Shown: in pieces, positions 1-50,473 of the stretch
Layout of the letters: every line of letters begins with the position of its first letter
How positions within the stretch are numbered: position 1 is the stretch's first letter
Source: a virus
Taxonomy: Duplodnaviria; Caudoviricetes
DNA: 50,473 bases
Strand: one strand, 5' to 3'
IMG/VR virus record: IMGVR_UViG_3300029823_000001
Location: 1-50,473 of that record
Notes under the pieces: generated by a model
Seen by the model: the letters and a program-made list of their open reading frames with translations, nothing else
The model's database searches: none
What the model was told of the DNA's origin: nothing
Made by a program: the position numbers and the translations under genes

Positions 1-226
1 ATCAAAACTGCGGAAAAAGTGGCACTGTGGCGACGTGGTGCAGCGTTGAAGCGAGAGACGGGGTACTGTTTCGAAACGGGGTCGAGTGGCTCCCAAACCT
101 CACCCCCCTCCCCTCTTCACACACGGCAAATTTTTCAGCCGTGGGGGTAATCAATAGCGGTTAAAATTATATCGGTTTCTGGCTATACTCCCATTGGGGG
201 GTTTAATTTTCGTTAAAACACAAACC

Positions 227-261
227 GTACGAAAAGATGAAAATTAACCCTATTGGTAAAG
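227..261 (+). promoter_or_regulatory. Putative phage late promoter, copy 1 (GTACGAAAA-N13-CCTATTGGTAAAG)
   Basis: Same bipartite motif with identical 13-nt spacer at 6273 and 13539; lies just upstream of the terS ATG at 268. Confidence 0.7.
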
Positions 262-267
262 AAGGAT

Positions 268-672
268 ATGTTTTCTGATGTAAAAGAAATTGAGGAAATA
301 GCTGTGTCTATCCAACAGATAATGATGGATCAGGGTGTTTATTCCCCTTTGTACAATTTGGCCATCCGCACATTGGCTGAAACTGTATTTTTAAAAAATT
401 CAATTCTGAATGATGCTATTTCGTACAAATTTCCAGACATAGACGAAGCTAACTCGAATTCCGCCGGAAGCAGTATTGTTGTCGAGCAGTCGAGAGAGGG
501 ATTTTTGCGATACAAGGCAAACCCTGCGTATCCATTATTTTTAAATTACGCAGAAAAAGAGTTTAAGTTCTTTGACAGCATGGGTATGACTGTAAAAAGC
601 TCAGAAGCGGTTCAGGACGATGAATTCGAGGAGTTGAAAAACAAGATGGATAAGGCAGCTAATGGGAAATAA
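268..672 (+). CDS. terS: Terminase small subunit (P27-like)
   Basis: Directly upstream of and overlapping terL; KANPAY...FFDSMGMT resembles the P27 terS NP...LGLT motif; ATG 268 preferred over TTG 253. Confidence 0.8.
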   Translation: MFSDVKEIEEIAVSIQQIMMDQGVYSPLYNLAIRTLAETVFLKNSILNDAISYKFPDIDEANSNSAGSSIVVEQSREGFLRYKANPAYPLFLNYAEKEFKFFDSMGMTVKSSEAVQDDEFEELKNKMDKAANGK

Positions 673-2365
673 GGAATTGATACAGCTAAAACAAGAAGTC
701 ATTGAGCGGTTAAAACAGGTCGATGCAGATTCTTACGACCTTGATTCGACCGACAAGAGACTTACTGTTTACATTCGGGACTGTATTGATAATCCCGATA
801 AACACAACCTTTACGAGTTATTAGCCGTTGAACGGTTTTTTTTATTCTTGCAAAAATACGAGTACCGGGCTGGCGAGGTACGAAAGTTTATAACCCTTTT
901 CGAAGAGTTGAAGTTTTCTGGAGACAAGGGGGCGACGAAGATAAAAGCCACTCCAGTTCAGATATTTCAGTTCGCAAACATAAAAGGATTTTACCGTTCC
1001 GACGGAAGAAGATTAACCAACTACGCTTTACTTTTCGTTCCGAGGAAGTTCGGAAAGACTACCGAAACCGTGGCGTTCATGGTGGACGATCTTCTGTTCG
1101 GAGATGCCAATTCACAATGCTACGCAGGGGCTAATTCCTACAAGCAGGCGCAGATTCTTTTCGGGGAGCTGAAGAACGTTCTAAGACGGTTGGACAGGAG
1201 ATTGAAAAGGTTTAAGATAAATCGTGAGGAGATAACCCACTTAGGACTTGTTCGTACCTCAAAAGCTGGCTGTCTTGCTTCCAAACCTGATAACCTCGAT
1301 GGATTAAACGCTTCTTTGGGAATTTACGACGAGTTGAGCAATGCGGATTCTTTCGGATTGAAGAACGTTATCGATTCATCGATGGGCGCAAGACTAAACC
1401 CTTTGAGCATAGCAATTACCACCGCTTCTGACAAGAGGGACGGCCCGTTCGTGGAGCTTCTTAACTACTATAAGAAAATCCTAAGGGGAGAGCTTGAAAA
1501 CGATCACGTCTTTGCGCATATATTCGAGCCGGATGTTGACGATGAGGAAAGCGACCCGAATACGTGGAGAAAAGTACAGCCACACATGGGAATTACCGTA
1601 AATGAGGACTTTTACGAAAGGGAATTGATGGTAGCCCAATCCTCCGCGGATAAGATGAAAGAGTTCAGGAATAAACTTCTGAACGTGTTTACGAAGTCCG
1701 AAGCAAAAGAATGGATAGGTAGGGATTATATAGAAAGATTGTTCTATAAGCATCCCGAATTGAGCGGGAAAAGGTGTGTGGTTGCGGTTGACTTATCTGT
1801 CGTTGACGACTTTTCAGCCGTAACCTACCTTTTCCATTTAGGCGACCGATACAGGAATCAGAAGTACTGCCCTATTCATTCCGTAACGGAGTACTTCATT
1901 CCTGCGGAGACGGTCGAAAAACACCCGAACAGGGAGCTTTATAAGAAGTGGGTAGAACAGGGTCATTTAAGAGTTATAAACAGCCCGACGATTGATTACG
2001 AATTCCTCGCAAACGATATTCTTGAACATCCATACGTGATAAAAGGACTGGGTTACGACCCGTACAAGAGCCGTGATTTTCTTAAAAACTTCATCGGCGC
2101 TGGATTGGAGGATTACCTATACCCAATTAAGCAGACTTACGGTGAATCGACTTCTTATGTTGAGGCTATCGAAATAGCGGTTTTCAACGAACAGATGACA
2201 TTTGACCCGAACCCGATCACTTCGTACTGTTTCGACAATGCGGTGATAGATGAGGACAGGTTGGAAAATAGAAAACCCATAAAGAGAATACCGACCGACA
2301 AGATAGACGGAGCGATAACCAATTTGATGGGGTTCTGGATGATGCACAACGTAAAAAATATATAA
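662..2365 (+). CDS. terL: Terminase large subunit
   Basis: Walker A VPRKFGKT, Walker B GIYDE, nuclease motifs AVDLS and DKIDG; 567 aa. Confidence 0.96.
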   Translation: MGNKELIQLKQEVIERLKQVDADSYDLDSTDKRLTVYIRDCIDNPDKHNLYELLAVERFFLFLQKYEYRAGEVRKFITLFEELKFSGDKGATKIKATPVQIFQFANIKGFYRSDGRRLTNYALLFVPRKFGKTTETVAFMVDDLLFGDANSQCYAGANSYKQAQILFGELKNVLRRLDRRLKRFKINREEITHLGLVRTSKAGCLASKPDNLDGLNASLGIYDELSNADSFGLKNVIDSSMGARLNPLSIAITTASDKRDGPFVELLNYYKKILRGELENDHVFAHIFEPDVDDEESDPNTWRKVQPHMGITVNEDFYERELMVAQSSADKMKEFRNKLLNVFTKSEAKEWIGRDYIERLFYKHPELSGKRCVVAVDLSVVDDFSAVTYLFHLGDRYRNQKYCPIHSVTEYFIPAETVEKHPNRELYKKWVEQGHLRVINSPTIDYEFLANDILEHPYVIKGLGYDPYKSRDFLKNFIGAGLEDYLYPIKQTYGESTSYVEAIEIAVFNEQMTFDPNPITSYCFDNAVIDEDRLENRKPIKRIPTDKIDGAITNLMGFWMMHNVKNI

Positions 2366-2367
2366 CC

Positions 2368-2538
2368 ATGAAAGATTTTTTATTCGGAAAACTGAAAACA
2401 TACCTGATACTCGCAGATGGCAGCGAATACAGTGTTGTCGGTCGCAGATATTCACATAAGAAAGGAATGTTGACCGTAAAGGACTGTTTTCAAAGCGTAG
2501 CCACATTTGTAACCTTTAAAAACATCATCGAAAAATGA
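2368..2538 (+). CDS. Small hypothetical protein (56 aa, MKDFLFGKLKTY...)
   Basis: Read by hand; fills the terL-portal gap, and its stop overlaps the portal start (ATGA). Confidence 0.6.
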   Translation: MKDFLFGKLKTYLILADGSEYSVVGRRYSHKKGMLTVKDCFQSVATFVTFKNIIEK

Positions 2539-3770
2539 AACGGGGATTAGTAAGCAAAAGAAGCATAACGAGCGACGACCCTCGTTTGATTGAATACATG
2601 ACCTATATCGGGGATAATCTGAACGGGTCGGTAAGTGTGTCGAGCGGTGATTCAGCCATGAAGATAGCCGCCGTTTATAGGAGTATTTCAATTCTATCTG
2701 GAACGATTGCGTCTCTACCGTTGTATCCGAGACGAAAGACAGCAAAGGGTAATTTTGAAATAGACTACAGCAATCCATTGTACAACCTTTTGACGTGGAA
2801 AACATCGAACAGGTTAAATTCATACGAGACGCTGGAAAGTGCGGTCATTCAAACATTGATGTACGGGAATGCTTATCTGTTCCCAAAGATGAAGAAGTTC
2901 GACTATTCCGAACTGGTTCTTTTAGGGCCCGGTTCGGTGGTTTACGACGACCTTACGGATAGGTACTTCATTACCGACCCGAAAAACGGCGTTTCTGGGA
3001 TGTTCGATTCGTGGCAGATCATTCATTTTAGAAACAAGAACCTTGACGGCAGTAAAGTAGGTTTAAGTACAATCCAATACGCAGGGAGGATTCTGAACAT
3101 TTCAGCCAACGCAGACGAACAGACCTTGGCTAACATGAAGTCCGGGAACAAGCAAAAGGGATTCCTGACTGGAGGAGCATTAAGGGATGGAATGGGTGTT
3201 TACAAGGACGAACAGGTCGATATAGTCGCTAAAAGACTTGAAACGCAACTCGCAAACGGTGATTCAGTAATGAGGCTTCCCGGTGAATTGAACTGGCTGC
3301 CCTATTCTATTTCGCCCGCAGATGCGCAGATACTTGAAAACAGGGAGTTTTCGGTATTCGATGTTTGTCGGTTCTTTGGTGTTCACCCCGATAAGGTCTT
3401 TGTAAGGCAAAACTCGAATTATAAGGCAAGTGAGAATTCTCAAACTTCGTTCATGACCGATACGCTTCAACCTTTGTTAACGCAGATGGAAAAGGAATTG
3501 ACCACAAAGCTGATTCCTAAAAAGAATATCGGGATAAAAGAAAAGATAGAATTTGACAGGGTTGCGCTTTACCAGTTAGACCCGTCCGGCGCAGCTACTT
3601 ATTACAAACAAATGTTCGAGGTCGGCGGGTTAACTTCAGATGAGATTCGAGTAGCAACGAACAGGGAGCCAAAAGATGGTGGGGATGTTCTGTTTGTGAG
3701 TGCCAATGTTGCACCTATCAATTCGGCAAAGATTTACGGAGAGAAACGGGAAGAAAAAACTATTGAATGA
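2535..3770 (+). CDS. Portal protein, HK97 family
   Basis: AAVYRSISILSGTIASLPL, YGNAY, IIHFR, DAQILE, CRFFGVHP, LTSDEIR motifs. Confidence 0.95.
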   Translation: MKRGLVSKRSITSDDPRLIEYMTYIGDNLNGSVSVSSGDSAMKIAAVYRSISILSGTIASLPLYPRRKTAKGNFEIDYSNPLYNLLTWKTSNRLNSYETLESAVIQTLMYGNAYLFPKMKKFDYSELVLLGPGSVVYDDLTDRYFITDPKNGVSGMFDSWQIIHFRNKNLDGSKVGLSTIQYAGRILNISANADEQTLANMKSGNKQKGFLTGGALRDGMGVYKDEQVDIVAKRLETQLANGDSVMRLPGELNWLPYSISPADAQILENREFSVFDVCRFFGVHPDKVFVRQNSNYKASENSQTSFMTDTLQPLLTQMEKELTTKLIPKKNIGIKEKIEFDRVALYQLDPSGAATYYKQMFEVGGLTSDEIRVATNREPKDGGDVLFVSANVAPINSAKIYGEKREEKTIE

Positions 3771-5233
3771 TGAGCGTTCAGGCTGTTTTATCAAAAATAG
3801 AGGAATTGAGAGAGGAGGTTTCCAATATGGCACAATCCTCACGGATAGGGATAGCTATTTCCACTTGCAACCGTTACGATATTTTCAAAAGATGTTACGA
3901 CGAGGTTAAGAGGTTCGCACCACCCAATTCCGTTATAGTCGTTGTTGACGACGCAAGCGACAAACCGGTACCGGAAGCAACGTTCAGATTCAATCAGAAT
4001 GTCGGTATAGCGAGAGCGAAGAACAAATGCTTTGAGCTTCTTTACGATGAGGGTTGCGAACACTTCTTTCTGTTCGATGATGACTGTTGGCCGCAAAGGG
4101 AAGATTGGTATGTTCCCTATGTGGAAAGCAAAGAGCCTCACTTAAATTACATATTCGAGCAGTTCAAATCATTGAACGCGCCGAAGCTGAACGACACGAT
4201 TGTGATCTATAAAGATAGCAAGATAGTAGCCTATTCCCATGCGAGGGGCTGCATGTGTTACTATAAGAGGGTTTGTCTGGAAAAGGTCGGGGGGATGGAT
4301 ACCGTATTCGGAAAATGGGGTTATGAGCATCCGCAATTAAGTAACAGGATTTACAACGCAGGATTGACTTCTTTCAGGTATATGGACGTTCCCAACAGCG
4401 ACAAGCTGATCTACTCTTTGGACGAGCACAACGGAAACACCAGTTCAACCGTTATCGGAGCGGAAAGGCAGAAATGGATTGCGAGAAATTCAAAGATTTA
4501 CGAGGACACCAAAGACCAGTTTTACTATGTTCCGTTCAAAGAGAAAAGGAATATCGTTTTAACCTGTCTTTTCTCAAACCTTGACGATCCGCAAAGACCC
4601 AAACCGATGCCGGCCGATAAATCCATTTTAAAGCCTTTAATCGATTCGATGAAAGGTCAGGACATCGTTGTCCTTTCGGACGGAATAGAGGCAGGAAAAG
4701 AGGGCAGCGCGGAGTTTATAAAGGTCGAGACGTTTGTAAGGAATGTGTACTTTCAAAGATGGGTGAGTTATTACCGATACCTTTTAGAACACAGGGATTC
4801 GATTGGAAAAGTATTCATAACCGACGGTTCGGACGTGGTGATGTTGAGAAGTCCGTTTGAAAAGATGAAAGACGGGATTCTTTATGTTGGAGACGAGCCG
4901 AACATGACGGGCTGCGAGTGGATGGTGAAAAACCACCCTCATAAAAATTTGCAGACTTTTATCATAGGCAATACCGATGTTCTTCTGAACGCAGGATTGT
5001 GTGGCGGTTCGGTTGACATAGTGATTGAATTTCTTAATAAATTTCTTTCATTTTACTTTCAGTCCGTTACCGACACCCATTTTCACAAAACGCCCGGCTG
5101 CGGTGTGGATATGGGATTATTTAATTATATCGCACGTAAGCACTTCGAGGGGAGATTAGTTCACGGCACGCAGGTTAATACGGTTTTTAAGGCTGAAAAG
5201 CCGAATGATGTATCATGGTTTCAACACAAATAA
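3767..5233 (+). CDS. Glycosyltransferase: N-terminal GT2/GT-A domain plus a second GT-A-like domain
   Basis: IAISTCNR, VVVDDAS, GIARAKN, FLFDDD, WGYEH (GT2 signature); C-terminal FITDGSDV, LLNAG...GG and DMGLFNY resemble a GT-A fold. Confidence 0.85.
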   Translation: MMSVQAVLSKIEELREEVSNMAQSSRIGIAISTCNRYDIFKRCYDEVKRFAPPNSVIVVVDDASDKPVPEATFRFNQNVGIARAKNKCFELLYDEGCEHFFLFDDDCWPQREDWYVPYVESKEPHLNYIFEQFKSLNAPKLNDTIVIYKDSKIVAYSHARGCMCYYKRVCLEKVGGMDTVFGKWGYEHPQLSNRIYNAGLTSFRYMDVPNSDKLIYSLDEHNGNTSSTVIGAERQKWIARNSKIYEDTKDQFYYVPFKEKRNIVLTCLFSNLDDPQRPKPMPADKSILKPLIDSMKGQDIVVLSDGIEAGKEGSAEFIKVETFVRNVYFQRWVSYYRYLLEHRDSIGKVFITDGSDVVMLRSPFEKMKDGILYVGDEPNMTGCEWMVKNHPHKNLQTFIIGNTDVLLNAGLCGGSVDIVIEFLNKFLSFYFQSVTDTHFHKTPGCGVDMGLFNYIARKHFEGRLVHGTQVNTVFKAEKPNDVSWFQHK

Positions 5234-5234
5234 C

Positions 5235-5444
5235 ATGACAAAATTAGAGGCAAAACAAAGCGGATACACCCACAATGGGTTAATGTATGGGTTTATCCCA
5301 ATTTATATAAAACATGATTATTGGGATATTGATGTGGTCGGTAAAAATAGGTTCTTGGATTTGATTTTAGATGTGTTTATATTCGTAGACAATATATTCT
5401 CAATGACAGATGGTTTTTGTGTTTGGGAGGGAGATGAGCTATGA
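5235..5444 (+). CDS. Hypothetical protein
   Basis: Tightly packed ORF; ATGA overlap with the next gene. Confidence 0.6.
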   Translation: MTKLEAKQSGYTHNGLMYGFIPIYIKHDYWDIDVVGKNRFLDLILDVFIFVDNIFSMTDGFCVWEGDEL

Positions 5445-5971
5445 TTTACTACTTAACCCCATTCGACAATGAAAAACAGATAGGACGGTCGCACAACATC
5501 CATTGCGCCTGTGTTCCAAATTCCGACGATTGGATATGTATTACCGATTCCGACGTTTTATTCCTTTTGCCCGATACGAAAAAGCAAATATCGGACATTA
5601 TAGATAGACACGATTTTGATGTTTACGGATGCCTGACGAATAGAATAGGTTCACACCACCAACAGGCGGACGGATTTTCAGAAAACACCGACATTCTATA
5701 CCATAAAAAAATAGCCCAAAAACTGCAAAAAGAGCGTTATTTTGACGTAAAGGAGACTAAAATTAACATTGCAGGCTTTCTTATGGTATTCCAGAAAAAG
5801 ACCTGGGAAAAGTACAAGTTTTCCGACAATTCAATACGGTTCGATTCGGAATTTACCGATAAGGTGATGAGAGATGGTGGAAAGTTGGGGATAATGCAGG
5901 GCGTTTATGTTTTTCACGATTACAGATTAGGACAGAATAACCCGAAATTCTACATAGATCATCTGAAATGA
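5441..5971 (+). CDS. Small GT-A-fold glycosyltransferase-like protein
   Basis: WICITDSD (DxD), IAGFLMVFQKKTWEK, FDSEF and YVFH motifs. Confidence 0.65.
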   Translation: MIYYLTPFDNEKQIGRSHNIHCACVPNSDDWICITDSDVLFLLPDTKKQISDIIDRHDFDVYGCLTNRIGSHHQQADGFSENTDILYHKKIAQKLQKERYFDVKETKINIAGFLMVFQKKTWEKYKFSDNSIRFDSEFTDKVMRDGGKLGIMQGVYVFHDYRLGQNNPKFYIDHLK

Positions 5972-6177
5972 GCCGATATTTTAGTATAAGTACGAATTTC
6001 GGATATTTTATCCTATTAGAAAAGGATGATATGTGTTTAGCTAAAAAAACAGCGTTAAAAGACATAGACGACCACCTTAAAAGGATTTACGGTGACGATT
6101 ATAAGAGATGCTCCATTTACAGCAAGCACTTAGATACGAAAGAGATTGATTTTTTGAACCGTGTTCTTTTACCATGA
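5968..6177 (+). CDS. Hypothetical protein
   Basis: ATGA-coupled ORF. Confidence 0.5.
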   Translation: MSRYFSISTNFGYFILLEKDDMCLAKKTALKDIDDHLKRIYGDDYKRCSIYSKHLDTKEIDFLNRVLLP

Positions 6178-6227
6178 ACAATTTTTAGGATTCATATTTT
6201 TGTGTTTGTTTTTAAAATTTTTGGAAA

Positions 6228-6255
6228 AAGGCTCGTTGTGAAACGGGCTTTTTTT
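6228..6255 (+). terminator. Rho-independent terminator
   Basis: AAGGCTCGTT-GTGA-AACGGGCTTT stem followed by a T run. Confidence 0.8.
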
Positions 6256-6272
6256 ATGAATATTCCGTATTA

Positions 6273-6307
6273 GTACGAAAAACCAGTATTTCATCCTATT
6301 AGTAAAG
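6273..6307 (+). promoter_or_regulatory. Putative phage late promoter, copy 2 (GTACGAAAA-N13-CCTATTAGTAAAG)
   Basis: Follows a terminator and precedes the protease/capsid operon; same motif as at 227 and 13539. Confidence 0.75.
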
Positions 6308-6316
6308 ATACCTACC

Positions 6317-6949
6317 ATGAAGAACTTAGAAATCCGCAGTTTTGGCGGGGATGCTGCGCCTAAAATAGAGGGACGTACCATAGATGGGTACGCCATTGTC
6401 TTTAACCAATGGTCGGAAATAATGTACGACCGCGAAGATAAACGATTTTTCAGGGAAAAGATAAACCAATTAGCCGTTACCGATGAATTGATTAACCGTT
6501 CGGACATCAAGGCTTTGGTTGAACACACCAGAACAAGACTTTTAGCACGGAGAAACAAGGGTTACGGAACATTAACGCTTGAAATCCATGATCACGGACT
6601 TTTTTATCGCTTCGACGCACCCAATACCGCCGATGGTGATTACTCCGTAGAAATGGTTTCCAGAGGAGACATAAACGGCTCTTCTTTCGCCTTTTCAGCA
6701 ATCAAGGGAAAAGACGACGTATGGGTTAAAGGTGCAGATGGTATATGGGAAAGGACGATTAACAACATTCGATTCTTATCGGACGTAACCATTACCGCAG
6801 ATCCCGCCTATTCCCAAACCGAAGTGAGCGTAAGAAGCCTTGAAGAAATGGAACAACCGGAAGAACCGCAAGAGACACAAGAGGAAAGACACGAGGAAAA
6901 CCCAAAGCCATATAAAGCTAAACTACAATTACTTAAACAAAGAATTTAA
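6317..6949 (+). CDS. Prohead maturation protease, HK97 family
   Basis: IDGYAIVFN, LVEH, RGDINGSSFAF, DVTITADPAY motifs. Confidence 0.95.
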   Translation: MKNLEIRSFGGDAAPKIEGRTIDGYAIVFNQWSEIMYDREDKRFFREKINQLAVTDELINRSDIKALVEHTRTRLLARRNKGYGTLTLEIHDHGLFYRFDAPNTADGDYSVEMVSRGDINGSSFAFSAIKGKDDVWVKGADGIWERTINNIRFLSDVTITADPAYSQTEVSVRSLEEMEQPEEPQETQEERHEENPKPYKAKLQLLKQRI

Positions 6950-6963
6950 TTAAATTTTTTACC

Positions 6964-8079
6964 ATGACAGAAAAAGAAAGACTTGACAAAATTGCGGAAT
7001 TGAAGAGCCAGATGCGCTCAATGCTTGACACCGCAGTAAAGGAGGAGAGGGATATGAATGATTCCGAACAGGAAACATTTGATAAACTTGATTCCGAAGT
7101 TCGTATGCACATGAATTTTTTCAGGGCAAACGAAATGACACCAACCGTAAAAACAGAGGAACGTAAGATTCACGACATTTTCGGTGAAAATTTGAGAAAT
7201 GCCGTAACTAACGGCGGAAAAGCAAAAATCGAGGTTCGCACGAACGTAAACATTGACAGTACCGATGTGGCCGACACCATTCCCGTTCTTTTCCAAGACG
7301 TGATTGATGCGCTTACACCCGCTTTGATTATCGAAAAAGCTGGTTCCAAAATGCTGTTCAACGTGCAGGGACAACCTACATGGCCGACTGTTGGAGACGT
7401 TGAGGCTTCGTGGGCTGGCGAAAACGTGTCTTTGGTTGACAAGGATATCAATTTCGACGCCATCCGTGCTACTCCTCACCGTATGGGATTGAAGATTAAG
7501 GTTTCCCGCAGGGCTTTGAACCAGTCAAACCTGAATCTTTACAATCTGGTTGTAAACAAGATTGCCAGATCATTCGCCGCTCTCTTGAACAAGACGATGG
7601 TGTCTCTTACCGCAGTTGCACAGGACGCTCCTACCGGAGTATTCGTTGCTGCCGCTTTAGATGCTGTTCCGTTGAGCGCAACACCTACATTCAAAGAAGT
7701 TGTTTCGCTTGAAACCGAAGTGATGGCGCACAATATCGAATTGGACGCCGACGGTTTTGGAGCTTACATTATCAGTACCGCCATGCGTGGTAAACTGAAA
7801 ACCACTCCTATCGAAGCAGGGGAAACTAAAATGATTCTTGAGGGTGATTTGATGAACGGATATCCCGTTATCGTTTCCAACTACATGGACGCAAACTCCA
7901 TCGGTTTTGGATTCTTCGAATATTCCGTTGTATCGCAGTTCGGCGACTTTAACCTGATCTTCGACCCGATCACCGGAGCTGGCGAAAACGAAGTAAAATT
8001 CGTTGGTAATACCGAGGTTGACATTACCCTGTTGAGACCCGAAGCATTTGTTATTGGACAAATACCGCAGACTACTTGA
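6964..8079 (+). CDS. Major capsid protein, HK97 fold with N-terminal delta domain
   Basis: Follows the protease; coiled-coil N-terminus, ASWAGE, LMNGYPVIVSN, LRPEAF. Confidence 0.93.
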   Translation: MTEKERLDKIAELKSQMRSMLDTAVKEERDMNDSEQETFDKLDSEVRMHMNFFRANEMTPTVKTEERKIHDIFGENLRNAVTNGGKAKIEVRTNVNIDSTDVADTIPVLFQDVIDALTPALIIEKAGSKMLFNVQGQPTWPTVGDVEASWAGENVSLVDKDINFDAIRATPHRMGLKIKVSRRALNQSNLNLYNLVVNKIARSFAALLNKTMVSLTAVAQDAPTGVFVAAALDAVPLSATPTFKEVVSLETEVMAHNIELDADGFGAYIISTAMRGKLKTTPIEAGETKMILEGDLMNGYPVIVSNYMDANSIGFGFFEYSVVSQFGDFNLIFDPITGAGENEVKFVGNTEVDITLLRPEAFVIGQIPQTT

Positions 8080-8369
8080 TGTACGTAACCCTTGAAGATA
8101 TTAAGAGGCATCTCAACGTTGACTTCAACGATGACGATACGCTTATAACTTCCATGATAGACGCGGCGGAGGTATCTATCGAGCAGTCGATAAATACCCC
8201 GCTTGCGGGTATCGCAGTAGAAGGAGTACTGCCAAAAGATCTTATCCATGCGATAAGGATACTGACGGCGGTATTCTACGAGTACAGAGAGGGTTTTACA
8301 CACGGAAAGATCATGCAGGTACCTTTTACCCTGGCGCATCTTTTAACACCTTATCGGAAACTATCATGA
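8079..8369 (+). CDS. Head-tail connector (gp6-like)
   Basis: VTLEDIKRHLNVD...DDTLI...FYEYRE...LLTPYR. Confidence 0.9.
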   Translation: MYVTLEDIKRHLNVDFNDDDTLITSMIDAAEVSIEQSINTPLAGIAVEGVLPKDLIHAIRILTAVFYEYREGFTHGKIMQVPFTLAHLLTPYRKLS

Positions 8370-8692
8370 GAGCAGGAAGTATGCGGGAGAGGCTGACTTT
8401 TAACGAGCTGACTGAGACACAGTCTCCATCTGGTGCGGTAAGAAAGACGTGGACACCCGTATATGAATGCAGGGGCTTTTACAAAAGAAGCTCACCAGTT
8501 TACGACAAGGACGGCGTGGAGGCGAAAGAGTTGTACCGTGGCGAAACAATCTTTATGATCGTTCGTGAAACTTCCCAGATCAATGCGAACTACAGGGTAG
8601 GATATAAGGGGTTCATGTATGAAATTATCCTTATTACTCCAGTACATTCCGACAATACTTTAGAAATCCAGCTAAGAAAAATCAATGAGTGA
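8366..8692 (+). CDS. Head closure / head-tail adaptor
   Basis: MRAGSMRERLTF N-terminus and synteny. Confidence 0.85.
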   Translation: MRAGSMRERLTFNELTETQSPSGAVRKTWTPVYECRGFYKRSSPVYDKDGVEAKELYRGETIFMIVRETSQINANYRVGYKGFMYEIILITPVHSDNTLEIQLRKINE

Positions 8693-9143
8693 CATCGGGA
8701 TTAAAATAGTGAACATCGAGCGGGTTTATGCTCTTGTTGACGAGTTGAAAGCCGTTGACAGGAACAAGGCCATAAGAGGCGGGATGATCGAGGGTGCTAA
8801 GGTTCTTGTGAGGATCGGAAAGAGCAATTTAAGATCAAGGAACGACGAGCATACCGGAAACCTTCTCCAGTCGATGCGCTGGAAATCGGCGAGAAATTCG
8901 CTTGCTGTTTATGCCGGATTTGAAAGAAGCTACAAGTTCGAGGCTTTAAAGGGGGTCGGCAATCACGCTCATTTAGTTGACCGTGGCACGAAGGACAGAT
9001 ACACGAAAAAGGGATATTTCAGAGGAAAGATGCCTGCAAGTTATTTCTGGACTGACACGAGAAACGAGGGCGGTGGAGAGGCGATGCGGAGCATTGAAAA
9101 GGGAATAATAAACATGGTCGAAAACCTTAAAATGAAATACTAA
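8685..9143 (+). CDS. HK97 gp10-like tail completion protein
   Basis: TGNLLQS, HAHLVDRGT, GKMPASYF motifs. Confidence 0.8.
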   Translation: MSDIGIKIVNIERVYALVDELKAVDRNKAIRGGMIEGAKVLVRIGKSNLRSRNDEHTGNLLQSMRWKSARNSLAVYAGFERSYKFEALKGVGNHAHLVDRGTKDRYTKKGYFRGKMPASYFWTDTRNEGGGEAMRSIEKGIINMVENLKMKY

Positions 9144-9514
9144 TGTTATCACTTGAAAAACTGACCATATCCACCATTGCAAGGGCGATTCTTTTACAGG
9201 ACAGCGAAATCGTAAGTCTTGTTGGAACTAAGATATTCCCGAGCATCGCACCCGCCGACACGCCATCTCCCCATATAGTCTACGAAAGGGATGCGTATGA
9301 TACCGAGGACGTGAAGTTTGGTGTTGTCCGCGAGATAGCGAAGGTAACCTATGTAATTGTTTCCGACGACTACGACACCGGTCTTCAAATAGCCGTTGCG
9401 ATGCACAGGGTTCTACAGGGAGACCACGACGATCTGACCTTTGAAATCATAAATTCTGCCGAGCGGCACGAAGAGGGAAAATTCTTACAGATAATTGACT
9501 TTAAAATAACTTAA
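9143..9514 (+). CDS. Tail terminator (DUF3168-like)
   Basis: LVGTKIFPSIAP...PHIVY; lies before the tail tube gene. Confidence 0.75.
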   Translation: MLSLEKLTISTIARAILLQDSEIVSLVGTKIFPSIAPADTPSPHIVYERDAYDTEDVKFGVVREIAKVTYVIVSDDYDTGLQIAVAMHRVLQGDHDDLTFEIINSAERHEEGKFLQIIDFKIT

Positions 9515-9518
9515 TACC

Positions 9519-9995
9519 ATGGCATTTAACCAAAAAACAGATTTAATCAAAGGGGAAGCGTTGTTGCTTTACATTGGCGAGACGGTTGGTGAGGTTACTA
9601 CCTACAAACCCATTGCATACGCAAGCACGCACACCCTTTCAATCAACGGAGATACCATCGACACCTCTTCCAAGATGAGCGGTGCGTGGAAGGAATTCTT
9701 TGTTGGGCAGCTGAACTGGCAGGTTACGAGTGAATCGCTCGTTTCAAAAACTTCCGGTCAGATGAGTTACAAAACCCTTAAATCTCTGATGGCGGCAAGA
9801 GAGCCTATTTTAATCAAGATAGGTTCCCCGCAGGCCGCGAGCGCCGATTTCACGCTTGACACGTCGAGCGAGGTGGCATCGGGTTCCGCGATTATCACTT
9901 CACTCGAACAGACCGCAACAAACGGGGAGCTTTGCACAAGCTCAATCACATTGCAGGGGACGGGCGTTTTGGGTGACGGTACGCCAACCACCTAA
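9519..9995 (+). CDS. Major tail tube protein (TP901-1-like)
   Basis: IDTSSK..GAWKEF..G..W and SITLQGTG motifs. Confidence 0.88.
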   Translation: MAFNQKTDLIKGEALLLYIGETVGEVTTYKPIAYASTHTLSINGDTIDTSSKMSGAWKEFFVGQLNWQVTSESLVSKTSGQMSYKTLKSLMAAREPILIKIGSPQAASADFTLDTSSEVASGSAIITSLEQTATNGELCTSSITLQGTGVLGDGTPTT

Positions 9996-10018
9996 GTAAA
10001 TCATTAACCAAAATTTGG

Positions 10019-10048
10019 GGCAGTGGCAGCAATGCCCTGCCTTTTTTT
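10019..10048 (+). terminator. Terminator/attenuator after the tail tube gene
   Basis: GGCAGTGGCA-GCAA-TGCCCTGCC followed by a T run. Confidence 0.7.
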
Positions 10049-10633
10049 ATGAAAGCCAAACTAAATCTACAAGCCATAAGAGTAGCCGAGAGACTTTTAA
10101 AAAAACCTTTCGGCGAGTTCGACCTGACCGACGAAGAGACGGTATTAACCTTGATGTATGCGATGGTATCGGAGAATAACGACGAGGTAATGACCTTTGA
10201 CCAGTTCAAATCCATTCTTGATATGGGTAAGATTGGAATGAAGGTTCAAAGAGCCGTATCCGACGAAATGGCATATATCGACCAGTTCAAGGAAGAAGTA
10301 TCAGACAAGGAGGAAAAAGCACCCTACATGGGTGATCTGGCAGCCCTCTTAATCACTTTCGGACTTGATGCACACTTTGTCCTTTACGAGATGAAACTAT
10401 TCGAGATAGGCGATTATATAAAGGCTATCGACGAGCATAAAAAGGAACAGATGGAAAGGGACAGATTATGGACTTTCTATACTATCCTGCCACATATAGA
10501 TCAGAAGAAATTGAAAAAACCACAGGACTTGATGCCATTTCCGTGGGAAAGTGAACAGCTCGAAAAGGACGCTTTGGAACAGTTGGAAAAAGACGAAGAA
10601 ATGTTTAACAAATTCTTTAACAGCACGATATGA
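10049..10633 (+). CDS. Probable tail assembly chaperone
   Basis: Between tail tube and tape measure; C-terminal PQDLMPFPWE motif. Confidence 0.7.
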   Translation: MKAKLNLQAIRVAERLLKKPFGEFDLTDEETVLTLMYAMVSENNDEVMTFDQFKSILDMGKIGMKVQRAVSDEMAYIDQFKEEVSDKEEKAPYMGDLAALLITFGLDAHFVLYEMKLFEIGDYIKAIDEHKKEQMERDRLWTFYTILPHIDQKKLKKPQDLMPFPWESEQLEKDALEQLEKDEEMFNKFFNSTI

Positions 10634-13539
10634 GTAAGATGAATTTCGCCATAGCCCTACGAATGACCACAGACCAGTTCAAAAGGGGCGCAGATGTAGT
10701 TAAAAAGAGTTTGATGCAGCTACAGTACCAGGCGTTAGGTATGGCGTCCGCTTTAGGACTGGGAGGAATAGGACTTAGCAATATGGTGAGCCGCTTTGTT
10801 CAGGTGGCGAGGGAAACTACAAGAGCGAGGGTTGCGTTGAGAAACATTTCCGGCGACGCACAGGGGTTCTCAAAGAACATGGACTTTCTTGTAAAGACTT
10901 CAAACAGGTGGGGGCAGGAACTAAACGGGATGACTTCCGAATTTGCGAAGTTCTCCGCGGCAGCTTCTTCAGCGGGAATTTCCATAGCCGACCAGCACAC
11001 TATTTTTGAATCCTTTACCCGAAGCATTACCGCTTTCGGTATGAGTTCGGAGGATGCACACCTTTCCTATCTGGCACTTTCTCAAATGATGAGTAAGGGT
11101 AAAATTTCATCCGAAGAGTTGAGACGACAGTTGGGTGAAAGGATGCCCGTTGCAATGGAAGCAATGGCGAGAGCGGTCGGTGTAACCATTCAGGAGTTGG
11201 ACGGACTGTTAAAGGCGGGCAAGCTCATTTCAAAGGACGTTATGCTGCCTTTCGTAAAGGAGATGGAAAAGATGCTGCCCGAAGTCAATACGGACAACAT
11301 CGAAACTTCGGTAAACAGGTTAAAGAACACCTTCACACAGTTAACCCAAGACCTTAAGATTGGCGAATACTTCAAAAAGATAGTCGACTGGGCTAACGGA
11401 ATGCTGGGCAATATCCAGACATCGTTCATGCGGGTTGTGGCGGTTATTGTAGCTGCATTTACAAGCGGAAAGATAGCAAAGGCTTATTCGTCACTATCCC
11501 AAAAGGTGATAGCGGAGAATCAGAAAGTTTTAGCCAATAAGGTTCAGGCCGAACAACAAATGGAATTGGCTACTGCAAAAAGGGTTGCAGCTGAAAAGAG
11601 GTACAACGAACTTTCTGTTTTATACTCGAAGGCAACCAACGAGCAAAAAATACAATACTACGCCAAGCTAACCGCCGCAGAATCGGCAATGAACAAGGCG
11701 AGATTAAGAGAGCAGGCTGGATTGAAAGCCGTTCAGGAGGCTAATGCGGCACAGATGGTTACGAGGTGGGGTGTTGCGTACAACGGTCTTAAAAAGATCG
11801 CCATTTCGGCCATTGCAACTATAAAGGCTGCATTTTCCTCTATTGCCATAATGGCGGTTGTTGGAGCGTTGACAAACCTCGTAATGAAAATGGTGGAGAT
11901 TCGCAAAGAGGCTCAACGCATAAAGGATATCACAAGAGATAACGCAAATTCCATATTCTACGCAGGAGATTCTTCCGAGATTCAAAAGATACAATCATTA
12001 CACAAGATAGTAAAAGATAGGCTTGGGACAGAGCGGGAAATAAATATCGCACAGGGTGAGCTATTGAGACTTTTAGGCGTAGAGGACGGCAAACAGGTTG
12101 ATATAAACAAGAAGGTTGCTGAAAGAATAAAACTGTTAAGAGAAGCGGCGAGAGCCGACGTTGCGGCACAGAATAACGCACAGTTAGAACAAAGGAGCAG
12201 AGAGATTATCCAGAAAACCTCAAATGGAGACGCCATAGCATTCAGGCAGTTTTACGATAAGGTTCAAAGGGTGCAGGAGTCTATGGGCAAAAGCCTTAGC
12301 TCTGGCGGTATTTATTCTATTGGGAAAGAGTTCGGGTTAGACACCGGAGGCAGGCTTAGTTCTGGTGAATTTGCGAACCTTATAAGAGAGTTCGAGCAGA
12401 ATACGAAGGCAATTGGGTATAATAATAAAATACTTGAAAATGCTGTTCGTACAGGTGTTGATTTATCGGGTGAAAGCACAACCCAAAACACTCCATCTGG
12501 CGGCGAAGAAAGTAAGAATAAAGCACCTGAAAACATAAAAGCTGAAAGGTTATTCATCGAGAATATTAGAGAAGCGTTCAGTGGCGGTGAAGTAAAACCG
12601 ATCACCCAAAGTCCGTTTATCGTAAAGCAGGAACGGGACACGACGTTTGACTATAAAAAATCACAGTCCGACATATTATCAGAGGAGTATGACCTACAAG
12701 AAAGATACATAGAAAAGCTGAGAGAGGATGCTGTTTCGCTTGGTGAATACGGCAAGGCCGCTATGAGTGAAATTTATCAGGAAGAGCAGAAACTAACATC
12801 CCTTTCCGATGCTCTAAAACTTGCCCAACTCAAAGAGGATATACAGGAAATGAATCTTTCAATCTTTGAACAGTCCATCGACGGAGTAACGGGTTTTGCC
12901 GACGCTTTGGATAGAGCTGCAAGGTCGTGGAGCAGGATTGCCAACGAGGATATGAGCGGATTTGAACGGATGGTTTCGATTATAAACGCCATTGGTGATA
13001 CCATAAAGGGATTGATGGGTACATGGGAGGCTTACACTACTTTGAGAGACTTGATTTCCACAAAAGAACAGGCAATTCAGGCTAAGGATAATATCCTTAA
13101 CGCTCAAAAGATAGCCAACGTATCTACTTTGGCTGCCGTTGAACAGGGTGCTGCCGCTGCGAGCCTTGCAACAAAAAGCACGGAGGTTGCGGCAAATACT
13201 TCCGTCGCTGCGTCAGGTGCTGCTGCGTCTGTAGCAGGAATTCCACTTGCTGGGCCGATGTTGGCTGTCGGTGCTGTCGCTTCAATACTCGCTCTTTTGG
13301 GCGGTCTGCCGAAATTTACCGACGGAGGTATTTTCGCAGGACTGAAAGGAGGGGACAGGAATTTAGCGAGGTTGAACGGTGGCGAAATGATAATGACTAC
13401 ACCGCAACAGTCCAAACTGTGGGGAGCGATCAAAACGGGTCAGTTCGGCGGCGGCAGTGGAGACGTCAGATTCACAATAGAAGGTACTAAACTTGTGGGG
13501 ATTTTAAATCAGATGAAATCCAAACAGTCGAGAATTTAG
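10630..13539 (+). CDS. Tail tape measure protein
   Basis: ALSQMMSKGKISSEELRRQLGERMP tape-measure domain; Ala-rich; C-terminal FTDGGI...LNGGEMI. Confidence 0.95.
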   Translation: MSKMNFAIALRMTTDQFKRGADVVKKSLMQLQYQALGMASALGLGGIGLSNMVSRFVQVARETTRARVALRNISGDAQGFSKNMDFLVKTSNRWGQELNGMTSEFAKFSAAASSAGISIADQHTIFESFTRSITAFGMSSEDAHLSYLALSQMMSKGKISSEELRRQLGERMPVAMEAMARAVGVTIQELDGLLKAGKLISKDVMLPFVKEMEKMLPEVNTDNIETSVNRLKNTFTQLTQDLKIGEYFKKIVDWANGMLGNIQTSFMRVVAVIVAAFTSGKIAKAYSSLSQKVIAENQKVLANKVQAEQQMELATAKRVAAEKRYNELSVLYSKATNEQKIQYYAKLTAAESAMNKARLREQAGLKAVQEANAAQMVTRWGVAYNGLKKIAISAIATIKAAFSSIAIMAVVGALTNLVMKMVEIRKEAQRIKDITRDNANSIFYAGDSSEIQKIQSLHKIVKDRLGTEREINIAQGELLRLLGVEDGKQVDINKKVAERIKLLREAARADVAAQNNAQLEQRSREIIQKTSNGDAIAFRQFYDKVQRVQESMGKSLSSGGIYSIGKEFGLDTGGRLSSGEFANLIREFEQNTKAIGYNNKILENAVRTGVDLSGESTTQNTPSGGEESKNKAPENIKAERLFIENIREAFSGGEVKPITQSPFIVKQERDTTFDYKKSQSDILSEEYDLQERYIEKLREDAVSLGEYGKAAMSEIYQEEQKLTSLSDALKLAQLKEDIQEMNLSIFEQSIDGVTGFADALDRAARSWSRIANEDMSGFERMVSIINAIGDTIKGLMGTWEAYTTLRDLISTKEQAIQAKDNILNAQKIANVSTLAAVEQGAAAASLATKSTEVAANTSVAASGAAASVAGIPLAGPMLAVGAVASILALLGGLPKFTDGGIFAGLKGGDRNLARLNGGEMIMTTPQQSKLWGAIKTGQFGGGSGDVRFTIEGTKLVGILNQMKSKQSRI

Positions 13540-13573
13540 TACTAAAACGCTTTAACGTACCCTATTAATAAAG
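13539..13573 (+). promoter_or_regulatory. Putative phage late promoter, copy 3 (GTACTAAAA-N13-CCTATTAATAAAG)
   Basis: Occupies almost the whole intergenic gap after the tape measure gene; same motif and spacing as the other two copies. Confidence 0.7.
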
Positions 13574-13578
13574 GATTC

Positions 13579-15612
13579 ATGCTGAAATACATCATACCAT
13601 TTAAAACACTTTCCAATATTTCATGCGAGATAAGGTTGGAAGAGGCGAACTACTCCGGCGAACCGATAGAGTTAAAAGCCGGAGCGGTTCCTTTTTCCAT
13701 TCAGATTGACGAATCTGACCTTATTACCCCTGTGAGGTCTTCCGGTGCGACTATAGAGGTTTATGGTTCCGACTATCTACATGACTTATACACAAGCGAC
13801 CCGCAGGGGATTAAGGTAACCTTGCTGGCTGGTGGAGTGGTTAAGTGGCTTGGTTATCTCACACCGGACACGTTTTCCCAAGACTTTTCCTCACCGGAAT
13901 TCATCTACGAGATGGAGGCAGTGGCCGCTTTTTCAACTCTTAAATACAAGAAATTTGACCTGACTGCCGATTTTGTTTCATTCATGGACATAGTCAATAA
14001 GGCTATAGAATACTCCGGATACAGTGGATATTATCTCACCACTTCGGTAATGGCCGGAAGTGAGAGTTACTATTCGCTAAAGATACCTTCTGCCAACTTT
14101 TACGACGAGCTGGGCGATCCGATGACGTATTACGAGGCCATGGAAGAGATCGCAAAGTATGGCGTTCTTCTCACGTGGGTTCCGTTCGGAGACAAGCTAT
14201 ATCTTATCGACTACAAAGCCCAAAGAGAGGGATATAATTCATATCTGACCGAGGATGGAGCGGTCACGCTTAGCGATATAAAGGATGTAAGGGATTATCG
14301 GGGAACAGGGGCTAAAATAAGCAGGATACCGGGCAAAAACAAGGCCACGGTAAACAGTTCGCTATATGAGATAAAAGACCTGATTCCAGAATTTGACGAT
14401 GCGAAATCAAGCGTATTCTCCATCGATCCGATGACTGAATATACCGACGTGATAAAAATAAACAAGGAAAATGTTGAGTATAGGGGAATAATAAGAAGAT
14501 ACAATCAGCCTAAATTCACATTTTTCCATTATGCAAACGGCAATCCGGCGTATCCGATTGATGCCGTTTCTCCTCCGATATTGACCAGCACCGGATCGGG
14601 GTTTGTTCGGACGGCTGAATTCAGAACCGATTCGCCACCGAGTTCATTGAGCATGAAGAACGAGGTTCAGGTGAAGATGGCTTTGGGTTATTCATCCGCA
14701 GCTGCAGGTTACCTGAAAAATACAAGTCCGGTTATCCGGTTCAAATCTGAAAAACAGGTACTGGTACATAAAAACGTGTGGTTCTGTCTTGGGTTAAGTT
14801 TTCGATATGCGCACATGGAGTGGGCAAAAGATATCACGGGGCTTGACTATTCAAGCAAGTCGGATATTGTCATACAGCAGCGTGCAAAATTAAGGATAGG
14901 AGAATACTATTATAACGGGAGTTCATGGGTGAAGCGTGATTCAACCTTTAGCGCACCGGTCACAATAAAGAAGAAGAGCGGACTGTTAAGTACAACTTTT
15001 TCAATAGACAATAAAAATACATACGACAAGGGGCTGGGTGATCTGACCGGATACGTTTTCAAGGCTCCGTACTTTCCTGTCATAGGTGATGTGGAATTGA
15101 CGATATACGCCACGCCGCCACCAATAATTGTCCTTAATCCGATTTACAAGGATTTTATCCAGTACATGTATTATTCCGACATTGAGCTGGCATATAGCAT
15201 TCCGGACGAAAGTTCTATTTACGGTGACTGGGTAGACAAAGATTCGAAAAACGATATTGTATATGAGAATGAAATTTCCTACGACTATGTGGAAGAAGCC
15301 GACGACATAGAACTGAAGATATGCACAAACCCCGACGGTAAACTTGCCTTGAGTTCCGTGATGAAAGGAAACGATTTTCTGACGGAGGTAACCCATCCAG
15401 TCTACGGGACTGGAAAACCGGAAAACCTGATACTGTTGAAGATGACGGACATATACGGCAGTCCGAGATTTGCGATCAGCCCTACCCTGAAAAACGATGC
15501 AAAACCATATTCCGTGTATATCGAGCCGCACCTGAACAGGGTGTATATGGTCGCAGGTGGTGAGGAGGATGTAAAGATGGAGAGCTGTACTTATAACCTG
15601 ATCGAATTATGA
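13579..15612 (+). CDS. Tail tip / baseplate hub-like structural protein
   Basis: 677 aa directly after the tape measure; beta-rich; WLGYLTPDTFSQ typical of Bacteroidota siphophage tail proteins. Confidence 0.65.
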   Translation: MLKYIIPFKTLSNISCEIRLEEANYSGEPIELKAGAVPFSIQIDESDLITPVRSSGATIEVYGSDYLHDLYTSDPQGIKVTLLAGGVVKWLGYLTPDTFSQDFSSPEFIYEMEAVAAFSTLKYKKFDLTADFVSFMDIVNKAIEYSGYSGYYLTTSVMAGSESYYSLKIPSANFYDELGDPMTYYEAMEEIAKYGVLLTWVPFGDKLYLIDYKAQREGYNSYLTEDGAVTLSDIKDVRDYRGTGAKISRIPGKNKATVNSSLYEIKDLIPEFDDAKSSVFSIDPMTEYTDVIKINKENVEYRGIIRRYNQPKFTFFHYANGNPAYPIDAVSPPILTSTGSGFVRTAEFRTDSPPSSLSMKNEVQVKMALGYSSAAAGYLKNTSPVIRFKSEKQVLVHKNVWFCLGLSFRYAHMEWAKDITGLDYSSKSDIVIQQRAKLRIGEYYYNGSSWVKRDSTFSAPVTIKKKSGLLSTTFSIDNKNTYDKGLGDLTGYVFKAPYFPVIGDVELTIYATPPPIIVLNPIYKDFIQYMYYSDIELAYSIPDESSIYGDWVDKDSKNDIVYENEISYDYVEEADDIELKICTNPDGKLALSSVMKGNDFLTEVTHPVYGTGKPENLILLKMTDIYGSPRFAISPTLKNDAKPYSVYIEPHLNRVYMVAGGEEDVKMESCTYNLIEL

Positions 15613-16307
15613 TAAGCAAGAAGACATATATCCCTGCAAGGCCGAGAAGCGACAAGCTCACCACGGTAGATAAAAGGAAGACTTTCAAAAGCCAGATTCA
15701 AAACATTGAGTTCGAGTTGAGAAAGGATATAGAAAATTATCAGCTTGACAATGACGGAATACTTGATGACAGCGAGAAGATAAGTCTGAAACTTCTACAG
15801 AACGAGGTACAGGCTAAAAAACTAAAATGGATGTCGGAGGTAAATTCCATATCGAATAGCATCTATCTGGCAGGATACCACAAGGACGCACTGTTGGCGT
15901 TATCCGAACCGATGCTTTCCACCGGAGGTATAATCGACACGCTTGTGTTGCGCATCAATGAGATTATTCTTGGCGACGGAACCATACCGGACGATTATAA
16001 ATACAGATACGAAAAGGCTCTTTCGCTTTACTTCGACAACATAGACCCGCTCGAGCTTGCCATCACGGGTGCAAGATCAGCCATTGAGGCTGAAATAAAG
16101 AGAAGAGCCGATTCTGGTTCGGGAGAGATACCTTCCGGAGGTGAGAACGAGTTGAGGGAATACGACTTGAGGTTCGACGGGAAATACTGGAACAATGTAG
16201 GATTTATAGAAATAGACATGAATGCGATACAGATTAACAAGATAAAGTTTCTGTCCGACGACCAGAACTCGTGGACGGATGAACAGGGCAGGAGGGTGAT
16301 ATTATGA
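15609..16307 (+). CDS. Tail protein, probably the N-terminal portion of a fibre/spike
   Basis: DGILDDSEK helical motif; ends with GGENEL...F..W. Confidence 0.55.
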   Translation: MISKKTYIPARPRSDKLTTVDKRKTFKSQIQNIEFELRKDIENYQLDNDGILDDSEKISLKLLQNEVQAKKLKWMSEVNSISNSIYLAGYHKDALLALSEPMLSTGGIIDTLVLRINEIILGDGTIPDDYKYRYEKALSLYFDNIDPLELAITGARSAIEAEIKRRADSGSGEIPSGGENELREYDLRFDGKYWNNVGFIEIDMNAIQINKIKFLSDDQNSWTDEQGRRVIL

Positions 16308-16675
16308 GTACGGTAAGACTTGACGATGCTAACATACCAGTTGCATCCACGATTGTGGGACTGACCGTGACTGGCGTTCAGGGGGGTCAGGTAGTACAGG
16401 TTCCCCCGTCGCTATTGAAAGGCAATAAGGGAGACACGGGCGACCCGTTGACGTTTCCCGACTTGACACCGGAAGAGATAGCCATATTGCAGCAGCCAGC
16501 CACGGATATGATCGCCGACGTGAATCTGGCAATAGGCGAGGCAGATACAGCTACGCAGGCTGCTAATGATGCGGCGGGGGCAGCACAGGCACAGGCTGAC
16601 AGGGTAAGTGCGATAACTGTTCTCACTTCCGAACCCGTATTAGACTTAACCGAATACAACGAGATAACGATATGA
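16304..16675 (+). CDS. Tail fibre-associated protein with short collagen-like segment
   Basis: KGNKGDTGD, LTPEEIAIL, Ala-rich coil. Confidence 0.55.
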   Translation: MSTVRLDDANIPVASTIVGLTVTGVQGGQVVQVPPSLLKGNKGDTGDPLTFPDLTPEEIAILQQPATDMIADVNLAIGEADTATQAANDAAGAAQAQADRVSAITVLTSEPVLDLTEYNEITI

Positions 16676-17316
16676 AGATAAGAATTGGAAACGACTTTAT
16701 GTTTGCATGGGAGATTGAAAGAAACGGACTTCCCGAATATCTTTCATCCGTGCTCGAAAAACACTTGTATTTGTCCGTACTGGGCAAGAGAGTTGAACTG
16801 TTAGAGGGTGTCGATTATGACATAACTGGAAACGTTGTCAGAATAGAGGTAACTCCGACAATTGCAAATATCATAGGCTCCTACAATCTTGAATTAACCT
16901 ATACTCTTTCCGATGTAACCCTGTCGGATGCCGACAGGAGATGTGCGGTGGATGTGGATGCGTTTCAAATCGTTGCGAGAACTGCACAGGCTGACGACCC
17001 TTCTGAGTTTACCATTACTTCCGACATGGCTATAGCCTTTCGGGGAAAATCGGCTTATGAGGTATGGCTTGAAACACACGCTGGAACAGTTGCCGATTAC
17101 GAGGCATGGATTAAACAGCCTGCGTTAGAAGCGGCGGGAGTAGCAAACGGTGCAGCAGAATTGGCAAATTCAAAAGCTGGATTAGCTAATACGGCAGCCC
17201 AAACGGCAAATACCGCGGCTGGATTTGCAGATGCTGCACGCTTATCAATACAGGCAGATTTAGCATTAAAATTAGAATCAGTAACCTATTCGGAAACAGA
17301 ATATAACGAAATATAA
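16672..17316 (+). CDS. Tail fibre-associated protein
   Basis: MKIRIGNDF, GKSAYEVW...GT..DY..W motif, Ala-rich coil. Confidence 0.6.
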   Translation: MKIRIGNDFMFAWEIERNGLPEYLSSVLEKHLYLSVLGKRVELLEGVDYDITGNVVRIEVTPTIANIIGSYNLELTYTLSDVTLSDADRRCAVDVDAFQIVARTAQADDPSEFTITSDMAIAFRGKSAYEVWLETHAGTVADYEAWIKQPALEAAGVANGAAELANSKAGLANTAAQTANTAAGFADAARLSIQADLALKLESVTYSETEYNEI

Positions 17317-17317
17317 T

Positions 17318-17857
17318 ATGGCAAAGATAGAAAAACTTAAAAAGGATGTTGAGGGTGTAGCTACGACGGTTTACCCCGTAACAATTCCGCAAGCAGTAAT
17401 CGACCCTACAAGCGGAAAGAGTGCAAGAGTAGAACTTGATGAAAAAGCCAAACATGGCTACGAATCGAATCCCAAGACGCTGAAAGAGGTGGACAACGAA
17501 AAGGCGGCTCATGGATACGGAGCAGAACCGCAGAAAACGCTGAAACAAGTGGATGACGAAGTGATTCAATTAGCGGGCGATGTGAAAGATACTACCGAAA
17601 AAGCGGGAGCGGCATCATTGGCGGAATTGAACGCAAGGTTGCTTGCACTCGAAAAGATTGTAAGCAGCACCCTTCGCTCCAAGATTGAAGTAACCAGAGA
17701 ATTTAACGTTTGGGGAAAAACAAACCTCATTCTTTACGGTGCAGGGGCGAATACAAAAGCACCTGATTTTATAGGTCAAAAATATATCGACACAACAGGC
17801 GGTAACGTATATGTTGCTGTCGGAACAACAAGTGCAGGAAACTGGAAATTAGTTTAA
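17318..17857 (+). CDS. Tail fibre-associated protein with internal tandem repeat
   Basis: VYPVTIPQAV; duplicated EKA.HGY...KTLK.VD; C-terminal APDFIGQKYIDT...W. Confidence 0.6.
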   Translation: MAKIEKLKKDVEGVATTVYPVTIPQAVIDPTSGKSARVELDEKAKHGYESNPKTLKEVDNEKAAHGYGAEPQKTLKQVDDEVIQLAGDVKDTTEKAGAASLAELNARLLALEKIVSSTLRSKIEVTREFNVWGKTNLILYGAGANTKAPDFIGQKYIDTTGGNVYVAVGTTSAGNWKLV

Positions 17858-17859
17858 TT

Positions 17860-19095
17860 ATGGAATACATAAAAAATTACGAAAATCAGGCAGCTTATAA
17901 TGCCGACACCACAAGACCTCAGGACAGTTCAGTCGTTAGTAATGTCGAAACACTAGGAGTGAAATACGATGGCAAGAATGTTTTCGTGCCGAAGGAGAGT
18001 GCAGACGTGGGAGATATTGTTGTTGTTGACAACGGTGAGTTGAGGTACATCAAGCTCGACACCTACGATGCAGCACTAACAACCGTAGAGCCTATTGGGG
18101 TAGTGTATTACCGCACCAACGGGGAGATAAGGGTTATTTATAAAGCATCTCTCGGCAATGCACAATGGGCAGCACCATTCAGGGCTAAGGTGGAGGGATT
18201 CGACCTTGTTAATGGCGGTACTCACACTATCACGGTTAACTCATCGGCATATCCTTTCACCTTTTCAGCGGGAGCATCGTTGGCAGATGTGTCCGCAGCT
18301 ATTCTCGCAGCACTTCCAACTGATGTAGGGTGGAGCGTTGAAACGAAGGTCGGATATGTGGTGATACAGCGCAGCTGGTACACCCCAGCAATCAGCACGT
18401 TTACCGTGAGCGGATTAACAGCAACAATCTTAAATGCTGACTATCAGGCGCAATATACAGGATTCCTGACGGCATACCTGAATTTTATGCGAGAAAACGG
18501 CTACTCTCACGCTTATGCAGGGGCTAACTACGAGCGATTCCTACAATACTACGAGGTGAGCGGTAGTGATGCGACAGGTGTTGACCCCTCTGTTTATAGT
18601 GTTGTTAAGAGAAGCGTATTTAACGAGGTTGACAATCCATTATTGGTGTCAGCTTATGGCACATACGAAAATTATATCCTTGACAACTTAGTCAAGATGC
18701 CATATAGCAAGGATGCGATTGCCGATAATGACGGTAAATCAAACACCGAAAAACTCATATCCTACACATACATAGACGATGATGGCGTGGAAAAGCCCTC
18801 TTTCCCTGCGGCACATGCAGCTTCGAGTGTATCAGCGGGGAATGTGAATTGGTGGCTGCCGAGCGCAGAAGAGATGGCGATATTAGTTCGTGGAGTGAAG
18901 CTGAATTATTCTGACCCTCTAAGCAGGGCACTGTACAAGATAGGGGATAGGTTCGCCATTACGTCCACACATTGGACTTCATCGGAGCGCCTTTCCAACA
19001 CCAGTTGGGTTTACAACGGCGGCGGCGGCAACATGACCAGCAGCTACAAGGGCAATTCGACCGTGGTTCGTGCCGTCTCAGCTTTTTACTTTTAA
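17860..19095 (+). CDS. DGR target protein with C-terminal C-type-lectin-like (DUF1566-like) domain; likely receptor-binding
   Basis: DGKSNT, WWLPSAEE, HWTSSE...SW...VRAVSAF; the 3' end carries the VR. Confidence 0.9.
   Translation: MEYIKNYENQAAYNADTTRPQDSSVVSNVETLGVKYDGKNVFVPKESADVGDIVVVDNGELRYIKLDTYDAALTTVEPIGVVYYRTNGEIRVIYKASLGNAQWAAPFRAKVEGFDLVNGGTHTITVNSSAYPFTFSAGASLADVSAAILAALPTDVGWSVETKVGYVVIQRSWYTPAISTFTVSGLTATILNADYQAQYTGFLTAYLNFMRENGYSHAYAGANYERFLQYYEVSGSDATGVDPSVYSVVKRSVFNEVDNPLLVSAYGTYENYILDNLVKMPYSKDAIADNDGKSNTEKLISYTYIDDDGVEKPSFPAAHAASSVSAGNVNWWLPSAEEMAILVRGVKLNYSDPLSRALYKIGDRFAITSTHWTSSERLSNTSWVYNGGGGNMTSSYKGNSTVVRAVSAFYF
18984..19088 (+). repeat. DGR variable repeat (VR) with IMH
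   Basis: The 98-bp core 18984-19081 aligns without gaps to 19557-19654 with 18 mismatches, all at codon positions 1-2. Confidence 0.93.
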
Positions 19096-19105
19096 CTTTT
19101 AACTT

Positions 19106-19118
19106 GCGGCGAAGCCGC
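19106..19118 (+). promoter_or_regulatory. DGR target-recognition hairpin
   Basis: GCGGC-GAA-GCCGC immediately downstream of the VR/stop; no equivalent after the TR. Confidence 0.75.
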
Positions 19119-19128
19119 GCTTAGCATT

Positions 19129-19473
19129 ATGTTTAGGAATTTGCAGATATACAAAGATTCGTACCAACTCTCAAAAGCGATACACAGGGCATTGCCAAAG
19201 ATGTCTCGCTTCGATAGGTTTTCGTTAGGCTCTATGCTATTCGAGAAGTCATTGATGTTGGTCGATGGAGTTATAAAAGCAAATTCGCTAAGAGGAAGAG
19301 AGCGAGTGGATGTGCTTGAGAATCTTATAGGCACGTTCGGGGTTGTTGAGGCACTGATTAGGATTGCATCGGATGAAAAAATGTGGGATCAAAAAACCCT
19401 TGCTCCGATGTTTCTACTAATTAGCGATATATCAAAGCAAGCAAACGCTTGGAAGCGTTCTACCAGAATATGA
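19129..19473 (+). CDS. avd: DGR accessory variability determinant (Avd-like four-helix bundle)
   Basis: 114 aa, basic, LQIYKDSYQL...RFSLG...ISKQANAW; lies between target and TR. Confidence 0.88.
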   Translation: MFRNLQIYKDSYQLSKAIHRALPKMSRFDRFSLGSMLFEKSLMLVDGVIKANSLRGRERVDVLENLIGTFGVVEALIRIASDEKMWDQKTLAPMFLLISDISKQANAWKRSTRI

Positions 19474-19556
19474 TAACAATGGAGTGTCATAGAGTGTATT
19501 CTAATAAAAAGGGCTGCCCGCTATCATTTATAGCTATTTCACAAGGGGTAGTAAGA

Positions 19557-19661
19557 GGAGCGCTATTCCAACTCCAGTTGGGTTTACTACGGCAGCAACG
19601 GCGGCATGAACTACTTCAACAAGCACTATTCGACCGTGGTTCGTGCCGTCTCAGAATTTTA
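19557..19661 (+). ncRNA. DGR template repeat (TR), atypically depleted of AAC/AAT codons
   Basis: Canonical position between avd and RT; repeat of the VR; see finding on the mismatch spectrum. Confidence 0.8.
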
Positions 19662-19662
19662 T

Positions 19663-20778
19663 ATGAATATGATTAACGTAGAAGATATATTTGAAGCCTA
19701 TTACGCTTGCTTAAAAAATAAGCGTGGCACTGAAAGCGCAGTAAAGTTTGAGATGAACTACATCAATAACTGCATTTCGCTTTTCAGAGACCTTTCCGAC
19801 CGTACATATAAGCCAAGCGCATCCATCGCTTTTATCGTCACCAAACCGAGGAAGAGGGAGATATTTGCTGCGAATTTCAGGGATAGGGTTCTCCATCACC
19901 TTGTAGATTTGAAGCTACGTCCGCTCATTGAAAAAGAATTGATTGATAGGACATTCAACAATAGGGTGGGCAAGGGTACATCTGGGTGTGTGGCGCAGCT
20001 AAAAAATGACCTTGAGGATTGCACCCCGACCGATTGGATATGCAAGATGGACATGAAGGGGTTTTTTATGTCGTTAAGCAAAAGCCTTATCATCTCTATG
20101 GTTCACAAATTTATTGATGACAAGTATATCGGGGAGGACAAGGATGATTTGAAGTGGCTCGTAGAGGTGCTTATTTCAGACTGCCCAGAGAAGCATTGCA
20201 ACCTTCGGTCACCTGTTGAGATGTGGGCAGACCTTAATAAAAATAAGAGCCTGTTCACGGTCGATGATGATTTGGGCATTCCAATCGGGAATTTAATATC
20301 CCAGCTTTTTGCCAACTTCTACCTGAATGAATTTGACCATTATGTGCATGGGGAATTAGGCTTTAGCAGGTACGGCAGATATGTAGATGATTTCTACATC
20401 ATTTGGGAGAAAGAGAAGATATTGAATGCAATCCCCCTGATTAGGGAGAAGCTAAAAGAGGTTGGAGTCACCCTTCATCCATACAAGTTTTATTTGCAGC
20501 ACGCAAGTAAGGGGTGTGAGATGGTGGGTGCTGTTGTCAAGAAAAACAGAATCTATGTCCACAACAGGACGGTAAATAATGCCTTTAGGAAGATAGAGAG
20601 AATGACGTCGCATAAGAGGAGGGCGACAGACAAAGACCTTGCCTCTATTAATTCTTACTTGGGCTTTATGGCGATCTATAATTCGTACAATATAAGAAGG
20701 CGGCTTGCTATCAAAGCCATGAGGCTTGACGGTTTTACCGCACCGAATAGCTACAAGAAAATGAAACTTTCTAAATAA
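19663..20778 (+). CDS. DGR reverse transcriptase (start may be 19606, 19663 or 19669)
   Basis: KPRKREIFAANFRDRVLHH, KMDMKGFF, GIPIGNLISQLFANFYL (DGR SQ motif), RYVDD. Confidence 0.96.
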   Translation: MNMINVEDIFEAYYACLKNKRGTESAVKFEMNYINNCISLFRDLSDRTYKPSASIAFIVTKPRKREIFAANFRDRVLHHLVDLKLRPLIEKELIDRTFNNRVGKGTSGCVAQLKNDLEDCTPTDWICKMDMKGFFMSLSKSLIISMVHKFIDDKYIGEDKDDLKWLVEVLISDCPEKHCNLRSPVEMWADLNKNKSLFTVDDDLGIPIGNLISQLFANFYLNEFDHYVHGELGFSRYGRYVDDFYIIWEKEKILNAIPLIREKLKEVGVTLHPYKFYLQHASKGCEMVGAVVKKNRIYVHNRTVNNAFRKIERMTSHKRRATDKDLASINSYLGFMAIYNSYNIRRRLAIKAMRLDGFTAPNSYKKMKLSK

Positions 20779-20785
20779 TACAACT

Positions 20786-21013
20786 ATGAAAGAGATAAAC
20801 AAAAAGTACGCAGAAATAAATGATTTAAAAGCTTTATTAGCAAGCACCGACTATCAAGTAATTAAAGAAGCCGAGGGTGGATACTCGGTGCCACAGGAGA
20901 TAATCGACGAGCGTCAAGATGCAAGGGCTCGAATAAATATACTTGAAGCAGAAATTGAGCAGCTGGAATCTGAGGAGAATACAGCAGTAGTGGTTGAGGA
21001 ATGGCTCAATTAG
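20786..21013 (+). CDS. Small tail-associated hypothetical protein
   Basis: LASTDYQVIK..E...RQ.AR..IN motif common beside phage fibre genes. Confidence 0.6.
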   Translation: MKEINKKYAEINDLKALLASTDYQVIKEAEGGYSVPQEIIDERQDARARINILEAEIEQLESEENTAVVVEEWLN

Positions 21014-21046
21014 GCGACGATTTGAACATTTTGAACGAAAATTGAC

Positions 21047-23866
21047 ATGACAGTAAGGGCGTTTGACATAACATTCAAGGACGAGGCGGTTCAGACCGTG
21101 AACCTGAAAGCCGGAACGTGGACTTTCCATGCCTTCGTGAACGCTTTAACCTATTCAATCGGGTTGAAGGATTCAACTGGCGTATGGCACAACTACGACC
21201 TTTCAGACCAGACTGGAGCTGGATGGTACGACGTTCAGGAGACGATAACGACCGACTTTGATGCGGTTGAAATATCTCTCCTGAACAACGTAGGAACCGC
21301 CCAGGTGTTGTTCCCTATGTTCGAGAAAGGCTCGAGAAAGAGCGTCAAGAGACCGCACGAAAAGGATATAGAGGAGGCGGCGATCATCAAGTCGGCAAGC
21401 TGGGAAATACACACTTCATCTCCAGTTATCTACAAGGACGCACCCGATTTGACCACCGACGGAGCACACACGCCCGTAACGGTCACGGGAAGGCACTGGG
21501 TAGGTTCTGTAATGACGGAAGAAGGATTCCTCACCGTGACGGCAAACGACGAAACAGAGGCTGCAAATGCGTCTCCATCACCCGTTACAATCGCTCCTTT
21601 AAACAGCGCAGACAAGCACACCTACACGATAAGACTCTACGTCGATGCGAACAAGACCGAACTGCTGGACTACGAGACGATTCCGGTGGTTTTCAAGGGT
21701 GCGAAGGGGATAAGTGCGATAAGGCTGCACATAAATAACCCCGTAGACGTTCTTCCGGCCGATTCGGACGGGAACGTTCTGTCATTCACAGGAACTGGAA
21801 CAAGCATTCACGTATTCGAGGGAGCTGTTGAGTTGGATTACGACGGTATAGGAACGGCAAACGGAAAATTCAAGGTAACTGCAGTGCCTTCTAATATCAC
21901 GATGGGTGCAATAACCGACGGTGGGAATATCTGCGTCGTGGCAGATGCAACGGCAATGGCCGCGGACAAGGCCTCGATAGTCTACACGGTTACCGGAAAG
22001 ACCTTGGACGGGTTCGACTTTACCGTTTCTGGAGAGCAGAACTTCACCAAGACCAAGATGGGTCAGGACGGAGAGGGTATACTGTCGGTCATAGACTACT
22101 ACGGATTGAGCACGAGCGCAAGCGTTCTTCCTTCCACGTGGTACACGACCGTACCTTCAAAGGCTGCAAACGAATTTCTGTGGAGTTACGAGAGGATAAT
22201 CTACACCGACACGACCTACGACGAAACGCAGAAGAGGATAATTCAAGGCAAGGATGCGAAGGGCATAATCTCCATCTCCAACGCTTACGGGTATTCGACC
22301 GACGATGTGACGCCGCCGAGCGTGTGGTACACCCTTTCAAGCCTTCCGGCAAAGCAGCCCGGTCAGGTTCTGTGGGTCAGGGAGGATATAGAATATTCTG
22401 ACGGATCATCCAACGCCACGATAGGATATCCGGTCAGGGACGGCGAACCGGGATTGCCCGGCGAGGACGGGGACGGAATAACATCGACTACAATCGAATA
22501 TGCCAAGGATGCAAGCGGCACGATACCGCCGAATAGCGGATGGAGCACTTCACTTCCATCACCCACGTTGGGTTGGTATCTGTGGACAAGGACAACTACT
22601 ACATACAGGGTGGCAGCCCCGACTGTCGCCTATTCGGTGTCGAGATACGCGGAGGACGGACTGCCGGGAGATCCTGGGACTGGCGTTGACGGGCTTAGAA
22701 CCGAATACTACCTATCCACCTCGAGCACGACACAGACGGGTGGAACGTGGCAGACGACCGTACCCGTATGGGTAGCCGGAACGTACATCTGGGAGAGGAT
22801 CGTCACGGTGATGAGCGACCTCACGGAGATATTCGGAAGCCCGTATCTCTCGAGGACATGGGAGACGATAAACCAGCTGCAGGCAGACATCATTGAAGAG
22901 CAGGCAAAGACGCAATTCCAGACAACGATCGATGGCGGGCTTATCTACACTGCTTTGATGAAGCTGTTCAATCCTTCAAGCGGATCGGAGACGGCGGGAA
23001 TAAGCGGTAATAATGAAACCGCAACGAATCCGGCTTTTTATGCGGGCGGCACGCATGGGGAAGCATTATCCGGAACGGCGAAGGCCATAATAAGGCATGA
23101 TGGAACGGTGAAGTTTACCAGTGCCGAAATAACAGGAACGGTCAACGCCATATCCGGCACATTTAACAATGTGATATTCCAGAGCGGATATATTGGAGGG
23201 TTCAGGGTGTCTGGTACGGGTCTTACCAATGGTCCTGACTTTAACAATGACGCTTATATAATTTTCAGGAATGACGAAAATAAGACATTTGCCGGAATCG
23301 GGGGAAACATACTTCCTTCTTCTTCCGGATTGACCGCTGTTGCAAGATTTGAAAACGGCGCAACAAACAACTTCTACGGGTCGACTAATTACGGGGTTAT
23401 AATCGAGGCATCCGGAGCGTCAAGGAATATCGGCATCAGCCTTGTTGGCGACATAGTGATGAAGGGAGCCCTCGTGTCGATAGAGCCGACCTTCCAGTCA
23501 ATGGGATATACGGATTCCATAATATTGAACATAAGCAAGTATAGAAGATTTTTATTCACCCCGGGCACCTCGCAATATCTTAGCGTCGATCTTCCATCCA
23601 GTTCGCAGATAGTTAACGCATTCGGCTCCTACAAGCTTCCCTCCTACTGGAATATAGAAATAGAGATAGAGGTTGCGTGGAACGCTTCTGGGTCAATAGC
23701 GCTAAGGGGGTCTTCTGGTAGCATATTCGTTAATAACAATGGCGACGTCGTGAATTATCAGGATACATACGCTTACGGGATTATAAAAATGGATAAGGGA
23801 GACGCGGTCACCGTCCGGTATAATTCATATCACGGCAGGTGGCAATTAATCAATCACAGTTACTGA
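21047..23866 (+). CDS. Tail fibre / host-specificity protein
   Basis: 939 aa, Thr/Ser/Gly-rich; four G.DG..I...Y...P..W...P....LW.R repeats; ITGTVNAISG..GGF beta-helix-like region. Confidence 0.8.
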   Translation: MTVRAFDITFKDEAVQTVNLKAGTWTFHAFVNALTYSIGLKDSTGVWHNYDLSDQTGAGWYDVQETITTDFDAVEISLLNNVGTAQVLFPMFEKGSRKSVKRPHEKDIEEAAIIKSASWEIHTSSPVIYKDAPDLTTDGAHTPVTVTGRHWVGSVMTEEGFLTVTANDETEAANASPSPVTIAPLNSADKHTYTIRLYVDANKTELLDYETIPVVFKGAKGISAIRLHINNPVDVLPADSDGNVLSFTGTGTSIHVFEGAVELDYDGIGTANGKFKVTAVPSNITMGAITDGGNICVVADATAMAADKASIVYTVTGKTLDGFDFTVSGEQNFTKTKMGQDGEGILSVIDYYGLSTSASVLPSTWYTTVPSKAANEFLWSYERIIYTDTTYDETQKRIIQGKDAKGIISISNAYGYSTDDVTPPSVWYTLSSLPAKQPGQVLWVREDIEYSDGSSNATIGYPVRDGEPGLPGEDGDGITSTTIEYAKDASGTIPPNSGWSTSLPSPTLGWYLWTRTTTTYRVAAPTVAYSVSRYAEDGLPGDPGTGVDGLRTEYYLSTSSTTQTGGTWQTTVPVWVAGTYIWERIVTVMSDLTEIFGSPYLSRTWETINQLQADIIEEQAKTQFQTTIDGGLIYTALMKLFNPSSGSETAGISGNNETATNPAFYAGGTHGEALSGTAKAIIRHDGTVKFTSAEITGTVNAISGTFNNVIFQSGYIGGFRVSGTGLTNGPDFNNDAYIIFRNDENKTFAGIGGNILPSSSGLTAVARFENGATNNFYGSTNYGVIIEASGASRNIGISLVGDIVMKGALVSIEPTFQSMGYTDSIILNISKYRRFLFTPGTSQYLSVDLPSSSQIVNAFGSYKLPSYWNIEIEIEVAWNASGSIALRGSSGSIFVNNNGDVVNYQDTYAYGIIKMDKGDAVTVRYNSYHGRWQLINHSY

Positions 23867-23867
23867 C

Positions 23868-24140
23868 ATGAAAACGATCAATTTCACAAAATTTCCCCTT
23901 CTCGACAGGGGCGGCACAGTCACCGAAATGGACATCGCAAAAGGCTTTTTCGATATTGCATTCAGGAATGCGACATCGAGGGATGACATTGTATTCAATC
24001 TCTCCCTGAAAGAGGATGCGGATATAGAGCTGACCGATCAGGCAATAGAATACTTCAGAAAATATCTGGCGATGATAGACCCGAAAACATACCTGTATTC
24101 ATTTGAAAAGTTTGTCGAATGTAAACTACCACCAGCATAG
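23868..24140 (+). CDS. Small tail-associated protein whose last codons come from the IS right end
   Basis: MKTINFTKF; the C-terminal CKLPPA* overlaps the IS end hairpin. Confidence 0.6.
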   Translation: MKTINFTKFPLLDRGGTVTEMDIAKGFFDIAFRNATSRDDIVFNLSLKEDADIELTDQAIEYFRKYLAMIDPKTYLYSFEKFVECKLPPA

Positions 24141-24155
24141 CAGGTGGCTTTAAAC

Positions 24156-25238
24156 CTAAGCAGTATGCAAGAGGCAATACATACCCGATTTTTCAGGCTG
24201 ATTTACGGCAGCCCCAAGCGTAGCGATATTTTTAGCGGCATTAAAATCGGCATCCATATCGTTTCCGCAGTTTGTACACGTGAAAGACTTGTTTTTTCGT
24301 GTGCCAATACTGTGGCAAACACTACAAGTCTGGGAAGTGTATGCAGGTTCAACAACAACAAACTTAACGCCGTTCAATCGTGCCTTGTAATCGATAAAGG
24401 AGCGAAGTTGCCCGAAAGACCAGCGACCAAGTTTTACCTTAAACTTTTTGTTTCTACGTTTAGAAGTAAATCGGATATTAGTAAGGTCTTCAATCGCAAT
24501 TCCTTTACCCTGTTCTTTAGCAGACTTTACAATGCTTTTTGCGATAGTGTGATTGATTATGGTAGCTGTTGTCCTTTCCTTGCCAGAGAGCCGTTTCAGA
24601 AGTCTTTTGGAGCTTCTCGTGCCTTTGCGTTGAATAGAACTACGAACCTTTTGCCGATGTTCACGGTATTTGTTAAGCCCATCAGCAGAATGCTTAACGC
24701 CGTCAGAGGTAACAACTATATCGGTGAGCCCAAAATCTACACCGATGAATTCCTCTATATCCTCAACATCCTCTTCGGGAACTTCTACGGTTTGAAAAAG
24801 ATAGAATTTGCCCTTTTTGTAAACCAAATCAGCCTCGCCCTTAATATAGGGCAAGTATTTAGGATTATGGCAAACAAAAGGCATCTTCAATCTTCCACCG
24901 ATAGCCCAGATAGATACGGAGGAGTCTTTATAAGTGAGTATTCTGCTATCATAGGTAATTGCGCCAAGTGGTCTGAAAAACCTTTGCGTTTTCTTATCCA
25001 ATTTATAAGCATCCGCAACCTTGCTTATGCAGCGCACAAGCATTTGAGCGGAGAGACCAAAAGAAGACTTGAATCCGTGATAACAAAGGCCATGAATTTT
25101 GAACTGGTTAAAAACTTTATTCTCCCACGCTATTTCAGAAATAGCATCACAAACGGCGTTCGCCTCTTTCATTGTCGAAAGGATCAAATCCGCCTGTTCG
25201 TCGGTAGGCAAAAGTTTTATTTTCAGCGTCAATTTCAT
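24156..25238 (-). CDS. tnpB: TnpB RNA-guided endonuclease
   Basis: RuvC I GVDFG, RuvC II IAIEDL, Zn ribbon CSVC...CTNC, RuvC III DADFNAAKNI; all three catalytic acids present. Confidence 0.96.
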   Translation of the reverse strand: MKLTLKIKLLPTDEQADLILSTMKEANAVCDAISEIAWENKVFNQFKIHGLCYHGFKSSFGLSAQMLVRCISKVADAYKLDKKTQRFFRPLGAITYDSRILTYKDSSVSIWAIGGRLKMPFVCHNPKYLPYIKGEADLVYKKGKFYLFQTVEVPEEDVEDIEEFIGVDFGLTDIVVTSDGVKHSADGLNKYREHRQKVRSSIQRKGTRSSKRLLKRLSGKERTTATIINHTIAKSIVKSAKEQGKGIAIEDLTNIRFTSKRRNKKFKVKLGRWSFGQLRSFIDYKARLNGVKFVVVEPAYTSQTCSVCHSIGTRKNKSFTCTNCGNDMDADFNAAKNIATLGAAVNQPEKSGMYCLLHTA

Positions 25239-25242
25239 AACT

Positions 25243-25274
25243 CAAATATACTTCAAATAATTGAATTATGCAAG
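25243..25274 (-). promoter_or_regulatory. Bacteroidota-type promoter for tnpB (CTTG-N20-TATATTTG), probably near-leaderless
   Basis: The -7 element ends 4 nt before the tnpB ATG. Confidence 0.6.
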
Positions 25275-25346
25275 TGATTAATAATAAAGTTATAAACATG
25301 AAACCTTGCACTAAAGTGCATAGTATCAGACTAACGGACTAAAATA

Positions 25347-25532
25347 ATGAAGCTATACATAAGATTCGGGAGTTTAGCAAGGTTTCAGGACTTGTACGAT
25401 TCGAGCGAATACCTACAAAAGGTGCTTTCACAGACAAGGTCGAACATCTATTTTATTGAGACGGACGACACGAGCGAGATAGAAAGGCTGCTGAAAGGAA
25501 GGAGTATTAAATTTGACATAAGCGACAAATAA
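25347..25532 (+). CDS. Hypothetical protein
   Basis: 61-aa ORF with TAATG coupling to the next gene. Confidence 0.55.
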   Translation: MKLYIRFGSLARFQDLYDSSEYLQKVLSQTRSNIYFIETDDTSEIERLLKGRSIKFDISDK

Positions 25533-25972
25533 TGGGATGGGAAGTAATTATTTCGGCACTGGCCGGACTGCTCACGGGTGGAGGGGTATCATGGCTATTC
25601 AAGATCAAGGAGGACAAGGCTGGCTCTAAAGCGGATGTAGTGGATTCTTCCACCGATGCGATGAACAAGATGATGGAGCTGATCGGCTCACAACAGGACA
25701 GGTTCAACAAGATCATCGAGGGAAAGGACAAGCTGATCGAACAACAGCAGGGTTTAATTGACGGGTATAAAACAGCGCTGGAGGAAGCAAACCAGAAACT
25801 TAAAACTCTCGAATTCAAGGTTGGAGAGAACGACAGGAAGATCAGCGGAATGCAGAAGACAATCGACAACGAAATTAAAGAGCGCAGGATTGCGGAAAAC
25901 AACATCTGTTTCGTTACGGATTGCAAGTTGAGGCGGCCACCGATCGGAACATATAAAAAGGAAACGGCATGA
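25532..25972 (+). CDS. Holin-like membrane protein
   Basis: One N-terminal hydrophobic helix plus coiled coil; directly before the endolysin. Confidence 0.55.
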   Translation: MGWEVIISALAGLLTGGGVSWLFKIKEDKAGSKADVVDSSTDAMNKMMELIGSQQDRFNKIIEGKDKLIEQQQGLIDGYKTALEEANQKLKTLEFKVGENDRKISGMQKTIDNEIKERRIAENNICFVTDCKLRRPPIGTYKKETA

Positions 25973-26484
25973 CAAACGAACAACTAAGACAGATTGCCAC
26001 ATACGCAACACTTGTAAACATCAACACGTATGCACCTCTTTTGAACCGCTACATGCATAACTACAACATTTGCGGAAAGTTAAGAGAGGCGGCATTTCTC
26101 GCAACGGTAATCCACGAAAGCGGAAGTTTCAGGTACACGAAAGAGATTGCATCTGGAAAGGCGTATGAGTGGAGGAAAGACCTGGGAAACGTACAGGCCG
26201 GGGACGGGGTAAGATTCAAGGGTAGAGGACTGATTCAACTAACAGGAAGAACAAACTACACTTTAGCCTCGAATGCTTTGGGTGTTGACTTCGTTAGCAG
26301 ACCGGAGCTGATAGAACAACCTGACTTCGCAACGATGGTTTCCTGTTGGTGGTGGAACATGAAAGGGCTGAACGAAGTTTCCGACACCGGAGACTTCAGG
26401 AAAGTTACGAGAATTGTAAACGGAGGGTACAACGGTTTTTCAGACCGTGAATTCTGGTATAAGAAAGCACTTGAGACATTATGA
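25969..26484 (+). CDS. Endolysin, glycoside hydrolase family 19
   Basis: HESG, FKGRGLIQLTGRTNY, VTRIVNGGYNG..DR. Confidence 0.93.
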   Translation: MTNEQLRQIATYATLVNINTYAPLLNRYMHNYNICGKLREAAFLATVIHESGSFRYTKEIASGKAYEWRKDLGNVQAGDGVRFKGRGLIQLTGRTNYTLASNALGVDFVSRPELIEQPDFATMVSCWWWNMKGLNEVSDTGDFRKVTRIVNGGYNGFSDREFWYKKALETL

Positions 26485-26494
26485 AAAGAATATT

Positions 26495-27085
26495 ATGGAC
26501 AATAAATTATTACGTGAAAAAATACGGCTTGTTTGGACGGTAATTCTGGTAGCAACTATCGCTATCCTCCTATTGACCGGATGCAAGCCTAAGCAGATCA
26601 TTCAGGAGCGCACCATAACGAAAGTTGACAGCACGGCGATTGTTTCTCTTAAAAGTGAGTTGCAGAAAAAGACCATCGAAGTCGAAACGCTTAAAACCGA
26701 TTTAGAGCGATTTAGAGAGGAGAATATAAAGCTGCGGAGCGAAGTATCGCAACACGAAATAAACTACGACACGAACGCCCCATTAAAGCCTGACGGCACT
26801 TATCCGATAGCGAGTGAGACAAAAACGGAAAGCAAGACCGAATATGAGCAGACTAAAAAAGAGTATTTAAAAATCATAGACGAACTGAAAAAGGAAGTTC
26901 AGGAGGTAACGACTAAAAACATAAATCTGGATCAGGAAGTAAAAAAAATAACGGAAGAAAATAAAGAGCTTAAAAGTAAAACCACACCAACGACCGGGTT
27001 CAATTTCAGGTTATTCGGCTGGGGAGTCTTGACAGGGGTAATACTGGTTATCCTTGCAGTAGTAATCAAAATTAGAATATCATGA
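26495..27085 (+). CDS. Unimolecular spanin-like lipoprotein
   Basis: Signal peptide with lipobox LTGC (Cys30), coiled coil, C-terminal TM helix; follows the endolysin. Confidence 0.7.
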   Translation: MDNKLLREKIRLVWTVILVATIAILLLTGCKPKQIIQERTITKVDSTAIVSLKSELQKKTIEVETLKTDLERFREENIKLRSEVSQHEINYDTNAPLKPDGTYPIASETKTESKTEYEQTKKEYLKIIDELKKEVQEVTTKNINLDQEVKKITEENKELKSKTTPTTGFNFRLFGWGVLTGVILVILAVVIKIRIS

Positions 27086-28101
27086 CAAAAACGGATCATG
27101 CGAGAGAGATTGTTCAAAGGTATATAGGCATAGCTATCAGGGTTAATAAGGAAAATGAAGAAAAGGGAATAGACAAAAAAGTAAGTTACTCGAAAAGGTT
27201 CATAGCAACAGTCCTTCATGGGGAGCATCCAGACCTCTTCATCGACGTGGAGGATGCAAGAAGGTTTATCAGGAGGGTTACGGGAGCAAACGGGATGGTC
27301 TTAAAAAAGGACGAACAGCTGATAAACGATTTTGCATTACTCGAAAACCCTATTGTCGAGTGCGAATTAAAACCTTTCGTCGTTCCGAGACAGTATAAAA
27401 GGGCTTTCATCATCAACGATATTCACTCCAAATTTCACGACAGAAAAGCACTTGAGGTTGCGGTCAATCACGCTTCTAAACAAAACTGCGACATTGTCAT
27501 TATCAATGGAGACCTTTTCGATTTTTATCAGTTCTCGAGATTCGACAAGAACAATAGGATCAGATCAGAATTCTTTTCCGAAAGGGAATGGGTGCAGGAC
27601 TTTCTTCTTCTTCTTCAAAATACATTCGGAAAGGTTATTTTCAAAAAGGGGAATCACGACCTCAGAAGGGAGCAGTTTATCCAGAAACTTTCCGGAGACA
27701 TGCCGGAATTGCAGGGATTGGAAAGTATATCCGATTATGTGATGTTCGACGGCTCGACCGTAGAGGTGGTGGAGGACTACAACATCATAGAATTCGGGAA
27801 ATTGAACCTGATACACGGGCACGAATATCAGGGCGGCGGTGGAATACACGTTGCGTATAATAGACTGAACAAGGCGATGGACAACATAATGAGCGGACAC
27901 TCACACGTTACACAGTCCAACATGAAGAAGACCATTACGGGGAAGTATTACGGTTCATGGGCGGTGGGGTGTCTTTGTTCCTTATCGGCCCGCTACAACC
28001 CTCAAAATAACTGGAACCACGGCTTTGCAATAGTGGAAAGGGAGGATTCTGGAGATTTTATCGTAAACAACAGAAGGATAATCGACGGGAGGATATTCTA
28101 A
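27082..28101 (+). CDS. Calcineurin-like metallophosphoesterase
   Basis: DIH, GDLFD, GNHD, HGH, GHSH motifs. Confidence 0.9.
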   Translation: MTKTDHAREIVQRYIGIAIRVNKENEEKGIDKKVSYSKRFIATVLHGEHPDLFIDVEDARRFIRRVTGANGMVLKKDEQLINDFALLENPIVECELKPFVVPRQYKRAFIINDIHSKFHDRKALEVAVNHASKQNCDIVIINGDLFDFYQFSRFDKNNRIRSEFFSEREWVQDFLLLLQNTFGKVIFKKGNHDLRREQFIQKLSGDMPELQGLESISDYVMFDGSTVEVVEDYNIIEFGKLNLIHGHEYQGGGGIHVAYNRLNKAMDNIMSGHSHVTQSNMKKTITGKYYGSWAVGCLCSLSARYNPQNNWNHGFAIVEREDSGDFIVNNRRIIDGRIF

Positions 28102-28113
28102 AAAAGGCGGGGA

Positions 28114-28164
28114 TGTTACTCCCTTTTCGTCCATTAATTTCTGTAACCTGTCTTTGAATTCCAT
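28114..28164 (-). pseudogene. Truncated XRE/CI-like repressor remnant (MEFKDRLQKLMDEKGVT)
   Basis: Typical helix 1 of an XRE HTH; divergent from the early promoters; breaks off at a terminator hairpin. Confidence 0.55.
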
Positions 28165-28190
28165 TTTGTTGATAACTTTTAATTGTTTTG

Positions 28191-28222
28191 GTTGCATATG
28201 CAAGTTTAATTGCATATATTTG
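28191..28222 (+). promoter_or_regulatory. Bacteroidota-type promoter (GTTG-N20-TATATTTG) overlapping the palindrome TTGCATATGCAA
   Basis: -7 element at 28215-28222; palindrome at 28192-28203. Confidence 0.6.
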
Positions 28223-28732
28223 TTTTCGTTATACACACACTATAACTAAATAAAATGTAATCCCAGGCGTGGGAGTTTTGGTAAGCCTCGAAAACGTTGT
28301 GTGTGAACGTTTTTGGGGTTTCCGTTTTTACACCTGTTCTTAAACGTTATCAGGTCGCACTTGTCGAGCGAATATAAAATAACGTGAGTAACATAAGACG
28401 TTGTTAAATGTCCTGCTCTGTTCAGCAACCAACAACAGGCGACTGCATGATGCGAAAGCAACAAACAACGAGGTTCAGGGATGCCATTGCTTATAGTTGC
28501 TCTGTTTTTGACGGCGCAGACACTAAAGACGCCTTTCAAATTCAACCTCTCTCTTTAATTATGCAGGGGAAAGGTTGCCTTGTTTTCATAATTTTAAAGA
28601 GCTACAATACGATTAACAAAAATCTTTTTAAACACAACAGCAAAAACAGTCATTTTCATAAAATACTATAATGCTAATACACAGATATTTACAAAAACAC
28701 TCAATTTATAAATGGTTAAAAAAGATTAAATG

Positions 28733-28786
28733 TATATCATTTGACATACATATATTTGGTATATTATATCAAATGATATATCTTTG
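28733..28786 (+). promoter_or_regulatory. Early promoter (TTTG-N20-TATCTTTG) with two TATATCA-NN-TGAYATA operators
   Basis: -33 at 28755-28758, -7 at 28779-28786; palindromes at 28733-28748 and 28765-28780. Confidence 0.78.
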
Positions 28787-28906
28787 CCAAACAAACATAA
28801 ACAATCGGTCATAAAAATAGCTGTCCGAGAAAAGCCGTAAATTTCAGCAACGATTAATACAGTGTATAGATAATTTTATTAAATAATTACGAGCAAAACA
28901 TACAAA

Positions 28907-29122
28907 ATGAACAAAAAAAATTACAAGGTGACAATGCAGGATATAAGGGCGATAAAAATTGGCACTTCCGTAACGTTCACGGTCGATCATCCAAAGGATA
29001 TAAACAGTATCCGGAACAGGGCTTACAACATAAACACGCAAGAGCCTGAACTGAAAAAGAGATATTCCTGCGCAACGAATTTCAGAAACAGAACAATAAC
29101 CATTACGGCAAATCCGGTATGA
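28907..29122 (+). CDS. Small basic protein, probably DNA-binding
   Basis: First gene of the early operon; 71 aa. Confidence 0.6.
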   Translation: MNKKNYKVTMQDIRAIKIGTSVTFTVDHPKDINSIRNRAYNINTQEPELKKRYSCATNFRNRTITITANPV

Positions 29123-29820
29123 AAGAATTATTGAATTTACAACAAACGATGTCAAGTCGTGAAATTTCGGATTTGACGGGGAAGCAACACAAACACGTTC
29201 TTGTCGATTGCGACAAGCTGAATGAAAATTATAGGGCTATGGGATTGGCCGAGATTTCGGCCGATGTTTACATGGATACTTACGGTAGAGAACAAAAGTG
29301 TTATACACTTACACGTATGCAAACGTTCGACCTTATGACAGGATACAGCGCACCTCTCCGCATCAAGGTTAACCGCCGTTGGGAAGAACTCGAAAATGCT
29401 CAAAAATTACAACTCCCCCAAACATTTGCCGAAGCACTCAGACAATTAGCCGAACAGGTAGAAGAAAACGAACGCCAGCAAAAATTATTAATCGAGCAGA
29501 AACCGAAGGTAATATTCGCCGATGCAGTTGCGACATCGACGCAAAGCTGTCTGATTGGCGAATTGGCAAAAATATTGAGGCAGAACGGAGTTGAGATTGG
29601 GCAAAACAGGTTGTTTGACTGGCTAAGAGCAAATGGTTACCTGTGCAGATACGGTGAAAAATACAACCAGCCAACTCAAAAGGCAATGGAAATGGAATTG
29701 TTCGAGGTAAAGAAAACTTCTATCACCAAGCCGAACGGAACAATCCTTATCACGGCAACAACCAAGGTAACTGGGAAAGGTCAAGTGTATTTTGTAAACA
29801 AATTACTTAAGGCATCATGA
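29119..29820 (+). CDS. Antirepressor (Rha N-terminal + KilAC/ANT C-terminal)
   Basis: MSSREISDLTGKQHKHV; LPQTFAEALR; IGQNRLFDWLR; TKVTGKGQVYF. Confidence 0.92.
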   Translation: MKELLNLQQTMSSREISDLTGKQHKHVLVDCDKLNENYRAMGLAEISADVYMDTYGREQKCYTLTRMQTFDLMTGYSAPLRIKVNRRWEELENAQKLQLPQTFAEALRQLAEQVEENERQQKLLIEQKPKVIFADAVATSTQSCLIGELAKILRQNGVEIGQNRLFDWLRANGYLCRYGEKYNQPTQKAMEMELFEVKKTSITKPNGTILITATTKVTGKGQVYFVNKLLKAS

Positions 29821-30068
29821 AAACCATCCACGATGCAATCAGCGAATTTCTGGCTGTTCACTGCGAAACGAGGGACGAGGCTAAAAGGATATTAAGCCTT
29901 GCACACGGAACCGGCAGGAGGTGGACGAAAGGAAGCATGATTGAAGTGGACAACTGGGGAGAATATAAAGAAAACACATGTTACTGCATTGCATCGTGCT
30001 CTTATGGTTCGGTAGATTACTTCACGGAACACAATTACAGAATAATAAAATCAACACTGATATTATGA
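29817..30068 (+). CDS. Hypothetical protein
   Basis: AVHCETRDEA...W motif common in phage early genes; ATGA coupling. Confidence 0.6.
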   Translation: MKTIHDAISEFLAVHCETRDEAKRILSLAHGTGRRWTKGSMIEVDNWGEYKENTCYCIASCSYGSVDYFTEHNYRIIKSTLIL

Positions 30069-30168
30069 ACGAAGAAAAGATTGACAGACTATTCGCAAAG
30101 ACGGAGAAGGTTCTCATCTGGGTTTGCATCGGGGTGCTTATATCGTGGATCATTTTACATATGGCATT

Positions 30169-30411
30169 ATGAAAACATTCACAAGATTTTTCGACAAGAA
30201 CGTGACTGTCTTCTACACCGAAAACGGATGCGGGAACATCACGATACAGTATAAAAACAAGATCGTTGACAGGTTCGATACGGGGATACTGTGCGGAAGC
30301 GAAATCTGTACGATAATGAACGAGATAGACGAAATTGTAAGAAAGAGATACGTGTTCCGTAGGAGGATGATACGGCGGTTAAAATCAGTGCGGAACATGC
30401 CGATATATTAA
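30169..30411 (+). CDS. Hypothetical protein
   Basis: ATG at 30169 coupled to a small upstream membrane ORF (30065-30172). Confidence 0.5.
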   Translation: MKTFTRFFDKNVTVFYTENGCGNITIQYKNKIVDRFDTGILCGSEICTIMNEIDEIVRKRYVFRRRMIRRLKSVRNMPIY

Positions 30412-30459
30412 GGTTGATAAATTACCGTGAAATGGTCGTTGTGAAACGGCCTCGGACAA

Positions 30460-30531
30460 GGGGTTATGGTATAATGGCTATTACGTCTGATTTGCAATCA
30501 GAAGATCCGGTTTCGATTACCGGTAGCTCCA
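30460..30531 (+). tRNA. tRNA-Ala(UGC)
   Basis: Acceptor GGGGTTA/TAGCTCC with G3:U70 and A73; anticodon arm TCTGA-TTTGCAA-TCAGA; T arm CCGGT-TTCGATT-ACCGG; CCA not encoded. Confidence 0.92.
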
Positions 30532-30732
30532 CAAAACAAGAGTTCATTAATGTACTTTCATCAAGTACACACGGCGACAGGCAACCGTGTATAAAGAACA
30601 AAACGAATAGCACAGGTCTCAACCTATCGAGCACCATATTATCAAGTAGGGGCGTGCATTGGGGATTTGAGACGTGAATATATAGTCGCAACGAAGCAGA
30701 TATATTAGGGCTTGCTATAGGCGACAAAATAA

Positions 30733-30856
30733 GGGATATGTGGCGGAACAGAGACGCATATTAGAAGGATTAAGTTCCACGCTATCAGTTCAGGGCGCAA
30801 AACTTTTTTTGCATAAATGAGTTTCCTGATGCAGGTATCAAGTCCTGCCATATCCC
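30733..30856 (+). ncRNA. tRNA-like RNA with expanded central region
   Basis: GGATATG/CATATCC acceptor, GCG...CGC D arm, GCAGG-TATCAAGT-CCTGC T arm; ~73 nt between D and T arms. Confidence 0.6.
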
Positions 30857-31055
30857 TTTTTCTGACGCTCTCTAATCAGGGATGCAGTCAAGGCTTTGTT
30901 GGTTGTGCCCGAAACAACCAATATCCCGGCAGTTCTTTGGTGAGCGGCCGGGAACATATCTGTGGAAAAACTTAAAATAAAGGATCGGGAATTGAAAATA
31001 AAAGAGAAAGAAATCGGAATAACGGTAGATCGATAATGCAGAACAATAAAAAAAT

Positions 31056-31403
31056 ATGGCAACAACAATCGGACTAACCATCGACGCACTCGAGCAGATC
31101 GACCAGTTGGATAAATTCGAGGGCGATATGGATGTGGAGAGTGAGGATTACTGCGTATCTGTTCAGTACTCACTCGAAAAAGTAAAAATCACAGGGGTAC
31201 AGAAAAGGTATTACGGTGACTGGATGAGAGTGTCGGAGGTGGATCATTCTATCAATTTAGACCTGTTCCAGTCAACGTTTTTACAATATCTAAGGAACAG
31301 GAAAAGGGAGCACAATATCGAGATGGACGAATACGACCAGAGAATCAAAAGAGAGTATCAGGAAAAGACAATCAACCGTGCCGGAACTATGGCTGGGTAT
31401 TAA
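31056..31403 (+). CDS. Hypothetical protein
   Basis: 115-aa ORF with an A-rich leader. Confidence 0.6.
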   Translation: MATTIGLTIDALEQIDQLDKFEGDMDVESEDYCVSVQYSLEKVKITGVQKRYYGDWMRVSEVDHSINLDLFQSTFLQYLRNRKREHNIEMDEYDQRIKREYQEKTINRAGTMAGY

Positions 31404-31427
31404 AAAATTCATAAACTAAAAAACAAG

Positions 31428-32324
31428 ATGACACTGATTAAGAAAGCGAACGAGATTGAAAGACCGAAAAACGTCAGGATGATGATTTACGGACAAAGTG
31501 GAACCGGTAAGACAACATTCTCATTGTCAAGTCCAGACACATTATTATTGGACTTCGACAACGGGGTTCACAGGCTGGAGAATCAGCACAGGACGGACAC
31601 AGTACAAGTTAGAACATTTCAGGAGGTTTTAAACGTGCTGGATGAGGATTTGAGCGGGTATAAAACAGTAGTTGTCGATACGGTAGGAAAGATGCTGGAC
31701 TACATTATAGTTCACATATGTGGAAAGAAACAGCCACGTATTCAGGACTGGGGAAAGATAAACATGACCTTTTCTGACTTTAACAGGACATTATACCACA
31801 GCGGCAAAAATGTGGTTTATGTGGCTCACAGGGACGTAAGGAAAGAGGGAGAAGAAAACGTATTTGTTCCCGCGTTGAGAGAAAAGTCATATAGTTCTAT
31901 CGTGGCTGATTTAGACCTTTTGGGGTACTTGGAAATGACCGACAAGGGAAGGACTTTAACTTTTAATCCTTCGACCCGAAACGACGGCAAAAACACCTGT
32001 CAGCTACCCAACCAGATATTAATTACAAATGTGGCTGGAAAGGAAAACACGGCATTGCAAGACCTTATTCTCAAGCCTTATGAGGATGTGTGTTTAAAAC
32101 AGTCTGAAACGGAAAAAGAATATCAAAAGGTAATGGACGAGCTCAAAGAGAACATTGACCTGATAACCGACGAATTGAGCGCAAACGATTTTGTAAACAG
32201 GATAGACAAGTTCAAACACGTGGGCAATTCAAAGGCTATGGCGGGAAACATGCTTTTGAAAAAGACAAACAGCCTTGGGCTTGTTTACAATAAGGAAACG
32301 AAGACTTATGAACATAAGGTATAG
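31428..32324 (+). CDS. Sak4-like AAA ATPase / recombinase
   Basis: IYGQSGTGKT, LLLDFDNG, VVVDT, YVAH; followed by exonuclease and SSB genes. Confidence 0.85.
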   Translation: MTLIKKANEIERPKNVRMMIYGQSGTGKTTFSLSSPDTLLLDFDNGVHRLENQHRTDTVQVRTFQEVLNVLDEDLSGYKTVVVDTVGKMLDYIIVHICGKKQPRIQDWGKINMTFSDFNRTLYHSGKNVVYVAHRDVRKEGEENVFVPALREKSYSSIVADLDLLGYLEMTDKGRTLTFNPSTRNDGKNTCQLPNQILITNVAGKENTALQDLILKPYEDVCLKQSETEKEYQKVMDELKENIDLITDELSANDFVNRIDKFKHVGNSKAMAGNMLLKKTNSLGLVYNKETKTYEHKV

Positions 32325-33069
32325 AATTTATCCGAGCCTTCTGGATTCATATACAAGCTACCTTTCGACAGAAGAGACCTATGACAAATACTGGGGAAAT
32401 TCTGACAACCCCTCAAAAACTTTAGAACAATTTGAAGAGGAGCAGTTCAACCAGTTCATCGACAAGATAAACAGGGTTCCGGTCAAATGGGAGGATTCGG
32501 AAAAGATGGACAGGGGAACAGCCTTTAATGAAATAGTGGACTGTATCATAAATCATTCAAAATCGGAGACGATGAACATTGTTTCCGACAACGGAAGAAT
32601 AATTGCGGACTTCAATAAGCGAACATTTTCCTTTCCAATAGATGTTTGCAAAGAGTTTGCCGACTATTTCAAAGGTGCTCAAAACCAGATAAGAGTTTCA
32701 GCAATACTTCCTACTCAATACGGTGATGTGGAGGTTTACGGTGTGATCGACGAGCTTATGCCGTTGTGCGTTCACGACATAAAGACGACTGGAAGTTACG
32801 AGGCGTGGAAGTATAAAAACTACGCCCAAAGACTTGTCTATCCTTATTGTCTGAATGAAAACGGCAACAAGGTGGACAGGTTTGAATTTAATGTGCTGGT
32901 GATAAAGGAAGGTAAGTTTGAAACAAGTTACGAATCACTAACCGAGTTTTACACTTATAATCACGATGAGGATTCTTTAATCCTGAAAGAAAGAGTAGAA
33001 GATTTGATTGAATTTTTAGAGAGTAATAGACATTTAATAACCAATAAAAAAATATTTGGAGAGATATGA
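32308..33069 (+). CDS. PD-(D/E)XK exonuclease-like protein
   Basis: DRGTAFN, YGVIDEL...HDIKTT...Q...Y. Confidence 0.75.
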   Translation: MNIRYRIYPSLLDSYTSYLSTEETYDKYWGNSDNPSKTLEQFEEEQFNQFIDKINRVPVKWEDSEKMDRGTAFNEIVDCIINHSKSETMNIVSDNGRIIADFNKRTFSFPIDVCKEFADYFKGAQNQIRVSAILPTQYGDVEVYGVIDELMPLCVHDIKTTGSYEAWKYKNYAQRLVYPYCLNENGNKVDRFEFNVLVIKEGKFETSYESLTEFYTYNHDEDSLILKERVEDLIEFLESNRHLITNKKIFGEI

Positions 33070-33503
33070 GTATCAACAAATGCACGATTTTGGGCAGAGT
33101 GGGCAAAGACCCCGAAATTAAACAGTTTGACGGAGGCAGCAAGGCATCCTTTTCAGTCGCCACAACGGAAAGAGGCTATACGACGAAAAACGGGGTATCC
33201 GTACCGGAAAAAACCGAGTGGCATAACATCGTATGTTGGAAAGGTCTGGCCACTATTGCGGAGCGGTTCGTGAAGAAAGGCGACTTAATCTACATCGAAG
33301 GCAAGATCACCACAAGAAGTTGGGAAAGCGACGGAAAGAAGCACTACATGACGGAGATCGTAGCGGACAATATCGAATTGCTGGGTAACAAATCTGAAAA
33401 GGTTGAAAAAGACCCGTTCGAGGAGCCGCCGATGGGGGAACCCGTTTACAGGGAGAATAAGTTTGACAAGGGTATTAATGCGGACGATTCTATGCCATTT
33501 TAA
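33066..33503 (+). CDS. ssb: Single-stranded DNA-binding protein
   Basis: GRVGKDPE, TEWHNIV, KKGDLIYIEGK, acidic DDSMPF tail. Confidence 0.96.
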   Translation: MSINKCTILGRVGKDPEIKQFDGGSKASFSVATTERGYTTKNGVSVPEKTEWHNIVCWKGLATIAERFVKKGDLIYIEGKITTRSWESDGKKHYMTEIVADNIELLGNKSEKVEKDPFEEPPMGEPVYRENKFDKGINADDSMPF

Positions 33504-33514
33504 AACAAAAGGAT

Positions 33515-34486
33515 ATGAGAATAAAATTTAACGATAAGATTTACCGATTGAAAGAGGTTGAATCGGGGGTTGACAGTTTGATGGAACTGGTGGAAGAGCA
33601 GAAATATAAGGACGGAGACTTTGTCTATGAAGATGGGCGCATAATGATAGTTAAGAGCTATCCGAACAACTATCACGCTAACGTATTGAATATGTATTCA
33701 GATAGCCCAGATTATGATGACACATACGGACTGGATTTTTCAGAACCGACATTCAGGTATGCAACAGATGAAGAGAAGCAGATACTGATCGATGCAATGA
33801 AGAAAGACGGCAAACGCTGGAATGCAGAGAAGATGGTTATTGAAGATATTTCAGTTTACAAGGATGGCGACTTCGTTGTGAATGATTCAAATTCAATTTT
33901 AATCTTTAAAGAGACTGATGGTGTTTGCATATTTGATCATGCTTATCTGCATGATAATGACGAACTCGTAATTGTTAAAGTTAAAAGTTACGATGGGATC
34001 AAACGCTATGCAACCACAGAAGAAAAACAACGAATGATTGAAGCACTTGCCGAACGAGATAAACGTTGGAATGCCGAGAAGAAGTGTGTCGAAGATATAC
34101 CGAAGCGTAAATTCAAAAATGGAGACAAGGTTACGCTCAAAAGTGGTTGCACAAGTAATCCAGGCCTAACCTATTATTCGCTATTTGACGAGTATATTGG
34201 AAAGGAATTAATAGTCATTGATTATACCGAAAGTGGAAATGTAAAATGCAATAACGGTCTTCGTTTTGCCGAGGACTGGCTCGAACCGTGGAGCGATGAG
34301 CCAAAAGTCGGGGATCGGGTAATCGCTTGGGATAATAGAAATACACCAATTATTGGAGTATTGGACAAGATTAATAAAGATGATAGTATATATCCATATC
34401 AGGTAGGTGGAATTAATTGGAACCACGCCGTCAAATGGGATGGAACAGTCGATCATCTCCAAAAAATCCGTTCCGGCAAAGTTTAA
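33515..34486 (+). CDS. Hypothetical protein with internal repeats
   Basis: Two copies of YKDGDFV...RYAT.EEKQ..I.A.....KRWNAEK...EDI and a third partial copy. Confidence 0.7.
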   Translation: MRIKFNDKIYRLKEVESGVDSLMELVEEQKYKDGDFVYEDGRIMIVKSYPNNYHANVLNMYSDSPDYDDTYGLDFSEPTFRYATDEEKQILIDAMKKDGKRWNAEKMVIEDISVYKDGDFVVNDSNSILIFKETDGVCIFDHAYLHDNDELVIVKVKSYDGIKRYATTEEKQRMIEALAERDKRWNAEKKCVEDIPKRKFKNGDKVTLKSGCTSNPGLTYYSLFDEYIGKELIVIDYTESGNVKCNNGLRFAEDWLEPWSDEPKVGDRVIAWDNRNTPIIGVLDKINKDDSIYPYQVGGINWNHAVKWDGTVDHLQKIRSGKV

Positions 34487-34536
34487 ACAGATAAGGTGAT
34501 GTTTTTAAACAGAGGGTAAGGGGTGGGCTAAAAGAT

Positions 34537-34971
34537 ATGATACTAAACTTGAACATCGAATTGGATCGGGAAAAATTTAAAACCCGATCCGATTTTTTAT
34601 TAGAGAAACGAAAGGTTGTTGAGCTGACGGAGAAGACGGGTAGGACACTCAATCAGAATTCCTATTTGCACCTTCTGTTGACAATACTTGCAATGGATAT
34701 AGGTGAAAGCGTGGAATATGTAAAGCAGTATATATTCAAGCGACACGTTAATACTGAATTATTCGTAAGAGAGAAGATCGACAGGATAATAGGGAAGGTT
34801 GAAATTTTGCGGTCAAGCGCAGACTTGACAAAAGAGGAAATGACTACCGCAATTGAAAGGTTTAAATTCTTCGCTAAAACAGAGCTTGGCATTTATTTGC
34901 CGGATGCCTTGAGCGAACATGACCAGTTGGAATTATTACGACAAATTGATAGGCAGAAAAACTACTTATGA
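34537..34971 (+). CDS. NinB-like protein
   Basis: RTLNQNSYLH, RSSADLTKEEM...IE, LGIYLP. Confidence 0.65.
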   Translation: MILNLNIELDREKFKTRSDFLLEKRKVVELTEKTGRTLNQNSYLHLLLTILAMDIGESVEYVKQYIFKRHVNTELFVREKIDRIIGKVEILRSSADLTKEEMTTAIERFKFFAKTELGIYLPDALSEHDQLELLRQIDRQKNYL

Positions 34972-35200
34972 CAGAAACAGCACTTGACACTCAGATAGGC
35001 GGCAACCATTATAAAACCTTCAAGATACAACCGATTGAGTTCATACATAAAAACAACTTATCATACATACAGGGCAATGTAATCAAATATGTATGCAGAT
35101 ACAGGGATAAGAACGGAATCGAAGATTTAAAAAAGCGAGACATTATATTGACATGCTAATTGAATTTGAAAATGAGCTACAAAAGGAAAGCAAAGGTTAA
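34968..35200 (+). CDS. DUF3310 (SaV-like) protein interrupted by a -1 frameshift at 35129-35135
   Basis: QIGGNHY, GNVIKYVCR...KNGIEDLKK; the conserved ARHYIDMLIE continues in the -1 frame. Confidence 0.75.
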
Positions 35201-35287
35201 GGACGACTTAAACAAGAACCCTGACAAGATAGACACGTCGATAGGAAAAATGTATCTGGAGCAGGGGAAAGTAAAATATTTGAAGAA

Positions 35288-35491
35288 ATGACACCCATCG
35301 AGGCGATAACAAAAATAATCGACGACAAGAAGGAGCGCAGAACATACCCGTTTTGCGCTCTTATTTCGTCTGTGAGGCCACTTTGTAATCTTTCCGATGC
35401 GGAGTTCACGAAAGAAATTGAACGGCTTAAAACGGCTGGAATCATAGTAGAAAGGCAAACGGTTAATTCAGTAAGTTATTATTTGGAGTAA
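35288..35491 (+). CDS. Small winged-helix-like hypothetical protein
   Basis: EIERLKTAGII...TVNS pattern. Confidence 0.5.
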   Translation: MTPIEAITKIIDDKKERRTYPFCALISSVRPLCNLSDAEFTKEIERLKTAGIIVERQTVNSVSYYLE

Positions 35492-35495
35492 AAAT

Positions 35496-36374
35496 ATGGA
35501 ATTTAAAAAATATCAACACGTTGAGCGGTTTGGAACGATTGAAACCGCAGGGATTGAAAACGGGATGTGTTACGTCTTTCCGAAGATTGACGGAACGAAC
35601 GCTTCTCTTTGGTGGGACGATGGACTAAAAGCCGGGAGCCGAAACAGGGAGCTTTCACTAAATTATGACAATGCCGGATTTATGGCGTGGGCTATCAACG
35701 AACCATCGTTTAGGGATCTGTTTCGGGAGTATCCCCAATTAAGACTGTACGGCGAATGGCTTGTGCCGCACACGTTAAATACTTACCACGAATGTGCCTG
35801 GCGAAACTTTTACGTTTTCGACGTGATGAGCGGAGATGAGTATTTGCACTACGACGATTATAGCAAAATATTGAGCACCCACGGAATAGAATACATTCCG
35901 CCGATTTGCAGGGTTGAAAATCCGACATACGAAAGACTTATATCGCAACTCGAAAAGAACGACTACCTGATTGAAGATGGCAAGGGAACGGGAGAGGGAA
36001 TTGTAATCAAGAATTACGATTACAGAAACAAATTCGGGCGAATTGTTTGGGCTAAAATCGTAGCAAATGAATTTAAGGCTAAACATCGTAAAAAGGATGT
36101 TGCGGAGATAAAAGAGGCTAAAATAATCGAACAGGAGATAGCCGAAAAGTTTATTACCAAATCTTTGGTTGAAAAGGAATTTGCAAAGATTAACGCCGAA
36201 GCGGGATGGAGCTCAAAGTTTATTCCAAGACTATTAAGCACAGTTTTCTATTGCCTTGTGAAAGAGGAAAGCTGGAATTTCATAAAGGAGTTCAAAAACC
36301 CTACAATTGATTTTAAACGACTTTCATTTTTCACGAATAACAGGATTAAGGAATTGATGCCTGAATTGTTTTGA
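35496..36374 (+). CDS. RNA ligase (Rnl2-like nucleotidyltransferase)
   Basis: Motif I PKIDGTN, GSRNR, LYGEW, FYVFDV, EGIVIK, WAKIV..EFK. Confidence 0.85.
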   Translation: MEFKKYQHVERFGTIETAGIENGMCYVFPKIDGTNASLWWDDGLKAGSRNRELSLNYDNAGFMAWAINEPSFRDLFREYPQLRLYGEWLVPHTLNTYHECAWRNFYVFDVMSGDEYLHYDDYSKILSTHGIEYIPPICRVENPTYERLISQLEKNDYLIEDGKGTGEGIVIKNYDYRNKFGRIVWAKIVANEFKAKHRKKDVAEIKEAKIIEQEIAEKFITKSLVEKEFAKINAEAGWSSKFIPRLLSTVFYCLVKEESWNFIKEFKNPTIDFKRLSFFTNNRIKELMPELF

Positions 36375-36375
36375 T

Positions 36376-36756
36376 ATGGAGAAGCTTGATAAAATTTTCA
36401 GCGAGTATGTGAGAATCCGTGATGCAGATGCAAACGGATATGTTCATTGTTACTGTTGCGGGTATCCTATACACTGGACTAACGCACAGGCGATGCACTT
36501 CATGAACAGGCGACATTTGGGAACGAGGTTCAACGAAGAAAACGTAAATGCAGGGTGCCCGCCGTGTAACATGTATCAGAACGGCAATCTGGAGGCTTAT
36601 GAGGCACATTTGATTCGTGAATACGGTGATAGCATCATCGAGAAACTAACGATGCTTAAAACGACAGTAACGAAGTTTGCGCCGTATGAGATTGAAGAGA
36701 TGACAAAGCATTACAAAATGGAAGTTAAACGGTTGAAAAAGGAGAAAGGGCTATGA
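36376..36756 (+). CDS. NinG/Rap-like recombination endonuclease
   Basis: LDKIFSEYVRIRD, CYCC, HF..R..TRFNEEN..GC..CN. Confidence 0.88.
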   Translation: MEKLDKIFSEYVRIRDADANGYVHCYCCGYPIHWTNAQAMHFMNRRHLGTRFNEENVNAGCPPCNMYQNGNLEAYEAHLIREYGDSIIEKLTMLKTTVTKFAPYEIEEMTKHYKMEVKRLKKEKGL

Positions 36757-37808
36757 CGAAAGCAAACTCTAAGCCGGCATGGAATAGAAAAGTTGACGAT
36801 GATGTTTTAGTGGAGTCTTACGTTAGGCTTCAAAATGTATGGAAAGTTGCAGAAGAGGTCGGACTGTGTGGGCAAACGGTTCATGCAAGGCTAACCAGAA
36901 TAGGTAAAATAAACAGGATGAACTATTGGACTGAAAAAGATGATGAATTTCTTTTAGCTAACTATGCTGAATACAGAGATGATTGGAGGTTGTCTGATTT
37001 ATCTAAAATAATGGGCAGGACGGAGCAGTTTATCTCAAGAAAAGCAGGGAGGCTTGGGCTTACGGATATACATACTTCTCCACCAAAAAGGGTTAGGGTT
37101 GTCCAGGGTGAAAAAAAGAGGAAGTGGTTAGAAAACAACGACCATCCAAGGGGGATGCTTGGCAAGAAACACACAGAGGAGACAAAAAATAAATACAGCG
37201 AAATGTCAAAAAAAAGATGGAAAGACCCATCCAGTTATTTAAACAGTGAAGAGTATAGACAAAAACAATCTGATACAATGAGCAAATTGCAGGCAAGCGG
37301 TAAGTTAAATAATAACTACTCAAGGGCGAAAAGCGGATGGTTTGTAATTGGGGGCAAGAAACATTTTTACAGGTCATCGTGGGAAGTTGATATTGCTTCT
37401 TATTATGAGTTTCTTAAAACAAAAAAAGAGATAAAAGAGTGGGAATACGAGGCGGATGTTTTTTGGTTCGACAAAATAAAGAGAGGAGTAAGGTCATATA
37501 AACCAGACTTTAAAATAACCAATAACGATGATTCTGTATATTACGTTGAGGTAAAAGGATGGATGGACGCAAAATCAAAAACAAAGATTAAAAGAATGGC
37601 CATATACTACCCTTCTGTAAAATTGGAAATTATAGATCAAAATAGATATTATGCAATAAGAAAAAATGCGTCAATTATTCCAGGTTGGGGCGCAATGGAT
37701 ATGGGTCTTAAAATAGAGGAGAAGAAATGTAAAATTGATGGGTGCGAAAACAAAAGTCACTGTAAAGATGTGTGTCGAAAGCATTACTATAAAATTTATA
37801 AAAAATAG
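36753..37808 (+). CDS. Putative homing endonuclease (HTH + NUMOD3 + PD-(D/E)XK + Cys/His finger)
   Basis: GMLGKKHTEETK (NUMOD3); YRSSWE...YKPDF...VEVKGW; C-terminal CKIDGC...C.KHY. Confidence 0.7.
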   Translation: MTKANSKPAWNRKVDDDVLVESYVRLQNVWKVAEEVGLCGQTVHARLTRIGKINRMNYWTEKDDEFLLANYAEYRDDWRLSDLSKIMGRTEQFISRKAGRLGLTDIHTSPPKRVRVVQGEKKRKWLENNDHPRGMLGKKHTEETKNKYSEMSKKRWKDPSSYLNSEEYRQKQSDTMSKLQASGKLNNNYSRAKSGWFVIGGKKHFYRSSWEVDIASYYEFLKTKKEIKEWEYEADVFWFDKIKRGVRSYKPDFKITNNDDSVYYVEVKGWMDAKSKTKIKRMAIYYPSVKLEIIDQNRYYAIRKNASIIPGWGAMDMGLKIEEKKCKIDGCENKSHCKDVCRKHYYKIYKK

Positions 37809-37923
37809 TTGTCTCCAGCACTGTAAAGCAATCAAGAACGATAATAATTGTACTAAAATAGTGGCACAGAAATTTATTGACAAAAATAAACCGAGAATTG
37901 AATTTAAATTGATTGAATTATAA
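37807..37923 (+). pseudogene. 3' remnant of a RusA-like resolvase
   Basis: CLQHCKAIKNDNNCTKIVAQKFIDKNKPRIEF matches my recollection of RusA-family C-termini; no N-terminus present. Confidence 0.55.
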
Positions 37924-37927
37924 AATT

Positions 37928-38290
37928 ATGACACACATTTTTTACATGCTTTTATTCGTCTTTATCCTCTATGAAATTTTCGTATTTGCAAATGCGGAAA
38001 TAATAATAAACAAGAAGAAAGAGTACAAGAACACGCCAGAATACGACAGGCTTGAATACTTGTCCGGCAATTTCAACCTTGTATTATATTCGGCTTTCAA
38101 TATACTCTATCTGTTGTACGTTTTTGTCGGATTATTCTCCTCCCAATGGTTTTTGTTTCTATTGGTTTTAGGCATGAGTTTCATTCCCAAAGACACGGCG
38201 ACTAAAAGAAAGGCGGATGTGGTAATTTCAATCGTGGTACTCCTGTTCATCTTATTGAACAAATATCATTTACACATAAATTTATTTTAA
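37928..38290 (+). CDS. Membrane protein
   Basis: 3-4 hydrophobic segments. Confidence 0.65.
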   Translation: MTHIFYMLLFVFILYEIFVFANAEIIINKKKEYKNTPEYDRLEYLSGNFNLVLYSAFNILYLLYVFVGLFSSQWFLFLLVLGMSFIPKDTATKRKADVVISIVVLLFILLNKYHLHINLF

Positions 38291-38292
38291 AC

Positions 38293-38706
38293 ATGAACTA
38301 CTTCAAAACAAAAGTAAGGTACGATAAAATTTGCGACGACGGAGTGCAAAGAACAGTTACGGAGGAATATCTGGTCGATGCGATGAGCTGGACGGAAGCT
38401 GAAAAGAGAATCACCGAGGAGATGAAAGATTTTATTTCGTGTGAATTCACCATCACGGACATAAGACCGTTCAAAATATCCGAGGCGTTTCTGGGCGATA
38501 AGAGCTGTTATTTTAAAGCCCGCTTATACTTCCTTAGCCTTGATGAAAAAAGTGGCAGAGAGAAGAAAACAGCAAGTAATATGCTTGTTTGCGCAGATGA
38601 CATCAACGAGGCGAAAGAGATCATCGTTTCGGAAATGAAAAAGACTATGATCGACTACACGATTCAGAAGATTGAAGAGACTAAAATTTTGGATGTATTC
38701 AAGTAA
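38293..38706 (+). CDS. DUF4494-like protein (Bacteroidota)
   Basis: VRYDK..DG.Q..VTEEYLVDAMSWTEAE; LDEKSGREKKT; ETKILDVF. Confidence 0.85.
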   Translation: MNYFKTKVRYDKICDDGVQRTVTEEYLVDAMSWTEAEKRITEEMKDFISCEFTITDIRPFKISEAFLGDKSCYFKARLYFLSLDEKSGREKKTASNMLVCADDINEAKEIIVSEMKKTMIDYTIQKIEETKILDVFK

Positions 38707-38712
38707 CCAATA

Positions 38713-38736
38713 TCCCCGACCGTAAAAGGTCGGGGA
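38713..38736. terminator. GC-rich hairpin, possible terminator
   Basis: TCCCCGACC-GTAAAA-GGTCGGGGA. Confidence 0.6.
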
Positions 38737-38751
38737 AAATTTTCATGGACT

Positions 38752-39270
38752 ATGAGGAATTTTATTGAATATGATTTGGAAGAAATCATCTATGGGACTG
38801 ACCGGAATGAATTAATAAAAAGAGGATTGTATATTTCTGAAAATGCGATACTGTTTAGGCAAAAGAAAATAGGCAATTATGGAATTTCAGACCTGATAAG
38901 TGTTGAAAAAGAATATACCCCAATAAAATGTGAGCCTTATTTGAATATAAATATTATCGAATTAAAAAAAGATAAAATCGGTATATCCGCCTTTCTTCAG
39001 GCAGCCGGATACGCAAAGGGAATCCACTCATACCTGATTAAAAAAAGGATGTTTTATAATTATAAACTTGGAATCACACTCATAGGATCGTCCATCGACA
39101 CAAGCGGTAGCTTCTGTTTTTTGCCGGATATGATTAAGAGTTTAGACGTATTCTCTCCACTTACAAACGGCGAGATTGATCTTCTGACCATTCAAACATA
39201 TAGCTATAAAATAGATGGAATTTATTTTAAAACAGAGAGAGGATATTCATTAACTGATGAGGGATTTTAG
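38752..39270 (+). CDS. PD-(D/E)XK-fold endonuclease-like protein
   Basis: GISDLI...IIELKK...LQAAGY (D..ExK..QxxxY). Confidence 0.55.
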   Translation: MRNFIEYDLEEIIYGTDRNELIKRGLYISENAILFRQKKIGNYGISDLISVEKEYTPIKCEPYLNINIIELKKDKIGISAFLQAAGYAKGIHSYLIKKRMFYNYKLGITLIGSSIDTSGSFCFLPDMIKSLDVFSPLTNGEIDLLTIQTYSYKIDGIYFKTERGYSLTDEGF

Positions 39271-39271
39271 C

Positions 39272-40033
39272 ATGAAAGACCCTGCATTTTTATTTTACAG
39301 TAAGGATTTTTACGAGGGAACGAGAATGATGCTTCCCGAAGAGAGGGCTTGCTATGTTGATCTTTTGATTTACCAGCACCAAAACGGAATAATACCGGAT
39401 GATGATAAGAGGCTTTTATTGTATTGTAGCGGAATAAGCAAGAGCGTACTTCACGATGTGCTTAAATCTAAATTCACAAACACGGAAGATGGATGGATTA
39501 ATGACAGGCTAAACACAGAGATGATAGCAAGGCAAAACTATAAAAGCTCATTGAGCTCAAGCGGAAAGATTGGACAGTTCTGGAAGAAGGCAAAAAAACT
39601 TCTAAGCAGGACAGAATATAACACCCTAAAGAAGTATCTGGACAGGGATGAGCTGGAAAATGAGATTGATGAAATTGACTTATTAGACGAAGGGTCGCTT
39701 ATAGGGTCGCTTAAGCATCGCTTAAGCATTATAGCAAATGCAAATGAAGATATAGATATAGATAAAGAAAAAGGGGGTGTGGGGGAAAAGGAAAAAACTG
39801 AAAAAGAAAAAGAATATGACAGATTCAATGAATGGGTTGATAAAACAATTCCCGAATTAAGGAAAATAAAAAAACAGATAACATTTAGCGAATATTGCAT
39901 ATTAACTCAAAAATACAACGGCGAGCAGATAAGGAAAATACTAACCGATATGGCAAACTACAAAAAAGCACCAACGCAATACACATCGGTAAACCTAACA
40001 TTCCTGAAATGGGCAAAAAAAGAATATGGATAA
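39272..40033 (+). CDS. Replication initiator (DUF1376/YdaU-like)
   Basis: PAFLFYSKDF..GT..M..EER.CY..LL..QHQ.G; precedes DnaB; contains internal iterons. Confidence 0.8.
   Translation: MKDPAFLFYSKDFYEGTRMMLPEERACYVDLLIYQHQNGIIPDDDKRLLLYCSGISKSVLHDVLKSKFTNTEDGWINDRLNTEMIARQNYKSSLSSSGKIGQFWKKAKKLLSRTEYNTLKKYLDRDELENEIDEIDLLDEGSLIGSLKHRLSIIANANEDIDIDKEKGGVGEKEKTEKEKEYDRFNEWVDKTIPELRKIKKQITFSEYCILTQKYNGEQIRKILTDMANYKKAPTQYTSVNLTFLKWAKKEYG
39691..39800 (+). repeat. Probable replication origin inside the initiator gene
   Basis: AGGGTCGCTTA, AGGGTCGCTTA, AGCATCGCTTA, then ATAGAT repeats and a purine-rich tract. Confidence 0.55.
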
Positions 40034-41354
40034 AATACTACCTCATAATTTAGACAGCGAAAGGATAGTCATCAGTTCGATCCTTTCGGACACAAACGCT
40101 TATTCCGAAGTTTCACCGATACTGACGTCCGAGATGTTTTACGATCCGTTTCACAAGGATTTGTACGATAAAATAACGGAGCTTACAAAGAAAGGACGTG
40201 CACCGGACATAGTCATGCTTAGTGAAAGATACGATGATCCGGACGCTATTTTAAAGATAGCCGACATATCGGGCCATTTTTCTATCGACTATTACGACCA
40301 CGCTTTAAACGTTCAGGAAAAATTTGTAAGAAGGAGATTGTGGGCTTTGGGTTCACAACTGGCGAGCGACGTTTTTTCACAGTCACGGGAAACGAACGAC
40401 CTGCTTGTTTCGATGCAGATGGATTTGTCGCTAATTAATCAGGAAGTATCGTCATCCGAGATAAGCACCCTCAGGGATGCAATAGGTGGCGTATTTAAGC
40501 AGATCGAGTCCAATATGAAGGGAGAGTCCATAACAGGAACAGATACCGGATTTAAGGATTTAAACAGGGTTTCCGGCGGTCTTCAAAAAAGCGACCTTAT
40601 CATCATTGCCGGAGAAACTTCTTCGGGAAAGACATCATTGGCTCTTGCGCTTGTGGATTCAGCCGCAAAACATGGAGACGGTGTGGCGTTCTATTCCATG
40701 GAGATGAAGAAGGAACAGTGCGCTGCGAGACTGCTTGCGATGAACAGCGGTGTACCTTCGAGCGACATCCTGTTTTCAAGACTGGACGACAACTACCTGA
40801 GGATTCTGGATTCCGGAGTGAACAGGATTTACAACCTTCCGGTTTATTTTGACGACAACTCCACATCGAACATCGACAAGATCATAGCATCAATAAGGAG
40901 CATGAAATCGAAGTACGACATCACCGGTGCGGTCGTGGACTACCTTCAAATCCTGAACGTAAACCAGAAGTCAATGAACAAGGAGCAGGCCATGGGGGAC
41001 GTTGCAAGACGGTTGAAGAACCTTGCGAAAGAACTGGATATTTGGATCATCGCACTTTCACAACTTAACAGGGACAGCTTCAACCCTGTTCCAAATCTTA
41101 ACAGATTGAGGGATTCCGGACAGATAGCAGAGGCTGCTGATATCGTGATGTTTGTTTACAGACCGGAGATTTACGGCAAGTTCTACCCCGACCCGTTTGC
41201 GAACGTATCGACAAAGGGAACCGCGATGATAGACATAGCAAAGGGTAGAAACATAGGCTTATTGAAATTCATTTGCAGCTTCGATTCAAGAACAACACAC
41301 TTCAAAGAGTTTACGGATTCGGTTCCGGAACAATTGGAAGAAACACCATTTTAA
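40026..41354 (+). CDS. dnaB: Replicative DNA helicase
   Basis: LPHNLDSE, AGETSSGKT, SMEM, VVDYLQ, ALSQLNR, LRDSGQIAEAAD, IAKGRN. Confidence 0.96.
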   Translation: MDKILPHNLDSERIVISSILSDTNAYSEVSPILTSEMFYDPFHKDLYDKITELTKKGRAPDIVMLSERYDDPDAILKIADISGHFSIDYYDHALNVQEKFVRRRLWALGSQLASDVFSQSRETNDLLVSMQMDLSLINQEVSSSEISTLRDAIGGVFKQIESNMKGESITGTDTGFKDLNRVSGGLQKSDLIIIAGETSSGKTSLALALVDSAAKHGDGVAFYSMEMKKEQCAARLLAMNSGVPSSDILFSRLDDNYLRILDSGVNRIYNLPVYFDDNSTSNIDKIIASIRSMKSKYDITGAVVDYLQILNVNQKSMNKEQAMGDVARRLKNLAKELDIWIIALSQLNRDSFNPVPNLNRLRDSGQIAEAADIVMFVYRPEIYGKFYPDPFANVSTKGTAMIDIAKGRNIGLLKFICSFDSRTTHFKEFTDSVPEQLEETPF

Positions 41355-41355
41355 C

Positions 41356-41607
41356 ATGAAAAAGAATTATTCTGAAATTTTAGGGATCGACCTATCGAAA
41401 AGGACGAGAAAGAGAGAGTATTCAACGGCGAGATATTCGGTATTTTACAGTCTCTATCAGGACTGCTACAGACCGTGTGAAATTTCAAGACAATTTGGAT
41501 ATGACCATTCCACCGTGGTTCATGGTATCAAGACATTTAAAGATTTGCTTGATACGAAGGACGATATGGCGGTATATTTCTGGAGCCTGTTAAAATTGGC
41601 AAGATGA
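41356..41607 (+). CDS. DnaA C-terminal-like HTH protein
   Basis: RKRE...AR...EISRQFGYDHSTVVHG. Confidence 0.75.
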   Translation: MKKNYSEILGIDLSKRTRKREYSTARYSVFYSLYQDCYRPCEISRQFGYDHSTVVHGIKTFKDLLDTKDDMAVYFWSLLKLAR

Positions 41608-41740
41608 ATGTAGTGATTTTCACCGACCGCCTAAGCTACTGGCGGTTTATCCAGAGTGTCGAGTACGACATCAGGATAACGAAAGACAAGGAGATATGGA
41701 ATAAGAACGAGATGATAGCAATTTTTAAACCGAAGAAGAA

Positions 41741-42052
41741 ATGAAAGAAGAAAAATTAGGGCAAGAGCCAGCGTTTCCTACGACGCTAAATCAAGTGGTT
41801 GAACAGACAACCTATAATTTTAAGGATGAAAATGGAAATGGGCAGATAGGACATTATAACAATTATGCAGACATATCTTATCAAGGTGTATCAAAACGAT
41901 TTTACGCAGCGTGTGCAGCGATGCAGGGGATGTTAGCGCATTCAACGAGGTATCATTGCAGGCCAAAGGATTCACATTTGACGTGGAAACAAGGAATGAT
42001 AAAAGAAGCCTACGAGCTTGCCGATGAACTATTAAGACAGGAGGAGGAATGA
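41741..42052 (+). CDS. Hypothetical phage protein
   Basis: PAFP...G.SKRFYAA..AMQG...AYELADELL family motif. Confidence 0.7.
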   Translation: MKEEKLGQEPAFPTTLNQVVEQTTYNFKDENGNGQIGHYNNYADISYQGVSKRFYAACAAMQGMLAHSTRYHCRPKDSHLTWKQGMIKEAYELADELLRQEEE

Positions 42053-42357
42053 AAGAATTTAAGGGAACAAGGGACAAATTGTCTGTAAAAGATTATGGCA
42101 ATGAGGTGAGAGTGAAAAGGCGTAAAAATGGAATGATTGACGATATTGCTCAAATAGACTTTTGTTTAAACGACCTAACAAAAGAAGAAAATAAGGCAAA
42201 TGCAGTCCTGTTTTCCTCCGCATATGAATTATTGGATGCATTACAAACATTGATGGATGGCGTGGCTAATCTTCCTCCGCTCACAGCGATTGAAGGTGCA
42301 TTGGAAAAGCAATATAAACAAGCGGAAAAAGCTATTAACAAAGCACTTGGATTATGA
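42049..42357 (+). CDS. Hypothetical phage protein
   Basis: ANA.L...A.ELLDAL...A..AINKALG motif. Confidence 0.65.
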   Translation: MKEFKGTRDKLSVKDYGNEVRVKRRKNGMIDDIAQIDFCLNDLTKEENKANAVLFSSAYELLDALQTLMDGVANLPPLTAIEGALEKQYKQAEKAINKALGL

Positions 42358-42396
42358 CAAAGGAATACACAATAACAGAACAAAAAATCGGATAAT

Positions 42397-42678
42397 ATGA
42401 CTTGGAATGAATTAAAAGAATTTTGCAACAATCTACCTGAAAAGGAACTTAACAAGAAGGTGGTTCTGTGTCGTGAAGATGAGAGCATTAATAATATTGA
42501 TGCCGGCCAGTTAGAAGAGGATTACTATATAGATTCCGAAAATCCAGAGAATGGATGTTTCCCTGAATGGGTTGGCAAAGATATCGTGAGCTATGACAAA
42601 GACTCATACCCAAACGGGATGAACGACTTGAAAAAAGTACACGATAAAGGGCACCCTATTTTATCTGAGAATTTTTAA
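42397..42678 (+). CDS. Hypothetical protein
   Basis: ORF in the co-oriented early cluster. Confidence 0.55.
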   Translation: MTWNELKEFCNNLPEKELNKKVVLCREDESINNIDAGQLEEDYYIDSENPENGCFPEWVGKDIVSYDKDSYPNGMNDLKKVHDKGHPILSENF

Positions 42679-42689
42679 ACAAAAGTATC

Positions 42690-43100
42690 ATGAAAACAGA
42701 CGAACCAGTTAGTGGGGGCACTTATTTCCTTTGTTCAAAGCCCGTGGTTGACTTTGCGAAACCTACCGAGGTATCAAGGCCGTTCAAAAGTGGCTATAAA
42801 CATGATGAAGAGGAGCACTTTGTAGCGGTGATTGACTTTGTAGAGATCGAGAAGCATTATCGCCAATTGCCGGAGAATGAGCAATATGGTTTCTGGTGCA
42901 AAGAAATTGTTCCCGGCACAATGGATGTTTCAAAAATAACCCTAAAAGGCATGAGGGAGAACGGGGTTTTCCTTGAAATTTCGATTAAAATAGAATTGTC
43001 AACCCTCCATAATATAGCGATGGTTTTGTACAATCTATCCGAGAAGTTCAACTGCACCACAATAGAATTGATTAACAAGGTAACAAAGAAGATGATATGA
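42690..43100 (+). CDS. Hypothetical protein
   Basis: ORF in the co-oriented early cluster. Confidence 0.55.
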   Translation: MKTDEPVSGGTYFLCSKPVVDFAKPTEVSRPFKSGYKHDEEEHFVAVIDFVEIEKHYRQLPENEQYGFWCKEIVPGTMDVSKITLKGMRENGVFLEISIKIELSTLHNIAMVLYNLSEKFNCTTIELINKVTKKMI

Positions 43101-43387
43101 CAGTAGAAGAAAAAGCGGGTGAATACGCCGAAAAAACAGAAGCTGAATATGGTTTTGATATGCACCCGAAAACGGCATCATTTCAAGGTTTTATAGCAGG
43201 CTACACTGAAGCCATGCGGTGGAGAGACCCGAAGATTGAGCTGCCAGAGATTAACAGCCGTGTGCTGCTGAAGAGCGAAACTGGCTATGTCGAGGCAAGA
43301 ACTATCAGAAATTGGCACATATTAAAGAGTACATTAAATGTATCGATTGGCGGCAAAAAAGTTATTGGTTGGAGACCGATAGAATAA
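43097..43387 (+). CDS. DUF551-like protein
   Basis: WRDPKIELPE...VLLK...VIGWRPIE. Confidence 0.6.
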   Translation: MTVEEKAGEYAEKTEAEYGFDMHPKTASFQGFIAGYTEAMRWRDPKIELPEINSRVLLKSETGYVEARTIRNWHILKSTLNVSIGGKKVIGWRPIE

Positions 43388-43401
43388 TTAAAACAAAGGA
43401 T

Positions 43402-43770
43402 ATGAAAACATTAAACAAACTACGTGATGAAATTCACGAATATGCAATAAGCAAAGGTTTTTGGGATAAAGAAAGAGAGACAGGAACACTGTTAATGCTT
43501 TGCGTATCAGAATTGGCGGAGGCGATGGAAGCTGATAGGAATGTGTTGTATGCCGACTTGGAATTAATTGAAAAAGACAAAGAAGATTTTATTGATTTTA
43601 AATGGTCTTTTGAAAATTCGATTAAAGACACGTTCGAGGATGAACTTGCCGACACAATTATCCGAATACTCGACCTGTGCGGAGCAAAAGGCATCGACAT
43701 CGAAAAGCATATTGAGTTAAAGATGAAGTATAACGCAACCCGTGAAAGGATGCACGGCAAAAAGTATTGA
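43402..43770 (+). CDS. MazG-like NTP pyrophosphohydrolase
   Basis: SELAEAMEA, EDELADTIIRILD, KMKYNATR..HGKKY. Confidence 0.85.
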   Translation: MKTLNKLRDEIHEYAISKGFWDKERETGTLLMLCVSELAEAMEADRNVLYADLELIEKDKEDFIDFKWSFENSIKDTFEDELADTIIRILDLCGAKGIDIEKHIELKMKYNATRERMHGKKY

Positions 43771-43771
43771 C

Positions 43772-44161
43772 ATGAAAACAGAGCCGACAGAAGCACGTAA
43801 AAAGCTAAGCGAAAAATGCGATAATATGTTTGGACGCCCAATTATTAGGTTTGATTTTGCGGAGGAAGCTATTAAAATTGCTTTCAAAGAAGGTCAATCC
43901 AATCCAAAAATAAGGCAATTGGAGTGGACATTCACCAAAAACGAAGGTTTTTCTTTCACTCCATTCGTAAATTACAGAATTTATTATTGGAAAACAGCGT
44001 ATAATGAAAACAAGGCACAGTTGATTTACAATAAAAAATCGAATGCCGCTCTTAACGGGCATGATGGTCATGAGCTCATCGGAGAGTATGATGATTGCGA
44101 TTCGGCTATTCGTGCAGCCCAGACTGATTTTGAAAAAAGAGTAAAGGAATGTCTGGAATGA
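43772..44161 (+). CDS. Hypothetical protein
   Basis: IRQLEW...AIRAAQTDFE motif. Confidence 0.55.
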   Translation: MKTEPTEARKKLSEKCDNMFGRPIIRFDFAEEAIKIAFKEGQSNPKIRQLEWTFTKNEGFSFTPFVNYRIYYWKTAYNENKAQLIYNKKSNAALNGHDGHELIGEYDDCDSAIRAAQTDFEKRVKECLE

Positions 44162-44354
44162 AGCAATTATATGTTTATCTAATGAAACAATTTATCCACC
44201 ATTTGAGGATGATGCTTTATTGTCGAAGGCACAGGAGTATCAATTACGAATACTACAAGTACATGGTAATTGCTGATATTGAAATATTTTTCAACCGATT
44301 CAGAAAAAGGACGGATGATGATATGCCGTTTTGAAACGAAAACAAAATTAAATT

Positions 44355-44807
44355 ATGAAACACAAAGTATTGTCAGTGAAACAGCCTTGGGCACGTTTAA
44401 TCTGCTCCGGCATCAAAGACATAGAAAACAGGACATGGAAATGCCCGCAAAAGTACATCGGGGAGAGGGTATTGATTCATGCGAGCGGTTCAAATGGGAA
44501 GAAATTCAAAATTCAATTAACAGATGAGCAAATGATTGCAGCTTTTAGATCTATTTCTAATGAAGCTTTAAACGGAAAATTTGACTTCGGCGCAATTATC
44601 GGCAGCGTAGAGATAGTTGATTGTCGGGTTAATCACCAGAGCATCTGGGCGGAATATACTCGTGGCTGGCCAAGTGATCCGAAAGTTATTTATCACTGGG
44701 TACTCGCAAAACCAATGCTCTTTGACAATCCGATTTTGAACGTGAAAGGCAAACTGGGTTTTTGGGATTACTATTTGCCGGATGAATATGAAAAATTATT
44801 AAAATAA
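44355..44807 (+). CDS. ASCH domain protein
   Basis: LSVKQPWA.LI..GIKDIENRTW, LIHAS, GAIIGSV, KGKLGFW. Confidence 0.9.
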   Translation: MKHKVLSVKQPWARLICSGIKDIENRTWKCPQKYIGERVLIHASGSNGKKFKIQLTDEQMIAAFRSISNEALNGKFDFGAIIGSVEIVDCRVNHQSIWAEYTRGWPSDPKVIYHWVLAKPMLFDNPILNVKGKLGFWDYYLPDEYEKLLK

Positions 44808-44815
44808 AAAAAGCA

Positions 44816-45508
44816 ATGAAAGGAATAATATTTACAAAAGAAAATTTTCTCTTAACCATTAAGGGTTTGAAAACGCAGACAAGGAGAATTATACCTGAAA
44901 AGGTGATAGAAAAATTTTATAATTATGACGACCGGGTATCATCGGTCGGAAAGCCCGATGGAATAGCGTGTATACGGTTATACGAAGAAGATTTTTTACC
45001 ACAATTCTCCCGCTACAAAGTTGGCGAAATAGTATATTTGAAAGAGCCGTATCAGCACGCTATCGTTCATGAAATGGTAGGGTACGGCTACTTTTATGGC
45101 TGCGACAAGATTGAAGATTACTCATGTGATTTATCATGGTTTAGAGAAATGTCAAGAGACGGATCATCAGAATGGCAGGAGAGGTGGAACAAATATGAAG
45201 ATGAAAAAATGAACAAACTCTTCATGCCCGAAATCGCAGCACGTTATTTCATCAAGATTACAGGAGTTAAAGCTGAAAGGTTGCAGGATATATCAGAAGA
45301 AGATTGTCTTTTGGAGGGAATTAAAATAGGTAGATGTGGAAATGAATCGAAATGGATGAAAGCATTCTACGCTCCTGACGACAACCAGCCTTATATAACA
45401 GCAAAAAGTGCTTACGAGGAAGTGTTCAACAGAATCAACGGAAAAGGAGCATGGCGAATTAATCCGTTTGTGTGGGTTTACGATTACGAATTGACGAAAC
45501 AATTTTGA
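44816..45508 (+). CDS. ASCH/PUA-like phage protein
   Basis: GLKTQTRR, YLKE, LFMP..AAR..I.IT.V..ERLQDISEED...EG, W..NP.VWV. Confidence 0.75.
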   Translation: MKGIIFTKENFLLTIKGLKTQTRRIIPEKVIEKFYNYDDRVSSVGKPDGIACIRLYEEDFLPQFSRYKVGEIVYLKEPYQHAIVHEMVGYGYFYGCDKIEDYSCDLSWFREMSRDGSSEWQERWNKYEDEKMNKLFMPEIAARYFIKITGVKAERLQDISEEDCLLEGIKIGRCGNESKWMKAFYAPDDNQPYITAKSAYEEVFNRINGKGAWRINPFVWVYDYELTKQF

Positions 45509-45512
45509 AGAG

Positions 45513-46163
45513 ATGAAAAGGATTGACTTTCAGAAATTAATCAACAGAGAATACGGATTAACCGTCGAATTGTTCATGATAAACTGGATGCTGAAAACGG
45601 GCATTCCTTATTCCGAGAGAACAGGAAGATGGAATGTTGACGGGGTAAGCAAATTTATACTTGGATATTCGGCTAATAATCATACCGGAAGCACAATGCA
45701 CACACAGCCATTGTCTATTGAAAATATAGACATGCAGGTAGATGGCATCCTGTCAAGGGCTATTGTAAAAACAACGGATACAAAGTGTATAAACCAATGG
45801 AGGCGGGACGAGAGGATATACTTAAATAAGCATAGATATTTTGACATAAATGAAGATGTTCCACTGACACAAAGAGGGTGGTATTTAAGTCGAGAGATAA
45901 AGGAATTAAATGATTTTGTTGGAAAAGATATCAGCACGGAATATAACGGCAGATCATTCATAAACCCACGTATAAGTAAGGTCTATTTTCACGTGAATGG
46001 GCATGGATATCAGGTTGAGTGTTACGTATCATACGGTTCAGAAAACCATAAATTCAACTATACTCAATCTGATTTCATTTTTAGCCAGAAAGATGGTGAA
46101 AGTGTAGATATGTTTATTTATAGATGCAAAGAGTTTATAAACAGCAAATTGATTGAGTTATGA
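45513..46163 (+). CDS. Hypothetical protein
   Basis: 216-aa coupled ORF. Confidence 0.6.
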   Translation: MKRIDFQKLINREYGLTVELFMINWMLKTGIPYSERTGRWNVDGVSKFILGYSANNHTGSTMHTQPLSIENIDMQVDGILSRAIVKTTDTKCINQWRRDERIYLNKHRYFDINEDVPLTQRGWYLSREIKELNDFVGKDISTEYNGRSFINPRISKVYFHVNGHGYQVECYVSYGSENHKFNYTQSDFIFSQKDGESVDMFIYRCKEFINSKLIEL

Positions 46164-46558
46164 AAATACAGGAATTGAGAATTGGAAATAAAGTATCATT
46201 TAAAGATACAGTGGTTGAAATTGCAGGGGTAAGTGGAATAGCATACTCATTTGGTGCTATTGACGTAACCATATTTCGTGGGGGAAAAACGGAAATGCAT
46301 GATTTAAAAACACTAAGTCCAATCCCGCTAACCGAAGAGATACTTTCTGAATTTACGATGAAATGGGGCACAGACCCTCAAGAGCCTAACGCCTTAATGG
46401 TGTTTAAAAATGGTGAATTCGAGATACTTAAATTTGAAGATGAAGATCACTTTTTCTACTCAAACGGGAGAGGATTCCATGCGGATATAATATACCTCCA
46501 TCAGCTTCAAAATCTTTATTTCGATTTAACAGGGGAAGAATTGGAGGTGAAGTTATGA
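46160..46558 (+). CDS. Hypothetical phage protein
   Basis: ELRIGN, PIPLTEEIL, YLHQLQNLYFDLTGEEL (Bacteroidota phage family motif). Confidence 0.7.
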   Translation: MKIQELRIGNKVSFKDTVVEIAGVSGIAYSFGAIDVTIFRGGKTEMHDLKTLSPIPLTEEILSEFTMKWGTDPQEPNALMVFKNGEFEILKFEDEDHFFYSNGRGFHADIIYLHQLQNLYFDLTGEELEVKL

Positions 46559-46720
46559 CACTCCCCAACGACATATCCCGCTGCGCAAACGAGCGGTGCG
46601 AGAAGAAGCTGAGATATAAGAGGTATCTGGACCGCCTGCCTTGGGAGACGTACGGCTATAGTGATTTTAACGAGGCGGATTGTGAATTTTTTATTGAAAA
46701 CGAAGATAGAGGAAGTATAG

Positions 46721-47596
46721 ATGAAATTAGACAATAACAATATTTTTTGTTCGGTATCTTCTGGATATTCATCAGTAATGATGGCGGTAAAGATGAGAGA
46801 GTGGTATCCTGATCACAACATAATTAACGTAATGGCTAATACATCTAAAGAGCGCATAGAAAGTTTAGAATTTATGGATAAGTGCGATAAGCATTTCGGG
46901 CTAAACTTAATATGGGTTGAAGCGGAAATCAATCAAGAGGCTGGTGTAGGAACTTCATACAAGCTATGCAAGTATGAAGACTTAAAGACGAACGGGGAGA
47001 TATTTGAGGATGGTATTAAAAAATACGGGATAGCAAGTGTAGCGAATAAATGGTGCAACAGAGAGATGAAGACCGTTCCGATGAAAAAATTCGCTGACGA
47101 TATATTTGGCTCGAATAACTATTCAATTGCAATAGGAATAAGGATTGACGAGATAGACAGGGTGTCAAATAGCTATGATAGCAATAATATTTTTTATCCA
47201 TTAATCGAACATGATATAGACAATAGGGCGAGGAATAGATTTTGGGCTGACAGTCCTATAAGAATAACGATTCCAGCATTTAAGGGTAACTGTGATTTTT
47301 GTTTTGAAAAGTCAAGAAGAAAGCTGTTAACCATAATACGGGAAGATGGAGATATAGTTTCAAATTGGTGGAATGAAATGGAAAATCTATACTCGCATAT
47401 ACCAATTGATGGAAAGGATGTGTATAACGGGCTTGCCTGTAATGGAGGACACTTTTTCGGCAGAGGAAATATGCCGGTTGCAGATTTGATACAGATGGCA
47501 AAAAAACCGTTTAGAAAAGCAACTGATGAGTATATATACGAGAATGAACTGTTTGATTTTGAAAGTGATTGCGGAGTTAATTGTAGTATTTTTTGA
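46721..47596 (+). CDS. PAPS-reductase-like (adenine nucleotide alpha-hydrolase) protein
   Basis: SVSSGYSS PP-loop variant, NTSKE, CNREMK, GIRIDE, GNCDFCF, C-terminal C..C. Confidence 0.75.
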   Translation: MKLDNNNIFCSVSSGYSSVMMAVKMREWYPDHNIINVMANTSKERIESLEFMDKCDKHFGLNLIWVEAEINQEAGVGTSYKLCKYEDLKTNGEIFEDGIKKYGIASVANKWCNREMKTVPMKKFADDIFGSNNYSIAIGIRIDEIDRVSNSYDSNNIFYPLIEHDIDNRARNRFWADSPIRITIPAFKGNCDFCFEKSRRKLLTIIREDGDIVSNWWNEMENLYSHIPIDGKDVYNGLACNGGHFFGRGNMPVADLIQMAKKPFRKATDEYIYENELFDFESDCGVNCSIF

Positions 47597-47620
47597 AAAC
47601 GAACTAAAAAACGAGAAGTA

Positions 47621-48121
47621 ATGAAAGCAGAAGAAAATAAATTCAAAGGGATAAGAGTTGACAATGGCGAGTGGGTGTATGGCGATTTAGTGCATTATTT
47701 TTTTATCAAAAATGGGGAAAGGGCAGACTATGTTTCAATCGGTGTAGACCTTGACTTTTATGACGTAATTCCAGAAACAGTATGTCAATTCACAACCTTA
47801 AAAGACAAAAACGGTGTGGAAATATATAGGGATGATAAATTCCAGTACCGCAAACATAAGGGGTATTTACTTGATGACTTTATTGGGGTTGTAAAATTTA
47901 AAGACGGATGTTTTGGCTATGAAAGTAATAGGGATAGGCTGTTTACTCCATTCAGCGAATTTGACGAGCTGAAAGAGGACTTTTTGGATCATATTGAGGT
48001 GGTAGGGAATGTACATGATAAACAGCAACAGAAGCAAGCTCTCATTGATATGATGAGGGGTGATGAAGAAATCGGGTTGTATGACGATAAGATAAACAAC
48101 AATGAGCTGCATACCAATTAA
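47621..48121 (+). CDS. YopX family protein
   Basis: KFKG...NGEWVYG, QFT.LKDKNGVEIY..D, EVVGNVHD. Confidence 0.88.
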   Translation: MKAEENKFKGIRVDNGEWVYGDLVHYFFIKNGERADYVSIGVDLDFYDVIPETVCQFTTLKDKNGVEIYRDDKFQYRKHKGYLLDDFIGVVKFKDGCFGYESNRDRLFTPFSEFDELKEDFLDHIEVVGNVHDKQQQKQALIDMMRGDEEIGLYDDKINNNELHTN

Positions 48122-48362
48122 AGATGGAATCTTGTGTATTGGCGACGATTCCTTTCATTGCCCACATTGCTGGAAGGAGTATAGCGATGAAAAGTACTGC
48201 AACAGAATAAACAGGAATAAAAGCGGATATACGAGAGTATATTGCGAGTGTGGGAAATTATTTGATGTTGTAGTTGACTCATCGGGAAAACTTCACGGCG
48301 TTCTGACGCTTAAACAGGTGAGGAAATTAGCAGCGGAGATAGATAATAAATATTATGAATGA
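48102..48362 (+). CDS. Small Zn-ribbon protein
   Basis: CPHC...CECG. Confidence 0.55.
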   Translation: MSCIPIKDGILCIGDDSFHCPHCWKEYSDEKYCNRINRNKSGYTRVYCECGKLFDVVVDSSGKLHGVLTLKQVRKLAAEIDNKYYE

Positions 48363-48406
48363 TGAACAAATCGGGTTATATGACGATAATCCAAAAAATC
48401 AATAAT

Positions 48407-48715
48407 ATGAAAGCAAAAGAATATTTTAATCAGTTTTTAAACGAGAACCAAGACAAATTAATTGAATGGCGTTTAATTAATGCTTTTCGTCAAATGGTTT
48501 TAGAAGTTGAACAAATCGCAAAAATGCGAAATGCAAAATCAGGAACTGCATTAATTTCAATTTTCAAAGAAATAGAAATTAAATCACATTCGTTTATTCG
48601 CCTTGTAAATGAAACCGAACCTTTTAAAACGGAAGAAACTGTTAAATATGATGCGTTTAAATTATTTGTCGAACAATCAAGCCCAGAATTGGCTTCTGCT
48701 GTGTGGCGTTCTTAA
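48407..48715 (+). CDS. Hypothetical protein
   Basis: AT-rich ORF; start uncertain. Confidence 0.5.
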   Translation: MKAKEYFNQFLNENQDKLIEWRLINAFRQMVLEVEQIAKMRNAKSGTALISIFKEIEIKSHSFIRLVNETEPFKTEETVKYDAFKLFVEQSSPELASAVWRS

Positions 48716-48864
48716 CATTACACACAACAAGGGATTTACGAATGTTTAAAATATAATAGTCATGACAGTAAAACAGGCAATAAATGTGCTGAAAAAGCAC
48801 AACAATTGGAGACGTGGAGGACATGTAACGGTAGAGGGGTTATTTGGAAATAAAAACAGAAAAT

Positions 48865-49710
48865 ATGCAAATAACAAAACTAAAACTAACTGACATAACA
48901 GTAAAAGAACGATTAAGGGGGGTGGATTCCGAAAAGGTCGAAAGACTAAAGGAGTCCATTCTTCGTAGCGGGCTGATTAACCCCATAACTGTTTCAGGGG
49001 GTGTATTGGTTGCGGGACTGCACAGGCTGACGGCTTTCAAAGAGCTGGGATTGGAGGAAATAGACTGCCATATTATCGATGACGACGAGCTTCTTAAAAA
49101 AGAAATCGAGATCGACGAAAACCTGTACCGAAACGAACTGACTGTTTTGGAAAAGGGAAAGATGGAGGCGATGAAGAAGAAGAACGAGGAGGAGTGGATG
49201 AAACGGCAGCTTATTATCCAGTACGACACGACCTATCCCGTTGAAACCCGATACGAACTTTCCAAACTCGAAAGCATTTCGGTTGAAGCAAAGGAAAACA
49301 TCAAGGGGTCTGTTCTGGAAAACGATAAGACGTTCCTGATGGGGTTGGCTGAACTTTCAAAGGATAATCAGGTAAGCATAACAAGGGATTTGGCTACAAA
49401 GATAATTCCAGACGTGCAGCAACTCGTGGAGAGGCATACCGTAAAGGAAAAATACCCGGACAAGGACAGGAACCAGATAAAGTTTCAAACCGACGACGAA
49501 CACATGGAGATGGCGCAGAAGTTTATTAAAATGTACCGCTGGAGGTCTGTACCGGACTTGGTGAGAAAGCTGTTTGAATCGTATCTGAATGCGTTCTTCC
49601 GTGAAGATAAGGAGCCGTCCGATGATGAAATATTGGATATGTTCGATGGTTTAAGCGGAAACATTTCAAGGGAAGAATATCAATCAGTCGAGACAGGAAG
49701 ACACATATAG
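48865..49710 (+). CDS. ParB/Srx N-terminal domain protein with possible C-terminal ribbon-helix-helix
   Basis: LKESI...GLINPI.V...LVAGLHRL.A, EIDENLYRNELT; C-terminal QIKFQTDDE...SVPDLVRKLFESYL. Confidence 0.8.
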   Translation: MQITKLKLTDITVKERLRGVDSEKVERLKESILRSGLINPITVSGGVLVAGLHRLTAFKELGLEEIDCHIIDDDELLKKEIEIDENLYRNELTVLEKGKMEAMKKKNEEEWMKRQLIIQYDTTYPVETRYELSKLESISVEAKENIKGSVLENDKTFLMGLAELSKDNQVSITRDLATKIIPDVQQLVERHTVKEKYPDKDRNQIKFQTDDEHMEMAQKFIKMYRWRSVPDLVRKLFESYLNAFFREDKEPSDDEILDMFDGLSGNISREEYQSVETGRHI

Positions 49711-49810
49711 GGGGTATGATTTTAATGTAGAATAGGGGGTATGGTTTTTAACAGAACTATCCCCCTATGATTTTTAACGGAACTATGGGGGATGGATTTT
49801 AACTGGAACT
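49707..49810. repeat. Four ~26-bp degenerate direct repeats
   Basis: AT(A)GGGGG(T)ATG(A/G)TTTTTAAC.GAACT units; copy 3 has CCCCC in place of GGGGG. Confidence 0.8.
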
Positions 49811-49816
49811 ATTTGT

Positions 49817-50059
49817 ATGGAAAATAATTGCAACTTTTTAAAGCAATACGTTGACAGGTTTATAAGTGAAAACTATATAAGGGTGACGGTAGAGGCAAGG
49901 AAAACTGAGCTTGTAACAAAGAGCAAAAAGGAAAATGAATTGAGGGCATGTAGCAGTGTTGACATAGTCCATGATATGCTTTTATCATTATATGAAACAA
50001 AAGAAACATTTAACGATTACTGCTCATTTGAAAAGTGGGCGATGAAAAAATTTATATAA
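49817..50059 (+). CDS. Hypothetical protein, weakly sigma region-2-like
   Basis: DIVHDMLLSLYE...F..W pattern. Confidence 0.45.
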   Translation: MENNCNFLKQYVDRFISENYIRVTVEARKTELVTKSKKENELRACSSVDIVHDMLLSLYETKETFNDYCSFEKWAMKKFI

Positions 50060-50072
50060 AGGGAGAAAAGGA

Positions 50073-50273
50073 ATGGATGAGTTAATTGATTTTATAAAGA
50101 AATTGGAGGACGATGGTGCTATAGTGGTTTGTGGGCACATGCAAGGCAAAGAATTTGTTTCGATAGACATTAAGGCTTATAAGAGTAGTGAAGCGTTTGA
50201 CAAGATCAACGAGTATATCGATGGTAAGAAGCGAGGGATTGACGAATACTTGCAATCACGAAAAATCACATAA
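50073..50273 (+). CDS. Hypothetical protein
   Basis: 66-aa ORF. Confidence 0.5.
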   Translation: MDELIDFIKKLEDDGAIVVCGHMQGKEFVSIDIKAYKSSEAFDKINEYIDGKKRGIDEYLQSRKIT

Positions 50274-50355
50274 TCACGGGCTCGAAAATCACATAATCAC
50301 GGGGTCAAAAATCCGAATACTCACGAGGGTGATTTTTCATATACTCACGGGGTCG
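50262..50355. repeat. Four 23-24-bp degenerate direct repeats
   Basis: AAAATCACATAATCACGGG.TC twice, then two copies with core ATACTCACG(A/G)GG. Confidence 0.8.
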
Positions 50356-50473
50356 GTTTTCACTCTTCCCGTGTAGTCGATTTTCGGTTTTCGGATGCCG
50401 GGTGGTGAAAATCGGTGCACTACACCCTACTCCGCTGGGCACACATCCGGCTTGAATCGTTACCGTATAATCA

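Follow-up and report, generated by a model that had tools for sequence, protein, structure and literature searches.

The window analysed here, i.e. the whole stretch of 50,473 nucleotides, is an IMG/VR virus record (IMGVR_UViG_3300029823_000001; Caudoviricetes; CheckV completeness 100%) that carries a DGR ordered, as in the BPP-1 DGR (mtd-VR/IMH/hairpin, avd, TR/IMH*, brt), as target gene with a 3′ variable repeat, avd, template repeat and reverse transcriptase. These features, and two genes of the phage recombination module, are the following:

17860..19095, + strand: DGR target gene, coding for a tail-module protein whose variable C-terminus may be lectin-like (411-aa ORF; Pfam Lcl_C, E = 6.3e-6)
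18984..19081, + strand: variable repeat (VR), from the repeat alignment (differs at 15 sites, all adenines, from the pristine TR found in relatives)
19082..19105, + strand: IMH-like T-rich spacer 3′ of VR, read from the sequence (only partial similarity to the post-TR sequence)
19106..19118, + strand: 5-bp GC hairpin downstream of VR (centroid structure, -6.0 kcal/mol)
19129..19473, + strand: avd accessory gene, 114 aa (Pfam bAvd, E = 2.2e-9; PHROG 3206, Avd protein of DGR, E = 2.3e-14)
19557..19654, + strand: template repeat (TR), eroded (14 of 36 ancestral adenines replaced, 22 remaining; changes at 19564-19634)
19663..20778, + strand: DGR reverse transcriptase (RT), 371 aa from 19663 (Pfam RVT_1, E = 3.6e-13; PHROG 1423, E = 2.1e-81)
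31428..32324, + strand: Sak4-like single-strand annealing protein (PHROG 124, E = 5.7e-53)
33066..33503, + strand: phage single-strand DNA-binding protein (SSB), same recombination module (PHROG 44, E = 5.8e-38)

The target gene lies between a tape-measure gene on one side and a tail-fibre-like gene on the other. Its Lcl_C match (26.9 bits) is under the 34.9 cut-off; a search gave 74 homologues, no two with the same VR, and a precomputed PF07603 assignment exists for many of them. The stop codon of this gene follows 14 nt after the VR. The bAvd match of avd (38.2 bits) falls just below the 40-bit cut-off, and the RVT_1 match of the RT (50.2 bits) is over the 29.6 cut-off. The RT keeps an intact YVDD and contains IGNLISQ, which we take to be a hallmark of DGR RTs; its frame stays open further upstream, as far as an ATG that lies within the TR at 19606, giving a full ORF of 390 aa. 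The recombination genes of the phage comprise, besides the Sak4-like protein and SSB, NinB/Orf, Rap and a resolvase.

Downstream of the VR, the T-rich spacer has the same sequence in the related loci L003 and L005 and, by analogy with BPP-1, would act as IMH. The energy of the hairpin that follows is unremarkable alone (z = 0.56), and its stem displays a two-sided compensatory change in L005; no hairpin was found after the TR in the folded stretch, and the VR and TR flanks diverge past their common 3′ block. The IMH-like sequence and the hairpin are presumably target-recognition elements present after the VR and missing after the TR. This also resembles BPP-1, in which a GC-rich 3′ block common to both repeats is followed by diverging sequence and a GC hairpin stands after the VR only.

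We realigned the two repeats and recovered the gapless alignment over 98 nt with 18 mismatches that the original prediction had reported, together with its split by adenine. The TR has A at 8 of the 18 mismatches (VR: G at five, T at two, C at one), A stands only in the VR at 7 (TR: T at five, G at two), and the remaining 3 have A in neither repeat (VR/TR C/T, G/T and G/C). The mismatches are indeed confined to the first two codon positions in the frame of the target gene, with 11 at position 1, 7 at position 2 and none at position 3, a pattern like that of BPP-1, where mutagenesis is specific for adenines in the first two positions of AAC-rich codons. VR and TR are identical in the scaffold codons and in a 3′ block ending ...GTTCGTGCCGTCTCAG, which includes an exact match of 20 nt. 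Within 17000-22500 they are the sole long direct repeat (105 nt, 81%, spacing 573; E = 6.4e-24 for the repeat against the whole record), a 16-mer of the repeat occurs exactly twice in the window for a chance expectation of 0.2, and no third copy was found in the whole 50,473-base record. Since the VR carries A at the 7 sites where the TR carries T or G, the VR was not copied from the present TR, nor the TR from the VR; derivation in either direction is ruled out by this pattern of A on both sides.

The original prediction inferred that both repeats look like independent A-to-N products of an AAC-rich ancestor absent from the window, and proposed to compare the TRs of related phages. This was borne out: an AAC-rich pristine TR was found in three related contigs, identical in L003/L008, L004 and L005 although the DNA of these loci is just 81-88% identical to the window in the DGR region, and none was found within the record. 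Compared to the pristine TR, the present TR is substituted at 14 positions, every one of them an ancestral A (hypergeometric P = 1.2e-7, with 36 A among the 98 nt), and the present VR displays 15 substitutions, also all at A. The 14/98 changes inside the TR stand against 0/146 differences from L005 in the downstream flank and 2/84 in the upstream one, with at most 1 of 28 adenines changed in this 84-nt upstream spacer. The RT is 98% identical to the RT of P0001, whose TR is pristine. As all 14 TR and 15 VR changes fall on adenines of the TR of relatives, both repeats are independent A-to-N copies of one template, the AAC-rich sequence still present in relatives. The TR is very probably a real A-mutagenised derivative of it, and the VR, being a separate A-to-N copy of the ancestor, was written before the TR changed. 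In line with independent copying, the sites hit in both repeats number 7 for 6.2 expected, and the base is the same at 4 of these 7 (P = 0.17, not significant); a two-step model built on common derived bases gained no support from these figures.

Other searches gave little more. Blastn of 17860-20778 against the "phages" collection and an RT protein scan of viral_contigs returned zero matches, and an alignment-based scan of viral_contigs returned a single contig, found before. A scan of genome_contigs was empty, so that no host or prophage was found in it. The scan of metagenome_contigs gave four loci; the TR of L006 lies off the search pattern and L007 is without a TR.

The comparison with the pristine TR bears directly on the proposal that the RT mutates non-adenine bases too. 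Taken within the window, 10 of the 18 mismatches lie where the present TR has a base other than A, and the accessible text of a survey (Wu et al, 2018; PMC5758913) reports at least one non-A-to-N mismatch in 86 of 372 DGRs, with a maximum of 11, a range that includes the count of 10 found here. Taken against the pristine TR, however, 29/29 changes hit adenines, 14 of them belonging to the TR and 15 to the VR, and in L003/L008, 12 of the 14 VR/TR mismatches fall on TR adenines. The usual expectation that DGR differences lie on TR adenines is thus not borne out against the present TR (8/18) and holds against the pristine one (15/15 for the VR), and we exclude non-A mutagenesis at this locus. Among the causes proposed in the available part of the survey are atypical RT incorporation, integration errors and independent mutation (PMC5758913); here, unlike in that attribution, the comparison with relatives shows a changed TR to be the cause.

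We then considered whether the eroded TR could come from the assembly. An artefact in which VR-variant reads were placed at the TR is suggested by the metagenome-type origin of the record and by the 20-nt exact block common to both repeats. However, the first changed base lies only 7 nt into the repeat, beside the TR-only flank, so that no k-mer path leads from that flank to a VR variant there. In addition, Logan contigs from runs X1 (7,374 nt, depth 48.7) and X2 (50,133 nt, depth 55.2) display 0 differences each over 18300-20300. Note that Logan uses a different assembler and that the record may itself stem from X1 and X2; this comparison tests the assembler rather than the reads. The exact 390-aa ORF running through the TR is recorded by NCBI, JGI/IMG, Logan and ENA, in 3 contigs. 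The same kind of TR also occurs in another assembly (P0132, see below). The chimera that the original prediction had put forward is therefore very unlikely, given the k-mer argument and the identical Logan stretch.

The Logan runs also bear on a template acting in trans, i.e. a pristine TR in a co-resident related phage, the local TR being a drifted, dispensable relic. Related phages with a pristine TR are common in similar habitats, the stretch or part of it being present in 20 listed runs from 12 studies, and in X3 and X4 an A is found at 19582, 19588, 19595 and 19603, that is, at at least 4 of the 14 TR sites among the differences listed. In X1 and X2, the two runs with the present genotype, by contrast, a single contig each covers 18300-20300 at 85% likeness and a second TR-bearing contig was not seen, a contig-level observation that is no proof of absence; such a template would also leave the adenine-only change of the local TR unexplained. 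This earlier proposal is thus left unsupported, and we regard it as quite improbable.

As the RT frame opens within the TR, the last 10 codons of the TR appear as an N-terminal extension of the RT in 48 distinct RT ORFs, 36 of which, counting the one from the window, form a clade at least 78% identical to the present RT. Within this clade, the extension reads MNNNNKNNSN in 29 ORFs and NNNN in 2, has one N replaced in 3 and is heavily changed in 2: the present ORF, with 5/7 N replaced, and P0132, with 7/7 replaced by other residues. P0132 was seen as a protein only, so that ten TR codons are visible; its nearest RT (96.5%) has a pristine TR. Because this 96%-identical relative carries a different eroded TR, erosion appears to recur. 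In the P0022 cluster (at least 90% identity), 4 different TR peptides are found among the 6 members showing one.

These data also weigh on ordinary point mutation combined with selection against TR adenines, acting on an idle DGR or favouring a narrower repertoire. The available text of a theory preprint has spontaneous loss of TR adenines favoured in stable environments (10.64898/2026.02.18.706561); single N changes exist in the relatives P0002, P0006 and P0012, and the lack of any VR or TR difference between X1 and X2 would suit an idle element, provided that these are independent runs. On the other hand, 14 substitutions in 71 nt, all at A, next to flanks with 0/146 and 2/84 differences and with an RT 98% identical to those of pristine-TR relatives, would need a local rate far above background. 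Moreover, the RT keeps its YVDD and P0132 was independently changed at all 7 visible N codons. We consider this explanation improbable. A defect of the RT, whether causing the decay or reflecting it, was also discarded: the W after YVDDFYII is unique to the present RT, but across 139 homologues this position is occupied by G, S, D, H, T or other residues, with G in P0132.

Of the five explanations first put forward for the repeat pair, two therefore remain, namely cDNA homing onto the TR itself and VR-to-TR gene conversion, the former being favoured. In our best explanation, to which we give about an even chance, mutagenised cDNA was written into the TR locus itself. An otherwise ordinary phage DGR (target gene with VR, hairpin, avd, TR, RT) would have had its TR overwritten by its own adenine-mutagenised copy: TR RNA would be copied into cDNA with random bases inserted wherever the RNA has an adenine, and this cDNA would enter the TR locus rather than the VR, which lies 573 nt upstream, probably by pairing with DNA that is single-stranded at the replication fork. 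The Sak4-like protein and SSB of the phage might conceivably help this annealing. As 22 adenines survive in the TR, diversification of the VR could go on, with a shifted and narrower repertoire. Note that this reading is built on one fixed eroded TR allele seen at the contig level, i.e. on the outcome of the event, and that such an allele does not show the ongoing self-editing ratchet of the original prediction. Counting against this reading, in BPP-1 the cDNA is described, in the accessible text of PMC12875486, as running to the end of avd, and a cDNA of this extent should, by analogy, have mutated adenines of the upstream spacer, of which at most one in 28 is changed.

The main rival to self-homing is VR-to-TR conversion, in which a VR allele of a sibling or co-infecting genome would be copied into the TR through homologous or annealing-type recombination. 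Several features of the TR are like those of a functional VR allele. All 5 scaffold-codon adenines (AGT, TAC, ATG, AAG) are unchanged (P = 0.056), and the residues encoded by the TR match the preferences seen at each position among 56 natural VR alleles more closely than pooled draws do (P ~0.05, low power). The eroded TR ranks within the top 5% of such draws and scores higher than 80% of the real alleles, the two distributions overlapping widely. Codon 9 is GTT in the TR, as in the present VR and the L005 VR. These three observations hint at a VR-allele donor or at later selection on the TR. In addition, the changed tract (19564-19634) lies exactly inside the VR-homologous part, next to the spared upstream spacer, the phage has its own recombination module, and RT-independent homologous recombination between TR and VR is mentioned for DGRec in the available part of 10.1101/2025.03.24.644984.

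Against conversion, the present VR is no donor, as it differs from the TR at 18 sites, 10 of them with non-A in the TR; its exclusion means that the donor must have been a different VR allele, carried by a second genome. The identity of VR and TR upstream of the first changed base covers only 7 nt, beyond which the flanks are unrelated, leaving very little homology for recombination. Furthermore, both statistical hints are marginal, and selection against scaffold-breaking TRs would preserve the scaffold adenines just as well. Overall, conversion from a VR allele is a real but rather unlikely source of the eroded TR. A VR donor calls for another genome, whereas cDNA calls for none.

Natural and engineered systems offer points of comparison for cDNA homing onto the TR. 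Doulatov and colleagues reportedly found in 2004 that the BPP-1 TR becomes a recipient once the IMH is swapped into it; here, the TR flank is unchanged with respect to pristine relatives, so that an IMH swap is not the explanation. Engineered DGRs coupled to recombineering are reported, in the accessible text, to overwrite their own TR at rates near those of the target (10.1101/2025.03.24.644984), and an E. coli DGR is described in the available part of its report as "continuously erasing adenine from TR" (10.64898/2026.07.21.739853). The present phage is like them in that the TR loses adenines at several sites; as these two sources have it, this occurs there through A-mutagenised cDNA, both at once and progressively. 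The annealing protein is CspRecT in the engineered DGRs and Sak4-like in the phage. According to the accessible descriptions, the former are synthetic plasmids with an over-expressed annealing protein, disabled mismatch repair and no natural IMH/hairpin targeting, whereas here the genome is that of a natural phage, with the eroded allele fixed as its consensus. The phage may be a natural counterpart of engineered TR self-mutagenesis, a parallel drawn from the outcome and the Sak4-like and SSB genes, and one that we consider about as probable as its converse. The Treponema denticola DGRs resemble this lineage in having several TR alleles in one species or lineage (PMC4891356); in the accessible text, these are lineage variants (81% identity, or one position), with neither adenine-specific rewriting nor a link to their own mutagenesis. 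The full-text literature that we searched, with subscription-only papers and supplements outside it, contains no description of natural TR self-mutagenesis.

A natural TR bearing the adenine signature of its own DGR suggests that TR-to-VR directionality is leaky: the master copy, normally untouched, carries 14 mutations of its own system's kind, and the one-way rule from template to target can thus leak in nature. The BPP-1 TR stays unchanged with unidirectional transfer, and TR invariance is part of the DGR definition, as given in the accessible text of PMC3240598; unlike BPP-1, the phage TR here bears 14 A-to-N changes and P0132 is a second eroded case, so that invariance does not hold and this assumption is challenged. 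Also challenged are evolution models that, in the available part of the preprint, let the TR change only through ordinary mutation (10.64898/2026.02.18.706561). The other eroded case, P0132, which is a relative at 96% identity, agrees with this. Templates evidently jump many steps at once. An eroded TR offers an explanation for DGRs with many non-A-to-N mismatches, as listed in the accessible survey text (PMC5758913), and pipelines that require a TR/VR adenine bias may discard or misread such loci.

A further and more speculative step, which we hold to be fairly improbable, is that self-rewriting of the template is a regular, heritable route of phage DGR template evolution, in which cDNA or a successful VR allele is written back and then selected. 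If true, it would re-centre and narrow the future repertoire in one step, a form of "template learning" as opposed to slow point mutation, and it would account for many of the "non-A-to-N" DGRs of the survey. The hints for it are the recurrence in close relatives, the spared scaffold adenines (P = 0.056) and the fit to VR preferences (P ~0.05).

Finally, TR erosion, which the available text of 10.64898/2026.07.21.739853 presents as a nuisance in recombineering-coupled DGRs, would have a natural counterpart here, and natural protective features (IMH*, hairpin) may therefore merit copying.

Genes for terminase, portal, major head, tape-measure, tail-fibre-like, endolysin, helicase and recombination proteins are found in the window, and the tail module of this tailed phage houses a standard diversity-generating retroelement (DGR) cassette. 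The features considered here are:

17860-19095: DGR target gene, with a weakly Lcl_C-like C-terminus
18984-19081: variable repeat (VR), aligned without gaps to the template repeat
Between VR and hairpin: T-rich spacer
19106-19118: 5-bp GC hairpin, 3' of the T-rich spacer
19129-19473: avd
Between avd and template repeat: spacer of 84 nt
19557-19654: template repeat (TR)
19606 onwards: reverse transcriptase (RT) frame, opened by an ATG within the TR, with the conserved body from 19663
31428-37808: compact recombination module (Sak4-like annealing protein, PHROG 35319 gene, SSB, NinB/Orf, RNA-ligase-like gene, NinG/Rap, Holliday-junction resolvase)

TR and VR lie 573 nt apart in identical orientation. 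The cassette has the RT, Avd and target elements of a DGR and works like that of BPP-1, but its TR is not invariant and, at face value, the adenine bias is also missing; a passage in PMC3240598 has it that the TR 'remains unchanged' in the DGR process. The repeat far exceeds chance expectation and, as described in the original prediction, VR and TR differ at 18 of 98 nt, always at codon positions 1 or 2: eight mismatches have A in the TR, seven have A in the VR with T or G in the TR, and three have A in neither. A third copy was absent from the 50,473-base record, as already reported; a pristine TR acting in trans, one of the explanations put forward, is among the less likely ones.

The AAC-rich copy is present in related phages. 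Pattern and protein-guided scans recovered three independent TR-containing contigs, L003/L008 (IMG/VR), L004 and L005 (both metagenome contigs), with cassettes only 81-88% identical to the window in DNA sequence. They share one AAC-rich TR, with the second base in L004 as the single exception. Against this pristine TR, the window TR carries 14 substitutions and the window VR 15, and all 29 are located at ancestral adenines (P = 1.2e-7 for the TR changes alone, with 36 A in 98 nt). As had been proposed, the two repeats therefore arose independently, by A-to-N change, from an AAC-rich ancestor, and mutagenesis of non-adenine bases is not needed. Non-A-to-N differences were found in 86 of 372 DGRs in a survey, which attributes them to RT or integration errors or to independent mutation (PMC5758913). 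In L003/L008, taken as a control, TR adenines underlie 12 of 14 VR/TR mismatches. Compared with L005, the TR flanks differ at 0 of 146 positions downstream and 2 of 84 upstream, with at most one of the 28 upstream-spacer adenines changed; ordinary mutation combined with selection is a less likely origin for changes so distributed. Close relatives in two sequencing runs, X3 and X4, have A at 19582, 19588, 19595 and 19603, among the differences listed.

At seven sites the current VR shows A opposite T or G of the current TR; it was therefore written from an older template. Sites hit in both repeats number 7, with 6.2 expected, and carry the same base in 4 of the 7 (P = 0.17); the changes in TR and VR look like independent draws.

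The suggestion of an assembly chimera did not hold. The first changed TR base, at 19564, is only 7 nt into the repeat and adjoins sequence specific to the TR locus, so that no shared word would lead an assembler from the TR flank into a VR variant. Independent Logan contigs from two runs holding the window genotype, X1 (7,374 nt, depth 48.7) and X2 (50,133 nt, depth 55.2), show zero differences over 18300-20300; as the record may derive from both of them, this match tests the assembler, not the reads. The exact 390-aa RT ORF is recorded by NCBI, JGI/IMG, Logan and ENA, on three contigs. Judged from these sequences, the eroded TR is not a product of assembly, and an artefact ranks with the less likely accounts. 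X1 and X2 are a 2014 fermentation metagenome and a 2018 data set (only 2.84 Mb of contigs, with a single-organism label). The VR and the eroded TR recur unchanged in the two (0 differences over 2 kb), and the VR may be static in this lineage if the two are independent, with a single source also possible.

The TR and the RT ORF share a reading frame (extension at 19606-19662). Because the ATG inside the TR opens this frame, most relatives' RTs are called from within the TR and their ORFs read its last ten codons; in more distant relatives, e.g. the RT homologues P0087-P0102, the whole TR is read through. RT protein records are in this way a handy read-out of the TR, through an extension predicted from ORFs. 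These codons are visible in 48 ORFs, counted as distinct sequences, not as independent lineages, of which 36, the window ORF included, form the close clade and 12 a more distant one.

TR-encoded RT starts in the close clade
MNNNNKNNSN (pristine; P0001, 98% identical to the window RT, and 28 further distinct sequences): 29
NNNN variant: 2
One N replaced: 3
Heavily changed (window ORF, MNYFNKHYST; P0132, MHYYAKYYSC): 2

P0132, known from its protein only, belongs to the same 90% cluster as the window RT and comes from a separate Logan contig. None of its 7 visible N codons is preserved, most of the new residues differ from those of the window, and its nearest RT (96.5%) has a pristine TR. In the distant clade, the P0022 cluster (identity of at least 90%) shows four different peptides among the six members displaying one. 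Judged from ten TR codons per ORF, TR erosion recurs in the clade.

How the TR was rewritten would lie between homing of cDNA and conversion by a VR allele, both of which we retain. We favour, at about even probability, entry of the element's own mutagenised cDNA into the TR locus, because one genome suffices, the tract is adenine-specific and confined to the TR, and the old VR remains; such self-homing would generate a multi-site tract of this kind and leave the VR standing, as seen in the window. The Sak4-like annealing protein, SSB, NinB/Orf, Rap and resolvase of the phage might assist. The main rival, in which a VR allele of another genome converted the TR, is less probable. The eroded TR spares five of five scaffold adenines (P = 0.056), agrees, position by position, with the residue preferences of 56 natural VR alleles (P about 0.05, at low power) and has GTT at codon 9, as do the window and L005 VRs; yet conversion demands a second genome, 5' homology extends over only 7 nt, and selection against TRs writing broken VRs would equally spare the scaffold.

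Self-homing has engineered counterparts: recombineering-coupled DGRs likewise overwrite their own TR (10.1101/2025.03.24.644984), and an engineered DGR is stated to have its TR adenines stripped 'continuously' (10.64898/2026.07.21.739853). Work on a reconstituted BPP-1 DGR reports more editing with the cDNA-complementary strand as lagging-strand template, and some activity persisting when the hairpin is missing; it hypothesises that cDNA homes into the single-stranded gap of that template strand, its direct tests being inconclusive (PMC12875486). A literature search of openly available full texts found TR self-mutagenesis in engineered systems only and no natural case, and a theory preprint states the assumption that standard mutation is the sole source of TR change (10.64898/2026.02.18.706561). 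On sequence grounds, the window provides a genuine, well-supported natural case of a DGR template bearing the element's own mutations.

Nothing in the sequence indicates that the DGR is dead: 22 adenines are left in the TR, YVDD is intact in the RT, and its odd residue occupies a variable site. This residue, W at position 248 (20404-20406; numbered from 19663), follows YVDDFYII and is G in 15 of 16 aligned close relatives; the position varies across 139 RT homologues and W is probably tolerated. Residue 190 is N in the window and D in those relatives (ADLDKNK).

Elsewhere in the window, a gene at 3767-5233 lies between the portal and head genes and hits PHROG 1579 (E = 1.6e-162), a family labelled glycosyltransferase. 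Near the right end are two more genes, one PAPS-reductase-like and one for a ParB-like nuclease or partition protein (46721-47596, 48844-49710). No integrase was found among the 40 ORFs scanned, out of 77 listed.

Two differences between the L003/L008 VR and its own TR are not at adenines: TGG to TGC, which alters the conserved W, and C to T at a third codon position. The L005 VR (676-781) has a 6-nt (two-codon) insertion relative to its TR (1258-1355), within the stretch of AAC codons that follows ATG; its one non-A substitution turns TCG into TTG. VR length is variable in the clade, since in 7 of the 57 target homologues (from 74) fitting the search pattern the VR falls short by 1-3 codons or is longer by 1. 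At VR codon 9 (19009-19011), L003-L005 have ATT in the TR, but R, D, N or A, encoded there by 9 of 56 VR alleles, are unreachable from ATT by adenine changes only. Some lineages probably have AAT at this TR codon, which, if true, would be a further TR polymorphism at an adenine position.
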